Below, piece after piece: positions 1 to 46,737 of a stretch of 46,737 nucleotides of DNA (positions within the stretch are counted from its first letter, which is position 1; every line of letters begins with the position of its first letter). The stretch is taken from positions 1 to 46,737 of the forward strand of contig JBKHWX010000094.1 in assembly GCA_046566325.1 (NCBI GenBank), given 5' to 3'. The DNA comes from Actinomycetes bacterium (GTDB lineage: Bacteria > Actinomycetota > Actinomycetes > Actinomycetales > BWSM-131). Both the position numbers and the translations under genes were made by a program. The notes below the pieces were generated by a model. The model made no database searches and was not told the origin of the DNA. It saw only the letters and a program-made list of their open reading frames with translations.

Positions 1-453
1 GCGGATCCCCGCTTCGACCAGCAACCGCTGCTGGAGGACCCTCTCGACCTCCTTGTTCCCCTGGGCCACCGCCTGGCCGGCCAGCCGTCTGTGGCACTGA
101 TCGACACCGCCGACGAGGCCTGGATCGCGGACCGCCCGGGCCGGCCGTACCACCGGCTCCTGCTGACCACCTGCGCCGCCGCGGGTTTCACCCCCGCAGT
201 GGCGCACAACGCGACCGAGTGGGACACCGGCGCGGCCCTCGTGGCAGCCGGCCTGGGCATCGGCCTGGTCCCTCGGCTGACCCGGCTCCCCGGGAGCTAC
301 CCCGTCGCCCGTGTCCCCCTGTCCGGGGACCCGGCGCCGTCCCGGCACTTCGTCACCGCGGTCCGCAGCGGCAGTCGCCACCACCCGGTCATCGCCGATG
401 CGCTCACGGCGCTCGAGGAGCTCGCCCACGGGGGCGTGCCCGCCGCGCAGTGA
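1..453 (+). CDS. LysR-family transcriptional regulator, C-terminal effector-binding part (5' end lies upstream of the window)
   Basis: Frame 1 is open from base 1 (ADPRFDQQPLLEDPLDLLVPLGHRLAGQPSVALIDTADEAW...) and runs into the listed 91..453 ORF. 'ALVAAGLGIGLVP' and the C-terminal 'FVTAVRSG' pattern are typical of LysR substrate-binding domains. Third positions are G/C-rich. Confidence 0.7.
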   Translation, partial: ADPRFDQQPLLEDPLDLLVPLGHRLAGQPSVALIDTADEAWIADRPGRPYHRLLLTTCAAAGFTPAVAHNATEWDTGAALVAAGLGIGLVPRLTRLPGSYPVARVPLSGDPAPSRHFVTAVRSGSRHHPVIADALTALEELAHGGVPAAQ

Positions 454-532
454 CGAGCGCGTGGCCTCGCTCATGTCCGGTCGAGGGCTCCTCGCACTGC
501 GTGCGGCAGGCGTCCGGCCTAGCGTTGGGGCC

Positions 533-1123
533 ATGGTGGATAACGGAAGGAAGCCGGCTGACGCGTCGAGCGGACGGTCCGAGTACACGGTTCCGGGGAT
601 GAGCGTCGGTGACGGTAACGAGGTCGTCGAGCTGCTGCAGCAACGGCTGAACTCTCTCAACGACCTGGCGCTGACACTGAAGCACGTGCACTGGAACGTC
701 GTCGGACCTCATTTCATCGCCGTCCACGAGATGCTCGACCCGCAGGTCGACGCGGTCCGGGCGATGGTGGACGAGACCGCGGAGCGCATCGCGACGCTTG
801 GTGTCTCCCCGGTCGGCACACCCGGAGCCCTTGTCGCACAACGAAGCTGGGACGACTACCAGCTGGGCCGGGCCGGCGCAATCGAGCACCTGGGTGCCCT
901 CGACCTGGTCTACGAAGGTGTGATCAAGGACCAGCGGGCCGCCATCGACAAGACCGAGAAGCTCGACCCGGTGTCCCAGGACATGCTGATCGGACAGTCG
1001 GCGCAGCTCGAGATGTTCCACTGGTTCGTGCGGGCCCACCTCGAGAGCTCCGGTGGCAGCCTCTCGACCGCGGGCGCGGACAGTGAGCAGGCGGCGGCTC
1101 AGCAGGCGGGCGAGCAGGCGTAG
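533..1123 (+). CDS. dps: Dps (DNA starvation/stationary-phase protection protein, ferritin-like)
   Basis: 'LTLKHVHWNVVGPHFIAVHEMLDPQVD...ATLG...DLVYEGVIKD...DPVSQDMLI...LEMFHWFVRAHLES' is the Dps ferroxidase and four-helix signature. ATG 533 is preferred over ATG 599 because 'SEYTVPGMS' resembles the N-terminus of mycobacterial Dps as I remember it. The part of ORF 311..1123 upstream of 533 is Arg/Ser/Pro-rich shadow. Confidence 0.9.
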   Translation: MVDNGRKPADASSGRSEYTVPGMSVGDGNEVVELLQQRLNSLNDLALTLKHVHWNVVGPHFIAVHEMLDPQVDAVRAMVDETAERIATLGVSPVGTPGALVAQRSWDDYQLGRAGAIEHLGALDLVYEGVIKDQRAAIDKTEKLDPVSQDMLIGQSAQLEMFHWFVRAHLESSGGSLSTAGADSEQAAAQQAGEQA

Positions 1124-1168
1124 GTAGCCGACCGGGCGTCGTCCCCTGGACCGCCGTTCCCCAGCACG

Positions 1169-1205
1169 GGTGGCGGCGGTCACAGCTGTGAGGGCTGCCG
1201 CCACC
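1169..1205 (+). terminator. Candidate stem-loop terminator downstream of dps
   Basis: GGTGGCGGC (1169-1177) pairs with GCCGCCACC (1197-1205). The loop contains the palindrome TCACAGCTGTGA, and the stem is followed by GTTGTT. There is no strong U-tract. Confidence 0.35.
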
Positions 1206-1303
1206 GTTGTTCCCTGGTCATACTTCGGGAACGGGCCGCGGAGCGGGCCGGCCAGCGCGACGACTGCCGTCGATGCGGCACCGAGCCAGGGAGAGCGCCA
1301 AGC

Positions 1304-2503
1304 ATGGGGCGGCTGCAGCACACCGAGGGACTGACCGACGACCAGCGCGAGCTGCTGGCGCTCGTACACGAGTTCGTCGACGAGCAGATCATTCCTGTCG
1401 CCACCCAGCTCGAGCACGCGGACGAGTACCCGGCGAAGATCGTCGAAGGCATGAAGGAGATGGGGATCTTCGGCCTGATGATCCCCGAGGAGTACGGCGG
1501 GCTCGGCGAGTCCCTGCTGACGTATGCCCTCACGGTCGAGGAGATCGCCCGCGGCTGGATGTCGGTGAGCGGCATCATCAACACCCATTTCATCCTCGCG
1601 TACATGCTGCTTCAGCACGGCACCCAGGACCAGAAGCAGCGCTACCTGCCGAGAATGGCGACGGGTGAGCTGCGGGGGGCGTTCTCCATGAGCGAGCCCG
1701 GCTGCGGGTCGGACGTCTCCGGGATCAAGAGCCGCGCCGTCCAAGGCGGGGACGGCGACTGGACGTTGAACGGCCAGAAGATGTGGCTCACCAACGGCGG
1801 CAGCGCCAACCTCGTCGCCGTCCTCGTGCGCACGGACACGGGCGCAAGCTCCGTCTACCGAAACATGTCGACGTTCCTGATCGAGAAGGAGCCGGGCTTC
1901 GGCGAGACGGCACAAGGAGTCTTGGTCCCCGGGAAGATCGAGAAGATGGGCTACAAGGGCGTCGACACGACCGAGCTGGTGATGGACGGCCACCGGACGA
2001 CGTCCGGGCACATTCTCGGCGGCGAGCCGGGTCGTGGCTTCTACCAGATGATGGACGGCGTCGAGGTTGGCCGCGTGAACGTCGCCGCCCGCGCCTGCGG
2101 GGTCGCGATGCGTGCCTTCGAGCTCGGCATCGCCTACGCCCAGCAGCGCGAGACGTTCGGCAAGAAGATCGCCGAGCACCAGGCGGTGATGTTCAGGCTC
2201 GCCGAGATGGCCACCAAGGTCGAGGCCGCCCACCAGATGATGGTGATGGCCGCGCGCAAGAAGGACGCGGGGGAGCGGAACGACCTCGAGGCGGGCATGG
2301 CCAAGTACCTGGCGAGCGAGTACTGCGCGCGGGTGGTGGAGGACTCGTTCCGCATCCACGGCGGGTACGGCTACTCCAAGGAGTACGAGATCGAGCGTCT
2401 CTACCGGGAGGCACCGATGCTGCTGATCGGCGAGGGGACGGCCGACATCCAGCGGATGATCATCGGTCGCCGCCTGCTGGAGGACTACAAGCTGGCCACC
2501 TGA
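1304..2503 (+). CDS. Acyl-CoA dehydrogenase
   Basis: Full-length ACAD pattern: 'IPEEYGGLG', 'GAFSMSEPGCGSDVSGIKSRA', 'WLTNGG', 'QRETFGKKIAEHQAV', 'HGGYGYSKEYEIERLYREAPMLLIGEGTADIQR'. GGGAGAG lies about 8 nt upstream of the ATG. Confidence 0.93.
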   Translation: MGRLQHTEGLTDDQRELLALVHEFVDEQIIPVATQLEHADEYPAKIVEGMKEMGIFGLMIPEEYGGLGESLLTYALTVEEIARGWMSVSGIINTHFILAYMLLQHGTQDQKQRYLPRMATGELRGAFSMSEPGCGSDVSGIKSRAVQGGDGDWTLNGQKMWLTNGGSANLVAVLVRTDTGASSVYRNMSTFLIEKEPGFGETAQGVLVPGKIEKMGYKGVDTTELVMDGHRTTSGHILGGEPGRGFYQMMDGVEVGRVNVAARACGVAMRAFELGIAYAQQRETFGKKIAEHQAVMFRLAEMATKVEAAHQMMVMAARKKDAGERNDLEAGMAKYLASEYCARVVEDSFRIHGGYGYSKEYEIERLYREAPMLLIGEGTADIQRMIIGRRLLEDYKLAT

Positions 2504-2590
2504 CCCCACCTCTGGACCGCAGCTGCCGTATCGACCGGGCCGGGAGGTGCAGGAGGTCCAGTGGTCGGAGGTGGGCGGTAGCGTCGCGGC

Positions 2591-3241
2591 GTGAGCCGCT
2601 GGATGGACGACCGTGTCGAGGACTACCTGACGAGGCTTGCCGAGGTCGAGCACGGGGACGGCGTCCTCGACGACATGGAGGCGCGCGCGGCAGAGCACCG
2701 CTTCCCGATCGTGGGGCGCGCGACGGGCCGGTATCTCGAGCTCGCTGCCCGCTCGGTCGGTGCGCGCCGGGTGGTCGAGCTGGGGTCGGGCTACGGGTAC
2801 TCCGCGTACTGGTTCTGCCGGGCCGTCGGCCCCGACGGCCAGGTCGTGTGTACGGACGGCGACGCGCGCAACGCCGAGCTGGCCCAGCAGTACCTGGAAC
2901 GGGCCGGGATGTGGGAGGGCGTGCGGTACCGGGTCGGCGACGCGCTCACGGGCCTGGCGGCCGAGGACGGCGAGCTCGACGTCGTGTACAACGACGTCGA
3001 CAAGCTGGGCTACCCGGACTGCTGGCGCGCCGCACGCGAGCGAATCCGCCTCGGAGGCCTCTACCTGTGCGACAACGTGATCTGGAGCGGTCACGTGGCG
3101 ACCGGTGAGGAGCGCGAGTCGGCGCCGGGGGCCACGGCGGCGATCATCGAGCACAACCGTCTCGTCGCCGAGGACGACCGTTACGTCGCGAGCATCGTGC
3201 CGATCAGGGACGGCGTGATGGCGGCTCTGCGGGTCAGGTGA
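2591..3241 (+). CDS. Class I SAM-dependent O-methyltransferase (family 3, caffeoyl-CoA OMT-like)
   Basis: 'VVELGSGYGYSAYWF' is the SAM-binding motif I. 'VVYNDVDKLGYPD' and 'LRLGGLYLCDNVIWSG' match the OMT-3 metal and substrate region. The start (GTG 2591 versus ATG 2603) is uncertain. Confidence 0.8.
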   Translation: MSRWMDDRVEDYLTRLAEVEHGDGVLDDMEARAAEHRFPIVGRATGRYLELAARSVGARRVVELGSGYGYSAYWFCRAVGPDGQVVCTDGDARNAELAQQYLERAGMWEGVRYRVGDALTGLAAEDGELDVVYNDVDKLGYPDCWRAARERIRLGGLYLCDNVIWSGHVATGEERESAPGATAAIIEHNRLVAEDDRYVASIVPIRDGVMAALRVR

Positions 3242-3332
3242 TCTGTTTCGCTCCGTGCCGCGCTCGCCCGTCGCCCGCAGGACGTCACGACCGTATCTCG
3301 CCCGTGATCCACTGGTACGAGATGATGGGCCG

Positions 3333-4139
3333 ATGGCGAACTTCGGACCGGCCGGCCGGTCGAGGCATGTCGGCGTCCCCATGCCACCGACGGGACGACG
3401 CATCGCCGTCTACGAGACGTACCTCGCGGCGCAACGGGCGGTCGACTTCCTCTCCGACCGGCACTTCCCGGTGCAGCACGTCACCATCGTCGGGACGGAC
3501 CTGCAGATGGTCGAGCGTGTCACGGGCCGGCTCACCTACGGCCGGGTGGCGATGGCCGGGGCTGCGTCGGGTGCCTGGTTCGGGTTGTTCGTCGGCCTGC
3601 TGCTCTCGCTGTTCGCCCGGGGCAACTCCCTCTTCCCGACGGTGCTGCCAGCGATCCTCATCGGCGCCGGGTTCGGGATCCTCTTCGGGGTCCTGTCCTA
3701 TGCGCTGACCGGCGGCCGACGCGACTTCACCTCCACGAGCCAGGTCGTCGCGTCCCAGTACGCGCTGCTCTGCGCGCCCGAGCAGGCGGCCGACGCCGAG
3801 CGCCTGCTGGCCGAGCTGCCCGGTGACCGCGGAGCACGTGTGGAGGCGCCGAGCTCGTCGTTCCAGGCCCCGCCGCCGCAGGGCCAGCCGCACCCCGCCG
3901 AGCCACCTACCCAGGAGGCGCCGGCGCCTCCGACCGGGCCGACATACGGCGAGATGATCGAGCGGCAGCGTCGTGAGCGGCTGGCCCGGGAGCGGGGCGA
4001 GGCCGTGCCGCCTCCGGACCAGGACCGTGGGGACCAGAACCGCGTGGACCAGGACCCCGTGGACCAGAACCGCGTCGACCAGGACCGTGTCGACGACGGA
4101 GCCGACCGGGACCGGCCTCCGGGCTCAGCGCCGTCCTGA
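3333..4139 (+). CDS. Membrane protein with a YflT/general-stress-protein-17M-like N-terminal domain and a disordered repeat-containing tail
   Basis: 'RIAVYETYLAAQRAVDFLSDRHFPVQHVTIVGTDLQMVERVTGRLTYGR' is followed by two hydrophobic helices (GAWFGLFVGLLLSLF, LPAILIGAGFGILFGVLSYAL), then a Pro/Gln/Asp-rich tail. The start is ATG 3333 or ATG 3381. Confidence 0.7.
   Translation: MANFGPAGRSRHVGVPMPPTGRRIAVYETYLAAQRAVDFLSDRHFPVQHVTIVGTDLQMVERVTGRLTYGRVAMAGAASGAWFGLFVGLLLSLFARGNSLFPTVLPAILIGAGFGILFGVLSYALTGGRRDFTSTSQVVASQYALLCAPEQAADAERLLAELPGDRGARVEAPSSSFQAPPPQGQPHPAEPPTQEAPAPPTGPTYGEMIERQRRERLARERGEAVPPPDQDRGDQNRVDQDPVDQNRVDQDRVDDGADRDRPPGSAPS
4017..4091 (+). repeat. In-frame tandem repeat, 5 x 15 bp, encoding (DQ[DN][RP][GV])5
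   Basis: The units are gaccaggaccgtggg / gaccagaaccgcgtg / gaccaggaccccgtg / gaccagaaccgcgtc / gaccaggaccgtgtc, read directly from the sequence. Confidence 0.9.
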
Positions 4140-4148
4140 CTGTGTTCC

Positions 4149-4871
4149 TCAGCGCCGTCCGGGCTGCACCGCGCAGATCTCCGCCAGCCGCTTGAGGCCG
4201 TCGACGCCCTGGTGCAGCTCCCCTTCGTCGACGACCGTCGGGACCACCTGCTGCGGCAGCGACAGCCACTCCTGCCGCCACCGCTGGATCCGGCGGTAGG
4301 CGGGTGTGCTGAGCGGGCCGCCGTCCGGCGCCACCGTGCCGCCGAGGACCCGGGCCACGCGGGCAGGCTCCGTCTGGGACGACGGCATCGGCAGGTCCGT
4401 CGCGCGGAAGACCTGGAGCGGGACGGGCGGCCACATCAGCCGGGTGACGACCTGCCGGACCTCGCCCGCCGTGCTGATGTTCTGCTGCCGCACCCACACG
4501 GCCTCGAACAGCGCGCGGCGCATCTCGTGCTCCAGGCCGTCGGTCATCGCCTCCGCGAAGGCCGAGGTCGCGGCCCTCGTGTTGCTCAGCATCGCAGGCG
4601 GCGCCGTCGCCACGTCCTCGCCATGGATCGCGAGCCCGGCGACCTCGTCCAGCTCGCGCTGCCACTCGTCCCGTGTGGGCCCCGTCGGTTCGCCGGTCAG
4701 GGAGATGGAACGGTCGTGCTCGACGGCTCGCCACTCGACGTCCGCGAGGGACCGCTCCAGAATCTCGTCCAGCCGCTGGCTCGCCAGGTAGGAGTACGGG
4801 CAGTTGAAGTCTCCGTACACGACGATCCTCGCGGGCCCTGTGCCGGCCCCGCCGCTGCTCGTGCTCGTCAT
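4149..4871 (-). CDS. DsbA-like thioredoxin-fold protein with a CxxS (CPYS) active-site motif
   Basis: 'IVVYGDFNCPYSYLASQRLDEI' is the DSBA-like N-terminal strand and active-site helix. The ORF track begins at TTG 4877. The ATG two codons later (4871) is the more likely start. Confidence 0.7.
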   Translation of the reverse strand: MTSTSSGGAGTGPARIVVYGDFNCPYSYLASQRLDEILERSLADVEWRAVEHDRSISLTGEPTGPTRDEWQRELDEVAGLAIHGEDVATAPPAMLSNTRAATSAFAEAMTDGLEHEMRRALFEAVWVRQQNISTAGEVRQVVTRLMWPPVPLQVFRATDLPMPSSQTEPARVARVLGGTVAPDGGPLSTPAYRRIQRWRQEWLSLPQQVVPTVVDEGELHQGVDGLKRLAEICAVQPGRR

Positions 4872-4912
4872 GCCCAATTTTCTACATCAAAAGCCGTGAA
4901 AAAGGAACCGTC
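4872..4912 (-). promoter_or_regulatory. AT-rich putative promoter for the DsbA-like gene, possibly giving a leaderless mRNA
   Basis: The minus strand reads cggttcctttttcacggcttttgatgTAGAAAattgggcATG. A -10-like TAGAAA (4879-4884) ends 7 nt before the ATG. This is the most AT-rich stretch in the left part of the window. No SD is visible. Confidence 0.3.
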
Positions 4913-4931
4913 GGAACCGGGCCCGCGGAGG

Positions 4932-5414
4932 TCAGGAGGACACGGCCAACAGGGCGGCGCAGACGACCAGTGCCAGCGTGAGAAGCGCGATGACGGACCT
5001 CAGCACGTCGGCGCGACGGGCACCCCGGCGCACGTCCTCGACTCCGGCCTCGTCGTCGCGCTGAGCGAGGGCAGCGGCTCGTCGCCACGTCATCCGCCGA
5101 GCCTGGGCGACCCCGAACGCGGTGGCGAGCACGAGGGCGACGCCGAGCACGACGGTGACGGTGAGCAGGCCGCCCCACGGGCGGCCGGCCAGCAGCAGGT
5201 CGCCGGTGGCGAAGGCGACGAGCAGGCACGCGGACGCGACCGGCCCGTAGGCGCGGCCGAGCAGCCGGAAAAAGTCGACGCGCTGAGGTGGGTCGAGGGT
5301 CGCCGTCGCGACCCGCGCGACCACCAGCAGGGTCACGAGGCCGCCGACCCAGACCGAGGCCGTCAGGACGAGGATCGTCACCAGGGCGGCCTGGCCGCCG
5401 GAGCCACCGCTCAC
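4932..5414 (-). CDS. Integral membrane protein of unknown function (about 4 predicted TM helices)
   Basis: Hydrophobic segments are ALVTILVLTASVWVGGLVTLLVV, PVASACLLVAFATGDLLL, LLTVTVVLGVALVLATAF and VIALLTLALVVCAALLAV. GTG 5414 is preceded by GGGAGGG with a 5-nt spacer, so I trimmed the listed 5486 start. Confidence 0.55.
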   Translation of the reverse strand: MSGGSGGQAALVTILVLTASVWVGGLVTLLVVARVATATLDPPQRVDFFRLLGRAYGPVASACLLVAFATGDLLLAGRPWGGLLTVTVVLGVALVLATAFGVAQARRMTWRRAAALAQRDDEAGVEDVRRGARRADVLRSVIALLTLALVVCAALLAVSS

Positions 5415-5522
5415 ACCCGCCCTCCCGCCGTGCTCGCTCCGCCCGTCTCCCGCTGTCCCTTGCCGCGCACGTCCCCGGTCTAACACACGAGCCGCGACCG
5501 CTTGGCGGCCGGGACGGTGGCG

Positions 5523-6557
5523 TCAGGCGTCCAGGCGGGCGAGCACGGACGGGTACACGTCGCGGTAGGCACGGACCTCGGCGCCCGGTGTCCGGACCCC
5601 GGTGGCTTGCAGGACGGCGTCCACCACGGCGAGCGTGACCGCGTCGGCAGCCGCGGCCTGCACGGCGGCCACGTCCCGCACCTGGTCCTGCAGCTGCACG
5701 GCACCGGTCGCCAGCGCGAACACGGTGTCGCCGTCCACCAGGGTGTGTACCGGCCTCAGCGAGCGGGCAAGGCCGTCGTGGCCGGACGACGCCATCCGCC
5801 TCGCCTGCGCCCGGTCCAGCCTCGCGTCGGTCGCCACGACGGCGAGGGTGGTGTTGAAGCCGGGGACGCCGCCCGCGTCGGCGGCGGTGGGTGCGGGCTC
5901 GGTCGGGGCGCCGGGCCTCCTGCGGGCGTCGTCCACCCACTGCGCGCCGTACAGCACGCCGTTGCCGTCGACCGGGGAGCCGAAGGCGTTGACGACGGCG
6001 ACCGCGCCCACGACCACGCCGGACGGCAGCCTCACGCTCGCGGTGCCCAGCCCGCCCTTGAGCCTGCTCTCGCTGCACAGCGCCCCGCTGCCGGCGCCGG
6101 CGGTCCCGGTCCGCACCCAACCTGGCGACGCCGCGGCGGCGGCCGCGTAACCCATGGCCCCGTCGGGCCGCCCCGCCGGGTCGCCGCCGCGTCCCAGGTC
6201 GAAGATCACCGCGGCGGGCACCACGGGGACGACGCCGCCCGAGCTCACCGGAAAGCCGCGGCCGTGCTCCTCGCACCAGCGTTGCGTCCCGTGCGCGGCG
6301 ACGAGCCCGAAGGCGCTGCCCCCGGTGAGCGTGACGGCGTCGACCGTCTGGACCAGGCTCCCGGGTGCGAGAGCGTCCGTCTCGTGGGTCCCGGGCCCGC
6401 CGCCCCGCACGTCGACGGCGCCGACGGTGTCCGGCGGTGGGACGACGACGGTCACGCCGGTGAGCCAGCCGTCCCCGGTCCGCTCCACGCTGCCGACGAG
6501 GACGCCGTCGACGTCCGTGATCGCGCCGTACCTGTTCTCGGTGTGCCTTCCAGCCAC
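5523..6557 (-). CDS. P1-family (DmpA/S58-type) aminopeptidase
   Basis: 'ITDVDGVLVGS', 'VTVVV', 'AVTLTGGSAFGL', 'VPVVPAAVIFDL', 'GSGA...KGGLGTAS', 'NTTLAVVATDARLD' and 'DGDTVFALATG' give the DmpA/BapA self-processing N-terminal nucleophile hydrolase pattern. Confidence 0.88.
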   Translation of the reverse strand: MAGRHTENRYGAITDVDGVLVGSVERTGDGWLTGVTVVVPPPDTVGAVDVRGGGPGTHETDALAPGSLVQTVDAVTLTGGSAFGLVAAHGTQRWCEEHGRGFPVSSGGVVPVVPAAVIFDLGRGGDPAGRPDGAMGYAAAAAASPGWVRTGTAGAGSGALCSESRLKGGLGTASVRLPSGVVVGAVAVVNAFGSPVDGNGVLYGAQWVDDARRRPGAPTEPAPTAADAGGVPGFNTTLAVVATDARLDRAQARRMASSGHDGLARSLRPVHTLVDGDTVFALATGAVQLQDQVRDVAAVQAAAADAVTLAVVDAVLQATGVRTPGAEVRAYRDVYPSVLARLDA

Positions 6558-6571
6558 GGCAGGATCGTGGC

Positions 6572-7579
6572 ATGGCGTTCGACGACCCGCCCGTGTCCTC
6601 CGCCGCGCGGGCGGTGACGAGGGACGACGTGCTGCTGGCCCGCCGTCGCATCGGCGGGCGGGTGCGGCACACCCCGCTGCTGGACGTCGAGCCTGGGCTG
6701 CTCGGCGACGCCCCGGTGACGCTCAAGCTGGAGCTGCTGCAGCACACCGGCTCGTTCAAGGCGCGTGGCGCACTCTCGGCTCTGCTCGCGGCCCCGGTGC
6801 TGCCGCCGTCGGGTGTGGTCGCCGCGAGCGGAGGCAACCACGGGCTCGCGGTGGCGTGGGCCGCGCGCGAGGTCGGCGTGCCGGCAGCGGTCTTCGTCCC
6901 CTCGAACGCGCCGGCGACCAAGGTCGAGGGGCTGCGCCGTCTCGGAGCCGACGTCCACCTGGTCGGAGAGCGGTACGCGGACGCGCTTGCGGCGGCGCTG
7001 CGGCACGAGAGCGTGAGCGGTGCTCTCGCAGTGCACGCCTACGACGACCCGGCGGTCGTGGCAGGGCAGGGCACGTTGGCACTGGAGCTGCTCGACGACC
7101 TGTCGCGCCGGCCGAGCGGAGGGGTCGAGAACGTCGACACCGTCCTCGTCGCCGTCGGTGGCGGCGGCCTGTCCGCCGGTGTCGCCGCCGCCCTGGGTCC
7201 CGACGCTCGCGTCGTGGGGGTCGAGCCCGAAGGCTGTCCGACCTGGCACGTGGCCTTGCAGTCGGGAGCGCCGGTGGACGTCGTCGTCGGCGGCGTCGCT
7301 GCCGACGCACTCGGCGCTACCCGCCTCGGGAGCACCCCGTGGGAGACGCTCACGAACGCGGGTGCCGGCTCCGTGCTGGTGCCGGCGGACGCCGTCCACG
7401 CGACGAGACGCCTTCTCTGGCAGGAGCTCCGGCTCGCGGTCGAGCCGGGGGCCGCCGTCGCGCCCGCCGCCCTGGTCTGCGGCGCCTACCGGCCACGGCG
7501 TGGCGAGCAGGTCGCGGTCGTGCTCTGCGGCGGCAACGCCGACCCTTCCGACCTGTCCCACCCCCACGCGGTTCGCTGA
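6572..7579 (+). CDS. PLP-dependent threonine/serine dehydratase family enzyme (fold type II)
   Basis: 'HTPLL', 'LKLELLQHTGSFKARGA' (PLP lysine), 'ASGGNHG' and 'VAVGGGGL' (phosphate-binding loop) are present. An alternative in-frame GTG at 6614 would give a more usual N-terminus. Confidence 0.88.
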   Translation: MAFDDPPVSSAARAVTRDDVLLARRRIGGRVRHTPLLDVEPGLLGDAPVTLKLELLQHTGSFKARGALSALLAAPVLPPSGVVAASGGNHGLAVAWAAREVGVPAAVFVPSNAPATKVEGLRRLGADVHLVGERYADALAAALRHESVSGALAVHAYDDPAVVAGQGTLALELLDDLSRRPSGGVENVDTVLVAVGGGGLSAGVAAALGPDARVVGVEPEGCPTWHVALQSGAPVDVVVGGVAADALGATRLGSTPWETLTNAGAGSVLVPADAVHATRRLLWQELRLAVEPGAAVAPAALVCGAYRPRRGEQVAVVLCGGNADPSDLSHPHAVR

Positions 7580-7638
7580 CGAAATGGTTGTCATCGCGCC
7601 CGCCATGCCCCTTTTGGGCAGCCACCTGGTCAGCGAAC
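7570..7638 (+). repeat. About 70-bp palindromic intergenic repeat, copy A
   Basis: The arms GTTCGCTGAC (7571-7580) and GTCAGCGAAC (7629-7638) enclose an inner hairpin TGCCCcttttGGGCA. The first 31 nt are 28/31 identical to the reverse complement of 8699-8729. The element overlaps the dehydratase stop codon and abuts the GH6 start. Confidence 0.75.
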
Positions 7639-8669
7639 GTGGCGTTGGGGCGGGGGCGCAGGTGCGTACGGGGAGCCCGTGGGTGTCTGGTGGCCGCCGT
7701 CCTGGCTGGGCTGCTCGCCGTCGCAGGGGGCGCACCGGCCGGTCAGACCCCACGCCTGTACGCGCAAGGCGCCACGCACGCCGCGCAGTGGGTCGAGACC
7801 TCTCCGGACGACGTCCCGGCCCCGTTCCTGCGACGTCTTGCCGGGACGCCTCAGGCGCGGTGGTTCATCGACCCCGACCCGGTGTCCGCGGCGGTCGACG
7901 TGGGCGCGTACGTCGACGCCGCGGCCCGAGCGGGAGCCGTGCCGGTCGTCGTCCTCTATGCGCGGCCGGACCGGGACTGCGGGGGAGCGAGCGCGGGCGG
8001 CGCCGACGACTGGGCCGCCTACTCGCGCTGGGTCGCGGCGGTCGCGGCCGCGATCGGCCAGCGGGAGTCGCTCGTGCTGCTGGAGCCGGACTCGTTGGCG
8101 CTGCAGAAGTGTCTGTCACCCGAGCAGCAGCGCGCCGTGAGGACGCGCTCGCCGACGCGGTCGACGTCCTCGAACGAGAAAGCGCTGCTCGCGTCTACCT
8201 GGACGGCGGCCATTCCGACTGGCTTCCCGTCGCCGTACAGGCGGAGCGCCTGCGCGCGGCCGGCGTGGCGCGCGCCGACGGGTTCGTGACCAACGTGTCG
8301 AACTACCGGCGCACCTCCGACGAGCTGGCCTACGGAGCCCGGCTGAGACACCTGCTGGGCGACCACCTGGAGCAGGTCGTGGACACCAGCCGCAACGGCG
8401 CCGGGCCGCTGGGCACGCTGTGGTGCGACCCCCCGGGCCGCCGTCTCGGTCCTGCGCCGACGCTGCGAACAGGCGAGACGGGCGTCGCCGCCTACCTGTG
8501 GGTCAACGCGCCCGGCGAGGCCGACGGCTGCGCAGCGCCCGCCGGCGAGTTCGTCCCCGAGCTCGCGGTCGAGCTGGCGGGAGGAGGCACGCCCACCTCC
8601 ACCCCCACGCCCACCCCCACCCCCACCCCCACGTCGGTTCGTCCCCCGCGAGCGGGTGGTGCCCGCTGA
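7639..8669 (+). pseudogene. Glycoside hydrolase family 6 (cellulase) remnant, frameshifted and lacking a carbohydrate-binding module
   Basis: The N-terminal half is in frame 1: a signal-like 'VALGRGRRCVRGARGCLVAAVLAGLLAVAGG', then 'ARWFIDPDP', 'VVLYARPDRDCGG' and 'LLEPDSLA'. After about 8131-8142 the homology continues in frame 3: 'ARVYLDGGHSDWL', 'FVTNVSNYR', 'VVDTSRNGAG', 'WCDPPGRRLG' and 'YLWVNAPGEADG'. The ORF ends right after a TPTSTPTPTPTPTPTS linker. Confidence 0.8.
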
Positions 8670-8758
8670 CGAAGTGGTGGTTGGAAAGGGATATTTCCGG
8701 CGCGATCACAACCCGTTCGTCAGCGAACCTCGGAGCACGATTCGTCAGCGAACCTCGG
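8664..8758 (-). repeat. About 70-bp palindromic intergenic repeat, copy B (inverted relative to copy A), plus an 18-nt terminal duplication
   Basis: CGCTGACGAA (8664-8673) pairs with TTCGTCAGCG (8716-8725). The inner pair is GGTnGTTG/CAnAACC, and the AT-rich core is GGAAAgggatATTTCC. TTCGTCAGCGAACCTCGG occurs twice (8716-8733 and 8741-8758). The element overlaps the GH6 stop codon. Confidence 0.75.
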
Positions 8759-8788
8759 GGGGAGGAGGGAAGGGGGAGCGGCCGGCTC

Positions 8789-10321
8789 TCAGCTGCGCAG
8801 CGAGCCCATCCACTCCTCGACGTCGTCGGGTCGGCGCGGCAGCATCGCGGACAGGTTCTCGCAGCCGTCCTCGGTGACCAGCACGTCGTCCTCGATGCGC
8901 ACGCCGATGCCGCGGAGCTCCTCCGGGGCGGCGAGGTCGTCGGCCTTGAAGTAGAGCCCGGGCTCGATGGTGAAGATCATTCCGGGCTTCAGCTCCGCGT
9001 CGAGGTACATCTCGCGCCGCGCCTGCGCACAGTCGTGCACGTCGATCCCGAGATGGTGCGAGGTGCCGTGCACCATCCAGCGGCGGTGGTAGCCGCCCTT
9101 CTCGGTGTCCAGGGACTCCTCCGCGCTCACCGGCAGCAGACCCCACTCCTCCAGCCGCGCGGCGATGACGTCCATCGCCGCCGCGTGCAGGTCCCGGAAC
9201 TTGCTCCCGGGCCGGGCGACGGCGAACGCGGCGTCCGCGGCGTCGAGCACGGCCTGGTAGACCTTGCGCTGTGCCTTCGAGTACGTGCCGTTGACCGGCA
9301 GGGTGCGCGTGACGTCCGCGGTGTACAGGGAGTCCAGCTCGACGCCCGCGTCGAGGAGCACCAGGTCGCCCTCGCGCACCTCGCCGTCGTTGCGGATCCA
9401 GTGCAGCGTGCACGCGTGCTCACCCGCTGCGGCGATCGTGTCGTAGCCGACCCCGTTGCCCTCCCGGCGGGCGTGCGACTCGAAGGCCGTCTCGATCACG
9501 CGCTCGCCCCGGCGGTGGGCGACGGCGTCGGGCAGCGCCCGGACGACGTCCGCGAAGCCCTTGGCGCTGGCCTGGACGGCGAGGCGCATCTGCTCGATCT
9601 CCCAGGCGTCCTTGACGAGCCGCATCTCGGACAGGAACTCCGCCAGCGCCGCGTCGAGCTCGGCGTACTCCTCGACGGACAGCCCGCTGTCGGCCCGCGC
9701 CGCCGCGACCTCGGCCTCGACGGCGGCGTCGGAGTCCGGCACGGCACGGACACGGACACCGTCGGGGCCGACGTCCTTGCGCAGCGCGTCGCCGAGCTCG
9801 TCGATGTGCCGGCAGGTCAGCCCCGTCTCGGCCTCGACCTCCTCCAGGCTCGGCCGGGCACCCACCCACAGCTCGCCATAACGGGAGTCCGCGTAGAACT
9901 CCTCGCTGTCGCGACCTGCCCGCGGGCGGAAGTAGAGCAGCCCTTCGTGGCCGCCCCCGCTCTTCGGCTCCAGCACGAGGACGGCGTCCGGCTCGCGGTC
10001 TCCGCCCAGTCCCGTCAGGTAGGCGAAGGCGGAGTGCGGCCGGAAGCGGTAGTCGGTGTCGTTGCTGCGGACCTTCAGCGGCCCCGCCGGCACCACGATG
10101 CGCTCGCCTGGGAAGGCCTCGCCCACACGGTCGCGCCGCGCCCCCGTGTAGTCGGCGACCGCCGCGCGCTGGGGCAGGACGTCCGGGCGGGGCGCCCAGT
10201 CCCGCCCGATGAACCGCTTGAAGGCCTCGGACGTCGGCCGCTGGCTGCGGTTCGAGCCCCGCTCCGAGAGGGGCTGCTTCGGCGCGGTCTCTGACGGCTC
10301 GGGCTGGCCGGTCTCGCTCAT
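8789..10321 (-). CDS. pepP: Xaa-Pro aminopeptidase (aminopeptidase P, M24B)
   Basis: The N-terminal AMP_N-like 'RSNDTDYRFRPHSAFAYLTG' is present. M24 metal-ligand contexts are 'LVLLDAGVELDSLYTADVTRT', 'HGTSHHLGIDVHD', 'FTIEPGLY' and 'GVRIEDDVLVT'. Confidence 0.92.
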   Translation of the reverse strand: MSETGQPEPSETAPKQPLSERGSNRSQRPTSEAFKRFIGRDWAPRPDVLPQRAAVADYTGARRDRVGEAFPGERIVVPAGPLKVRSNDTDYRFRPHSAFAYLTGLGGDREPDAVLVLEPKSGGGHEGLLYFRPRAGRDSEEFYADSRYGELWVGARPSLEEVEAETGLTCRHIDELGDALRKDVGPDGVRVRAVPDSDAAVEAEVAAARADSGLSVEEYAELDAALAEFLSEMRLVKDAWEIEQMRLAVQASAKGFADVVRALPDAVAHRRGERVIETAFESHARREGNGVGYDTIAAAGEHACTLHWIRNDGEVREGDLVLLDAGVELDSLYTADVTRTLPVNGTYSKAQRKVYQAVLDAADAAFAVARPGSKFRDLHAAAMDVIAARLEEWGLLPVSAEESLDTEKGGYHRRWMVHGTSHHLGIDVHDCAQARREMYLDAELKPGMIFTIEPGLYFKADDLAAPEELRGIGVRIEDDVLVTEDGCENLSAMLPRRPDDVEEWMGSLRS

Positions 10322-10427
10322 CCGGTCATCCTCTCATCGGCCCCGCGGCGTGGCACCCAGTCGGCCCGGCCCGCACGGCCCGGCGTCGGCGCGCACATCG
10401 TCGCGCGCCTACCTACGGTCTTGTCTT

Positions 10428-12776
10428 ATGGCTAGTAACGAGACTCCTGACAGAAGCGCTGCCGAGAAGGCCGTCGACGCGGCCGCATCGCTCGCCGGCA
10501 AGGCCAAGGACGCCGTCGCCCAGGCTGCCGAGGGAGTGCAGGACGCCGTGGCCGGCATCCGGATCCCCGGAGCACCGGGCAGCGAGCCGCCGTCCCTTGA
10601 GGAGCCCACCGAGCCACGCGACCCCCTGCCCCCGAAGCCGGACCAGCAGGGCGTCGCACCGTTCTCCCCGACCGGCAACGACGACCCCGCCGCGCCCGAC
10701 GCCCGCGCACAGCAGGGCCCCTACCTGACGACGGCCCAGGGCGTCCGCCTCTACGACACCGACCACTCGCTCAAGGCCGGGCCTCGCGGGCCGGTCCTCA
10801 TCCAGGACCACCACCTGCGCGAGAAGATCATGCACTTCGACCACGAGCGGATCCCGGAGCGCGTGGTGCACGCCCGCGGCACCGGTGTGCACGGCGTGTT
10901 CCGCTCGTACGGCGCCGCGGCGTCCGTCACGAGAGCCGCGTTCCTCGCCGAGGGCGCCGAGACCCCGGTGTTCGTGCGGTTCTCGAACGTGGTCGGGTCG
11001 CGTGGGTCGGCCGACGTCGTCCGCGACACCCGGGGCTTCGCGACGAAGTTCTACACGACCGAGGGCAACTTCGACCTCGTCGGCAACAACATCCCGGTCT
11101 TCTTCATCCAGGACGCCATCAAGTTCCCCGACATCGTCCACTCCGTGAAGCCCGAGCCGGCCCGGGAGATCCCGCAGGCGCAGAGCGCCCACGACACCTT
11201 CTGGGACTTCGTCTCACTCCGCACCGAGGCCCAGCACCACGCCCTCTGGCAGATGTCGGACCGCGGCATCCCGCGCTCGTTCCGGATGATGGAGGGATTC
11301 GGCGTCCACACCTTCCGGCTCGTGAACGCCGACGGGCGGACGACGCTCGTGAAGTTCCACTGGAAGCCCCGGCTGGGCGCGCACTCGATGGTCTGGGAGG
11401 AGGCACAGCTCGTCAACGGCGTCGACCCCGACTTCCACCGCCGTGACCTGTACGACGCCATCGAGGCGGGCGCCTATCCCGAGTACGAGCTCGGCATCCA
11501 GACGTTCCCGGACACCGACGACGAGACCTTCGAGGGGATCGACCTGCTCGACCCCACCAAGATCGTCCCCGAGGAGCTGGCACCCGTGCAGCCGATCGGC
11601 CTGATGACGCTGAACGGCAACCCGACCAACTTCTTCGCGGAGGTCGAGCAGGTCGCCTTCCACCCCGGCCACCTGGTGCCGGGTATCGACGTCACCAACG
11701 ACCCGCTGCTGCAGGGGCGGCTGTTCTCCTACCTGGACACGCAGCTGATCCGCCTCGCCGGGCCGAACTTCTCCCAGATCCCCGTGAACCGTCCTCACGT
11801 GCCGGTCAACGACATGTTCCGGGACGGTCACCACCAGCACGCCGACCACGCCGGCAACGCTCCGTACAGGCCCAACAGCATCGACGGGGGCAACCCGTTC
11901 CCGGTCGGCGCCGAGGGTGGGGGCTACGTCGAGGTCCCCCAGCCGGTCAGCGGCGTGAAGGAGCGGCGCTCGCCGGCCTCGTTCGCCGATCACTTCAGCC
12001 AGGCCCGGCTGTTCTGGCTGAGCCTGACGCCGGTCGAGCAGGACCACACGATCCGGGCCTACTCGTTCGAGCTCGGGAAGTGCTACGAGCAGGCGGTCAA
12101 GGAGCGCCAGCTGCGGGCGCTCGCCAACATCGACCCCGAGCTCTGCGCGTGTGTGGCGGAGGCGCTGGGACTGCCCGCGCCCGACCCCTCGGAGCCCCTC
12201 GCCGACGTGCAGCCGAGCCCCGCGCTGTCGCAGGTGGGGCAGTCCTGGCCGGTGAGCGGACGCATGATCGGGATCGTCGCGGACGAGTCCAGCGACCTCG
12301 ACGGGGTGCGGGAGGTGCGGCAGGCGGTGCACGCGGCCGACATGGTGCCGCTCGTCATCGCCCCCCACGGCGGCATGCTCGAGGACGGGTCGGGGACGCC
12401 GGTGCCGGTCCAGCGGACGTTCCTGACGGCGCGGTCCGTCGAGTTCGACGCCGTCCTGCTGGCCGGTGCGCCCGCCCCCGCACCCGACGCGGTCCCGTCC
12501 GTCGACGCGAAGGCCGGGGAGCCGACCGTGGCGGTGGGCGGCGTCGCCGTCGACCCGCGCGTGACCCTGCTGGTCTCGGAGGCCTTCCGGCAGTGCAAGG
12601 CGATCGGGGCCTGGGGCCAGGGTGAGGCCGTGCTGACGGCCGCAGGCGCGAGCGGAGCCGGCGTCGTCCTCGGTGCCTCGCCCGCCGAGACCCTGCAGCA
12701 GGTGCAGGACCACCTGAGCAGGCACCGTGCCTGGGAGCGGTTCGACGTCGTCGGCGCGGCGACCGGGACGGTGTGA
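10428..12776 (+). CDS. katE: Large-subunit (HPII-type) monofunctional catalase
   Basis: '[15 protein letters not shown]', '[28 protein letters not shown]', '[17 protein letters not shown]' and '[18 protein letters not shown]' are present, plus a C-terminal DJ-1/PfpI-like domain ('MIGIVADES...[10 protein letters not shown]'). ATG 10428 gives MASNETPD. The part of ORF 10209 upstream of it overlaps the divergent pepP. Confidence 0.93.
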
Positions 12777-12816
12777 CGGAGCCGCCTCCCCGAAGGGCGC
12801 CAGCCGGCTCAGCCGC

Positions 12817-13323
12817 TCACGGCCGGGCCGGCTCGGGCCTGCCCGGCTGCTCGCCGCCCCGCGCGTCCAGGTAACTCTGCTTGGGCACCATGACCTTCCG
12901 GCGGAACACGCACACGAGCGTCCCGTCCTGCTTGTGGCCGCGGGTCTCCACGTGGACGACGCCGCGGTCGTCCTTCGAGGTCGACTCCCACTTGTCCAGG
13001 ACGGTCGTCTCGCCGTAGATCGTGTCGCCGTGGAAGGTCGGTGCCACGTGCTTGAGCGACTCGACCTCCAGGTTCGCGATCGCCTTGCCGGACACGTCGG
13101 GCACGCTCATGCCGAGCAGCAGCGAGTAGATGTAGTTGCCGACCACCACGTTCTTGCCGAACTGCGTCGAGGACCCGGCGTAGTTCGCGTCCAGATGCAG
13201 TGGATGGTGGTTCATCGTGAGCAGGCAGAACAGGTGGTCGTCGTACTCGGTGACCGTCTTGCCGGGCCAGTGCTTGTACACCGCCCCGACCTCGAACTCC
13301 TCATACGTGCGGCCGAACTGCAT
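12817..13323 (-). CDS. MaoC-family (R)-specific enoyl-CoA hydratase/dehydratase (hot-dog fold)
   Basis: 'FEVGAVYKHWPGKTVTEYDDHLFCLLTMNHHPLHLDANYA...FGKNVVVGNYIYSLLLG...TFHGDTIYGETTVL' is the MaoC dehydratase pattern. The start is ATG 13323 (MQFGRTYEEF). Confidence 0.85.
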   Translation of the reverse strand: MQFGRTYEEFEVGAVYKHWPGKTVTEYDDHLFCLLTMNHHPLHLDANYAGSSTQFGKNVVVGNYIYSLLLGMSVPDVSGKAIANLEVESLKHVAPTFHGDTIYGETTVLDKWESTSKDDRGVVHVETRGHKQDGTLVCVFRRKVMVPKQSYLDARGGEQPGRPEPARP

Positions 13324-13387
13324 GAACGGGTCCCTCCGTCGTCGGTGATCGCCGTCATGCTGTCGCACGGGTCCAGGGATCGGCAGG

Positions 13388-13831
13388 TCACCCCCGCGGC
13401 AGCGCGTCCCACTCCGTCAGCGTCTCGCGCAGCAGCGGGGCCAGCTGCAGCCGGGCGAGCGCGTCGCGGTCGACCCAGCGGACGTCGGCCGCGTCGTCTC
13501 CCGGGACGGCTCGCCGCGCCGCGTCCCCACGCACGGAGCAGGCATAGTCGCGGATGACGTAGACGCGTCGGTCCGGTGCGTCGCGCTCCACCTCCCCCAC
13601 GAGGTGGTGGACGTCGACGGTCAGCCCGGTCTCCTCGGCGACCTCCCGCGCCACGGCGACGGCGTCGTCCTCGCCCGCTTCGACGCGGCCGCCGGGCAGG
13701 GACCAGCTGCCTGCGGCGGGAGGGTTCACGCGCTGCACGAGCAGCAGCCGGCCGTGCTCGTCGTAGACCAGAGCACCGACGCAGGGGACGCGGGGCGCGG
13801 GGTCGACGTCGTCCCGCTGGTCGCTCCTCAC
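13388..13831 (-). CDS. NUDIX hydrolase
   Basis: The Nudix box 'GGRVEAGEDDAVAVAREVAEETGL' (GX5EX7REUXEEXGU) is present. The ORF was trimmed to GTG 13831 (VRSDQRDD...). The upstream part of the listed ORF is Arg/Pro shadow. Confidence 0.8.
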   Translation of the reverse strand: MRSDQRDDVDPAPRVPCVGALVYDEHGRLLLVQRVNPPAAGSWSLPGGRVEAGEDDAVAVAREVAEETGLTVDVHHLVGEVERDAPDRRVYVIRDYACSVRGDAARRAVPGDDAADVRWVDRDALARLQLAPLLRETLTEWDALPRG

Positions 13832-13879
13832 CCGGCCACCGTAGGACGAACCTTGACGGAACGGCCCGAGCGGGGAACC

Positions 13880-14536
13880 GTGACATGGGTGCGGACCGAT
13901 GGTCGCTGCCCGCGCTGCGGGGGGTCGGCGCGCCCGCCGGGCGTGTGGACGAGCGACTGGTCGTGCTCCCGGCACGGCCCTGTGCACCCGCTGCTGCCGC
14001 CGCACCCGCCCACAGGCGCATGGCTGGACGACGTCGCCGCGCGCTCGCGGGTGCCGGTCTGGTCGCTGTGGCCGCTCCCCACGGGCTGGCTCTTCACCGG
14101 GCTCGCGGAGGCCGGCGCGCCGAAGAGCGGCCCACAGGCGACGGTGGTCGCGTTCTCCGGCCCGAACCCCGCGCCACGACCGGAGGCACCTGGGGAGCGG
14201 CCCGCCGACCTGCTGCTCGTCGCGGAGTCACCGGGCGTCGGGCTCGGCGCCTTCCTCGCCGGCCTGGACGACGTCGACCCCGGAGCGTCGGTCGGCTGCG
14301 GCCCCGCCCACGGCCAGGTCCGGGCCGACGGCCATGCGTCGTCCCTCTGGCTCGTGGACGGCCCGCCCGACCGCGCGACGTACGTGGGCGAGGCGGGCGG
14401 AGTCTGGCTCTACCTCGTCCTCTGGCCGGCCACGGCCGGTGTGCTGCTCGCCGAGCCCCTGCACCTGCGCGACGTGCGCGGCGACCCGGCGGCCGCGCGA
14501 CCACCGGCGGGCGCCCCGACGACGCGCCTCGGCTGA
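13880..14536 (+). CDS. Conserved hypothetical protein with an N-terminal CxxC...CxxH zinc-ribbon-like motif
   Basis: 'RCPRCGG...WSCSRHGPVHPL' is followed by 'VPVWSLWPLPTGWLFTG' and 'LWLVDGPPDRATYVGEAGGVWLYLVLWPATAG'. Third positions are G/C-rich. The start is GTG 13880 or GTG 13889. Function is unknown. Confidence 0.6.
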   Translation: MTWVRTDGRCPRCGGSARPPGVWTSDWSCSRHGPVHPLLPPHPPTGAWLDDVAARSRVPVWSLWPLPTGWLFTGLAEAGAPKSGPQATVVAFSGPNPAPRPEAPGERPADLLLVAESPGVGLGAFLAGLDDVDPGASVGCGPAHGQVRADGHASSLWLVDGPPDRATYVGEAGGVWLYLVLWPATAGVLLAEPLHLRDVRGDPAAARPPAGAPTTRLG

Positions 14537-14620
14537 CCTACTGGCTGACCCACGGGTCCCACCGAGAAGCACGCGCTCTCCCCCGGTGGGCCCGCTTCGG
14601 CCGACGACTACGCTCGCCGC

Positions 14621-15463
14621 GTGCGCATCGACCTGCACACGCACTCCACCGTGTCGGACGGGACCGAGCCCCCGGCGCAGGTGGTGCGGGCGGCCGCGCG
14701 CGCGGGTCTCGACGTCGTCGCCCTCACCGACCACGACTCGACCGCCGGCTGGGACGAGGCAGCGGCCGCCGCCGTCCGGTACGGCGTGCTTCTCGTGCGC
14801 GGGATGGAGGTCTCCAGCACCTACCGCGGCATCAGCGTCCACCTGCTCAGCTACCTGCACGACCCCGCGTCCCCTGGCCTGCTGCAGGAGGTCGACGCGG
14901 CACGCGAGTCGCGCGAGTACCGGGCGCGGCGCATGGTCGAGCGGATCGCGGACGACTACGACCTCGAGTGGGGGGACGTCGAGGCGCAGGCGGCCCAGGG
15001 GACGACGCTCGGCCGACCCCACATCGCCGACGCCCTGGTCGCCCGCGGCCACGTGGAGAGCCGGGACGAGGCGTTCGCGACAATTCTCCGCAGCCGGTCG
15101 CGCTACTTCGTGCCGCACTACGCCCCGGACGCCGTCAGCGCCGTCCGGCTCATCCGGGAGGCGGGCGGCGTTCCCGTGTTCGCCCACCCACTGGCCAGCG
15201 CCCGGGGCCGTGTCGTCGGGGACGACGCCATCGAGGAGCTCGTCGACGCGGGCCTCCTGGGCCTCGAGGTCGACCACCGGGACCACGACGACGCCGCTCG
15301 GCGGCACCTGCGCGACGTCGCCGCGGCGCACGACCTCCTCGTCACCGGGTCGAGCGACTACCACGGCGCCGGCAAGCAGAACCGGCTCGGGGAGTTCACC
15401 ACCGACCCCGAGGCGCTGCAGCGCATCGAGGACGACGGCACGCTCGAGGTCGTCCGTCCGTGA
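14621..15463 (+). CDS. PHP-domain metal-dependent phosphoesterase (TrpH/YciV-like)
   Basis: 'MRIDLHTHSTVSDGT', 'VVALTDHDS', 'GMEVS', 'VHLLSY', 'GGVPVFAHP', 'GLEVDHRDH' and 'TGSSDYHG' give the PHP His/Asp metal-ligand pattern. Confidence 0.9.
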   Translation: MRIDLHTHSTVSDGTEPPAQVVRAAARAGLDVVALTDHDSTAGWDEAAAAAVRYGVLLVRGMEVSSTYRGISVHLLSYLHDPASPGLLQEVDAARESREYRARRMVERIADDYDLEWGDVEAQAAQGTTLGRPHIADALVARGHVESRDEAFATILRSRSRYFVPHYAPDAVSAVRLIREAGGVPVFAHPLASARGRVVGDDAIEELVDAGLLGLEVDHRDHDDAARRHLRDVAAAHDLLVTGSSDYHGAGKQNRLGEFTTDPEALQRIEDDGTLEVVRP

Positions 15464-15533
15464 CGGACGTCGTGCTCGTCAGGCCGTCGGACGTCCCGCC
15501 CCTACCTCGCCGTCGCGCTCGGGACCAGGCACG

Positions 15534-15935
15534 TCAGGCCTCCGGACCAGGCATCACCTCGAACCACACCCGCTTGCCGGAGACGTTGCTCCGGCAGCCC
15601 CAGCGGTCCGCGAGCGCGTCGACCATCTGCAGGCCCCGGCCGCCGACGGCCCACAGGTCCTCCTCCAAGGGGACGACCTGGCCGGGCAGGACGTCGTCCA
15701 CCTCGACCCGCACCGCCCCCCGCCGAGCTCTGCCGGCCCGCAGGACGACCGGCCCGTTACCGTGGCGGATGGCGTTCGTCACCAGCTCGCTGGTCAGCAG
15801 GACCGCCACGTCCGCGGCGGCCGAGTCGACCCCCCAGCTCTCGAGCGTCGCGTCGAGCGCGCGCCGGGCCCGGGCGACCTCCGTCGGGTCGTCCTGCAGC
15901 CTGGCGATCACCTCCACGCCGGGATTGTCCAGCAC
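15534..15935 (-). CDS. RsbW/SpoIIAB-like anti-sigma-factor serine kinase (HATPase_c_2 domain)
   Basis: 'ARARRALDATLESWGVD...DVAVLLTSELVTNAIRHG...VRVEVDD...GGRGLQMVDALADRWG' is the N-box and G-box pattern of small anti-sigma kinases. The start is taken as GTG 15935. The rest of the 553-aa listed ORF is shadow. Confidence 0.7.
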   Translation of the reverse strand: MLDNPGVEVIARLQDDPTEVARARRALDATLESWGVDSAAADVAVLLTSELVTNAIRHGNGPVVLRAGRARRGAVRVEVDDVLPGQVVPLEEDLWAVGGRGLQMVDALADRWGCRSNVSGKRVWFEVMPGPEA

Positions 15936-16025
15936 GTCCAGGAGACCGGCAGAATGGGACGGCGTGACGACGTCCCGGTCGGAGGACCTCGTCGACAACC
16001 CGAACGGGCCCTGTTCTGGACCCGG

Positions 16026-16847
16026 ATGGAGGAGTGCGGACACGTGAACCGGGCGGCTCGTGTGCTGGCGGTGGCCAACCAGAAGGGAGGGGTCGCGAAG
16101 ACGACGACGGTCGCGTCGCTCGGCGCGGCGTTCTCGGAGCAGGGGCTGCGCGTGCTGCTGGTCGACCTCGACGCCCAGGCCTGTCTCACGTTCTCGCTCG
16201 GGATCGACGCCGACGAGGTCGAGTGCAGCGTCCACGACGTCCTGGTCGGGAGGGCGAAGGCCGCCGACGCGCGGCTCGAGGCGGACGACGGCGTCGACCT
16301 GCTTCCCGCCACGATCGACCTGGCTGGCACCGAGGCCCAGCTCCTGATGCGGCCCGGTCGCGAGTACGTGCTGAGGTCCGCGCTCGAGGACGTCGAGCCG
16401 GACTACGACGTCGTCCTGCTCGACTGCTCGCCGTCGCTCGGCGTCCTGACCCGGAACGCCCAGACCGCCGCGGACGAGGGCCTCGTCCCGCTCCAGTGCG
16501 AGATGCTCAGCCACCGCGGTGTCGGGCAGCTGCTCGACACGATCGCCGACGTCCAGCGGATCCTGAACCCCGACCTCGTGGTCCGCGGCGTCCTGCCCAC
16601 GATGTTCGACTCGCGCACCAGCCATGCGCGCGCTGTGCTCGCCGACGTGGGGGAGCGCTACGCCGTGCCCGTGCTCGCGCCGCCCATCCCGAAGTCGGTG
16701 CGGTTCGCCGAGGCGCCCGCGGTGGGCCGCTCGATCCTGACGACGGCCCGGGGGTCGAAGGGCGCCGCTGCCTACCGCGACGTCGCCGCCGACCTGCTGC
16801 AGCAGTGGAAGCTCGTGCCGGGACGGCGACCCGCGGCCCGCCTGTGA
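16026..16847 (+). CDS. ParA/Soj-family P-loop ATPase
   Basis: The deviant Walker A 'VANQKGGVAKTTT' is present, with 'LLVDLDAQA', 'DVVLLDCSPSLG' and 'IPKSVRFAEAPAVGRSI'. The start is ATG 16026 or GTG 16044. Confidence 0.9.
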   Translation: MEECGHVNRAARVLAVANQKGGVAKTTTVASLGAAFSEQGLRVLLVDLDAQACLTFSLGIDADEVECSVHDVLVGRAKAADARLEADDGVDLLPATIDLAGTEAQLLMRPGREYVLRSALEDVEPDYDVVLLDCSPSLGVLTRNAQTAADEGLVPLQCEMLSHRGVGQLLDTIADVQRILNPDLVVRGVLPTMFDSRTSHARAVLADVGERYAVPVLAPPIPKSVRFAEAPAVGRSILTTARGSKGAAAYRDVAADLLQQWKLVPGRRPAARL

Positions 16848-16869
16848 CGGCACCCTAGCCGGCGCCGCG

Positions 16870-18561
16870 TCAGGGCTCCGAACCTCCGGTGTCCACCGCG
16901 ACGCCCTCGACCCTGCGCGTGCGACGCCGGCGCCGGCCCGCGCCGTCGCCCTGTGAGGTCGTGGCCGCGGGCCCGTTGCCCTGGTCGCCCTCGGCCGCAG
17001 CGTGACCGTCGACGGGGCCTTCGACGGGACGCCCGCCCCGAGTGCGTCGCCGCGTCCGCGTCCGCGGGCGCTGTTCGCGCGGCTCCTCCTGTCCCTCGTC
17101 GCGGCCCGGGCCGTGCCCCTCGCCGTGTCCAGCGCGATGCCGGTCGCCGCGTCGCGACCGTTCGCCGTCCCGCTCCCGCGAGCGATGCCGTCCACCGGTC
17201 TCGCCGAGGTCTTCGACAGCCTCGGCCGCCAGGCCCGCGCGCGTGCGCTCGGCGCGGGGTAGGACCCCCTTCGTGCCCTCGGGGATGTCCAGGTCCGAGT
17301 AGAGGTGCGGTGAGGTCGAGTAGGTCTCGACCGGTGCGGGGATGCCGAGGGCCAGCGCCTTGTCGACGAGGCTCCACCGCGGGACGTCGTCCCAGTCGAC
17401 GAACGTGACCGCGGTGCCCTTCTTGCCCGCTCGTCCCGTGCGGCCGATCCGGTGGACGTAGATCTTCTCGTCCTCGGGGCACTGGTAGTTGACGACGTGC
17501 GTCACGTCGTCCACGTCGATGCCCCGCGCAGCGACGTCGGTGGCGACGAGCACGTCGACCTTGCCGCGACGGAAGGCGCGAAGAGCCTGCTCGCGCGCCG
17601 CCTGCCCGAGGTCGCCGTGGATCGCGGCGGCGGCGAAGCCGCGGTCGGCGAGCTCCTCGGCGACCTTCGCGGCGGTGCGCTTGGTCCTCGTGAACACGAT
17701 GGTGAGGCCTCGCCCCCGGGCCTGCAGGAGGCGGGCCAGCACCTCGGCCTTGTCGAGCGAGTGCGCCCGGTAGACGAACTGGGCGGTGGTCTTGACGGTC
17801 GGGCTGACGTCGTCCGGCTCGGAGGCCCGGATGTGCGTCGGCTGGCTCATGTAGCGGCGTGCCATCGCGACGACGGGCCCTGGCATGGTCGCCGAGAAGA
17901 GCATCGTGTGACGGTCCTCGGGCGTCTGGGCGAGGATCCGCTCGACGTCGGGCAGGAACCCCAGGTCCAGCATCTCGTCGGCCTCGTCCAGGACGACGGT
18001 CCGCACCGAGGCGAGGGACAGGTGGCCCTGCTGGGCGAGGTCGAGGAGGCGGCCGGGCGTCCCGACGACGACCTCGACCCCCGCGTGCAGCGTCTCGATC
18101 TGCGGCTCGTAGGCACGGCCTCCGTAGACGGTGAGGACCCGGGCCGGGCGCAGCGACGCGGCCTGCTCCAGGTCGGCGGCCACCTGCACGGCGAGCTCAC
18201 GCGTGGGGACGACGACCAGCGCCTGGGGGCGGCCCGCAGCCTTCATCCGGTCGTACCCGTCCTCGCCGGGGCCCCTGACGTGCTGCAGCAGGGGGAGTCC
18301 GAACCCCAAGGTCTTGCCGGTGCCGGTCTTGGCCTGCCCGATGATGTCGTGGCCGGCGAGCGCCACCGGGAGCGTCAGAGCCTGGATCGGGAACGGGTGG
18401 GTGATCCCCGCCCGCGCGAGGGCCTCGACGAGGAGCGGGTCGACGTCGAAGTCGGCGAACGTACGCCCGGAGGTCGCGTCGTCCGCCTCGGGACCCGAGG
18501 CGGCAGGGTCGGCAGGCACCGGCCCTGCCGAGGCTGAGGTCGGATGGTCGGTAACGGTCAC
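16870..18561 (-). CDS. rhlE: DEAD-box ATP-dependent RNA helicase with an Arg/Gly-rich C-terminal tail
   Basis: The Q-motif 'FADFDV...GITHPFPIQ' is present, with 'AKTGTGKT', 'PTRELA', 'VLDEADEMLD', 'SAT', 'ARGID' and 'HRIGRTGRAG'. GTG 18561 is preceded by GAGG 7 nt upstream. The symbol is given by analogy only. Confidence 0.92.
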   Translation of the reverse strand: MTVTDHPTSASAGPVPADPAASGPEADDATSGRTFADFDVDPLLVEALARAGITHPFPIQALTLPVALAGHDIIGQAKTGTGKTLGFGLPLLQHVRGPGEDGYDRMKAAGRPQALVVVPTRELAVQVAADLEQAASLRPARVLTVYGGRAYEPQIETLHAGVEVVVGTPGRLLDLAQQGHLSLASVRTVVLDEADEMLDLGFLPDVERILAQTPEDRHTMLFSATMPGPVVAMARRYMSQPTHIRASEPDDVSPTVKTTAQFVYRAHSLDKAEVLARLLQARGRGLTIVFTRTKRTAAKVAEELADRGFAAAAIHGDLGQAAREQALRAFRRGKVDVLVATDVAARGIDVDDVTHVVNYQCPEDEKIYVHRIGRTGRAGKKGTAVTFVDWDDVPRWSLVDKALALGIPAPVETYSTSPHLYSDLDIPEGTKGVLPRAERTRAGLAAEAVEDLGETGGRHRSRERDGERSRRGDRHRAGHGEGHGPGRDEGQEEPREQRPRTRTRRRTRGGRPVEGPVDGHAAAEGDQGNGPAATTSQGDGAGRRRRRTRRVEGVAVDTGGSEP

Positions 18562-18765
18562 GTAGTGCCTCGTGCTTCTGCTTGGCGGGGCCTCACGCCT
18601 GGCCGGATGCCGGCGGGCCGCTCCGCGTCTGGTCGGGGCCGATCGGGCTTCCGACCGGGCACACCGCGAACCAGCCAAGTTTAGCCCGCAAGTACGGTCC
18701 TGCTCGCCACGCGCCGTCCCCGCGCGTCACCCAGAGCCACCTCGGCCCGTTTTCGCCGTGGTTTC

Positions 18766-19476
18766 ATGAGCGTCATGACCGACACGCCGAGCTCTGACGA
18801 CGCCTCCACCGCAGGTGCCTCCGGCGCCTCCCAGGGGGTCGTCGACCTGCTCGGCGCGCTCGCGTACGGGGAGCTGACCGCGTTCGTCCGGCTGGCGGGC
18901 GACGCGGAGCTCGCCCCGACCCTCCCCGAGAAGTGGGCACTGGGCCGCATGGCGGTCACCGAGTTCGGGCACTTCGAGCTGCTGCGTCGGCGCCTGCAGG
19001 ACCTCGGGACCGACCCCGAGCAGGCGATGCAGCCCTTCGTGGCGCCGGTCGACGCGTTCCACGAGCGGACGACGCCCAGCGACTGGCTCGAGGGGCTGGT
19101 GAAGGCGTATGTCGGAGATGGCATCGCCACCGACTTCTACCGCGAGATCTCCGCCTACGTCGACGACGACACGAGGACCCTCGTGCACGCCGTCCTGGAC
19201 ACCGCCCGGCACTCCGAGTTCGTCGTCGCTGCCGTGCGCGGCGCCATCCAGGCCGACCCCCGCGTCGCCGGCCGCCTCGCCCTCTGGGGACGGCGCCTCG
19301 TCGGTGAGGCGCTGAGCCAGGCCCAGCGCGTGGCCGCGGACCGTGACGGGCTCACCGGCCTGCTCGTCGGAGGTGCCGGCAGACCGGGGGCGGACCTCGC
19401 CGAGATCGGCCGCATGTTCACCCGCATCACCGAGGCGCACACCGCCCGGATGGAGCGGCTGGGCCTGACCGCCTGA
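18766..19476 (+). CDS. Ferritin-like-fold protein (conserved actinobacterial partner of the DEAD-box helicase locus)
   Basis: 'LGALAYGELTAFVRLAGDAELAP...AVTEFGHFELLRRRL' and 'VLDTARHSEFVVAAV' give paired E...E/H helix motifs of a di-iron ferritin-like fold. Confidence 0.75.
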   Translation: MSVMTDTPSSDDASTAGASGASQGVVDLLGALAYGELTAFVRLAGDAELAPTLPEKWALGRMAVTEFGHFELLRRRLQDLGTDPEQAMQPFVAPVDAFHERTTPSDWLEGLVKAYVGDGIATDFYREISAYVDDDTRTLVHAVLDTARHSEFVVAAVRGAIQADPRVAGRLALWGRRLVGEALSQAQRVAADRDGLTGLLVGGAGRPGADLAEIGRMFTRITEAHTARMERLGLTA

Positions 19477-19493
19477 CCGTCCCCGGACGACGA

Positions 19494-19534
19494 ACAGCCG
19501 CGCCTGCGGCCGGAAGGGCCGAAGGCGCGGCTGT
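19494..19534. terminator. Candidate bidirectional stem-loop between convergent genes
   Basis: ACAGCCGCGCC (19494-19504) pairs perfectly with GGCGCGGCTGT (19524-19534) across a 19-nt loop. It lies between the ferritin-like (+) and GlsB (-) stop codons. There is no U-tract. Confidence 0.4.
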
Positions 19535-19577
19535 AGGGCATGGGACGGGTTGCTTCGGGGTGGGGCGGCTGCTGGGG

Positions 19578-19865
19578 TCAGCGGACGGACTTGCGCCCCG
19601 AGGCTCCGGCGTAGATGGAGACGAGGATGGCGGCGACGATGATGCTGATGATCCAGCGGATCCAGTCGATCCCGCCGGTCGTGCTGCCCATCCTGAAGCC
19701 GTTGCCGCTGATCAGGCCCCACAGGAAGTAGCCGATCAGCGCGCCGATGATGCCCAGCACGATGGTCGCGACGATGCTGATGTTCTGCCTGCCCGGGAGC
19801 ACCAGCCGCGCCAGTGCTCCGATGATGGCGCCGAAGATGATCGTGCCGATGATGGTGGCGATCAT
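19578..19865 (-). CDS. GlsB/YeaQ/YmgE-family stress-response membrane protein
   Basis: 'IIGTIIFGAIIGALARLVLPGRQNISIVATIVLGIIGALIG' is the transglycosylase-associated (GlsB) family signature. A strong GAGGAGGAG lies upstream. Confidence 0.9.
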   Translation of the reverse strand: MIATIIGTIIFGAIIGALARLVLPGRQNISIVATIVLGIIGALIGYFLWGLISGNGFRMGSTTGGIDWIRWIISIIVAAILVSIYAGASGRKSVR

Positions 19866-20026
19866 GATGCTCTGCTCCTCCTCGAGGGCTGGTCCTTAGC
19901 CCTTGCTAGCCCTTGCGCTGTCGACGATCATCGACGTATCGAGCGTGCCACGCCCGGGGCAGGACCGCCACGCGAAGATCGACAGCAGCCCTTCGGGCGG
20001 CTGCAAAAGAAGCGTGCAGCGAGTCC

Positions 20027-20251
20027 TCAGCCCACTCCGAAGCCGACCCGCCGGGTCTCCTCGACGCCGATCTCGACGTAGGCGAGCGAGGTCGTCGGCA
20101 CGACGACGAGCCGGCCCTTGTCGTCGGTGAGCCGCAGGCTCGGCGCGCCCGCCAGTGCCGCGTCCACCGCCTCGGCGACCTGCTCCGGTGTCTGTGACGA
20201 CTCGAGCACGATCTCCCGGCTGACGTTCTGCACGCCGATCTTGACCTCCAC
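20027..20251 (-). CDS. DUF3107-family protein
   Basis: 'MEVKIGVQNVSREIVLES...LRLTDDKGRLVVVPTTSLAYVEIG' matches the small conserved actinobacterial DUF3107 protein (TB9.4-like, from memory). Confidence 0.88.
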   Translation of the reverse strand: MEVKIGVQNVSREIVLESSQTPEQVAEAVDAALAGAPSLRLTDDKGRLVVVPTTSLAYVEIGVEETRRVGFGVG

Positions 20252-20289
20252 GGCCGTCCTTTCGTTGTCGCCTCAGAGAGGCGGCAAAT

Positions 20290-20931
20290 CTAGCCGTCGG
20301 CCTCCCGAAGGCCGGCGTCGGCCTTCGGGAACCCCCCGAGCCCGCGCCACGAGATCTGGGCGATCAGACGCGCCGCCTCGTCCCGGGGGATGCTCCGGCC
20401 CGTCTGCAGCCAGTAGCGCGCGGTGACCTGCGCCATGCCCGCGAGCGCCATCCCGAGCAGCTCCGCCTCGCCCCGCTCCAGCCCCGCGTCCTCCTGGATC
20501 ACTTCGGCGATCGCCCTCGCGCAGGAGCGCTCGACCCGGTCCACGCGCTCGCGGACGCCGGCGTCGTTCGTCAGGTCCGACTCGAAGACGAGGCGGAAGG
20601 GAGCGTCCTCCCGGTCGACGAACCGGAAGTAGGCGGCGATGGTCGCCGCGACGCGCAGCTTGTTGTCGCTCGTGGACGACAGCGCCGCCCGGACGTCGTC
20701 CAGCAGCTCTGCGACGTGCTGGTCGAGGATGGCGAGGTAGAGGTCGAGCTTGCCGGGGAAGTGCTGGTACAGGACGGGCTTGCTCACACCCGCGCGTTCG
20801 GCGATCTCGTCCATCGCGGCACCGTGGTAGCCGTTGCAGACGAAGACCTCCTGCGCCGCGGCGAGCAGCTGTGCCCTTCTTGCGCTGCGCGGCAGGCGCG
20901 CTCCTCGTGCCCGGGTGTCTTCCGTGGTCAC
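20290..20931 (-). CDS. TetR/AcrR-family transcriptional regulator
   Basis: The HTH is 'LLAAAQEVFVCNGYHGAAMDEIAERAGVSKPVLYQHFPGKLDLY'. GTG 20931 is preceded by GAGGAGGGA with a 5-nt spacer. Confidence 0.9.
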   Translation of the reverse strand: MTTEDTRARGARLPRSARRAQLLAAAQEVFVCNGYHGAAMDEIAERAGVSKPVLYQHFPGKLDLYLAILDQHVAELLDDVRAALSSTSDNKLRVAATIAAYFRFVDREDAPFRLVFESDLTNDAGVRERVDRVERSCARAIAEVIQEDAGLERGEAELLGMALAGMAQVTARYWLQTGRSIPRDEAARLIAQISWRGLGGFPKADAGLREADG

Positions 20932-21021
20932 GGGCGTCCCTCCTCGTCGCCGCCCAGGACGGGCACGCCGTGCGACGGGTGCCGCCGCCGGCCGGAGCAT
21001 CTTACCGGCCAGTAGGGCGAG

Positions 21022-21312
21022 TCAGGCCTCCTCGAGCGCCTCGCCGAAGTCGTGCAGCACCTTGTTGCGCCGGCTCGCGGCCAGCAGATGTCCGGCCGCC
21101 AGCACGCCGGCGATCGGCCACTCGAGCGCGCCCACGACGGCCAGCAGACCGACGCCGCCGAGGAAGGCCAGCTCGTTCGTCGGTGGCAGCTCGATCGTGC
21201 CGACCACGGGCACCTGGACGCGGACCGTGTTGCGGTCCGTGGCCTTCTGCGCGGCTCGTCGACCGCCACCGGGTTGCGTGCTTGCGGGGAGCGCCGAGGT
21301 CTGCGCCGTCAT
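21022..21312 (-). CDS. Small membrane protein P1 (96 aa), paralog-like to 23388..23735 and 28298..28657
   Basis: ATG 21312 has GGAAGGGA 9 nt upstream. Third positions are G/C-rich. The core 'IELPPTNELAFLGGVGLLAVVGALEWPIAGVLAAG' has one hydrophobic helix. Confidence 0.6.
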   Translation of the reverse strand: MTAQTSALPASTQPGGGRRAAQKATDRNTVRVQVPVVGTIELPPTNELAFLGGVGLLAVVGALEWPIAGVLAAGHLLAASRRNKVLHDFGEALEEA

Positions 21313-21335
21313 GCCGCACCGTCCCTTCCGGACCT

Positions 21336-21414
21336 CGTCGCATGCTCGAATGCGACGTCCCTCCCAGGGTAAGTACGCGTCGGCGAGGTCGCATCGAGTC
21401 GAAATCGAGTCGAA
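21336..21414. promoter_or_regulatory. Repeat-rich divergent control region (inverted repeat plus 11-bp tandem direct repeat)
   Basis: CGTCGCAT-gctcga-ATGCGACG lies at 21336-21357, with an 8-bp perfect stem. ATCGAGTCGAA is repeated twice in tandem at 21393-21414, preceded by a third GTCGCAT. A TAAGTA -10-like hexamer lies at about 21370. Confidence 0.4.
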
Positions 21415-21433
21415 GAGGAAGCGGGCGACCAGA

Positions 21434-23287
21434 GTGACACAGCCCGCCGGTGGCACGGGACGGTCCGCTGGGCCGAAGGCAGGCGGATCGCAGCGCCGGG
21501 ACACGCAGCGCGGGAACCAGCACAGCCAGGGCCAGCACAGCCAGAACCAACAGCACCAGGACCAGCACCACCGACACACGCACCGCCAGGACCACCACCG
21601 CCTACCGGTGCTGCAGGGGGTGCTGCCCCTCGACAGGGCGCACCTGCCGGCCGACCTGCTGGCCGGCGTGACGCTCGCCGCCCTCGGCATCCCGGAGGTC
21701 CTCGGCTACGCCAAGATCGCGGGTATGCCGGTCGTCACCGGCCTCTACACGATCCTCCTGCCGATGGCGGTGTTCGCGCTGCTGGGCTCCTCGCGGCACC
21801 TCGTGGTCGGCGCCGACTCGGCCACGGCGGCCATCCTCGCAGCAGGTCTCGCGGGTGTGGGTGTGGCCACCGGCTCGAGCAGGTACGTCTCCCTCGCCGG
21901 CCTGGCGGCGCTGATCACCGGAGGTCTGCTGCTGCTGGCGAGGGTCGTCCGGCTCGGCTTCCTCGCGAACTTCCTCTCCCGCACGGTCCTGGTCGGGTTT
22001 CTCACCGGCGTGGGTGTCCAGGTCGCCGCCGGGCAGGTGGGCGAGATGCTCGGCGTGGACGGCGCAGGGCACGGGACGATCGGCAAGCTGACCGCCGTCG
22101 CCCGGCACATCAGCGGCACGAACGCCGCGACCGTCGTCGTGTCAGCCGCCGTCGTCGTCCTCGTCGTGGGCATGCGGTACGTGACGCGACGCGTGCCCGG
22201 GGCGCTGATCGCCGTGGTAGGGGGCATCGCCGTCGGCCGGTACGGACATCTGCAGGCGCACGGCGTCCGCATTCTCGGCCCGGTTCCGAAGGGCCTGCCC
22301 CACCTTGCGCTCCCCACTCTCAGCCTGACCGCGGCCACAGGCCTGGTGGGCACCGCCGTGTCGATGTTCGTCGTCGTCCTCGCGCAGAGCTCTGCCACCT
22401 CACGTGCCTACGCGGCACGCTATGGGGAGAGCTTCGACGAGAACACCGATCTCGTCGGTCTCGGCGCCGCGAACATCGCGGCCGCGGCCACGGGAACGTT
22501 CGTCGTCAACGGCAGCCCGACCAAGACCGAGATGGTGGACGGCGCGGGGGGCCGCAGCCAGGTGTCACAGCTGACGACGTCCCTCGTCGTCCTCGTCGTC
22601 CTGCTGTTCCTGACCGGGCCGCTGGCCTACCTGCCGCTCGCCGTTCTCGCCACGATCGTCTTCCTCATCGGGGTCGAGCTGGTCGCCGTCCGCAGCATGC
22701 GACAGATCCTTGCGGTGCGCCGAAGCGAGTTCGTCGTCGCGCTGCTCACCGCCGCTGCCGTCGTCCTCGTGGGTGTCGAGCAGGCGATCGTCTTCGCGAT
22801 CCTCGCTTCGATCGTCGACCATCTCCGCCACAGCTACGACCCGCGCAGCACGGTTCTCGTGCCCACCGCCGAGGGCCACTGGAAGTCCGTCCCCGCGGGT
22901 CCCGGTCAACGGACGTCCGGGAGCCTGCTGATCTTCCGTTTCGGCTCCAGCCTCTACTACGCGAACGCCCACGAGCTGCTGCGCGACGTCAGACGGTTCG
23001 TGCAGGACGGTGAGACGCTCACCGTGTTCTGTCTGGACGCGGTGGCGGTCGGGGACGTCGACTTCACCGCGGGCGCGGCGCTGCGGCGCGTCCACGACAC
23101 GCTGCACGGGGCCGGCGTCCGGCTCGTCTTCTCGGAGGTGGCGGAGCCGGTTCGCAAGGAGCTGGACCGCTACGGGATCACCGCGCTGGTCGGTGCCGAC
23201 GCGTACTACCCGGCCCTGGCCGACGTCCTCGCAGCCTTCGCGCCGTCTCCACGCGTGGCGGACGAGGGCGCCTCGGCAGAAACCTGA
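21434..23287 (+). CDS. SulP-family anion transporter with a C-terminal STAS domain
   Basis: 'DLLAGVTLAALGIPEVLGYAKIAGMPVVTGLYT', multiple TM segments and a STAS-like C-terminus ('LLIFRFGSSLYYANAHELLRDV...DVDFTAGAALRRVHDTLHGAGVRLVFSEV') are present. The start is ambiguous. GTG 21434 adds a His/Gln-rich extension, and GTG 21608 gives a conventional N-terminus. Confidence 0.88.
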   Translation: MTQPAGGTGRSAGPKAGGSQRRDTQRGNQHSQGQHSQNQQHQDQHHRHTHRQDHHRLPVLQGVLPLDRAHLPADLLAGVTLAALGIPEVLGYAKIAGMPVVTGLYTILLPMAVFALLGSSRHLVVGADSATAAILAAGLAGVGVATGSSRYVSLAGLAALITGGLLLLARVVRLGFLANFLSRTVLVGFLTGVGVQVAAGQVGEMLGVDGAGHGTIGKLTAVARHISGTNAATVVVSAAVVVLVVGMRYVTRRVPGALIAVVGGIAVGRYGHLQAHGVRILGPVPKGLPHLALPTLSLTAATGLVGTAVSMFVVVLAQSSATSRAYAARYGESFDENTDLVGLGAANIAAAATGTFVVNGSPTKTEMVDGAGGRSQVSQLTTSLVVLVVLLFLTGPLAYLPLAVLATIVFLIGVELVAVRSMRQILAVRRSEFVVALLTAAAVVLVGVEQAIVFAILASIVDHLRHSYDPRSTVLVPTAEGHWKSVPAGPGQRTSGSLLIFRFGSSLYYANAHELLRDVRRFVQDGETLTVFCLDAVAVGDVDFTAGAALRRVHDTLHGAGVRLVFSEVAEPVRKELDRYGITALVGADAYYPALADVLAAFAPSPRVADEGASAET

Positions 23288-23387
23288 GCGAGAGCGGCTT
23301 TCTCTGCGAAGTCCTTTGGCGCGTAACGGGAATGCCCGGAACCGGCGAGGGTAGTTCTCCGTTGGGAGTTCGATAGAGGAGGCAGCC

Positions 23388-23735
23388 ATGGCAACGTCGA
23401 ACGACAAGGCCAGCGAAACGAGCACCCAGGACAGGGCAGGCCAGACGGAGACCTCCGGCAGCGCCGGCACCCAGACCGGGACCGCGCAGGTCGAGGCTCG
23501 GGCCAGCGCCGGTGAGCAGACCGTCGGCCTTGGCGTCGGCATGAGGGCGCCCTTGCCGAGCAACGTCCAGGTGGACCCGAAGCGGCTGCTGTGGTTCGGC
23601 GGCCTCGTGGCGGTCGGGGCCCTCGGCGTCCTGGAGTGGCCGGTCGTCGCCGCCGTCGGCGTAGGCAGCTACGTCGCCGAGCAGTTCGCGAAGAGCGACC
23701 GGAAGCAGAGGACGCAGACGGCCTCCGCGCAGTAG
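23388..23735 (+). CDS. Small membrane protein P2 (115 aa), paralog-like to P1 and P3
   Basis: A strong GAGGAGG lies 6 nt upstream of ATG 23388. The N-terminus is Ser/Thr/Gln-rich and disordered, followed by 'VQVDPKRLLWFGGLVAVGALGVLEWPVVAAVGVG'. Confidence 0.75.
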   Translation: MATSNDKASETSTQDRAGQTETSGSAGTQTGTAQVEARASAGEQTVGLGVGMRAPLPSNVQVDPKRLLWFGGLVAVGALGVLEWPVVAAVGVGSYVAEQFAKSDRKQRTQTASAQ

Positions 23736-23759
23736 CGGCGACGTCGCGGGAGGCAGCAC

Positions 23760-26700
23760 GTGTTCGGTGCTGTCCTCGAGGCCTTGGTCGAGCCGTCTCG
23801 CCGGCTCGGCGTGCCGACCCTGCCGCGCCGCATCCTCGACCTCGCCGTCCCCCAGCGCGTGGGAGGCCGCCGGGCGTGGGTGAGCGAGGGCCGGGCGGTC
23901 ATCGAGGTTCACCTCGACGGCGCGGACGGCGAGCGGGTCCGCCGCGTGGAGCAGGCGCTGGAGGCGTGCCCCGGCGTCGAGTGGGCCCGTGTCAACGGCC
24001 CGCTCGGCCGGGTCATCGCGGCGCTCGGGAGCGGGAGCCCTCCTCTCGCCGAGCTCGTGGACCTGGTCGAGCGGGCCGATGCTGCGACGGGTCACCGGGT
24101 CGGCCCGGACCTTCCCCTCGACCGGGGTCCGGAGCAGCGTGCCCTCGCCGCCCTCGTCGCCGACGGGCTCGGGCTCGCGCTCACCGGCATCGGCAGGGTC
24201 ACCGGTCTCGGGGCGGTGCCGCTGGAGCTCGCCTCGGCGGTGACGGCCGTGGACACCGTGCCGCGGCTGCGCGCGCTCGCCGAGAGGCTGCTCGACCGGC
24301 CCGCCGCGGACATGACGATCGCCGTGGCGAACGCCGGCGCGCAGGGCCTCGCCCAGGGCGTCCTGGGGCTCGCGCTCGACGCCGCGTACCGGGTCCTGAG
24401 CCTCCGCGAGGCGAACGCGAACGCGACGGCGTGGCGGCAGCGGCAGAACCGGTACCTCGCGACGCCCGCGCGTGCGGCGGCGGCACCGGTCGCCGTGCGC
24501 CGGCCCACGCCGCTGCCTCCCGGCCCGATCGAGCAGTGGGGTGACCTCGCCGGCCTGCTCGGCGCGGTCACCTTCCCCGTGGCGCTCGCCGCCACGCACG
24601 ACCCGCGGCAGGCGGCCGGACTCGCCCTTGCCTCGTTGCCCAAGTCCGCCCGGCTCGGCCGGGAGGGCTTCGCCACCTGGCTCGGGTACAGCCTTGCCCG
24701 CCGCGGGTCGGTGGTGCTCGAGCCGGCGGCGCTGCGGCGGCTCGACCGGACGAGCACCGTGGTCCTCGACTCCGCCGTCCTGCTGACCGGCGCCCATCTC
24801 CTGGGCACCGTGCTCGCCTTGCCCGGGGCGAGGGCGGACGAGGTCACCCGGCGGATCTACGGGATGTTCCACGGGGAGGACCCCTGGGTCGTGCGCCAGG
24901 ACGGGGCGTGGCGGTTGGGTCCTGTCGACGAGCTCGCTCCTTCCGACCAGCTGGCTCCTCTCGACGAAGCCGGCGTCGCGTCGCGGCAGGCCGCGCGCGA
25001 GCGACAGCGGCTGGAGGCCGAGGCGGGCGTCGTCGTCCTCGGGCTCACCGAGAACGGCCGCCTGGTCGGCCTCGCAGCCGTGGTCCCCGAGCCGACGGAG
25101 TCGTGGGAGGCGCTCGCGGCCGCGTGTCACCGCGCCGGTCGCTCCCTCGTCGTCGCCGGCCCACCGCTGTCGACGTGGTCATCCGTGGCCGGGGCCGTGA
25201 TGCCGGGCGGGGCGGACCTGCTGGCGACGGTTCGGGCGCTGCAGCGGGACGGCGGCGTGCTGCTCGTCTCGCGCGACGGGCGGGCGCTCGCGAACGCGGA
25301 CATCGGGGTCGGCGTCGACACCGAGGACGGCGGTGCCCCCTGGGGGGCGCACGTGCTCGTCGGCGGCGACCTCGGCCACGTCGCCCTGCTGATCGACGCC
25401 TCCGCCGTCGCGGCAGCGGTGAGCAGGCGCAGCGTGACGCTCGCGCAGGCAGCCACCGGGATCGGAGGGCTCGCGGTCACGGCCAGCGCCCTGCGTCCTC
25501 CCACACCGAGGGCACTACTCGCCGTCAACATGGCGGCGGCGGCCGCCCTCGCCCACGGCGCGTGGGCCGCCCACCAGCTCACGCGGCGTCCGCTGGTCCC
25601 GCCCGTCTCCAAGGTCCCCTGGCATGCCATGCCGGTCGACCTCGTCCTGGACCGCGTGGGCACGCAGCCGTCCGGGCTGGACATGCCGGAGGCCCGCCGG
25701 CGCAGCCGCGGGGGCGACGGGGAGGCGGTCGGGCCCACCAGCCTGCTGTCCGCGGTGGCCGAGGAGCTGTCCAACCCCCTGACGCCGATCCTTGCGGCCG
25801 GGACCGCCCTGTCGGCGGCGGTCGGCTCCGTCGTCGACGCAGGTCTCGTCGCCGGAGCGGCCCTGGCAAGCGCACTCGTCGGCGGGCTGCAGCGGCGCGG
25901 CACGGACCGGGCGCTGGCGGACCTGCTCGCCCAGTCCGCGGTCACGGCTCGAGTCCGGAGGGACGGCGCGGTCGTCGCGCTGCCCGCCGACCAGCTCGTG
26001 CCGGGCGACATCCTGCTGCTCGCGCCCGGGGACGTCGTCCCCGCCGACTGCCGTGTCGTCGAGGCCGCCGACCTCGAGCTCGACGAGTCGTCACTGACCG
26101 GGGAGCCCTTCCCGGTGGTCAAGAGCACGGCCCCCAGCTCCGCCGCGGCCCTCGCCGAGCGCACGTCGATGGTCTACGAGGGGACGACGGTCGCTGCCGG
26201 CCGCGGTGTCGTCGCGGTGGTGGCGACGGGCACGTCGACCGAGTCCGGCCGGACCATCGCGGCGACGAGGGCCGGAGCCGGGGCGGGCGGGGTCGAGGCG
26301 CGGCTCGCGCAGATCACGCGGGTCACGGTCCCTCTCACGCTCTCGTCCGCCGTCGCGGTGGTCGGGGCAGGGTTGCTGCGGGGTCGGTCCATCGCCAGCA
26401 CGGCAGGCGCGGCGGTGAGCCTCGCGGTCGCCGCGGTGCCCGAGGGGCTGCCGTTCCTCGTCAGCGCGGCGCAGCTGGCGGCCGCCCGCCGCCTGTCCGG
26501 ACTGGGTGCGCTGGTCCGCAACCCGCGGACGATCGAGGCGCTCGGGCGGGCCGACGTCCTCTGCTTCGACAAGACCGGCACCCTGACCGAGGGCCGGATC
26601 GCTCTCGGCGCCGTCGCCGGCCCGGACGGCCCACCCGTCAGTCCCGACCGGCTGACGGCGACCCTGCGCCCGGTGCTCGCTGCCGGGCTTCGCGCAACCC

Positions 26701-28235
26701 CGGAGCCCGGTCCCGGACAGCACCTCGCCCACCTGACGGACCGGGCGGTGGCCGAGGGGGCCGCGCTGGCCGACGTCTCTCGCAAGAGCGGCCTCGGCAC
26801 CTGGCACCGGGCCGCGGCGCTGCCTTTCGAGCCGTCCCGAGGGTTCCACGCCACCCTCGGACGCGCCGGACAGGTGGAGGTGCTCAGCGTCAAAGGCGCG
26901 CCCGAGATCGTCCTGCCCCGGTGCGCGGCGGTTGCCCGGGACGGCCGGCGGCTTCCGCTGGACCGGCGGGAGCGGCGGCGGCTGACCCGGCAGGTGGAGC
27001 AGCTGGCGGCGCTGGGCTACCGGGTGCTGGCCGTGGCCGAGCGGGTCGACGAGGCGTGGCCGACGACCGTCGTCGACGACGACGTCCGCGACCTCACGCT
27101 GCTCGGCTACCTCGCGCTCACGGACCCGGTGCGGACCGCGGCGAGGGCGTCGATCACGACGCTCCGGGACGCAGGTGTGCAGATCGTGATGATCACGGGC
27201 GACCACCCCAGCACCGCGGCCTCCATCGCGCGGCGGCTCGACCTGCTCGACGGCCGCGTGGTGGTCACCGGTCCCGAGCTCGACTCCCTCACCGACGAGG
27301 CGCTCGCCCGCAGGCTGCCGGACGTCGCGGTGGTCGCCCGGAGCACGCCTACGCACAAGGTCCGGGTCGTCCAGGCCTTCCAGCAGCTGGGCAGGACCGT
27401 CGCCATGCCCGGGGACGGTGCCAACGACGCTCCCGCCATCCGGCTCGCCGACGTCGGGATCGCGCTCGGACGACGCAGCACGCCCGCCGCCCGTGCCGCC
27501 GCCGACCTCGTGGTCACCGACGACCGCCTCGAGACGATCATCGCCGCGCTCGTCGAGGGGCGTGCGATGTGGGGCTCTGTGCGCAAAGCGCTGGGGATCC
27601 TGGTCGGCGGCAACCTGGGCGAGGTGGCGTTCACCGTGCTGGGCGCGCTCGCGACAGGCGCGTCACCGCTCAACGCGCGGCAGCTGCTGCTGGTCAACCT
27701 GCTCACCGACCTCGCCCCCGCCCTCGCGGTCGCGCTGCGGCCCCCGCAGGCCGCCTCTGTGGACACCCTGCTCACCGAGGGACCCGAGGCGTCGCTGGGC
27801 GCACCGCTCGTGCGGGACGTCAGCATCCGGGCTGCCGGGACGACGCTCGCGGCGACGACGGCGGCCCTGCTCGCCCGGGCGACCGGCAACGCGGCCGGGG
27901 CCGAGACGATCTCCCTGGTGGCGCTCGTCGCGGCACAGCTCGGCCAGACCCTCGTCGCGGGCGGGCCGAGCCGCGGCGTCCTGCTCGCGGGTCTGGGCTC
28001 GGTGGCGGTGCTCGGTCTGGTCGTCCAGGCCCCGGTCCTGAGCGCGTTCTTCGGCTCCACCCCGCTCGGCCTCGGCGGGCTGGCGATCGCCGCGCTGGCA
28101 GCCGGAGGAGCGACGGCCCTGAGCTCCGGTCCCCAGCTCTCCCGGTTCGCGGCCCTCTCGGCGCCGCTCGCTCGTGAGATCGGCATCGCCCCCGTCCGCT
28201 CGCTCCCGCCGGCACCGGCCCGAGCGGCCGCCTAG
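23760..28235 (+). CDS. Very long cation-translocating P-type ATPase (CtpH/CtpI-like) with an N-terminal extension of about 610 aa
   Basis: The canonical half carries 'SSLTGEPFPV' (TGE), 'CFDKTGTLTEG' (phosphorylation Asp at about nt 26568), 'MITGDHPSTA' and 'MPGDGANDAPAIRLADVGIALG'. GTG 23760 has GGGAGG 6 nt upstream. Confidence 0.92.
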   Translation: MFGAVLEALVEPSRRLGVPTLPRRILDLAVPQRVGGRRAWVSEGRAVIEVHLDGADGERVRRVEQALEACPGVEWARVNGPLGRVIAALGSGSPPLAELVDLVERADAATGHRVGPDLPLDRGPEQRALAALVADGLGLALTGIGRVTGLGAVPLELASAVTAVDTVPRLRALAERLLDRPAADMTIAVANAGAQGLAQGVLGLALDAAYRVLSLREANANATAWRQRQNRYLATPARAAAAPVAVRRPTPLPPGPIEQWGDLAGLLGAVTFPVALAATHDPRQAAGLALASLPKSARLGREGFATWLGYSLARRGSVVLEPAALRRLDRTSTVVLDSAVLLTGAHLLGTVLALPGARADEVTRRIYGMFHGEDPWVVRQDGAWRLGPVDELAPSDQLAPLDEAGVASRQAARERQRLEAEAGVVVLGLTENGRLVGLAAVVPEPTESWEALAAACHRAGRSLVVAGPPLSTWSSVAGAVMPGGADLLATVRALQRDGGVLLVSRDGRALANADIGVGVDTEDGGAPWGAHVLVGGDLGHVALLIDASAVAAAVSRRSVTLAQAATGIGGLAVTASALRPPTPRALLAVNMAAAAALAHGAWAAHQLTRRPLVPPVSKVPWHAMPVDLVLDRVGTQPSGLDMPEARRRSRGGDGEAVGPTSLLSAVAEELSNPLTPILAAGTALSAAVGSVVDAGLVAGAALASALVGGLQRRGTDRALADLLAQSAVTARVRRDGAVVALPADQLVPGDILLLAPGDVVPADCRVVEAADLELDESSLTGEPFPVVKSTAPSSAAALAERTSMVYEGTTVAAGRGVVAVVATGTSTESGRTIAATRAGAGAGGVEARLAQITRVTVPLTLSSAVAVVGAGLLRGRSIASTAGAAVSLAVAAVPEGLPFLVSAAQLAAARRLSGLGALVRNPRTIEALGRADVLCFDKTGTLTEGRIALGAVAGPDGPPVSPDRLTATLRPVLAAGLRATPEPGPGQHLAHLTDRAVAEGAALADVSRKSGLGTWHRAAALPFEPSRGFHATLGRAGQVEVLSVKGAPEIVLPRCAAVARDGRRLPLDRRERRRLTRQVEQLAALGYRVLAVAERVDEAWPTTVVDDDVRDLTLLGYLALTDPVRTAARASITTLRDAGVQIVMITGDHPSTAASIARRLDLLDGRVVVTGPELDSLTDEALARRLPDVAVVARSTPTHKVRVVQAFQQLGRTVAMPGDGANDAPAIRLADVGIALGRRSTPAARAAADLVVTDDRLETIIAALVEGRAMWGSVRKALGILVGGNLGEVAFTVLGALATGASPLNARQLLLVNLLTDLAPALAVALRPPQAASVDTLLTEGPEASLGAPLVRDVSIRAAGTTLAATTAALLARATGNAAGAETISLVALVAAQLGQTLVAGGPSRGVLLAGLGSVAVLGLVVQAPVLSAFFGSTPLGLGGLAIAALAAGGATALSSGPQLSRFAALSAPLAREIGIAPVRSLPPAPARAAA

Positions 28236-28297
28236 CCGGCACACGCCGTCCCCTTCGGAGACGGCACGGCCAAACCACCTTCTGGAAGGAGAGACCG

Positions 28298-28657
28298 ATG
28301 AGCGGCCCCGAGACCGGGATCAGCATCACCGTAGGACCGGTCGAGATCGACGTGCCGCAGTCCCTGGGGTACTACGCCGGGCTCGGCGCCGCCGTGGCCT
28401 TCGGTGTGCTGGACCCGCCGGTCGCGCTGTTCATCGCCACCATCCCGGTGTTCAAGATGCTCGGCGACGAAGGCAACCCCCAGCCGGTCCGCTTCGTCGG
28501 ACAGCTGCTCCAGGGAGCAGGCAAGCCCGTCGGCAGCGACGGCCAGGGCACCGTGAGGCTGGTCGAACCGCGTCGGGCACGGGAGGGCGTCGGCCGCGCG
28601 GTGCGTGGGATCACGCAGACCGCTCTCACCCCGGTTCTCACTCCCGTCCGCGCCTGA
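28298..28657 (+). CDS. Small membrane protein P3 (119 aa), paralog-like to P1 and P2
   Basis: GGAAGGAGAG lies just upstream of ATG 28298. The core is 'VEIDVPQSLGYYAGLGAAVAFGVLDPPVALFIATIPVF'. Confidence 0.7.
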   Translation: MSGPETGISITVGPVEIDVPQSLGYYAGLGAAVAFGVLDPPVALFIATIPVFKMLGDEGNPQPVRFVGQLLQGAGKPVGSDGQGTVRLVEPRRAREGVGRAVRGITQTALTPVLTPVRA

Positions 28658-28673
28658 GCCGCTCGCGCATGCC

Positions 28674-29873
28674 ATGCTGCCGAGCGTGGCTGCACCCGTG
28701 AGGCTGCCGCCCCTGGTCGAGCCGGGGGAGGAGCTGACGACCGAGGAGGTCCGGCGCTACTCCCGCCACCTGCTGCTGCCCGACATCGGCATGGTCGGCC
28801 AGCGCCGGCTCAAGAACGCCAAGGTCCTGGTGGTCGGCGCGGGCGGCCTCGGGTCCCCGGCGATCACCTACCTGGCCGCGGCCGGCGTCGGCACGATCGG
28901 GATCGTGGACGACGACGTCGTCGAGGAGTCCAACCTGCAGCGCCAGGTGGTGCATCGCACCGCCGACGTCGGGCGAGCGAAGGTCGAGAGCGCGGCGGAC
29001 GCCGTGGCCGCGCTCAACCCGCTCGTGACGGTCCGGCAGCACGCCCTCCGCCTCACCAGCGCCAACGCCGTCGAGGTCGTCGGGCAGTACGACCTCGTGC
29101 TGGACGGCGCCGACAACTTCGCGACGCGCTACCTCGTGAGCGACGCCTGCGAGGTGCTCGGCGTCCCCGAGGTGTGGGCGTCGGTGTTCCGCTTCGACGC
29201 GCAGGTGAGCCTCTTCTGGGCGGGGCACGGGCCGACGTACCGGGACCTGTTCCCCGAGCCACCGCCTCCCGGCTCGGTGCCGTCCTGCGCGGAGGGCGGC
29301 GTCCTCGGCGCCATGGTCGCCTGTGTCGGTTCCGTGATGGCGACCGAGGCAGTCAAGCTCGTCGTCGGTTCGGGCGAGCCGCTGCTCGGACGGCTGCTCG
29401 TCCTCGACGCCCTGTCGATGACCTGGCGGCAGCTTCGGATCCGGCCGCTGCCCGACCGCGCGCCGGTCCGCGAGGTGACGGACGTCGAGGCCTGGTGCTC
29501 GGCCGTCTCGGGGCCGGAGCCTGAGGCGTCCGCCGCCTTGTCGGAGGTCGGGGCTCCCGAGCTGGCCGACCTGCTGCGGGCCCGTCAGCGGGGCGAGGCC
29601 GACTTCGTGCTCGTCGACGTGCGTGGCGACGCGGAGCGGGCGGTCGTCAGCGTCCCCGGCGCCGTCGCCGTCCCCCTCGACGACATCCTGGCCGGGGACG
29701 TCGAGCAGCTGCTCCCGCTGGACCGCCGCGTGATCCTGCACTGCAAGAGCGGTGCTCGCTCCGCCCGTGCCCTGCAGGCCCTGCAGTCGGCGGGCTTCAC
29801 GAACGCCGCCCACCTGCGCGGCGGCGTGCTGGCGTGGGTCGAGGAGGTGGACCCGACCCTGCCGCGGTACTGA
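28674..29873 (+). CDS. moeZ: Adenylyltransferase/sulfurtransferase MoeZ (ThiF/MoeB E1-like domain fused to rhodanese)
   Basis: 'LPPLVEPGEELTTEEVRRYSRHLLLPDIGMVGQRRLKNAKVLVVGAGGLGSP', 'DDDVVEESNLQRQVVH', 'DGADNFATRYL' and 'SCAEGGVLG' are present, with a C-terminal rhodanese domain holding the active-site 'HCKSGARS'. It is close to mycobacterial MoeZ as I recall it. The start is ATG 28674. Confidence 0.93.
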   Translation: MLPSVAAPVRLPPLVEPGEELTTEEVRRYSRHLLLPDIGMVGQRRLKNAKVLVVGAGGLGSPAITYLAAAGVGTIGIVDDDVVEESNLQRQVVHRTADVGRAKVESAADAVAALNPLVTVRQHALRLTSANAVEVVGQYDLVLDGADNFATRYLVSDACEVLGVPEVWASVFRFDAQVSLFWAGHGPTYRDLFPEPPPPGSVPSCAEGGVLGAMVACVGSVMATEAVKLVVGSGEPLLGRLLVLDALSMTWRQLRIRPLPDRAPVREVTDVEAWCSAVSGPEPEASAALSEVGAPELADLLRARQRGEADFVLVDVRGDAERAVVSVPGAVAVPLDDILAGDVEQLLPLDRRVILHCKSGARSARALQALQSAGFTNAAHLRGGVLAWVEEVDPTLPRY

Positions 29874-29931
29874 ACGGCCCACCCACTTGCGCAGCGCGAT
29901 CGCGCCCACCCTGGGGCTCAGGAGAAGCCGC

Positions 29932-30672
29932 TCAGGACGCCTGGTCGCTGCTCGTGCCCACCCGCACGTCGCCGACGGACGACGTCACCCGGATGTGATG
30001 GGCGGACGCCGAGCTGACCGGGACGGTGGTGTGTGTCTCACCCATGCTCGTCTGCGCCTGGACGTCGTAGGACGTGCCGTCGTCGGGGACGACGAGCAGG
30101 ACGTCTCCGACCGAGGTCGTGACGGCCACCGAGTCGGCCGGGCTGGCCAGCGTGATCGAGACCTCGCCGACCGACGACGTCGCGCGGACCCGCGACGCCC
30201 GAAGCTGGTCCGCCGCGAGCCGGCCCGTCGAGGTCTCCATCGTCACGGAGGGGTAGGCCCCGCGGACGGACACCTCGCCGACCGACGAGGACGTCTCCAG
30301 GTGCATGCCCTCGGGGACCCGCAGGACCATCTGGGTGGAGCAGTCCCCGAACCAGTGCCGCGCGCAGGACGCCTCGAGGTGCAGCGTGTCGCCGACCCGA
30401 CGCTCCTCGAAGCGAGGCAGGCGCCAGGCGCCCTCCCGATGGAGCTGCACCTCCACCCTGTCGCTCGCCGTGCTCGGCTCGACGGAGAGGCTCCCGACAT
30501 CCGTGCTCGCGACGAGGGTCTGGACGCCGGCAGAGGCGACCGTGAGGCGCTCGGTGCGCTCCGCGCGAGCCAGCTTCGTCGCCACGGCGTACGCACCGCC
30601 GAGGACGAGGACGGTGACGAGGAGGCCACCGAGGATGCGGACGGGTGCCTTGACGGCCATGGGTGTGCTCAT
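29932..30672 (-). CDS. DUF4097-family beta-repeat protein (LiaG-like), membrane-anchored
   Basis: The N-terminal TM is 'ILGGLLVTVLVLGGAYAV'. Repeated 'SSVGEVSV / SSVGEVSI / TSVGDVLL / SSVGDVRV' beta-strand units follow. Its ATG overlaps the response-regulator stop (ATGA at 30669-30672). Confidence 0.8.
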   Translation of the reverse strand: MSTPMAVKAPVRILGGLLVTVLVLGGAYAVATKLARAERTERLTVASAGVQTLVASTDVGSLSVEPSTASDRVEVQLHREGAWRLPRFEERRVGDTLHLEASCARHWFGDCSTQMVLRVPEGMHLETSSSVGEVSVRGAYPSVTMETSTGRLAADQLRASRVRATSSVGEVSITLASPADSVAVTTSVGDVLLVVPDDGTSYDVQAQTSMGETHTTVPVSSASAHHIRVTSSVGDVRVGTSSDQAS

Positions 30673-31364
30673 GACTCCCCCTGTGCGGCGTGCTCGAGGT
30701 AACGCAGGACGGCGAGGACGCGCCGGTGGTCGTGCTCGGTGGGAGGCAGGTCGAGCTTCGCGAAGATGCTCGACACGTGCTTCTCGACGGCGCCCTCGGT
30801 GACGAACAGGGCGGACGCGATCGCGGTGTTGGTGCGCCCCTCGGCCATGAGCTTCAGGACCTCGGTCTCACGGGGCGTGAGGCGCTCGAGGGGATCGGTG
30901 CGGCGAGCCCGGCTCAGCAGCTGGGAGACCACCTCCGGGTCCAGGGCGGTGCCGCCCGAGGCGACGCGCTGCAGCGACTCGGTGAACTCGCCGACGTCGG
31001 CGACGCGGTCCTTCAGCAGGTAACCGACGCCGCGTGTCCGGCCGGCGACGAGGTCCGTCGCGTAGTTCTCCTCGACGTACTGGCTGAGGACGAGCACCGC
31101 GACGTCCGGGTGCTGCTCTCGCACGACGAGGGCGGCGCGGACGCCCTCGTCGGTGAACGTCGGCGGCATCCGCACGTCGACGACCACGAGGTCTGGCCGG
31201 TGCTCCGACACCGACCGCAGGAACGACTCCGCGTCCCCGCACGCGTCCACGACGTCGAAGCCGGCGTCGCCGAGCAGCCGCATCAGCCCCTCGCGCAGCA
31301 GCACCGAGTCCTCCGCGAGGACGACGCGGAGCGGCCGCGTCGAGCCGGCGGGAGTGCTGGTCAT
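30669..31364 (-). CDS. NarL/LuxR-family two-component response regulator
   Basis: The receiver is 'RVVLAEDSVLLREGL...DLVVVDVRMPP...LVLSQY'. The HTH is 'LTPRETEVLKLMAEGRTNTAIASALFVTEGAVEKHVSSIFAKL'. The ATG overlaps the kinase stop (ATGA at 31361-31364). Confidence 0.93.
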   Translation of the reverse strand: MTSTPAGSTRPLRVVLAEDSVLLREGLMRLLGDAGFDVVDACGDAESFLRSVSEHRPDLVVVDVRMPPTFTDEGVRAALVVREQHPDVAVLVLSQYVEENYATDLVAGRTRGVGYLLKDRVADVGEFTESLQRVASGGTALDPEVVSQLLSRARRTDPLERLTPRETEVLKLMAEGRTNTAIASALFVTEGAVEKHVSSIFAKLDLPPTEHDHRRVLAVLRYLEHAAQGES

Positions 31365-32980
31365 GAGGTGCTCCTCGTGTCGTCGCGGTGCTGGGTGTCG
31401 TCGGGGTGCTGGGCGTCGTCGGGGCGCTGGGCGTCGTCGGCGCGCTGGGCGTCGTCCACGTGCCGGCGCGGCGCGACAGGCGACGGTCTCGGGGCCGCCG
31501 GCACCCACGGCAGCCAGACCGTGATGTGCGTCGGGCCTCCGCGCGGCGAGTCCACGGACAGCCGGCCGTCCACGGCCGCGACCCGGTGCTGCAGGCCGAT
31601 CAGGCCCGTGCCCCCGCCGAGGCGGGCGCCGCCCGCGCCGTTGTCGCTCACCGTCACGACGAGACCGCCTCCTTCGGCGCGGACCCGCACGTCGGCCCGC
31701 GAGGCTCGCGAGTGCTTCGCCACGTTGGTCAGCGCCTCCGAGACGCTGAAGTACGCGATGGCCTCGAGGGTCGGCGACGGCCGGGCCGGCAGTGCGACGG
31801 CCACCCCCACGGGGATCGGCGAGCGCGCGGCGAGCGCCGAGAGCGCGGCGTCGAGGCCTCGGTCGGTCAGGACGGGTGGGTGGATGCCCCGTGCGACCTG
31901 GCGCATCTCCGTGATGGCCTCCTTCGAGGCCTGGTGCGCCTTGTCGATCAGCTGCCGCGCGCCGTCCGGGTCGGTATCCATCCGCTGGCGCGCCATCCCG
32001 AGGTCCATCGCGATGGCCACGAGGCGCTGCTGCGGGCCGTCGTGCAGGTCGCGCTCGATCCGGCGGCGCTCGAGCTCGACGGAGTCGAGGGTCCGCTCGC
32101 GCGTCTCGGTCAGCGCGACCACCCGCTGGGACAGGGCGTTCACCTGCTCGCTCTGCTCGGACCCGAGCAGGATCCGGACGAGGCCGACGTCCACCCTCGC
32201 GAGGGCGTAGCTGACCAGGGGGACGACGGCGAGCAGCACCAGCCAGCCCGAGACCGAGAGCCACACGAGGGCGGAGCCTGCGAAGTCGATCCCGAACGGC
32301 AGCGCGAGGACGTCGTTCGACGGCAGCGCCCACGCGTACGCGGGGAGCAGCGCCGCGGCGACCGCCGCCGAGGCGCCGGCGAGCACCGCCGTGCCGGCGA
32401 GCAGCCCCCACAGCGACACGAGAAAGAGGTAGAGCAAGGACTTCCACGGCCGGCCGTTGAAGACGAACCGCCGCCACACGGACGTCGTGCCCGGGGGCGG
32501 GAGCGGGGCGGGCACGTCCACCCCGACGAACGCGGCGAGCCGTGCGCGCTCGAACGCGGCCAGGGCGAACGCGACCACCGCGGCGAGGGCGAGCAGCAGC
32601 AGGCCGACACCGAGGACGGGGGTCAGGGCCACGCCGAGGACGGCCAGCCCGACCACCATGAGGTACACGACGCCCCCGAGCAGCAGGTCGAGCACCAGCT
32701 GCGCGAAGGCGCCGCAGCCGTAGGCGTAGCGCATGAGGAGCGGGGGCGGGGACGACGGCGTGTCCGCCGTCTCGCGCCGGATGGCTGTATCGGCAGGTGC
32801 CTGTGGCGGCGGGGGCAAGGAGCCGGGCCCGTCTGCTGGGCGCGGGAGGGTCGAGGAGCTCACATCGGCAACCGTAGGTGGAGGCGCCGACGGCTCCGAT
32901 CCGGCGACCTGCCGAGGTCGTTCGGGGGTTCTCCCCACCTGAGAGGGGGGCTGCCTACAGTGGGCCGATGGCACCGACAC
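31361..32980 (-). CDS. Sensor histidine kinase (HisKA_3/LiaS-DesK type) with a polytopic membrane sensor domain
   Basis: The H-box is 'ERRRIERDLHDGPQQRLVA', with 'EALTNVAKHS', 'DNGAGG' and 'GTGLIGLQHRV', and 5-6 N-terminal TM segments. The start is uncertain. GTG 32980 has GGAGG 5 nt upstream but overlaps the idi start. Alternatives are GTG 32863 and ATG 32734. Confidence 0.9.
   Translation of the reverse strand: MSVPSAHCRQPPSQVGRTPERPRQVAGSEPSAPPPTVADVSSSTLPRPADGPGSLPPPPQAPADTAIRRETADTPSSPPPLLMRYAYGCGAFAQLVLDLLLGGVVYLMVVGLAVLGVALTPVLGVGLLLLALAAVVAFALAAFERARLAAFVGVDVPAPLPPPGTTSVWRRFVFNGRPWKSLLYLFLVSLWGLLAGTAVLAGASAAVAAALLPAYAWALPSNDVLALPFGIDFAGSALVWLSVSGWLVLLAVVPLVSYALARVDVGLVRILLGSEQSEQVNALSQRVVALTETRERTLDSVELERRRIERDLHDGPQQRLVAIAMDLGMARQRMDTDPDGARQLIDKAHQASKEAITEMRQVARGIHPPVLTDRGLDAALSALAARSPIPVGVAVALPARPSPTLEAIAYFSVSEALTNVAKHSRASRADVRVRAEGGGLVVTVSDNGAGGARLGGGTGLIGLQHRVAAVDGRLSVDSPRGGPTHITVWLPWVPAAPRPSPVAPRRHVDDAQRADDAQRPDDAQHPDDTQHRDDTRSTS
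31385..31456 (-). repeat. In-frame tandem repeat, 4 x 18 bp plus a degenerate fifth unit, encoding DDAQRA/DDAQRP/DDAQHP/DDTQHR at the kinase C-terminus
   Basis: On the minus strand the units are gacgacgcccagcgcgcc, gacgacgcccagcgcccc, gacgacgcccagcacccc and gacgacacccagcaccgc. A partial unit follows at 31367-31384. Confidence 0.9.
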
Positions 32981-33615
32981 CCTCGCCTCCGCCGTCGTCG
33001 CGTACGTCGGCTCCCGCCTCCGCGACCGACCACCCCGGCACCGGAGAGCACTCCCCGGGTACCGGCGCGGTCGAGCAGGTGGTGCTGCTGGGGGACGACG
33101 CCCAGCCCGTCGGGGTCGCCGACAAGGCGACGGTGCACGGCACCGACACCCCGCTGCACCTCGCCTTCTCGTGCTACATCAGCGACAGCAGCGGGCGCGT
33201 GCTCGTGACCCGCCGCGCCCTCGCCAAGAAGACCTGGCCGGGCGTGTGGACCAACGCCTGCTGCGGGCACCCGGGGCCGGGCGAGCGGATCGAGGACGCC
33301 GTGCGGCGCCGGGCGCGGCAGGAGCTCGGCCTGGAGCTGGGGGACGTCGTCCCCGTGCTGCCGGAGTTCCGGTACCGCGCCACCGACGCCGGCGGCGTGG
33401 TGGAGAACGAGGTGTGTCCCGTCTTCGCCGCCCCCGCCGACGGGACGGTGGACCCGGACGGCTCCGAGGTCGAGGAGTACGCCTGGGCGGCGTGGGACGA
33501 CCTCGTCGCGACCTCGCGGACCGCCCCGTGGGCGCTCAGTCCCTGGTCGGTGCTCCAGCTGGAGGCGCTGGCGACGCAGGGCTGGCGACCTGGGGCGGCC
33601 GCCGCAGGGGCGTGA
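32968..33615 (+). CDS. idi: Isopentenyl-diphosphate delta-isomerase, type 1
   Basis: 'LHLAFSCYI', 'WPGVWTNACCGHP' (catalytic Cys) and 'ENEVCPVF' (catalytic Glu region) are present. The start is ATG 32968, with a long Pro/Ser-rich N-terminus, so the start is not certain. Confidence 0.88.
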   Translation: MAPTPSPPPSSRTSAPASATDHPGTGEHSPGTGAVEQVVLLGDDAQPVGVADKATVHGTDTPLHLAFSCYISDSSGRVLVTRRALAKKTWPGVWTNACCGHPGPGERIEDAVRRRARQELGLELGDVVPVLPEFRYRATDAGGVVENEVCPVFAAPADGTVDPDGSEVEEYAWAAWDDLVATSRTAPWALSPWSVLQLEALATQGWRPGAAAAGA

Positions 33616-33947
33616 CCGGGCGGACGTCCCGCCCCGGCCCCCCGCCGCCGCCCTCCTTCGACGACCTCGCGGAGGCGGTGCTGGACGTCGTCTCGCGCAT
33701 CCCGCCGGGCCGCGTCCTCAGCTACGGCGACGTGGCCGAGTACCTCGGCGAGGCGGGGCCGCGGACGGTGGGTCGGGTGATGTCGACGCGAGGCTCCGGT
33801 GTGCCGTGGTGGCGGGTGCTGCGCGCGGACGGGTCCGTCGTCCCGGAGCTGCGCGAGCGAGCCTTCGCCCACTACCGGGAGGAAGGCACGCCGCTGCGGT
33901 CGGACGGCGAGCGGGTGGACATGCGCCGCGCGAGGTGGAGCGGCTGA
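33612..33947 (+). CDS. MGMT-family DNA-binding protein lacking the acceptor cysteine (alkyltransferase-like, ATL)
   Basis: 'IPPGRVLSYGDVAEYLG...PRTVGRVM...VPWWRVLRADGS' matches the O6-alkylguanine transferase DNA-binding domain. PWWRV stands in place of the catalytic PCHRV. GTG 33612 overlaps the idi stop (GTGA). Confidence 0.8.
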   Translation: MTGRTSRPGPPPPPSFDDLAEAVLDVVSRIPPGRVLSYGDVAEYLGEAGPRTVGRVMSTRGSGVPWWRVLRADGSVVPELRERAFAHYREEGTPLRSDGERVDMRRARWSG

Positions 33948-34040
33948 GCGCTGGTCGCCGGCCGTCGAGGTGACGGCGGCCCGGGGCGGCGGCAGGCTCC
34001 GCGCCAGAGCACTGTCGGACCCCTGTGGTGGACTCCGACC

Positions 34041-37000
34041 GTGACATCGCTCGCCCGCTCCACCCGTCCCGGCTCCGGGGATCGGAACGACGTCGGAGAC
34101 CCCGCGGTCCCGCGGCTCGTGCGGTCCTCCCGGCCGTTCCGACCCGTCGACCTCGACCCGACACAACAGCGCGTCGTGGCGCTCCGGCGGGGGACCGGAC
34201 CCGTCGTCGTGCTGGGGGCCCCCGGTACCGGCAAGACCTCGGTCCTCGTCGAGTCGGTGGTCGCACGCGTGAGCCGCGACGGCGTCGACCCCAGCCGCCT
34301 GCTCGTCCTCTGCGCCTCCCGCCGGGCCGCAGCCGAGCTGCGCGACCGGGTGACCTCCCGGCTGGAGCGCACCGTGGTGGAGCCGCTCTCGAGGACCCCT
34401 CACTCGTACGCCTTCTCGCTGCTCAGCAGGGCCGCTGTCTCGATGGGCGAGCCGGCGCCCCGGCTGATGTCCGGTCCGGAGCAGGACCGCATGCTGGCGG
34501 ACCTGCTCTCGGGCCACGCCGACGGCGTAGGCCGTCGCCCCGACTGGCCGGCGTCCGTGCTGCCCGCGCTCGGGCTTCGCGGCTTCCGCGACGAGCTGCG
34601 GGACCTGTTGATGCGCGCCCTGGAGCACGGGCTCGGTCCTCGGGACCTGGCCGAGCTGGGACGGCGACACGCGCGGCCCGAGTGGGTGGCGGCGTCCGTC
34701 GTGCTTCGCGAGTACCTGGAGGTGACCGCTCTCGCGACCCCCGGCGCCTACGACCCGGCGGCGATCCTCGGGACGGCGGCGGACGTGCTGGAGGCCGACG
34801 ACGAGCTGCTGCGGGCCGAGCGGGAGCGCTGGGAGCTCGTCGCCGTCGACGACCACCACGAGTCCGGTCAGGCGGTCGCGCGGCTGCTCGACCTCCTCGT
34901 CGGCGGCGGCAAGGACCTGCTCGTGACCGGCGACCCCGACTCCAGCACGCAGACCTTCCGGGGTGCCGACCCCGGCCTCGTCGTGGCCGCCGCGGACCGT
35001 TACCGCCGCTCCGACGGGGCGCCGGCCGTCGTCGTCCGCCTGGGGATGCGGTGGCGGGCGAGCGCGCAGGTCGAGCGCGTCACGCGTCGTGTCGCCGAGA
35101 CTGTCGGCGCGCTCGGCGAGGTGGGGCACCGGGCCGCACGGCCGGCCGGTTCGGCCGGTTCGGCCGGTTCAGCCGGTTCAGCCGGGTCGGCCGGGTCGGC
35201 CGGGGACGGACGTCGGGACGGCGGACCTGCGGAAGACGGCGACGTCACGTCGGCGGTGCTGCGGTCGGCCAGCCAGGAGGCGTCCTACGTCGCCGCGGTG
35301 ATCCGACACGCCCACCTGATCGAGGGCATGCCCTGGTCGCAGATGGCCGTGCTCGTCCGCACGACCGGACGCACCCGAGCCCTGCGTCGCGCCCTGGCCG
35401 CCGCCGGGGTCCCGCTGACACTGCCTCCGGCGGACGTGCCCCTGCGCGACGAGGCCGCCGTCCGGCCTCTCCGGCTCGCGCTGCGAACGGCACTGGACCC
35501 GTCGGCGCTGGACGCGGACAGCGCCGTCGACCTGCTGTCCTCGCCGCTCGGCGGCGGGGACGCGCTCGCCGTCAGGCGGTTGCGCCAGGCGCTGCGTGCC
35601 CGGGACCGGGCGACGGCCGGAGCAAGGTCGAGCGACGCCCTGCTCGTCGAGGCGCTGGGCGACGCGCGCCGGCTCGAGCCGCTCCCTCCGGCGACACGGC
35701 AGCCGGCGGCCCGCGTCGCCGGCGTCATCGCCGCGGCACGGGAGGCGGCCGTGCAGCCGGCGGCGACCGGGGAGAGCGTGCTGTGGGCCCTGTGGTCGGC
35801 CACCGGCCTGGCCGAGACGTGGCGGCGCCAGGCGCTCGCCGGCGGCGCCACCGGCCGGCGGGCGGACCGCAACCTGGACGCTGTGGTCGCCCTGTTCGAC
35901 GCGGCGGCGCGCTTCGCGGACCGGCTGCCGGCCGCGGGACCGCAGGGGTTCCTCGAGCACCTGGAGGCCCAGGACGTGCCGGCGGACACGCTCGCCGAGG
36001 CCGCACCCGACGGCGAGGCGGTCTGCCTCCTGACTCCCCAGACCGCAGCGGGCCGGGAGTGGGACCTCGTCGTGCTCGTCGGCCTGCAGGAGGGGGTGTG
36101 GCCCGACCTGCGCCTTCGGGGGTCCCTGCTCGGGGCTTCGGCGCTGGCGGACCTGCTGACCGGTCGAGGTGTGGCCGCCGGCGCTCTCGCCGGGGCTCGT
36201 CGCCAGGTGCTCGCGGACGAGCGCCGCCTGCTCCACGTGGCCGTCAGCCGCGCGCGACACCGGCTCGTCGCCACCGCCGTGCGGAACGCGGACGAGCTGC
36301 CGTCGTCCTTCCTCGACCTCGTCGACCCGCTGCCGGACGACGGCAGCGGTCACGGCGGCGACGGGGAGCGGCGCTTCGCACACGTCCCCCGGATGGTGAG
36401 CCTGCCCGCTCTCGTCGCCGAGCTGAGACAGGTCCTTCTGACTGCGGAAGGGGTGGCAGACGCAACCGGCCGGCCCGTCACCGCTTCCCGACGGGCGGAG
36501 GCCGCTCGGCAGCTCGCGCGCCTCGCTGCCGCCGGAGTTCCCGGAGCCCATCCCGACGACTGGTACGGCCTGCCCGGCATCTCCGACGCCGGCCCGCTCC
36601 GGGAGGAGGAGGCTCCCGTGCGCGTCTCCCCGTCCAGGGTGGAGGCGTTCGGCCGCTGCCCCCTGCGCTGGCTGCTCGAGGCGTCGGGAGGCACGCCCGG
36701 CGACAGCACCGCCCAGACGGTCGGCAACCTCGTGCACGAGATCGCCGCCGAGGCCCCGTCGGGAACCGTGGAGCAGCTGACCGAGAAGCTGGAGCAGCGG
36801 TGGCACCGCCTCGGCCTGCCGGACACGTGGGTGAGCGCCCGCGAACGGGCCCGGGCCGAGGCGATGCTGCGGCGGCTGGCCGCGTACATCGCGGCCAACA
36901 CGAGGCATCTCGTGGCCGTCGAGCAGGACTTCTCGGTCGACCTCGGCCGGGCGGAGCTTCGCGGCCGCGTCGACCGGCTGGAGCGGGACGCCGACGGCCG

Positions 37001-37364
37001 CCTCGTCGTCGTCGACCTGAAGACCGGGTCGACGAGGCCGACCAAGGGGGAGGTCGCCGAGCACGCGCAGCTGGGCACCTACCAGGCGGCGGTCGAGGCC
37101 GGAGCCTTCCGGCAGTCCGGAACGGAAAGCGGCGGCGCCGCCCTCGTGCAGGTCGGCGGCACCAGCAAGAGGTACGGCGAGCAGCGACAGGAGGCCCTGT
37201 CCAGCAGCGACGACCCAGGGTGGGCGCTGCGCCGAGTCCTGGAGGTGGCGGACGGGATGGCGGGTGCGGCGTTCGAGGCCGTGGCGGGAGACCTCTGCAG
37301 GACGTGCCCGGTGCAGGCTGTCTGTCCGCTGCAGCCGACGGGTCGGCAGGTGGGGGAGCAGTGA
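34041..37364 (+). CDS. adnA: AdnA-like helicase-nuclease subunit (UvrD-like motor plus RecB-type nuclease)
   Basis: Walker A is 'LGAPGTGKTS'. The C-terminal PD-(D/E)XK module is 'GNLVHEI...RVDRLERDADGRLVVVDLKTGS...QLGTYQ', with a Cys cluster (FGRCP...CRTCPVQAVCP). The gene is immediately followed by, and overlaps, the adnB start. Confidence 0.88.
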   Translation: MTSLARSTRPGSGDRNDVGDPAVPRLVRSSRPFRPVDLDPTQQRVVALRRGTGPVVVLGAPGTGKTSVLVESVVARVSRDGVDPSRLLVLCASRRAAAELRDRVTSRLERTVVEPLSRTPHSYAFSLLSRAAVSMGEPAPRLMSGPEQDRMLADLLSGHADGVGRRPDWPASVLPALGLRGFRDELRDLLMRALEHGLGPRDLAELGRRHARPEWVAASVVLREYLEVTALATPGAYDPAAILGTAADVLEADDELLRAERERWELVAVDDHHESGQAVARLLDLLVGGGKDLLVTGDPDSSTQTFRGADPGLVVAAADRYRRSDGAPAVVVRLGMRWRASAQVERVTRRVAETVGALGEVGHRAARPAGSAGSAGSAGSAGSAGSAGDGRRDGGPAEDGDVTSAVLRSASQEASYVAAVIRHAHLIEGMPWSQMAVLVRTTGRTRALRRALAAAGVPLTLPPADVPLRDEAAVRPLRLALRTALDPSALDADSAVDLLSSPLGGGDALAVRRLRQALRARDRATAGARSSDALLVEALGDARRLEPLPPATRQPAARVAGVIAAAREAAVQPAATGESVLWALWSATGLAETWRRQALAGGATGRRADRNLDAVVALFDAAARFADRLPAAGPQGFLEHLEAQDVPADTLAEAAPDGEAVCLLTPQTAAGREWDLVVLVGLQEGVWPDLRLRGSLLGASALADLLTGRGVAAGALAGARRQVLADERRLLHVAVSRARHRLVATAVRNADELPSSFLDLVDPLPDDGSGHGGDGERRFAHVPRMVSLPALVAELRQVLLTAEGVADATGRPVTASRRAEAARQLARLAAAGVPGAHPDDWYGLPGISDAGPLREEEAPVRVSPSRVEAFGRCPLRWLLEASGGTPGDSTAQTVGNLVHEIAAEAPSGTVEQLTEKLEQRWHRLGLPDTWVSARERARAEAMLRRLAAYIAANTRHLVAVEQDFSVDLGRAELRGRVDRLERDADGRLVVVDLKTGSTRPTKGEVAEHAQLGTYQAAVEAGAFRQSGTESGGAALVQVGGTSKRYGEQRQEALSSSDDPGWALRRVLEVADGMAGAAFEAVAGDLCRTCPVQAVCPLQPTGRQVGEQ
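35145..35198 (+). repeat. In-frame tandem repeat, 6 x 9 bp, encoding (AGS)6 in AdnA
   Basis: The units are gccggttcg x2, gccggttca x2 and gccgggtcg x2, read directly. The translation is PAGSAGSAGSAGSAGSAGSAGDG. Confidence 0.92.
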
Positions 37365-40300
37365 GCGCGACGGAGCAGGTCCTGCCGCGGGCGTCGGCGC
37401 CGGGAGGCCCGCAGGCGCAGCGCTCCCCGCTCAGCGCGGCAGACATCGCAGCCCGGCTCGGCCAGCATCCCCCCACCCACGAGCAAGCGCGGGTGATCGA
37501 GGCCCCGATGGGTCCGCTGCTCGTGGTGGCGGGAGCCGGTTCGGGAAAGACCGAGACGATGGCGGCTCGCGTCGTCTGGCTCGTCGCCACGGGGCTCGTC
37601 GCGGCGGACCGGGTGCTGGGGCTCACGTTCACGCGCAAGGCCGCGGGCGAGCTCGCGGACCGTGTGCGGTCCCGCCTGCGGCAGCTGCGTGCCGTGGGAG
37701 GACTGCCGTGGCTGCAGGACGGCACGGGGGAGCCGGGCGAGCCGACGGTGGCGACCTACCACTCGTACGCGGCGTCCCTCGTCGCCGACCACGGCCTGCG
37801 GCTCGGCGTCGAGCCCGGCTCACGCCTCCTCGGGGAGGCGGCGAGCTGGCAGCTGGCGCAGCAGGTCGTGGAGGGATGGGGACCCGAGCTCGTCGCGGCC
37901 GGGAGGGCGCCGTCCACCGTCGTGGAGGGCCTCGTCGCCCTGTCCGCGGAGTGCGCCGAGCACCTCGCGGACCCGCAGCAGCTGGGGAGGTACCTGGACC
38001 GGGTCCTGGCAGCCGCGGCGGCGCTTCCGAAGGACGACCGCGGCGGGGACGCCTGCCCGCCGCGGCCCAACAGCGCGGGCGGCAAGGTGGTCGCCGCCCT
38101 CGCGGCGCGTCGGCGCCTCGTCCCCCTGCTCCTGGAGTACACGCGCCGCAAGCGCGAGCTGGAGGCCCTCGACTTCGGCGACCAGGTGGCGTTGGCCGCC
38201 CGGCTGGCGCGCGACGTCCCCGCGGTCGCGGCGGCCGAGCGCGCCCGCTTCGACGTCGTGCTCCTCGACGAGTACCAGGACACGAGCCACGCCCAGCTCG
38301 AGCTCCTCCGGTACCTGTTCGGGGGCGGCCACTCGGTGACGGCGGTAGGGGACCCGCACCAGTCGATCTACGGCTGGCGGGGTGCGAGCGCGGGCAACCT
38401 CGACCGCTTCCGCACCGACTTCCCTGCGCAGAACGGGACGCCTGCCGACGTGGCCTGGCTCAGCACGTCGTGGCGGAACGACGACGCGGTCCTCGACGTG
38501 GCGAACGTGCTGGCCGCGCCGCTGCACCGCGCCTCGACGGTCGGCGTCCGACCGCTGTCGGCTCGGCCGAGGTCCGGACCGGGCCGGGTGGCGGTCCGCT
38601 GGTTCCAGAGGGTGGACGACGAGGCGGACGCGGTCGCGGACGAGCTCGCCGACCGGTGGCGGGCGGAGGACGAGGACGTCATTCGGGGCAAGCCGCGCTC
38701 CACCATGGCCGTGCTCTGCCGGAAGCGCTCGCAGATGGCGGGTCTGGAGGAGGCGCTCCGGGCGCGCGGGCTCCCGGTCGAGGTCGTGGGTCTCGGCGGC
38801 CTGCTCGAGCGGCCCGAGGTCGTCGACGTCGTGTCGGTGCTGCAGGTCCTGCACGACCCCACACGCGGTGACGCGGTGGTGCGGCTGCTCACCGGCCCGA
38901 GGTGGCGGATCGGCCCCCGCGACCTGGAGACGCTGGGGGAGTGGGCCCGCCGCGTGCAGGCAGCGCGCGACCCGGCGAGGCGGGCGGGAGCGGGTGACCG
39001 GTCGCCGGCAGAGGGGGACGTCGTCGCGGAGGGGGAGGGCCCCGGACAGGGGGAGGGCCCCGGACAGGGGGAGGGTCCCGGACAGGGGGAGGGTCCCGGA
39101 CAGGGGGAGGGTCCCGGACAGGGGGAGGGTCCCGGACAGGGGGATGTCACCGCAGCGCGCGACGTCGCCGCGCCGCGGGACGTCGTAGACGAGCGCAGCA
39201 TCGTCGACGCCCTCGACGCCCTTCCTCCGACGTCCTGGCGAGGCCCGCACGGCCGCGGCTTCTCCCAAGCGGGCCACGCCCGGCTGTCCGCTCTCTCCCG
39301 GGAGCTGTCCCGGTTGCGGCGGCGCAGCGGTCTGCCGCTCCCGGAGCTGGTCACCGAGGTGGAACGGGCACTGCTGCTGGACGTCGAGCTGGCGGCCGTA
39401 CCCGGCACCTCGCCGTCCGCAGCCCGGGCGCAGCTGGACGCGTTCACCGACGTCGCCGCGTCGTTCGCGGAGTCGGCCGAGCGGCCGACCCTGGGGGCAT
39501 TCCTCTCGTGGCTCGCGGCGGCTGCGGTCCGCGAGCGGGGCCTGCCCCAGGCGGAGGAGGTGGAGGACACCGCGCTCGCGACCGACGGGGTCGAGCCGAG
39601 CCGTATGGCCGTCCAGCTGCTCACCGTGCACGCCGCCAAGGGCCTGGAGTGGGACGTCGTCGCCGTGCCGGGGCTGGTCGAGGGCAGCTTCCCGGCCGGC
39701 ACGACCTCCGGTGGCGAGGACACCGCGGCCGGGTGGCTGTCCGGCATCGGGACCCTGCCGTACGACCTTCGGGGGGACGCGTCGTCGCTGCCGGTGTTCG
39801 GCTGGCGCTCGGTCACCTCCCTCAAGCACCTGGACAACGCGGTGCAGGAGTTCAAGCTCGCCTGCGGACGGCACGAGGCGGCCGAGGAGCGCCGGCTCGC
39901 GTACGTCGCCGGAACGCGCGCCCGACACGTTCTCCTGCTGTCGGGTGCCTGGTGGCAGGACGGCAAGCAGCCCCGCGTGCCCTCCCGGTTCCTGCTCGAG
40001 GTCGCCGCCGCCTTCGGGGCGGACACCCGTGTGCTCGTCGCCGGCCTCGGCGAGAAGGACCTCGCCGCCGGCCCGAAGGACGCCGCGAACCCCCGGCTGC
40101 TCGCGCCACGCCGCGCGTCGTGGCCGTACGACCCGCTGGGGGCGCGTCGTCCGGCCGTGGAGCAGGCAGCGAGCCACGTCCTCGCCGAGCTGGACCGGCT
40201 GACGGCCGACGCCGGGACTCGTCCGGGCGACGTCGTCCGGCCGCCGCTTGCCGCGGGCGCGGGCCCCGGCCTCCACGACGACGCAGGCAGCGGCGGGCCG

Positions 40301-41092
40301 GACGAATGGTCGACCGAGGTCGACCGGCTGCTGGCCGAGCGCGACGCGAGCGGCGTCCCTTCGCGGGACGTCGGCGTGCCGGCCCACCTATCGGCCTCAC
40401 GGTTCGTCCAGCTCGTGGCCGACCCGGCCGCGCTGGCCGAGCACATCCGCCGGCCCCTGCCTCCCGAGCCCAGGGCGGAGACCCGCCGCGGGACCGCCTT
40501 CCACGCCTGGCTGGAGCAGCGCTTCCGCGCCGAGACGCTGGTCGACCTCGCCGACCTGCCCGGCGCCTCCGACGAGGCCGTCGGGGGGGACGCGGCCCTC
40601 GCACCCCTGCAGGAGGCGTTCCTGCGGTCGGAGTGGGCGACCCGCTCGCCGGTGGCGGTGGAGGTCGCGGTCGAGACGCCGGTCGCCGGCGTCATCGTCC
40701 GCGCCCGCATCGACGCCGTCTTCGCCCGGGACGACGGAGGGTACGACGTCGTGGACTGGAAGACCGGGGCACGGCCGACGGGCAGCCGGGCAGCAGCGGC
40801 CGGGGCCCAGCTTGCGGTGTACCGGCTCGCCTGGGCGCGGCTGCACCAGGTACCGCTGGAGAAGGTGGGAGCGGCCTTCTTCTACGCCTCGACGGGGGAG
40901 ACGGTCAGGCCCGTCGATCCCCTGGACGAGGCCGGGCTGGAGGCAGTCCTCACGGCGTTTCCGCGGGCTTCTGCCCGGGAACCCGGCCGGTCAGCCCGGC
41001 CAGGTGCCGGGACGCCGTCCGGTCGAGAAGGCGGCGCGCATCCTCGATCGACGCGGACGACGGCACCGCCTCGCCCGGGTGGGCAGCCGTGA
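37361..41092 (+). CDS. adnB: AdnB-like helicase-nuclease subunit (UvrD/PcrA-like motor plus RecB-type nuclease)
   Basis: 'VVAGAGSGKTETM', 'LGLTFTRKAAGEL', 'VLLDEYQDTS', 'TAVGDPHQSIYGWRGA' and 'VHAAKGLEWDVV' are present, with the nuclease 'RIDAVFARDDGGYDVVDWKTG...QLAVYRLAW'. GTG 37361 overlaps the adnA stop (GTGA). The last ~47 codons overlap the convergent S8 gene. Confidence 0.9.
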   Translation: MSATEQVLPRASAPGGPQAQRSPLSAADIAARLGQHPPTHEQARVIEAPMGPLLVVAGAGSGKTETMAARVVWLVATGLVAADRVLGLTFTRKAAGELADRVRSRLRQLRAVGGLPWLQDGTGEPGEPTVATYHSYAASLVADHGLRLGVEPGSRLLGEAASWQLAQQVVEGWGPELVAAGRAPSTVVEGLVALSAECAEHLADPQQLGRYLDRVLAAAAALPKDDRGGDACPPRPNSAGGKVVAALAARRRLVPLLLEYTRRKRELEALDFGDQVALAARLARDVPAVAAAERARFDVVLLDEYQDTSHAQLELLRYLFGGGHSVTAVGDPHQSIYGWRGASAGNLDRFRTDFPAQNGTPADVAWLSTSWRNDDAVLDVANVLAAPLHRASTVGVRPLSARPRSGPGRVAVRWFQRVDDEADAVADELADRWRAEDEDVIRGKPRSTMAVLCRKRSQMAGLEEALRARGLPVEVVGLGGLLERPEVVDVVSVLQVLHDPTRGDAVVRLLTGPRWRIGPRDLETLGEWARRVQAARDPARRAGAGDRSPAEGDVVAEGEGPGQGEGPGQGEGPGQGEGPGQGEGPGQGEGPGQGDVTAARDVAAPRDVVDERSIVDALDALPPTSWRGPHGRGFSQAGHARLSALSRELSRLRRRSGLPLPELVTEVERALLLDVELAAVPGTSPSAARAQLDAFTDVAASFAESAERPTLGAFLSWLAAAAVRERGLPQAEEVEDTALATDGVEPSRMAVQLLTVHAAKGLEWDVVAVPGLVEGSFPAGTTSGGEDTAAGWLSGIGTLPYDLRGDASSLPVFGWRSVTSLKHLDNAVQEFKLACGRHEAAEERRLAYVAGTRARHVLLLSGAWWQDGKQPRVPSRFLLEVAAAFGADTRVLVAGLGEKDLAAGPKDAANPRLLAPRRASWPYDPLGARRPAVEQAASHVLAELDRLTADAGTRPGDVVRPPLAAGAGPGLHDDAGSGGPDEWSTEVDRLLAERDASGVPSRDVGVPAHLSASRFVQLVADPAALAEHIRRPLPPEPRAETRRGTAFHAWLEQRFRAETLVDLADLPGASDEAVGGDAALAPLQEAFLRSEWATRSPVAVEVAVETPVAGVIVRARIDAVFARDDGGYDVVDWKTGARPTGSRAAAAGAQLAVYRLAWARLHQVPLEKVGAAFFYASTGETVRPVDPLDEAGLEAVLTAFPRASAREPGRSARPGAGTPSGREGGAHPRSTRTTAPPRPGGQP
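39032..39139 (+). repeat. In-frame tandem repeat, 6 x 18 bp, encoding (GEGPGQ)6 inside AdnB
   Basis: ggggagggccccggacag occurs twice, then ggggagggtcccggacag four times, with no spacer sequence between units. Confidence 0.95.
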
Positions 41093-42659
41093 CGAGGGCC
41101 GAGCGCAGCTGCGCGTCCTCCCCGATCCGGTACGTCAGCTCGCTGACGGCGAGCGGAGGGAGGCGGTCGACCGCCTCCGCTCCCACCTGGAGCAGGTCGG
41201 CCACCACCGACCGCACCTGCGCGGGCTCCAGGTCGGCGAGGACGCCGCCCAGCCGGGCGACGCCGTCCTCGGCCGGAGCAGGGGCAGGTGTCGCGGCCGG
41301 GGACAGCTCGGCCAGCTCGGGCAGGTCGGGCAGACCTGCTCGGAGCAGGCCTTCCGCATCGACGATGCCCGGCCCGAACCCGGAGGCCCAGCCGTGCTCG
41401 TCCCACCCGGGGGGGACCCAGTGGCCGCGCGAGCGCAGCAACGCGAGGAACGCGGCCTGCACGTTCGACCGGCCGTACCGTTCGACGACCCGGTCGTGGC
41501 CGTGGTGGGCGACCCACAGCGCGGCGACGCCCGCGAGAGTCGCGACCGCGAACGAGGTCCCCAAGTGCGGTCCCGAGAAGAACTTGGGCGGACGGCGCAG
41601 GGAGTCGACGCCGGCCGCCCACACGCCCGCACCCGGCGCCGAGATGTCCACCTCCCGGCCGTGGGAGGAGCCCCACCAGGGCTCGTTCGCCGGCGTGGTA
41701 GCCGCCACCGCGAGGCAGTCCCCGTACACCGCGGGCGCGACGACCACGCCGACGAAGTTGCCCGCCGCGGCCATCACGATGACGCCGTCCAGCACCGCCT
41801 CGCGGATCGCCTCCTTGAGCCCGAAGAAGCCCCTGCCGCCGAGCGACATGGTGATGACGTGGCAGCCCCGCTCGTGCGCGACACGCACGGCCCGCGCCAC
41901 GTGGCTGTCGAGCACCAGGACCACGCTGCGGATCGCGCGGATCGGCACGACCAGCGCCTCCGGTGCGCTCCCGGTGACCTGTCCGGGTGGCCGGCTGGCC
42001 ACGACGCTCGCGGTCTCCGTCCCGTGTCCCGGGGTGTCGAGCAGCATCAGCGGACGGCGCTGGAGGGGGTCCCGGGCGTCGTGGTCGTCGTCCAGCACGT
42101 TCCAGTCGAGCAACAGGTCGAGCTCTCCGGCGAGCTCGGGATGGTCGGTGTACCCGGTGTCGACCGAGGCGACGAGCACACCCTTGCCGCGGGCATGGCC
42201 GCCCGGCGGGCTCGGCACGTCCCAGGCCTGCGGTGCACGGACGGCCCTCAGCGACCAGAGCGGGTCCTCGGAGCCCGGTGGGGCCGGCCAGCCCTCGACG
42301 CCGGCGGGGACCGCGTCGACCCCGTACGACGTGGAGGGCAGGTCCGGCTCCACCTCTGCCGGCGGCACACCCGGCGCGGGCGCCGGCAGCGCCTGCAGCA
42401 GGCGCGCGGCGAGGTCGTACGCGACCCGGCTCGTGTCGTACGCCGGCACGGCCGGGGCCGCGCCGGCGACCACCCAGCAGCGTGCGAGCGGCCCGGTGGT
42501 CCCGACCGGGAAGAGTGGCTCGACCGACCACGGCTGGCCGACCTCGTCGACCTCGCCGAGCGACTGCGAGACCGCGTGCCCCAGCGCGGCGGCGATGTCG
42601 TCGTCCGGGCCGGGCCACCGCACGAGCAGCCGGACGCTACCGATGGACGGGTCTGGCAC
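40950..42659 (-). CDS. S8-family (subtilisin-like) serine peptidase without a recognisable signal peptide
   Basis: The catalytic triad contexts are 'VASVDTGY' (Asp), 'GHGTETASVV' (His) and 'GTSFAVATLAGVAAL' (Ser). GTG 42659 has AGGAGG with a 5-nt spacer. The N-terminus VPDPSIGSVRLLVRWPGPDDD has no hydrophobic or cationic leader. Confidence 0.88.
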   Translation of the reverse strand: MPDPSIGSVRLLVRWPGPDDDIAAALGHAVSQSLGEVDEVGQPWSVEPLFPVGTTGPLARCWVVAGAAPAVPAYDTSRVAYDLAARLLQALPAPAPGVPPAEVEPDLPSTSYGVDAVPAGVEGWPAPPGSEDPLWSLRAVRAPQAWDVPSPPGGHARGKGVLVASVDTGYTDHPELAGELDLLLDWNVLDDDHDARDPLQRRPLMLLDTPGHGTETASVVASRPPGQVTGSAPEALVVPIRAIRSVVLVLDSHVARAVRVAHERGCHVITMSLGGRGFFGLKEAIREAVLDGVIVMAAAGNFVGVVVAPAVYGDCLAVAATTPANEPWWGSSHGREVDISAPGAGVWAAGVDSLRRPPKFFSGPHLGTSFAVATLAGVAALWVAHHGHDRVVERYGRSNVQAAFLALLRSRGHWVPPGWDEHGWASGFGPGIVDAEGLLRAGLPDLPELAELSPAATPAPAPAEDGVARLGGVLADLEPAQVRSVVADLLQVGAEAVDRLPPLAVSELTYRIGEDAQLRSALVTAAHPGEAVPSSASIEDARRLLDRTASRHLAGLTGRVPGQKPAETP

Positions 42660-42738
42660 CTCTGCCTCCTGGTTGCTGCTCTGGTCTCCTCGCGAACGCC
42701 CTCGATACGCAGACTGTGCCCCGCCTGTCGGTGCAGGC

Positions 42739-43557
42739 TCAGTCCGGGTGCGGCGCGGCGTCTCGTCGGCCCCGCAGGGCCGCCGCCGCGGACGCCACCA
42801 CGACGAGGCAGATCGCGAACCACTGCCGCGCCACGAGCTGCTCCCCGATCACGAGGCGGCCCGCGAGCGCGGCCATCGCCGGTTCGAGACTCATCAGCAC
42901 GCCGAACACGGCGGTCGGGACCCGCCGCAGCGCCTCGAGCTCGAGCGAGTACGGGATGGCCGACGACAGCAGGGCGACGAGGGCAGAGCCTCCGACCAGG
43001 CCGAGCGTCACCGTGCCCCACAGCGAGACCAGACCGACCGGCGTCGTCACCAGGCTGGCGACGATGAGCGCGACGGCCAGCCCCGAGCTGCCCGGGATCC
43101 GGGCGCCGACGTGTGCGCTGAGCAGGATGTAGCCGGCCCAGAAGGACCCGGCGAGCAGGGCGAACAGCACGCCGACGACGTCGACGTGACCCGTGCCCCC
43201 GCGGGTCAGCAGCGCGATGCCGAGCGCCGCGACGCCGGCGACGGCGAAGTCCGCCCTTCGCCGGGACTGCGCGATGGCCACGCCGAGTGGACCGACGAAC
43301 TCGAACGTGACGGCGATCCCCAGGGGGATGCGGTCGATGGCCTCGTAGAACGACCAGTTCATCGCGGCGAGGCAGACCCCGAACGCGACGACGCTGCGGG
43401 TCGCGAGGTGCCGCAGCGACGGCCGTGCGAGCACGACGACGAGTGGGGTCGCGATGGCGAGCCGGAGGAAGACGACGCCGCCGGGGCCGGCGATCGCGAA
43501 CAGGCCCTTCGCGAACGCGGCGCCGATCTGCACGCTCACGATGCCGCCGAGCACCAT
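42739..43557 (-). CDS. EamA/DMT-superfamily transporter
   Basis: About ten hydrophobic segments are arranged in two EamA-like halves ('IGAAFAKGLF', 'AAMNWSFYEAIDRIPLGIAVTFEFVGPL', 'LLSSAIPYSLELEALRRVPTAVFGVLMSLEPAMAAL'). The start is ATG 43557. The upstream part of the listed ORF is Arg-rich shadow. Confidence 0.85.
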   Translation of the reverse strand: MVLGGIVSVQIGAAFAKGLFAIAGPGGVVFLRLAIATPLVVVLARPSLRHLATRSVVAFGVCLAAMNWSFYEAIDRIPLGIAVTFEFVGPLGVAIAQSRRRADFAVAGVAALGIALLTRGGTGHVDVVGVLFALLAGSFWAGYILLSAHVGARIPGSSGLAVALIVASLVTTPVGLVSLWGTVTLGLVGGSALVALLSSAIPYSLELEALRRVPTAVFGVLMSLEPAMAALAGRLVIGEQLVARQWFAICLVVVASAAAALRGRRDAAPHPD

Positions 43558-43595
43558 GAGGACGCCCTCGTGGTGCCGGCGCGCCTGGCCCCGGC

Positions 43596-44516
43596 TCAGA
43601 GGCGTTCCTCGCCGACGTCCGCGGCGAGGTCGCGCAGCATCTGCGCGGCGTCGTCGACGACAGCCGCGTCGTCCAGCCTGACGCCGTGCAGCAGCCACCG
43701 CGCGAGGGCCAGCTCGCCGGCGAGCCGTGCCCGGAAGGCGAGATGCCGGTCGGGGGGGTCGGCGCGGGTGATCGCGTACGACTCCAGCACGGAGTCCAGG
43801 GCCGCCTCGTCGGCGCCCACGGCGACCCAGGCGAGGTCGTCCGCCGGGTCGGCGACCCGCGCCTTCGACCAGCTCAGCATCCCGGCCACGTCGCCGTCGG
43901 TGACCAGGACGTGCTCGGCCACGAGGTCGCCGTGGACCAGGCACGGCTGGAACTTCCAGCGGCCGACGTCCTCGAGGGCCCTCTCCCAGCGTCCGAGCAG
44001 GCGGGCGGGCACCGACCCGGTGGCGGCGGAGCGGTCCAGCTCGCTCATCCGCCGGTCCCGGTACTCGTCCGCCTCGTACACGGGCAGGCCCGCGTCGTCG
44101 GCGATGCTCCTCGGGGCGTCGTGCAGTGCGGCGAGGGCACGGCCCAGCGCGGCGGCGAGCCCCGGCCCCGGGGTGAGGTCGCCGGGATGCAGGGGTGAGC
44201 CCGGCAGGTACGGGTACACCACGCAGCGGCCGCCCTCGGGCAGCGGCGCCGTCCCGGCAGGCTCGGGCACGGCGAACGGCAACGAGACGCGGCCTGCGTC
44301 GCGCAGGGCCGCGAGCAGCTGCAGCTCGGACTCGAGCAGTGCGCCCGCCGCCGCGCGCCGCGGGGCGCGTACCGTCCAGAGCCGCCCCTGGTCGTCGGTC
44401 ACCACCGCGACGTCGAACTCGTTCCCGCTCACCGCGCCCGGCCTCGTCGCCACCGGTCGGAGGCCGGCCACGGCAGCCGTGGCCAGTGCGGCGAGGACGA
44501 GCGGCGAGCGTGGCAC
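43596..44516 (-). CDS. APH-family phosphotransferase (aminoglycoside/macrolide phosphotransferase-like kinase fold)
   Basis: 'CLVHGDLVAEHVLV' is the Brenner/catalytic loop HGDxxxxN-like motif. 'GMLSWSKARVADPADDLAW' is the DxD-type metal-binding region. Confidence 0.82.
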   Translation of the reverse strand: MPRSPLVLAALATAAVAGLRPVATRPGAVSGNEFDVAVVTDDQGRLWTVRAPRRAAAGALLESELQLLAALRDAGRVSLPFAVPEPAGTAPLPEGGRCVVYPYLPGSPLHPGDLTPGPGLAAALGRALAALHDAPRSIADDAGLPVYEADEYRDRRMSELDRSAATGSVPARLLGRWERALEDVGRWKFQPCLVHGDLVAEHVLVTDGDVAGMLSWSKARVADPADDLAWVAVGADEAALDSVLESYAITRADPPDRHLAFRARLAGELALARWLLHGVRLDDAAVVDDAAQMLRDLAADVGEERL

Positions 44517-44637
44517 GGCGTCAACGGTAGAGGCAGCGCGCGGCGCTCTCGGCAGGGGCGCGCGGGTCCGGCCCGGGTCCCGAGGGCGCCACGGCGTCGT
44601 GGACGGGCCGTGTCCCCTCGTCGCCTACGGTGAGCGC

Positions 44638-45549
44638 ATGCACCCGCGGCTGGCCAACCTGACCCTGTCGCGGTTCGTCCTCGACCGGGCCGCCAGCCGG
44701 CGCACAGACCCCCACCTGCTGTCTGCGCTCTGGGCCGACCCCCGTACGCGGGTCCTGCTCGTCGGCGAGGGTCGCGTCCCCGTGAGGCTCCGGGACGGCG
44801 TCCCTGCGCTCGACCTGCTCCCGCCCGCCGACGTGGGGCAGCCGCCGACGGGCACCTGGGCCTTCCTCGGGGAGGACGCCGAGGGGGTGGGCTACGTGGC
44901 GGTGGCCGTCGACGAGGCCCAGGAGGGGTGGGCGGGCCTGCGGCGGGTGGGCTCGGTGCTCGACGACCTGGAGGCAGGGGTCCTGACGACGGCTGTCGCC
45001 CTGATGGCCTGGCACGGCACGCACACCCACTGTCCTCGCTGCGGGGCGCCGACGGAGGTCACGGCGGCCGGCTGGACGAGGCGGTGCCCCGCCGACGCCT
45101 CCGAGCACTATCCGCGGACGGACCCGGCCGTGATCATGACGGTGGTGGACGACGCGGGGCGGGTGCTGCTTGGCCACAACCCGGCCTGGCCGCAGGGCAG
45201 GTTCTCCACCCTTGCGGGCTTCGTCGAGCCCGGTGAGTCGGTCGAGGCGGCCGTTCGGCGCGAGGTCGGTGAGGAGGTCGGCGTCGTCGTCGGCGCCGTC
45301 GAGTACCTCGGGAGCCAGCCCTGGCCGTTTCCGGCGTCCTTGATGCTGGGGTTCACCGCGAAGGCGCTGGCGACGACGGTGCGCGTGGACGGTGACGAGA
45401 TCTCGTCGGCCCGGTGGTTCACCCGGGACGAGCTGGCGACGAAGGTGGCGAGCGGAGAGGTGCTGCCGCCGTCCGGGCTGTCGATCGCCCGCCGGCTGCT
45501 GGAGCACTGGTACGGGGGCCCGCTCGCGGACGGCCCCGCCACCTGGTGA
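44638..45549 (+). CDS. nudC: NAD(+) diphosphatase (NADH pyrophosphatase)
   Basis: The zinc ribbon is 'HCPRCGAPT...RRCP'. The Nudix box is 'GFVEPGESVEAAVRREVGEEVG'. The NudC signature 'SQPWPFPASLMLGF' follows it. Confidence 0.92.
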   Translation: MHPRLANLTLSRFVLDRAASRRTDPHLLSALWADPRTRVLLVGEGRVPVRLRDGVPALDLLPPADVGQPPTGTWAFLGEDAEGVGYVAVAVDEAQEGWAGLRRVGSVLDDLEAGVLTTAVALMAWHGTHTHCPRCGAPTEVTAAGWTRRCPADASEHYPRTDPAVIMTVVDDAGRVLLGHNPAWPQGRFSTLAGFVEPGESVEAAVRREVGEEVGVVVGAVEYLGSQPWPFPASLMLGFTAKALATTVRVDGDEISSARWFTRDELATKVASGEVLPPSGLSIARRLLEHWYGGPLADGPATW

Positions 45550-45563
45550 CGCCCGCGCGCCCG

Positions 45564-46238
45564 TCAGGCTGTCAGTACGCGCGCCGGGTGCGAGGGCCTG
45601 TCGAAGCGCAGGACGACGTCCGCCCGCTCCTCGGGCCACGTCTCCTCCGCGTAGCGCCGCCACGCGCCGGTCACCCGGACGACGTCCGACCGCGGCAGCC
45701 GGCGCGCGAGGGCCGCGTCGGACACCAGGAGGTGGACCGAGACGTCGAAGGCGTCCGCGGTCTCCCAGCGCAGCAGGAAGGGGCCGTCGACGACGGCGAC
45801 GCTCCCCGGTAGCGCCCGGACGGGCGTGGCCCGCGGAGACCTGTCGGACTCCGGGTCCCAGAACGTCGGCAGGTAGGTGAGGTCACCGCCGGGGCCGAGC
45901 GGGTCGAGCAGCTCGCGGCGCAGGGCGAGGTGGTCCACCCAGCGCTCGTAGCCGACGTCCGGGTCGTCCGGTCCGTGCTCGAGCCGCACCGAGCGGGGTC
46001 TCAGGTAGTCCCCGGTGCTTCCGCGGACGACGGGCCGGCCCGCCTCCCGCACCGCCTCGCCGATGGCGTCCGCGACCAGGGCGGTGTCCGCCGGCACCGC
46101 CCCGTCGACCGCCACGCGGGCGCAGCGAAGCCCGCCGACGTCCGCGTGGGGGTCGGCGAGCCGGATGGCGTGGTCTGCCACCCGGCGCGCGACCTTGAGG
46201 ACGTCGACGGGCTCGAGCCGCACGGGGCGGTGCTGCAA
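45564..46238 (-). CDS. Uridine-kinase-like P-loop-fold protein with a degenerate Walker A
   Basis: 'RVAVDGAVPADTALVADAI' occupies the position of (I/V)xxDGxSGSGKST. The later 'VAVVDGPFLLR...DVSVHLLV' resembles the kinase core. The start is TTG 46238 or GTG 46223. Confidence 0.55.
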   Translation of the reverse strand: MQHRPVRLEPVDVLKVARRVADHAIRLADPHADVGGLRCARVAVDGAVPADTALVADAIGEAVREAGRPVVRGSTGDYLRPRSVRLEHGPDDPDVGYERWVDHLALRRELLDPLGPGGDLTYLPTFWDPESDRSPRATPVRALPGSVAVVDGPFLLRWETADAFDVSVHLLVSDAALARRLPRSDVVRVTGAWRRYAEETWPEERADVVLRFDRPSHPARVLTA

Positions 46239-46264
46239 CGGGGTCGCTCTCGAGGGAGCGGGAG

Positions 46265-46534
46265 TCAGGCGGCGAGCCGCTCCTTGACCTCGGCGAGGCT
46301 GGGGTTGGTCGCGGCGGAGCCGTCGGGGAAGACGACGGTCGGCACGGTCATGTTGCCGCCGTTGACGCTCATCACGAACGACGCGGCCTCGGGCTCGTGC
46401 TCGATGTTCACCTCGGTGTACTCGATCCCCTCACGGTCGAGCGACTTCTTGAGCACTCGGCAGTACCCGCACCAGGTCGTCGAGTACATCGTGATGGTCC
46501 CCGTGGTGGGCTGCTCCGTCGTCGCGGCGGACAT
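46265..46534 (-). CDS. mrx1: Mycoredoxin (glutaredoxin-like, CGYC active site)
   Basis: 'ITMYSTTWCGYCRVLKKSL...VNIEHEPEAASFVMSVNGGNMTVPTVVFPDGS' closely resembles mycobacterial mycoredoxin-1 as I recall it. ATG 46534 has GAAGGAG upstream. The longer listed ORF (to 46708) is unlikely. Confidence 0.9.
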   Translation of the reverse strand: MSAATTEQPTTGTITMYSTTWCGYCRVLKKSLDREGIEYTEVNIEHEPEAASFVMSVNGGNMTVPTVVFPDGSAATNPSLAEVKERLAA

Positions 46535-46562
46535 CCGGTCGGCTCCTTCTGTCGTGGACTGC

Positions 46563-46594
46563 GCGGTTCGTGGTCGAGGCGGTTCGTGGTCGAG
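46563..46594. repeat. Tandem direct repeat, 2 x 16 bp, upstream of mycoredoxin
   Basis: GCGGTTCGTGGTCGAG occurs twice in tandem (46563-46578 and 46579-46594), 29-60 nt upstream of the mrx1 start on the opposite strand. Confidence 0.85.
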
Positions 46595-46709
46595 CGCGGC
46601 TTCACGAGGCACAACAGGGCCGGGCGGGGAAATCATCCCATCTGCGGGAGGAGGCGATGTGGTGCGCGCAACGTCCCGGCAACGTGCCCCGGCGCAGGTC
46701 TCGTTCACC

Positions 46710-46729
46710 GCAGGTCCCCGGGGACCTGC
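46710..46729. promoter_or_regulatory. Perfect 20-bp palindrome GCAGGTCCCCGGGGACCTGC
   Basis: It is self-complementary with no loop. GCAGGTC also occurs at 46694-46700. It lies at the window edge, so context is missing. Confidence 0.4.
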
Positions 46730-46737
46730 CTCCGGGC

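Follow-up and report, generated by a model that had tools for sequence, protein, structure and literature searches.

P1, P2 and P3 are three small proteins encoded around a SulP transporter gene and a long P-type ATPase gene in the actinomycete contig JBKHWX010000094.1 (the whole stretch of 46,737 nucleotides analysed here is referred to as the window). P1 and P2, and P3 more loosely, fall into a single family of small membrane proteins from actinobacteria that had not been described before and whose hallmark is an intramembrane [ED]-[WP]-P helix break. We consider it reasonably probable that its P1 and P2 types are dedicated partners of a 'two-headed' P-type ATPase, in which a degenerate pump-like N-terminal half would be joined to a SERCA/LMCA1-like C-terminal half that seems intact. 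P1 and P2 are thus best understood as membrane-embedded accessory proteins of this long pump; the P3 type is not pump-specific.

The five ORFs of the block were found where the initial annotation had placed them, with peptides that match exactly (Table 1), and the intergenic distances and ribosome-binding sites given there were recovered as well. Gaps of 24, 62 and 16 bp separate P2 from the ATPase start, the ATPase stop from the P3 start, and the P3 end from the moeZ start codon, respectively, and GGAGG-type Shine-Dalgarno sites are present upstream of P1, P2, P3 and the ATPase gene. The P1 stop codon sits 21 bp upstream of the TetR start. The ORFs of the three small proteins show a high-GC coding signature (GC3 0.88–0.94, GC2 0.52–0.55). 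At its full extent the P1 ORF comprises 222 codons, of which the 5' extension (GC2 0.75) lacks the coding signature, indicating that the 96-residue form is the right one. For the SulP gene, the GTG at 21434 is the preferred start and the ATG at 21350 a possible one; later GTG codons were ruled out by the conserved N-terminal sequence PVLQGVLP.

Table 1. Features of the accessory block and its flanks (positions in the window)
Feature	Position	Strand	Remarks
DUF3107	20027-20251		flank, Pfam-confirmed
TetR	20290-21000		flank, Pfam-confirmed; start at 21000
P1	21022..21312	-	96 aa; core motif nt 21103-21195
SulP-family anion transporter	21434..23287	+	Sulfate_transp + STAS
P2	23388..23735	+	115 aa; core nt 23565-23657
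ATPase, N-terminal half	23760..25619	+	looks like a degenerate pump module; ~aa 1-620
ATPase, C-terminal half	25620..28235	+	apparently intact P2-like pump
P3	28298..28657	+	119 aa; core nt 28340-28432
moeZ	ATG 28674		flank, ThiF + rhodanese by Pfam

Profile-profile comparison of the subfamily alignments with hhalign identifies P1, P2 and P3 as true, homologous paralogues: P1 and P2 align with E=2e-17 (probability 98.9%), P1 and P3 with E=5e-9 (96%), and P2 and P3 with E=1.3e-5 (80%), while pairwise BLASTP among the three gives E-values of 3e-6, 1e-3 and 2e-4. The paralogy suggested in the initial annotation, which hinged on similarity of this kind, is thereby borne out; of the two outcomes named there as speaking against it, a lack of significant similarity among the three proteins and a lack of neighbourhood association of their homologues with long P-type ATPase or SulP genes, both were checked and neither was found. 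The proteins share a common plan, in which a beta-hairpin-like lead-in is followed by L-x-[FYW]-x-G-G and two helices, a first one of small residues and a second one beyond the near-invariant [ED]-[WP]-P break. All three carry the core L-x-[FYW]-x-[GA]-G-x7-[GE]-x2-[ED]-[WP]-P-[VIL], which runs into the second hydrophobic helix. Since the [ED], [WP] and P positions are each conserved in 99%, and the second G of the GG pair in 94%, of 363 unique family cores, the motif originally described is essentially right.

In P1, a disordered N-terminus, the beta-hairpin-like segment VRVQVPVVGTIELPP and the LAFLGG..GALEWP helix-break-helix are followed by an invariant GH and a C-terminal FGEALEEA. P2 is a member of the 'P2-type', with the sequence DPKRLLWFGGL..GVLEWPVVAAVGVGSYVAEQFAK, and P3 consists of a beta-hairpin (ISITVGPVEIDVP), the LGYYAG..GVLDPP break, a second helix (FIATIPVFKML) and the conserved segment PVRFVGQLLQGAGKPVGSDGQGTVRL. 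The hydrophobic part, initially described as a single helix in the three proteins, is probably not one plain helix: the AF2 model of P3 has helices at residues 21–34 and 40–55 with a break at the DPP motif (block-mean pLDDT 85–97 across residues 21–60). The AF2 model of P2, unlike that of P3, is one long helix. The charges flanking the helices are not decisive for topology.

An exhaustive HMM search of 1.84e9 representative sequences yielded 1,211 matches at E<=1e-3, of which 362 at E<=1e-10; the family comprises at least 1,211 clusters at 50% identity. All named sources of P-like genes are Actinomycetota. P1, P2 and P3 match no Pfam family at E<=1, nor do 26 family members at E<=0.1, and the family had no match in NCBIfam and its profile none among PDB sequences. 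The statement that these proteins have no described function stands, and annotation pipelines currently label the genes 'hypothetical protein'.

Gene linkage to long P-type ATPases, as had been suspected, is strong and specific for the P1 and P2 types. Of 50 informative contigs from a metagenome scan seeded with P1, 44 (88%) carry an ATPase gene no more than 600 bp away, and all three genomes looked up with P2 as seed (Sinomonas, Arthrobacter and a member of the Kineosporiaceae, with unrelated genomic surroundings) have an adjoining ATPase of 1,486–1,557 residues. Conversely, adjoining P-like genes were present at nine of the ten loci with flanks in a genome scan seeded with the ATPase. The linked pumps are about 1,400–1,560 residues in length. 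Wherever the stop-to-stop ORF is not cut by a contig end, its DKTGT motif lies 856–1,148 codons from the start, so that these are long pumps extended at the N-terminus by some 600 residues; the one exception is a frameshift fragment (L083), with the motif at codon 140. P genes occur divergently, in tandem upstream, downstream and convergently with respect to the ATPase gene, and adjacency is kept throughout, a pattern better explained by coupled function than by synteny inherited from an ancestor. Usually at least two different paralogues are found per locus, and two pairs of P genes in Micrococcaceae. In several contigs with an upstream, co-directional P gene (L022, L026, L037, L040 and L066), the HMM match of this gene ends 32–47 bp from that of the ATPase; short gaps of this kind, 24 bp in the window, suggest co-transcription. 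Six of the 50 informative P1-like genes have no ATPase gene within at least 2 kb and lie among neighbours of diverse kinds. Only one long ATPase came from outside the actinobacteria, in a Polyangiales MAG (L015), and there P genes are absent from the vicinity, so that a long pump can probably exist without adjacent P genes.

For the third paralogue, to which the association had also been supposed to extend, it is mostly lacking outside the window: an ATPase gene was found in only one of six contexts seeded with P3, and the other P3-type genes lie beside MIP, MscL or Ion_trans_2 (K+-channel) genes or have no transporter gene beside them, one of these last having a neighbour that is uncharacterised and truncated at the end of the contig. 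The P3 type probably represents a sister subfamily with a wider use next to ion and water channels, P3 being here a neighbour of the ATPase and possibly a third partner. The proposed association with SulP was likewise retained in part. At no fewer than four further loci a SulP gene again accompanies the module, three of them with the same SulP subfamily (L018, L090 and L096) and one with a different SulP (L014), and this is a minority of loci; SulP is an occasional companion of the module and not a core part. The window SulP contains Sulfate_transp (245 bits) and C-terminal STAS (38.6 bits) domains, scores 313 bits against TIGR00815 (below the cut-off of 380) and probably has a His/Gln-rich N-terminal tail. 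At one locus (L013), another membrane protein of 588 residues is encoded alongside.

The ATPase of the window comprises 1,491 residues, and Pfam P-type ATPase domains were found exclusively in residues 621–1452. The N-terminal half nevertheless resembles a pump module that has degenerated. At its start lies an HMA-like domain (about residues 46–110) without CxxC, followed by a pseudo-M4 segment LPKSARLGRE (residues 293–302, nt 24636–24665) with Lys where the ion-binding Glu is expected. In the segment LRRLDRTSTVVLD, Asp337 is kept and KTGT is lost, and SRDGRALANADIGVGV stands in for GDGxNDxPAL..ADIG. Weak profile matches to an HMA domain and a P-domain in the PDB (E 0.03–0.1) and a co-linear alignment with the C-terminal half, in register at the level of motifs albeit statistically weak (hhalign E 0.014), point in the same direction. 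These degenerate motifs are conserved in 33 homologues, and P-[KR] occupies the PEGL position in all 33 long ATPases; the basic residue is kept in the Polyangiales ATPase despite the absence of a nearby P gene.

The C-terminal half is, judged from its motifs, apparently an intact SERCA-like pump. It carries TGEP (residues 780–783), VPEGLP in M4 (893–898), DKTGTLT (937–943), MITGDH, GDGANDAPA, GGNLGEV in M5 and VNLLTDLAP in M6, and scores well above the Pfam cut-offs for E1-E2_ATPase (137 versus 28 bits), Hydrolase (57 versus 26) and Cation_ATPase_C (54 versus 27). The best PDB matches are the Listeria Ca2+-ATPase LMCA1 (6zhh, E 1e-100) and SERCA (E 1e-76), with which the window pump shares PEGL, DKTGT, TGDGxND, N..E in M5 and N..TD in M6; unlike these pumps it has TGEP for TGES, MPGDG for MTGDG and the extra degenerate half of 620 residues. 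The transported ion is probably Ca2+ or a similar divalent cation, which is a prediction and not a family assignment, because the site residues are present and the scores against TIGR01522 (PMR1-type, 377 bits) and TIGR01116 (SERCA-type, 321 bits) fall far below the equivalog cut-offs of 798 and 703. A degenerate N-terminal half joined to an intact C-terminal half has been reported for CtpH and CtpI (PMC13460109). These pumps of M. tuberculosis (Rv0425c and Rv0107c) are uncharacterised, form an isolated branch (PMC13460109, PMC10654040) and may constitute a family of their own (PMC10654040). The window pump shares this architecture as it has been described, with modest statistical support. The statement in the initial annotation that ctpH is flanked by small proteins is matched in part by Rv0424c (10 kDa, 1 TM) and Rv0426c (13.9 kDa, 2 TM) on either side of it, which are listed as small predicted membrane proteins (PMC2396618) and may or may not be P homologues.

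From the gene linkage we infer that P1 and P2 may act as physical subunits, much as KdpF, sarcolipin and FXYD do. They would form a membrane-embedded hetero-oligomer that lies alongside the transmembrane domain of the two-headed pump, and would stabilise or regulate the pump, as small subunits do with other P-type ATPases. The functional contact may be the invariant buried acidic residue (E64 in P1, E83 in P2), for which one candidate counter-charge is the conserved Lys/Arg (here K295) that replaces the ion-binding Glu in M4 of the degenerate half. Sarcolipin and phospholamban (with SERCA), FXYD (Na,K-ATPase), KdpF (KdpFABC) and MgtS/MgtR (MgtA/MgtB/MgtC) are small hydrophobic proteins that contact the transmembrane domain of their pump. 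The analogy proposed here is a functional one: P1–P3 and the 26 family members have no Pfam match to the sarcolipin, phospholamban, FXYD or KdpF families, and, unlike this whole group of peptides, the P proteins are 2–4 times longer, possess a buried acid, a proline break and a beta-hairpin lead-in, and form a large family with many subfamilies.

A more far-reaching reading, which we regard as improbable, is that the P1 and P2 hairpins are themselves integral, ion-handling subunits of a P-type ATPase of a new, multi-subunit kind. Their invariant Glu, buried in the membrane beside a proline break, would then mirror the P-E-G-L ion site of the pump, and P1 and P2 would dock onto the degenerate half, with Lys/Arg for Glu in its M4. 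The result would be an additional ion site or gate that does not use ATP itself and is under the drive or control of the active half. This would recall the division of labour in KdpFABC, but with a fossil pump and small subunits as its components. The family as a whole, with the P3 type beside MIP, MscL and K+ channels, might then represent a general module of actinobacteria, an acidic hairpin inserted into the membrane that senses or conducts cations.

As to the accessory role preferred here, the closest precedent is PacL, a group of small mycobacterial membrane proteins whose genes accompany those of P1B-ATPases and without which these pumps are not properly organised and do not function; in M. 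tuberculosis, PacL1/2/3 (DUF1490) are partners of CtpC, CtpG and CtpV (PMC9374683, PMC13460109). PacL proteins are co-expressed with the pump, have several paralogues per genome and in some cases contain metal-binding motifs. Like PacL, the P proteins are small (about 80–120 residues) actinobacterial membrane proteins encoded beside a P-type ATPase, and this precedent in the same phylum (PMC9374683, PMC13043812) suggests an alternative in which they are scaffolds or metallochaperones instead of integral regulatory subunits. They would then cluster the pump in membrane platforms and, in certain lineages, use His-rich segments to pass on a transition metal, which would be the true substrate of the pump. 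The long, disordered polar N-termini of the P proteins would fit such a role, as would the GHLLAEDHHHK just past the helix in a large P1 clade, the HAPHAGHDHTHGTECGHAVIPHGDHSDYLHDGHRHAAHDDHWDEH at the end of a P2-like protein in another clade, the HMA-like domain at the start of the pump and the probable His/Gln-rich tail of SulP. Nevertheless, we judge it unlikely. No sequence relationship with DUF1490 or another Pfam family was detected, and the order of a disordered N-terminus, beta-hairpin and helix-[ED][WP]P-helix differs from that described for PacL. The His-rich motifs are confined to some homologues; in the window, a motif rich in His or Cys is absent from all three P proteins, their hydrophobic segment following a long polar N-terminus without a His/Cys/Asp-rich C-terminus. 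The partner pump is moreover P2-like with a degenerate N-terminal half, and not P1B: its HMA-like domain lacks CxxC, and the active half has the PEGL and N/E/N-T-D residues typical of Ca2+ pumps instead of CPC, SPC or CPH. The P genes also typically occur as a heterotypic pair at one pump.

Alternatively, the P proteins could be free-standing membrane proteins of stress response or ion homeostasis, with a pore or sensor of their own, that are co-regulated with transporters and have no physical link to the ATPase. The channel-associated or solitary P3-type genes, the orphan P1-like genes and the sharing of loci with SulP or the 588-residue protein are in line with this, and a helix of glycine and small residues with a buried Glu would suit self-association. 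However, shared regulation alone hardly accounts for the frequent adjacency of P1-like genes to one rare pump architecture in many gene orders, and the short gaps to the pump gene, together with the restriction of named sources to Actinomycetota and the absence of P genes near the Polyangiales ATPase, also make this explanation rather unlikely. That the small ORFs are not genes at all, but chance ORFs with similar hydrophobic translations, of which many arise in high-GC DNA, is effectively refuted by their codon-position GC, by hundreds of homologues in which the motif residues are invariant and the flanks vary, and by the upstream Shine-Dalgarno sites.

The analysis links pumps of the CtpH/CtpI-like architecture with small membrane proteins of a large family that lacks annotation, and provides a concrete, testable list of likely partners for co-expression, biochemistry and cryo-EM. 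The degenerate half of the pump keeps a basic residue at the ion-site position, and its putative partners keep a buried acid. If the partnership is true, Actinomycetota would have, besides PacL, a second and independent example of P-type ATPases with small membrane proteins as partners.

The initial annotation described a block between the conserved TetR/DUF3107 pair and moeZ, comprising three small membrane proteins (P1, P2 and P3), a SulP transporter and a giant P-type ATPase. This layout was borne out by ORF positions and domain matches, and the gaps of 24, 62 and 16 bp that separate P2, the ATPase, P3 and moeZ, as well as the Shine-Dalgarno sites, were confirmed in the sequence. The P1, P2 and P3 ORFs all show coding-type codon-position GC, and it is hardly conceivable that they are not genes at all. 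A longer 5' extension of the P1 ORF has no coding-type codon-position GC, and for this reason P1 is taken to be 96 residues long.

Features of the block and its flanks in the window
Feature	Position	Strand	Length	Remark
DUF3107	20027-20251	-		one flank of block
TetR	20290-21000	-		one flank of block
P1	21022-21312	-	96 aa	
SulP+STAS transporter	~21434-23287	+		
P2	23388-23735	+	115 aa	
P-type ATPase	23760-28235	+	1,491 aa	
P3	28298-28657	+	119 aa	
moeZ (ThiF+rhodanese)	28674-29873	+		other flank

On the same strand, TetR starts 21 bp beyond the P1 stop (window 21000-21022), which suggests that P1, TetR and DUF3107 may form one transcript, tying P1 to the conserved regulator pair. No Rfam families or tRNAs were found in the window, and the region from 20000 to 30500 has no promoter-like sites and a single terminator-like one, in line with chance expectation. 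A hairpin 3' of the ATPase stop was no better than shuffled sequences (z -1.0). In the 100-nt leader of P2 (23288-23387), CUUUCUCU can pair with the Shine-Dalgarno sequence AGAGGAGG (z -2.1), and a similar SD-sequestering fold occurs in the homologous locus L018 (8462-8567, minus strand; z -2.2). Since this fold is absent from loci L001, L002 and L004, it was not taken for a conserved P2 leader; it has no Rfam match either. Elsewhere in the window, an ORF of 855 residues (37820-40387, minus strand) without a Pfam match has a coding-like GC3 of 0.82 and a very high GC1 of 0.92, and is overlapped on both strands by very long ORFs (34025-41092 and 39508-45549).

The mutual relationship of P1, P2 and P3 proposed earlier is confirmed by pairwise BLASTP (E-values of 3e-6, 1e-3 and 2e-4) and by hhalign comparison of subfamily alignments made from database homologues (P1/P2, E=2e-17; P1/P3, E=5e-9; P2/P3, E=1.3e-5). 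P1 is the central type of the three. Its match with P3 extends over 61 columns and pairs the C-terminal 'FGEALEEA' of P1 with 'FVGQLLQGA' of P3. The consensus of 363 unique cores is L-x-[FYW]-x-[GA]-G-x7-[GE]-x2-[ED]-[WP]-P-[VIL], in which the acidic residue, the [WP] position and the proline are each 99% conserved. The conserved N-terminus of the ATPase, MFGAVLEALVEP (window 23760-23800), resembles 'DFGEALEEA' at the P1 C-terminus (21022-21050) and 'RFVGQLLQGA' of P3, in a stretch too short for statistics.

Word-indexed searches identified 38 (P2), 14 (P1) and 23 (P3) relatives, queries included, and when 1.84 billion cluster representatives were searched exhaustively with an HMM, 1,211 matched at E<=1e-3, 362 of them even at E<=1e-10. 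The best 150 of these 1,211 matches included 143 new sequences, which were sorted by regular expression into about 50 of P1-type, 48 of P3-type, 12 of P2-type and 31 unclassified. All source names read 'hypothetical protein', including those of ten cluster representatives that were looked up, and all named hosts are Actinomycetota (Kineosporiaceae, Sinomonas, Arthrobacter, Intrasporangium, Mycobacterium sp., Streptosporangiaceae, Frankiaceae and Modestobacter). Neither Pfam nor NCBIfam gave a match for P1-P3 or any family member tested; a single match to the glycine zipper of DUF883_C (E 0.043) was dismissed as noise. Searches of PDB sequences with P1-P3 and the family profiles, and of PDB folds with the P3 model (best E 2.5), gave no match, and searches of the literature turned up no publication about these small proteins.

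The N-termini of the P proteins are low-complexity, polar and variable in length, and a short alternating hydrophobic/polar stretch precedes the core. According to AF2 models, this stretch is a beta-hairpin in P3 (residues 8-19), followed by a helix (21-34), a break at GVLDP and two further helices (40-55 and 62-75), with block-mean pLDDT of 85-97 for residues 21-60. P2 is modelled with a disordered N-terminus and a single long helix (64-114; block-mean pLDDT ~78-88). The hydrophobic arms measure about 16 and 12-15 residues, and the flanking charge, judged by positive-inside analysis, is compatible with either a kinked single span or a re-entrant hairpin. His-rich elements occur in some clades of the family and in none of the window's P1-P3. 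One clade of P2-like proteins, without a Pfam match, carries a His/Asp/Cys-rich C-terminal tail of 45 residues (HAPHAGHDHTHGTECGHAVIPHGDHSDYLHDGHRHAAHDDHWDEH; L083 7189-7323, L090 from 1793, L096 from 1962, L098 from 5811), and in L090 and L096 a SulP HMM match begins ~0.9-1.2 kb downstream of this gene. A large P1-type clade has 'GHLL[AT][ED]DHHH[KR]' directly after the second helix (L013, L042, L043, L046, L047, L050, L052, L059, L060, L072-L074, L086 and L092); at most of these loci the P1-type protein is accompanied by a short fourth type, whose sequence stops just past the helix (..GVIEWPVAAAVGIGYALARR).

Gene neighbourhoods were scanned for the suggested association with long P-type ATPases, which held for the P1 and P2 types (44/50 in the P1-seeded, 3/3 in the P2-seeded and 9/10 in the ATPase-seeded scan below) and for the P3 type only in a minority of contexts (1/6). 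All three P2-seeded loci (Sinomonas susongensis, Arthrobacter bambusae and a Kineosporiaceae MAG) have the gene adjoining an ATPase of 1,486-1,557 residues, in wider surroundings that are mutually unrelated. The Kineosporiaceae locus reads P1(-), P2(+), ATPase(+), P3(+), as in the window minus SulP, while in Micrococcaceae a P1/P2 pair flanks the pump on either side. A reciprocal scan with the alignment of the N-terminal half of the ATPase gave 11 loci, a small sample of close relatives that includes no mycobacterial ctpH or ctpI, and nine of the ten loci that have flanks show P-like genes adjoining the pump. The tenth is a non-actinobacterial Polyangiales MAG (L015, 9824-13996), whose long pump is 38% identical in the N-half and has no P-like genes within 10 kb upstream or ~7 kb downstream.

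Among 80 metagenome contigs found with a P1-only alignment (A4), a sample limited to sequences fitting two peptide patterns, 44 had an ATPase within 600 bp, 30 were too short and six, counted only if 2 kb or more was available on either side, had none; the 44 thus make up 88% of informative contigs. No common partner was found among the neighbours of the six orphan P1-like genes. In all stop-to-stop ORFs containing DKTGT and uncut by a contig end, 856-1,148 codons separate the motif from the start of the ORF, with a frameshift fragment (L083) as the single exception, and thus the partner is always the long pump. Gene order and orientation vary widely among loci, with at least two different P paralogues per locus as a rule, and no copy of the pump N-half was found on plasmids. 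In a Frankiaceae MAG (L014 2488-4138, protein P0031) the P2 frame continues without a stop into the pump N-terminus; since this pump is broken by several frameshifts, the fusion is probably not natural and would reflect an assembly error or a pseudogene. At L013 (14389-16155), a hydrophobic protein of 588 residues without a Pfam match lies between the long ATPase and the P1-type gene.

P3-seeded look-ups identified the pump in one of six contexts, i.e. in Intrasporangium, where SulP, ATPase, P2, P1 and P3 are all present in an order different from the window. The other contexts adjoin a MIP, MscL or Ion_trans_2 channel or have no transporter gene; in one of the latter an uncharacterised neighbour is cut by the contig end. 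Instead of pumps, P3-type genes recur by water, osmolyte or ion channels in L019 (MIP, Ion_trans_2; four P-like genes and no ATPase), L100-L102 (MIP) and L104-L106 (MscL). Five loci have SulP adjoining the module (the window, L014, L018, L090 and L096), and four of them share a SulP subfamily with N-terminal 'PVLQGVLP'. If started at GTG 21434, the window's SulP has a His/Gln-rich tail of 58 residues (21434-21607; ..GNQHSQGQHSQNQQHQDQHHRHTHRQDHHR..) before this conserved stretch. The tail region has a high GC3, and the related SulPs of L018 and L090 have no tail as rich in His/Gln. This putative tail might bind metal.

Pfam domains of the ATPase are confined to residues 621-1452. This C-half contains the motifs TGEP, VPEGLP, DKTGTLT, MITGDH and GDGANDAPA, and its M5 (GGNLGEV) and M6 (VNLLTDLAP) carry site residues of the SERCA type. 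Among proteins of solved structure, LMCA1 (1e-100), SPCA1 and SERCA match it best, and it scores far under NCBIfam equivalog cut-offs; that the substrate is Ca2+ or a similar divalent cation may reasonably be predicted, but is no assignment. The N-half is 46-54% identical among four genera, with weak profile matches to an HMA domain (E ~0.07) and the P-domain of SPCA1 (E 0.03). Aligned by hhalign with trimmed, non-overlapping inputs, the two halves are co-linear over 446 columns with weak statistics (E 0.014) and with motifs in register, SLPKSARLG, ALRRLDR..VVLD, VVAG and SRDGRALANADIGVGV of the N-half corresponding to AVPEGLPFL, EALGR..LCFDKTGT, MITGD and GDGANDAPAIRLADVGIAL, respectively. 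The pseudo-M4 reads P-K in 31 and P-R in two of 33 long ATPases, and P-R in L015, which is outside this set. Simple hydropathy gave no usable count of TM helices for the Ala-rich N-half. Its degenerate character agrees with the degenerate P-type ATPase N-terminal region in AlphaFold models of M. tuberculosis CtpH and CtpI, both uncharacterised (PMC13460109), which hold an isolated tree position (PMC10654040). Small predicted membrane proteins, Rv0424c and Rv0426c, flank ctpH (PMC2396618).

The closest precedent is that of the PacL/DUF1490 proteins with CtpC, CtpG and CtpV, which come from the same phylum as P1-P3, are likewise encoded beside a P-type ATPase and also occur as paralogues. In contrast, there is no sequence match, and the domain order and the class of pump are different; P1-P3 belong to no described family. 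A PacL-like scaffold or metallochaperone role, which would be in line with these likenesses and at odds with these differences, is unlikely. It is quite doubtful that the P proteins are membrane proteins of ion stress that act independently and share their regulation with transporters, a reading that P3 fits best.

Because of the linkage evidence, the best explanation is that P1- and P2-type proteins are probably functional partners of the two-headed pump. With the small subunits known from other P-type ATPases as a model, we propose that P1 and P2 would form a membrane-embedded heteromer bound to the pump. Their invariant buried acid would be the key contact, and an attractive candidate for its counterpart is the basic residue conserved in the degenerate M4. 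The proposed likeness to sarcolipin, phospholamban, FXYD, KdpF and MgtS is one of function only, and P1-P3 may be filed among the small accessory proteins of P-type ATPases.

Follow-up and report, generated by a model that had tools for sequence, protein, structure and literature searches.

The window, a stretch of 46,737 nucleotides from an Actinomycetes bacterium, carries a gene for a P-type ATPase of about twice the normal length, in which a degenerate pump appears to stand ahead of an intact one. We consider it probable (roughly 0.8) that the N-terminal part is a dead module derived from a P1B pump, fused to a P2A-like pump and acting as its non-catalytic partner. The gene would thereby belong to the two-module P-type ATPases of the actinobacterial FUPA24 or CtpH-CtpI kind. 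A preliminary description had proposed that the N-terminal extension repeats, in degenerate form, the order of the P-domain motifs, and that a decayed P1B-like module precedes an intact P2-like pump; the first observation is confirmed by HMM alignment and hhalign, and the second is supported by sequence profiles, a confident AF2 model and a fold search. The features of the gene are as follows.

23760..28235, + strand: whole gene, GTG start, 1491-aa two-module P-type ATPase, FUPA24 / CtpH-CtpI-like
23760..25595, + strand: N-module, aa 1-612, degenerate P1B-type ATPase without an A domain (profile, AF2, Foldseek)
23868..24089, + strand: HMA-like ferredoxin-type domain without CxxC, aa 37-110 (model, profile, Pfam)
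24126..24455, + strand: helical region, aa 123-232, four to five predicted helices equivalent to MA/MB/M1/M2 of P1B pumps (model)
24456..24524, + strand: linker in place of the A (actuator) domain, aa 233-255 (model, hhalign, conservation)
24525..24701, + strand: M3/M4-like helices, aa 256-314, with LPK 293-295 at the CPC/PEGLP position (hhalign)
24702..24794, + strand: first half of the pseudo-P domain, aa 315-345, LRRLDR...VVLD337SAVLLTG as the DKTGT equivalent (HMM alignment, hhalign)
24795..25031, + strand: pseudo-N (nucleotide-binding-like) domain, aa 346-424 (beta/alpha unit 342-421 in the model)
25032..25373, + strand: second half of the pseudo-P domain, aa 425-538 (HMM alignment, hhalign)
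25374..25586, + strand: M5/M6-like helical hairpin, aa 539-609 (model, hhalign)
25596..28232, + strand: canonical, apparently active P2-like ATPase, aa 613-1491 (Pfam, TIGR01494, motifs)

The open reading frame is present in the ORF list of the window as previously described, and nt 23760-25590 correspond to codons 1-610 of its 1491. Its N-terminus, MFGAVLEALVEPSRRLGVPTLP, is conserved in two homologues (P0001 and P0004), and relatives are of comparable size, with stop-to-stop frames of 1430-1930 aa and called proteins of ~1390-1620 aa. All canonical P-type ATPase motifs lie within aa 613-1491, and the Pfam and NCBIfam domains are confined to aa 621-1452.

The C-terminal half possesses TGE (780-782), PEGLP (894-898), DKTGT (937-941), KGAPE (1045-1049), TGD (1146-1148), K1200 and GDGAND (1218-1223), followed by NLGE in TM5 (1285-1288) and VNLLTD in TM6 (1312-1317); these motifs are invariant in 75-79 relatives. 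The glutamate of PEGLP, the N..E of TM5 and the N..TD of TM6 are at the Ca2+-site positions of SERCA. Pfam identifies E1-E2_ATPase, Hydrolase and Cation_ATPase_C in this half, and its closest solved structure is Listeria LMCA1 (E 7e-101), followed by SPCA1, MgtA and SERCA, with the best PDB matches to P2A Ca2+-ATPases spanning E 7e-101 to 1e-76. The generic model TIGR01494 was passed. Like the P2A Ca2+-ATPases LMCA1, SPCA1 and SERCA, the C-terminal half has all the catalytic motifs, but it falls below every NCBIfam equivalog cut-off, scoring 377 bits against the 798 required for TIGR01522 (PMR1-type) and, among the P2/P3 subfamily models, 321 against 703 for TIGR01116 and 307 against 611 for TIGR01524. 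Residues 613-1491 would make up an entire P2A-like cation pump in which no catalytic or Ca2+-site-type residue is missing, and ATP hydrolysis and transport would be possible in this module alone.

Searched as a single sequence against Pfam, NCBIfam and the PDB, aa 1-610 gave no Pfam match and weak hints to CopZ (E 0.076) and PacS (E 1.2). A profile built from the same residues and their homologues was far more informative, matching P1B Cu-ATPases among the PDB sequences at E 1.4e-10 to 5.8e-8, including HMA4 (1.4e-10), ATP7B (9.8e-9) and CopA 3j09 (1.4e-8), the last over profile positions 320-545 and CopA residues 386-651. The only pumps matched were of the P1B type, with no P2 pump at E<=10. 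An AF2 model of the N-module, made from an alignment of only 15 sequences, reached a pLDDT of 85.1 and a pTM of 0.85. Foldseek searches with this model returned ATP7B, CopA, ZntA and CadA as the best matches (7si6, 7r0g, 3j09, 4bbj, 3rfu, 4umw and 7qbz; E 4e-12 to 1e-9, probability 1.00), with P1B pumps ranked first, KdpB next and P2 pumps last. The model and fold search thus indicate that the overall P1B fold, a helix bundle with a P domain and a small N domain, is present in the N-module. The structure and profile searches that the preliminary description had called for therefore did recover a HAD/P-domain-like and an HMA-like fold in residues 1-610, and they support the reading of aa 1-~612 as a degenerate P1B (heavy-metal) pump with a Cys-less HMA-like domain. 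Stand-alone homologues of the module stop exactly at its boundary (...RRP).

A self-alignment of the two halves above a shuffled background had also been predicted, and this holds for profiles and not for composition-corrected BLASTP. Comparison of aa 1-610 with aa 611-1491 by BLASTP yielded a long alignment of 25% identity (E 5e-5) when composition was not corrected for; with the correction nothing was significant (best E 0.067), and BLASTP was therefore dropped as evidence in favor of profiles. Alignment of the N-module profile to the C-terminal profile in hhalign was colinear (E 3e-6 to 9e-6). The score was 56.4 at E 9e-6, whereas the 30 column shuffles reached 13-25 and the reversed profile 24.8.

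The three motif pairings proposed earlier were all reproduced by independent alignments. By HMM alignment, ARRGSVVLEPAALRRLDRTSTVVLDSAVLLTG pairs with the A. fulgidus CopA segment ...E.LG.VD.ICFDKTGTLT.G, placing D337 on the DKTGT aspartate, and hhalign pairs the same segment with the protein's own DKTGT region. The TGD region is represented by RLVGLAAVVPEPTESWEALAAACHRAGRSLVVAGPP, which hhalign sets against LLGYLALTDPVR...VMITGDHP, and both methods pair GVLLVSRDGRALANADIGVGV with TVAMPGDGANDAPAIRLADVGIALG. Of DKTGT, only the aspartate is left in the N-module, with KTGT lost; AGP occupies the TGD position and SRDGRA that of GDGxND. Because KTGT, TGD, GDGxND and the entire A domain have been lost, the N-module is likely catalytically dead. 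These losses, together with that of the metal-binding cysteines (CxxC, CPC), would leave it unable to run the phosphorylation/dephosphorylation cycle or to bind soft metals, while its fold would still be that of a P1B pump, made up of the HMA-like domain, the helix bundle, the P domain and a small N domain.

The HMA-like domain without CxxC was borne out by several lines of evidence. Its modeled strands (37-42, 45-49, 73-79 and 84-89) and helices (57-68 and 96-108) include a beta-alpha-beta-beta-alpha unit at aa 45-108, and the N-module profile matches HMA domains in the PDB at E 5e-8 to 1e-2, with those of B. subtilis CopA at E 5e-8 and CopZ at 2e-3. Pfam HMA is matched individually by five of the 15 homologues (best E 1.4e-4). 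No cysteine occurs in the alignment columns equivalent to CxxC (52-60), and the only cysteines in aa 1-612 are C70 and C456.

The helical region that follows is modeled as helices 123-148, 155-166, 168-178, 180-197 and 201-232. The maximum 19-residue Kyte-Doolittle value is 1.52 for the first of these and <=1.0 for the other four, compared with 1.5-2.1 for the TM segments of the canonical half; the M5/M6-like hairpin (model helices 539-575 and 582-609, aligned with TM5-TM6 of the C-terminal half) reaches 1.3-1.45. Since these helices are weakly hydrophobic, their insertion into the membrane is not certain.

The actuator domain appears to be missing altogether. In the model, helix 201-232 is followed by helix 256-279 without an intervening beta-rich domain, and in hhalign the A domain of the C-terminal half falls almost entirely opposite gaps in the N-module. 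The string TGE is absent from aa 1-612, in agreement with the earlier remark that the extension shows no TGE actuator motif. The entire domain would have been replaced by a conserved Pro-rich linker of 23 residues with the motif (E)RPxPLPxGPxERY, in which R248 is invariant (84/84 relatives, the set used for all N-module conservation counts) and G255 is found in 77/84. In the M3/M4-like region, where hhalign pairs ALASLPKSARLG with AVAAVPEGLPFL, LPK stands at the CPC/CPx position of TM4; of that motif the proline alone is kept (P294, 84/84), and K295 is present in 77/84.

The first half of the pseudo-P domain aligns to CopA residues 386-430 as well as to the protein's own DKTGT segment. The pseudo-N domain is small and P1B-sized; in its alignment to the N domain of CopA other residues stand in place of SEHP, leaving no SEHP/HP motif. 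In the second half of the pseudo-P domain VVAGPP replaces TGD, P..L...VR.LQ..G replaces P..K...V..LQ..G, and LLVSRDGRALANADIGVG replaces GDGxNDAPAL..ADVGIA. In this half R492 is kept in 82/84 relatives, Q495 in 83/84, and A509, L510, A513, D514, G516 and G518 each in 84/84.

The N-module is under purifying selection in every sub-region. Its median dN/dS is 0.30 (0.19 for the C-terminal half), sub-regions range from 0.27 to 0.43, and the pseudo-P domain stands at 0.29 and the pseudo-N domain, the most relaxed, at a median of 0.43. Mean pairwise identity is 41% for the N-module and 61% for the C-terminal half, and 51 N-module positions are >=90% conserved across orders of Actinomycetota. Related genome loci were found with a six-sequence core alignment, and more than 70 of the 80 carry the fusion as a single ORF; Actinomycetota account for 79 of the 80, and the remaining locus comes from a metagenome-assembled genome labeled Deltaproteobacteria. 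Representative clusters numbered 575 at E<=1e-30. The closest relative of the window protein is 55-58% identical over the N-module, and a second profile search for homologues added two proteins and no Mycobacterium entries.

The N-module can also exist as an autonomous gene. Among 26 candidates consisting of the N-module only, many of which may be fragments, four loci were verified. Stand-alone N-module genes are seen in Actinopolymorpha (L001), on metagenome contigs (L002 and L003), in a complete Dactylosporangium genome (L060) and at L084, where the module adjoins a full fused gene. The stand-alone copies retain all module-specific motifs. In a nearest-neighbor analysis of 221 N-modules they were scattered, with a few small N-only groups, and a single clade of stand-alone modules was rejected.

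The origin of the N-module had been left as an ancient fusion or a duplication. Because the N-module matches only P1B pumps and the C-terminal half is P2A-like, fusion of two different pump genes is favored on sequence grounds, the N-module presumably having begun as a P1B (Cu+-type heavy-metal) pump with a gene of its own, which was then fused ahead of a P2-like pump; the duplication half of the proposal fared poorly. We regard an internal tandem duplication of the P2-like pump with later decay as highly improbable: the N-module profile is indeed colinear with the protein's own C-terminal half, and the "AVN" of the last N-module helix pairs with "LVNLLTD" of TM6, but the lack of any P2 pump at E<=10 in the PDB search, the HMA-like domain (a P1B hallmark), the P1B-sized N domain, the Foldseek ranking and the E 1e-100 likeness of the C-terminal half to P2A pumps all oppose it. 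That the repeat is an artefact, whether of Ala/Gly/Arg-rich composition at high GC or of a sequencing or calling error that joined two genes, is scarcely credible. The GC content of the window (69-77%) and the non-significant corrected BLASTP would fit such a reading, but column shuffles of the same composition stay far below the real profile score, the PDB profile matches and the fold search are independent and agree, and more than 70 independent genomes carry the fusion in one ORF; on these grounds it was rejected.

With regard to function, we infer that the P1B-derived module plays a partner, regulatory or scaffold role. It would serve as a built-in pseudo-protomer that transports nothing, its helices sitting beside the active pump in the membrane and its dead P, N and HMA-like domains forming a platform in the cytosol, for docking or regulation, through which that pump is modulated or stabilized. 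Pseudo-enzyme partners are familiar from the degenerate nucleotide-binding site of heterodimeric ABC transporters and the JAK pseudokinase domain, where likewise a dead paralogous module is kept under selection beside an active one, an analogy without homology. It is unlikely that the module is not fully dead and that an aspartate pocket, formed by D337, an often acidic +2 residue and the invariant D514, R492 and Q495, still serves as a binding site for Mg2+, phosphoryl groups, nucleotides or some other small ligand, as a sensor gating the pump; a stand-alone module would then gate some other target. D337 is kept in 80/84 relatives (95%) and an acidic residue (D or E) occupies position 339 in 48/84 (~57%), resembling a DxD-like HAD motif I, so that ligand or phosphoryl binding is possible. 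The invariant A509-L510-x-x-A513-D514-x-G516-x-G518 cluster with R492 and Q495, the dN/dS of the pseudo-P domain and the retention of the pocket residues in stand-alone copies point the same way. Against this, the Mg2+-binding GDGxND aspartates, the Thr and Asp of TGD and the Lys and Thr of KTGT are all replaced, the window protein has alanine at +2, SEHP/HP, the nucleotide motif found in P1B N domains, has been lost, and the pseudo-N domain is the most relaxed part of the module. A functionless relic, a decaying pump half awaiting deletion, is very unlikely: the N-module does evolve faster than the C-terminal half and has lost every catalytic motif, but its dN/dS is far below 1 throughout, its conserved positions extend across orders, its fold is predicted with high confidence from so few sequences, the fusion is kept in most loci, and the module persists as an intact separate gene in several genomes. 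More tentatively, the dead module may be an autonomous, selectable "pseudo-pump" membrane protein, fused to or placed alongside active P-type ATPases for sensing or clamping, a possibility we hold as doubtful. Signal sensing or partner clamping would proceed through the aspartate pocket and the invariant-Arg linker. If true, P-type ATPases would for the first time be seen to have given rise to a pseudo-enzyme accessory subunit, and the stand-alone genes would constitute a protein family now without annotation.

A comparison with known systems shows that the finding is correct and that the architecture it recovers is already in print; it does not reveal a new kind of system. Chan and co-workers reportedly described the FUPA24 family as a fusion of two pumps, type I at the N-terminus and type II at the C-terminus, of which only the type II ATPase remains functional. 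A passage on FUPA24 in PMC3573892, citing Chan et al. 2010, describes a large N-terminal segment with functional motifs in the C-terminal part only; a 2026 review (PMC13460109) reports an N-terminal degenerate P-type ATPase in AlphaFold models of M. tuberculosis CtpH and CtpI, and Palmgren 2023 places the two on an isolated branch, maybe as a separate family. The architecture is therefore already published for FUPA24 / CtpH-CtpI, and the window protein is a new sequence of known architecture. It shares with FUPA24 (TCDB 3.A.3.24; CtpH Rv0425c, CtpI Rv0107c) a length of about two pumps, the confinement of functional, type II P-type motifs to the C-terminal half, a degenerate type I P-type ATPase as the N-terminal half, and an Actinomycetota distribution. 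Its apparent membership rests on architecture, taxonomy and names, with the M. tuberculosis proteins compared by description; homologues bear the source names "cation-transporting ATPase I" or "cation-transporting (P-type) ATPase I" (JGI). The accounts of FUPA24, CtpH and CtpI consulted here make no mention that a conserved linker stands in for the A domain or that the TM4 proline and the phospho-Asp are kept, nor of quantified purifying selection or stand-alone copies of the module.

Relative to the P1B-1 Cu+-ATPases (A. fulgidus and L. pneumophila CopA, ATP7B and plant HMA4), the N-module has the same fold and domain order, with an HMA domain, helices, P/N domains and a terminal helix pair, and profile similarity over the P/N and HMA domains. 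Unlike these pumps, it lacks CxxC, CPC (LPK instead), KTGT, TGD, GDGxND, SEHP/HP, the A domain and TGE; it is a homolog of P1B-1 Cu+-ATPases and not a functional member.

Of the P-type ATPases of M. tuberculosis, only those of the CtpH/CtpI type are still uncharacterized, and they may constitute a separate family. For first experiments on this family, the extra 600 residues may be treated as a folded, selected, non-catalytic module of P1B derivation, and constructs and hypotheses can take into account that it has no A domain, keeps the phospho-Asp position and can occur as a separate gene.

No conserved neighborhood was apparent, as none of the six window neighbors was found within 6 kb of the gene across 83 related loci. 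A SulP neighbor is common to the window and L084 only.

The ATPase gene is a continuous 1491-aa open reading frame at 23760..28235 on the forward strand of a window with a GC content of 69-77%; its GTG start is backed by homologues that open with the same conserved N-terminal peptide, and its first 610 codons correspond exactly to 23760-25590. Its Pfam matches (E1-E2_ATPase, Hydrolase, Cation_ATPase, and Cation_ATPase_C) all lie within aa 621-1452, and a Pfam search of aa 1-610 returned no match. Among NCBIfam models the protein passes only the generic P-type one, and no equivalog cut-off is reached; the best-scoring one, for PMR1-type Ca2+-ATPases, gives 377 bits where 798 are required. The C-half (aa 613-1491) contains TGE, PEGLP, DKTGT, KGAPE, TGD, K1200, and GDGAND, together with the TM5 NLGE and TM6 VNLLTD residues, all of which are invariant in 75-79 relatives. 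Its nearest solved structure is Listeria LMCA1 (E 7e-101), followed by SPCA1, MgtA, and SERCA. With this full motif set and its closeness to P2A pumps in the PDB, the C-half appears to be an intact P2A-like cation pump, consistent with the P2-like pump of the preliminary description.

Plain pairwise self-alignment proved unconvincing as evidence of a repeat: BLASTP of aa 1-610 against aa 611-1491 gave 590 columns at 25% identity (E 5e-5) with composition uncorrected, and nothing significant after composition correction. Homologues of aa 1-610 were gathered and aligned, and two conserved blocks stand out, LPKAARLGREGFA..LARRG.VVLD..ALRRLDR.DTVVLD..VL.TG and P.G.RL...VR.LQ..G.VLLVS....ALAAAD.GVG...PPWGAH; they coincide with the segments singled out in the preliminary description. 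A profile built from 15 N-modules (aa 1-612 of the window protein) and searched against all PDB sequences matched P1B copper pumps and HMA domains and nothing else, P2 pumps being absent even at E<=10.

Matches of the N-module profile to PDB sequences
Rice HMA4, E 1.4e-10
ATP7B, E 9.8e-9
A. fulgidus CopA, E 1.4e-8
B. subtilis CopA HMA domains, E 5e-8
CopZ, E 2e-3

Profile positions 320-545 pair with CopA 386-651, placing D337 on the DKTGT aspartate, and the Pfam HMA model is matched by 5 of the 15 homologues taken singly (best E 1.4e-4). Profile-profile alignment of 77 N-modules with their corresponding C-halves was colinear from TM3/TM4 to TM6 and scored 56.4 (E 9e-6), against 13-25 for 30 column shuffles and 24.8 for the reversed profile; at profile level, the two halves are thus alike well above a shuffled background.

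The AlphaFold2 model of aa 1-610, computed from a 15-sequence alignment, is confident (pLDDT 85.1, pTM 0.85).

Elements of the AlphaFold2 model of the N-module
aa 45-108, beta-alpha-beta-beta-alpha unit with an extra strand before it
aa 123-232, five helices
between the helices of aa 123-232 and 256-314, non-helical linker of 23 residues
aa 256-314, helices
aa 315-538, Rossmann-like alpha/beta domain with a small beta-rich insert
aa 539-609, terminal helical hairpin

No domain occupies the A (actuator) domain position in this model, the A domain of the C-half falls almost wholly opposite gaps of the N-module in hhalign, and the string TGE is absent from aa 1-612. The helices are weakly hydrophobic, four of them peaking at 1.3-1.5 in 19-residue Kyte-Doolittle values versus 1.5-2.1 in the active half, so their insertion into the membrane is plausible but no firmer than that. 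A Foldseek search of the PDB with the model was led by whole P1B pumps, with KdpB next and P2 pumps after.

Foldseek matches of the N-module model
ATP7B 7si6, 4e-12
CopA 7r0g and 3j09, 8e-12
L. pneumophila CopA 4bbj and 3rfu, ~1e-10
ZntA, 8e-10
CadA, 1e-9

Profile matches, model, and Foldseek agree that the N-terminal ~610 aa are a degenerate P-type ATPase with a fold like that of P1B pumps, which establishes the identity and anatomy of the module. The preliminary description had anticipated this from motif pairings between the two halves, all three of which were recovered by the profile-profile alignment, and had correctly noted a missing TGE actuator motif and an HMA-like domain devoid of cysteine. 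Across 84 N-modules, no cysteine occurs at the CxxC columns. In the same 84 sequences KTGT is gone, TGD is replaced by AG., and GDGxND by S....; P294, the TM4 proline, is invariant within LPK where CPC or PEGLP would stand, and D337 at the phospho-Asp position is Asp in 80. Conservation reaches at least 90% at 51 positions, among them module-specific invariant residues (R248 in the linker replacing the A domain, A509, L510, A513, D514, G516, and G518), while R492 and Q495 are nearly invariant.

Since the halves fall into separate P-type subfamilies, the N-module being P1B-like by profile and Foldseek and the C-half P2A-like by its PDB matches, a fusion of two genes is favored over internal duplication; of the "fusion or duplication" first proposed, the former is the better supported. 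Chan et al. in 2010 reportedly described FUPA24, the mycobacterial CtpH/CtpI-type two-module ATPases, as an N-terminal type I ATPase gene joined to a C-terminal type II one, with function kept in the latter only.

An exhaustive search with the N-module profile yielded 1073 representative clusters at E<=1e-10, of which 575 also pass E<=1e-30, and a scan of species-representative genomes found 265 relatives. The best 80 of these 265 are from Actinomycetota (genera include Sinomonas, Pseudonocardia, Actinomycetospora, Streptomyces, Micromonospora, Amycolatopsis, Prauserella, and Saccharothrix) with one exception, a complete fused member on a 6.9-kb contig (L074, JAYWEH010000716.1) of a MAG labelled Deltaproteobacteria, which could be a binning error or a horizontal transfer. 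The N-module and canonical half share a single ORF in more than 70 of these 80 loci. Three representative proteins, P0025 (1236 aa, N-module at residues 472-1082), P0106 (1823 aa), and P0135 (1848 aa), have an oddly placed N-module or unusual total length, and could represent further architectures or gene-calling run-ons. In the protein collections searched, the source genome seems to lack a close relative, as the window protein is unlisted there and its nearest match is 55-58% identical over the N-module.

The N-module is the faster-evolving half, with a mean pairwise identity of 41% versus 61% for the C-half. Purifying selection on the N-module is clear: across 98 close pairs, which are not phylogenetically independent and so give descriptive figures, its Nei-Gojobori dN/dS has a median of 0.30 (IQR 0.26-0.36) versus 0.19 for the C-half, and all its sub-regions fall at 0.27-0.43, with the pseudo-N region, which stands at the position of the nucleotide-binding domain, the most relaxed. 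The module is also encoded alone in four loci, as proteins of ~610-625 aa that end at the same ...RRP fusion boundary.

Stand-alone N-module genes
L001 6001-7857, Actinopolymorpha sp. B11F2
L002 3966-5840 (= L003 6001-7875), metagenome contigs; following gene on the opposite strand
L060 5272-7101, complete Dactylosporangium sp. AC04546 chromosome; following gene on the opposite strand
L084 5001-6854, 617 aa, followed 940 bp downstream by a complete fused member of the family

All stand-alone copies keep the module-specific motifs, and no canonical-half remnant is detectable beside L001, L002, or L060. NCBI names these genes hypothetical protein and JGI "cation-transporting ATPase I". The L060 copy nests among fused Pseudonocardiales modules (54-57% identity), and that of L084 is 44% identical to the L001 copy versus 39.5% to its own fused neighbor. 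The 26 "N-only" candidates among 221 N-modules, most of them unverified and possibly fragments, are scattered with a few small groups, so the stand-alone modules likely have several origins.

Without an A domain, metal ligands, or the residues for Mg2+ binding and phosphoryl transfer, the N-module is predicted from its sequence and model to be unable to run a Post-Albers cycle; even so, it is folded, kept by selection, and able to stand as a gene of its own. This combination leads us to infer a partner or regulatory role, in which the module would serve the active pump as a pseudo-protomer, a built-in partner without catalysis of its own. The main rival to this reading is that the module senses a ligand via its retained Asp pocket.

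On the whole, the preliminary observation is borne out and its interpretation supported. The architecture itself is already published, and its finding in the window is a rediscovery. CtpH and CtpI have been assigned to FUPA24 (TC 3.A.3.24), proteins of double the usual length with functional motifs in the C-terminal region (PMC3573892, citing Chan et al. 2010), and stand isolated in the P-type tree (Palmgren 2023). A 2026 review describes both as uncharacterised, with AlphaFold models in which the N-terminal region is like a degenerate P-type ATPase and the C-terminal region canonical (PMC13460109). The window protein, likened to M. tuberculosis CtpH/CtpI by described architecture and by homologue names (JGI lists N-module homologues as "cation-transporting (P-type) ATPase I"), is a new FUPA24-type member. 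The conserved linker in place of the A domain, the retention of P294 and D337, the measured purifying selection, and the N-module genes standing alone are added here as useful leads that leave the category unchanged.

Other genes of the window
13899-16847, forward, 982-aa ORF with a ParA/MinD-type ATPase domain (AAA_31/CbiA) at aa 721-945 only
16870-18678, reverse, DEAD-box helicase
21602-23287, forward, SulP-family sulfate permease with STAS domain, directly upstream of the ATPase gene
28605-29873, forward, ThiF/MoeB-type adenylyltransferase-rhodanese fusion (MoeZ-like), directly downstream of the ATPase gene
29932-30672, reverse, DUF4097 "toastrack" protein
34025-41092, forward, 2355-aa ORF with UvrD-helicase and PD-(D/E)XK nuclease (AdnB/RecB-like) at aa 1152-2297 only

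A SulP gene 65% identical to that of the window also flanks the family locus L084 (3141-4787, reverse strand), and none was found in the remaining 83 related loci; the pairing with the MoeZ-like gene is not kept in related loci. The first ~1150 aa of the 2355-aa ORF have no Pfam match at E<=1e-5, and this ORF may span two separate genes or be a genuine fusion. The N-terminal ~720 aa of the 982-aa ORF likewise have no domain match, and part of this region may be an upstream run-on in high-GC DNA. The DUF4097 protein and the DEAD-box helicase, which flank the region, look like ordinary housekeeping context.
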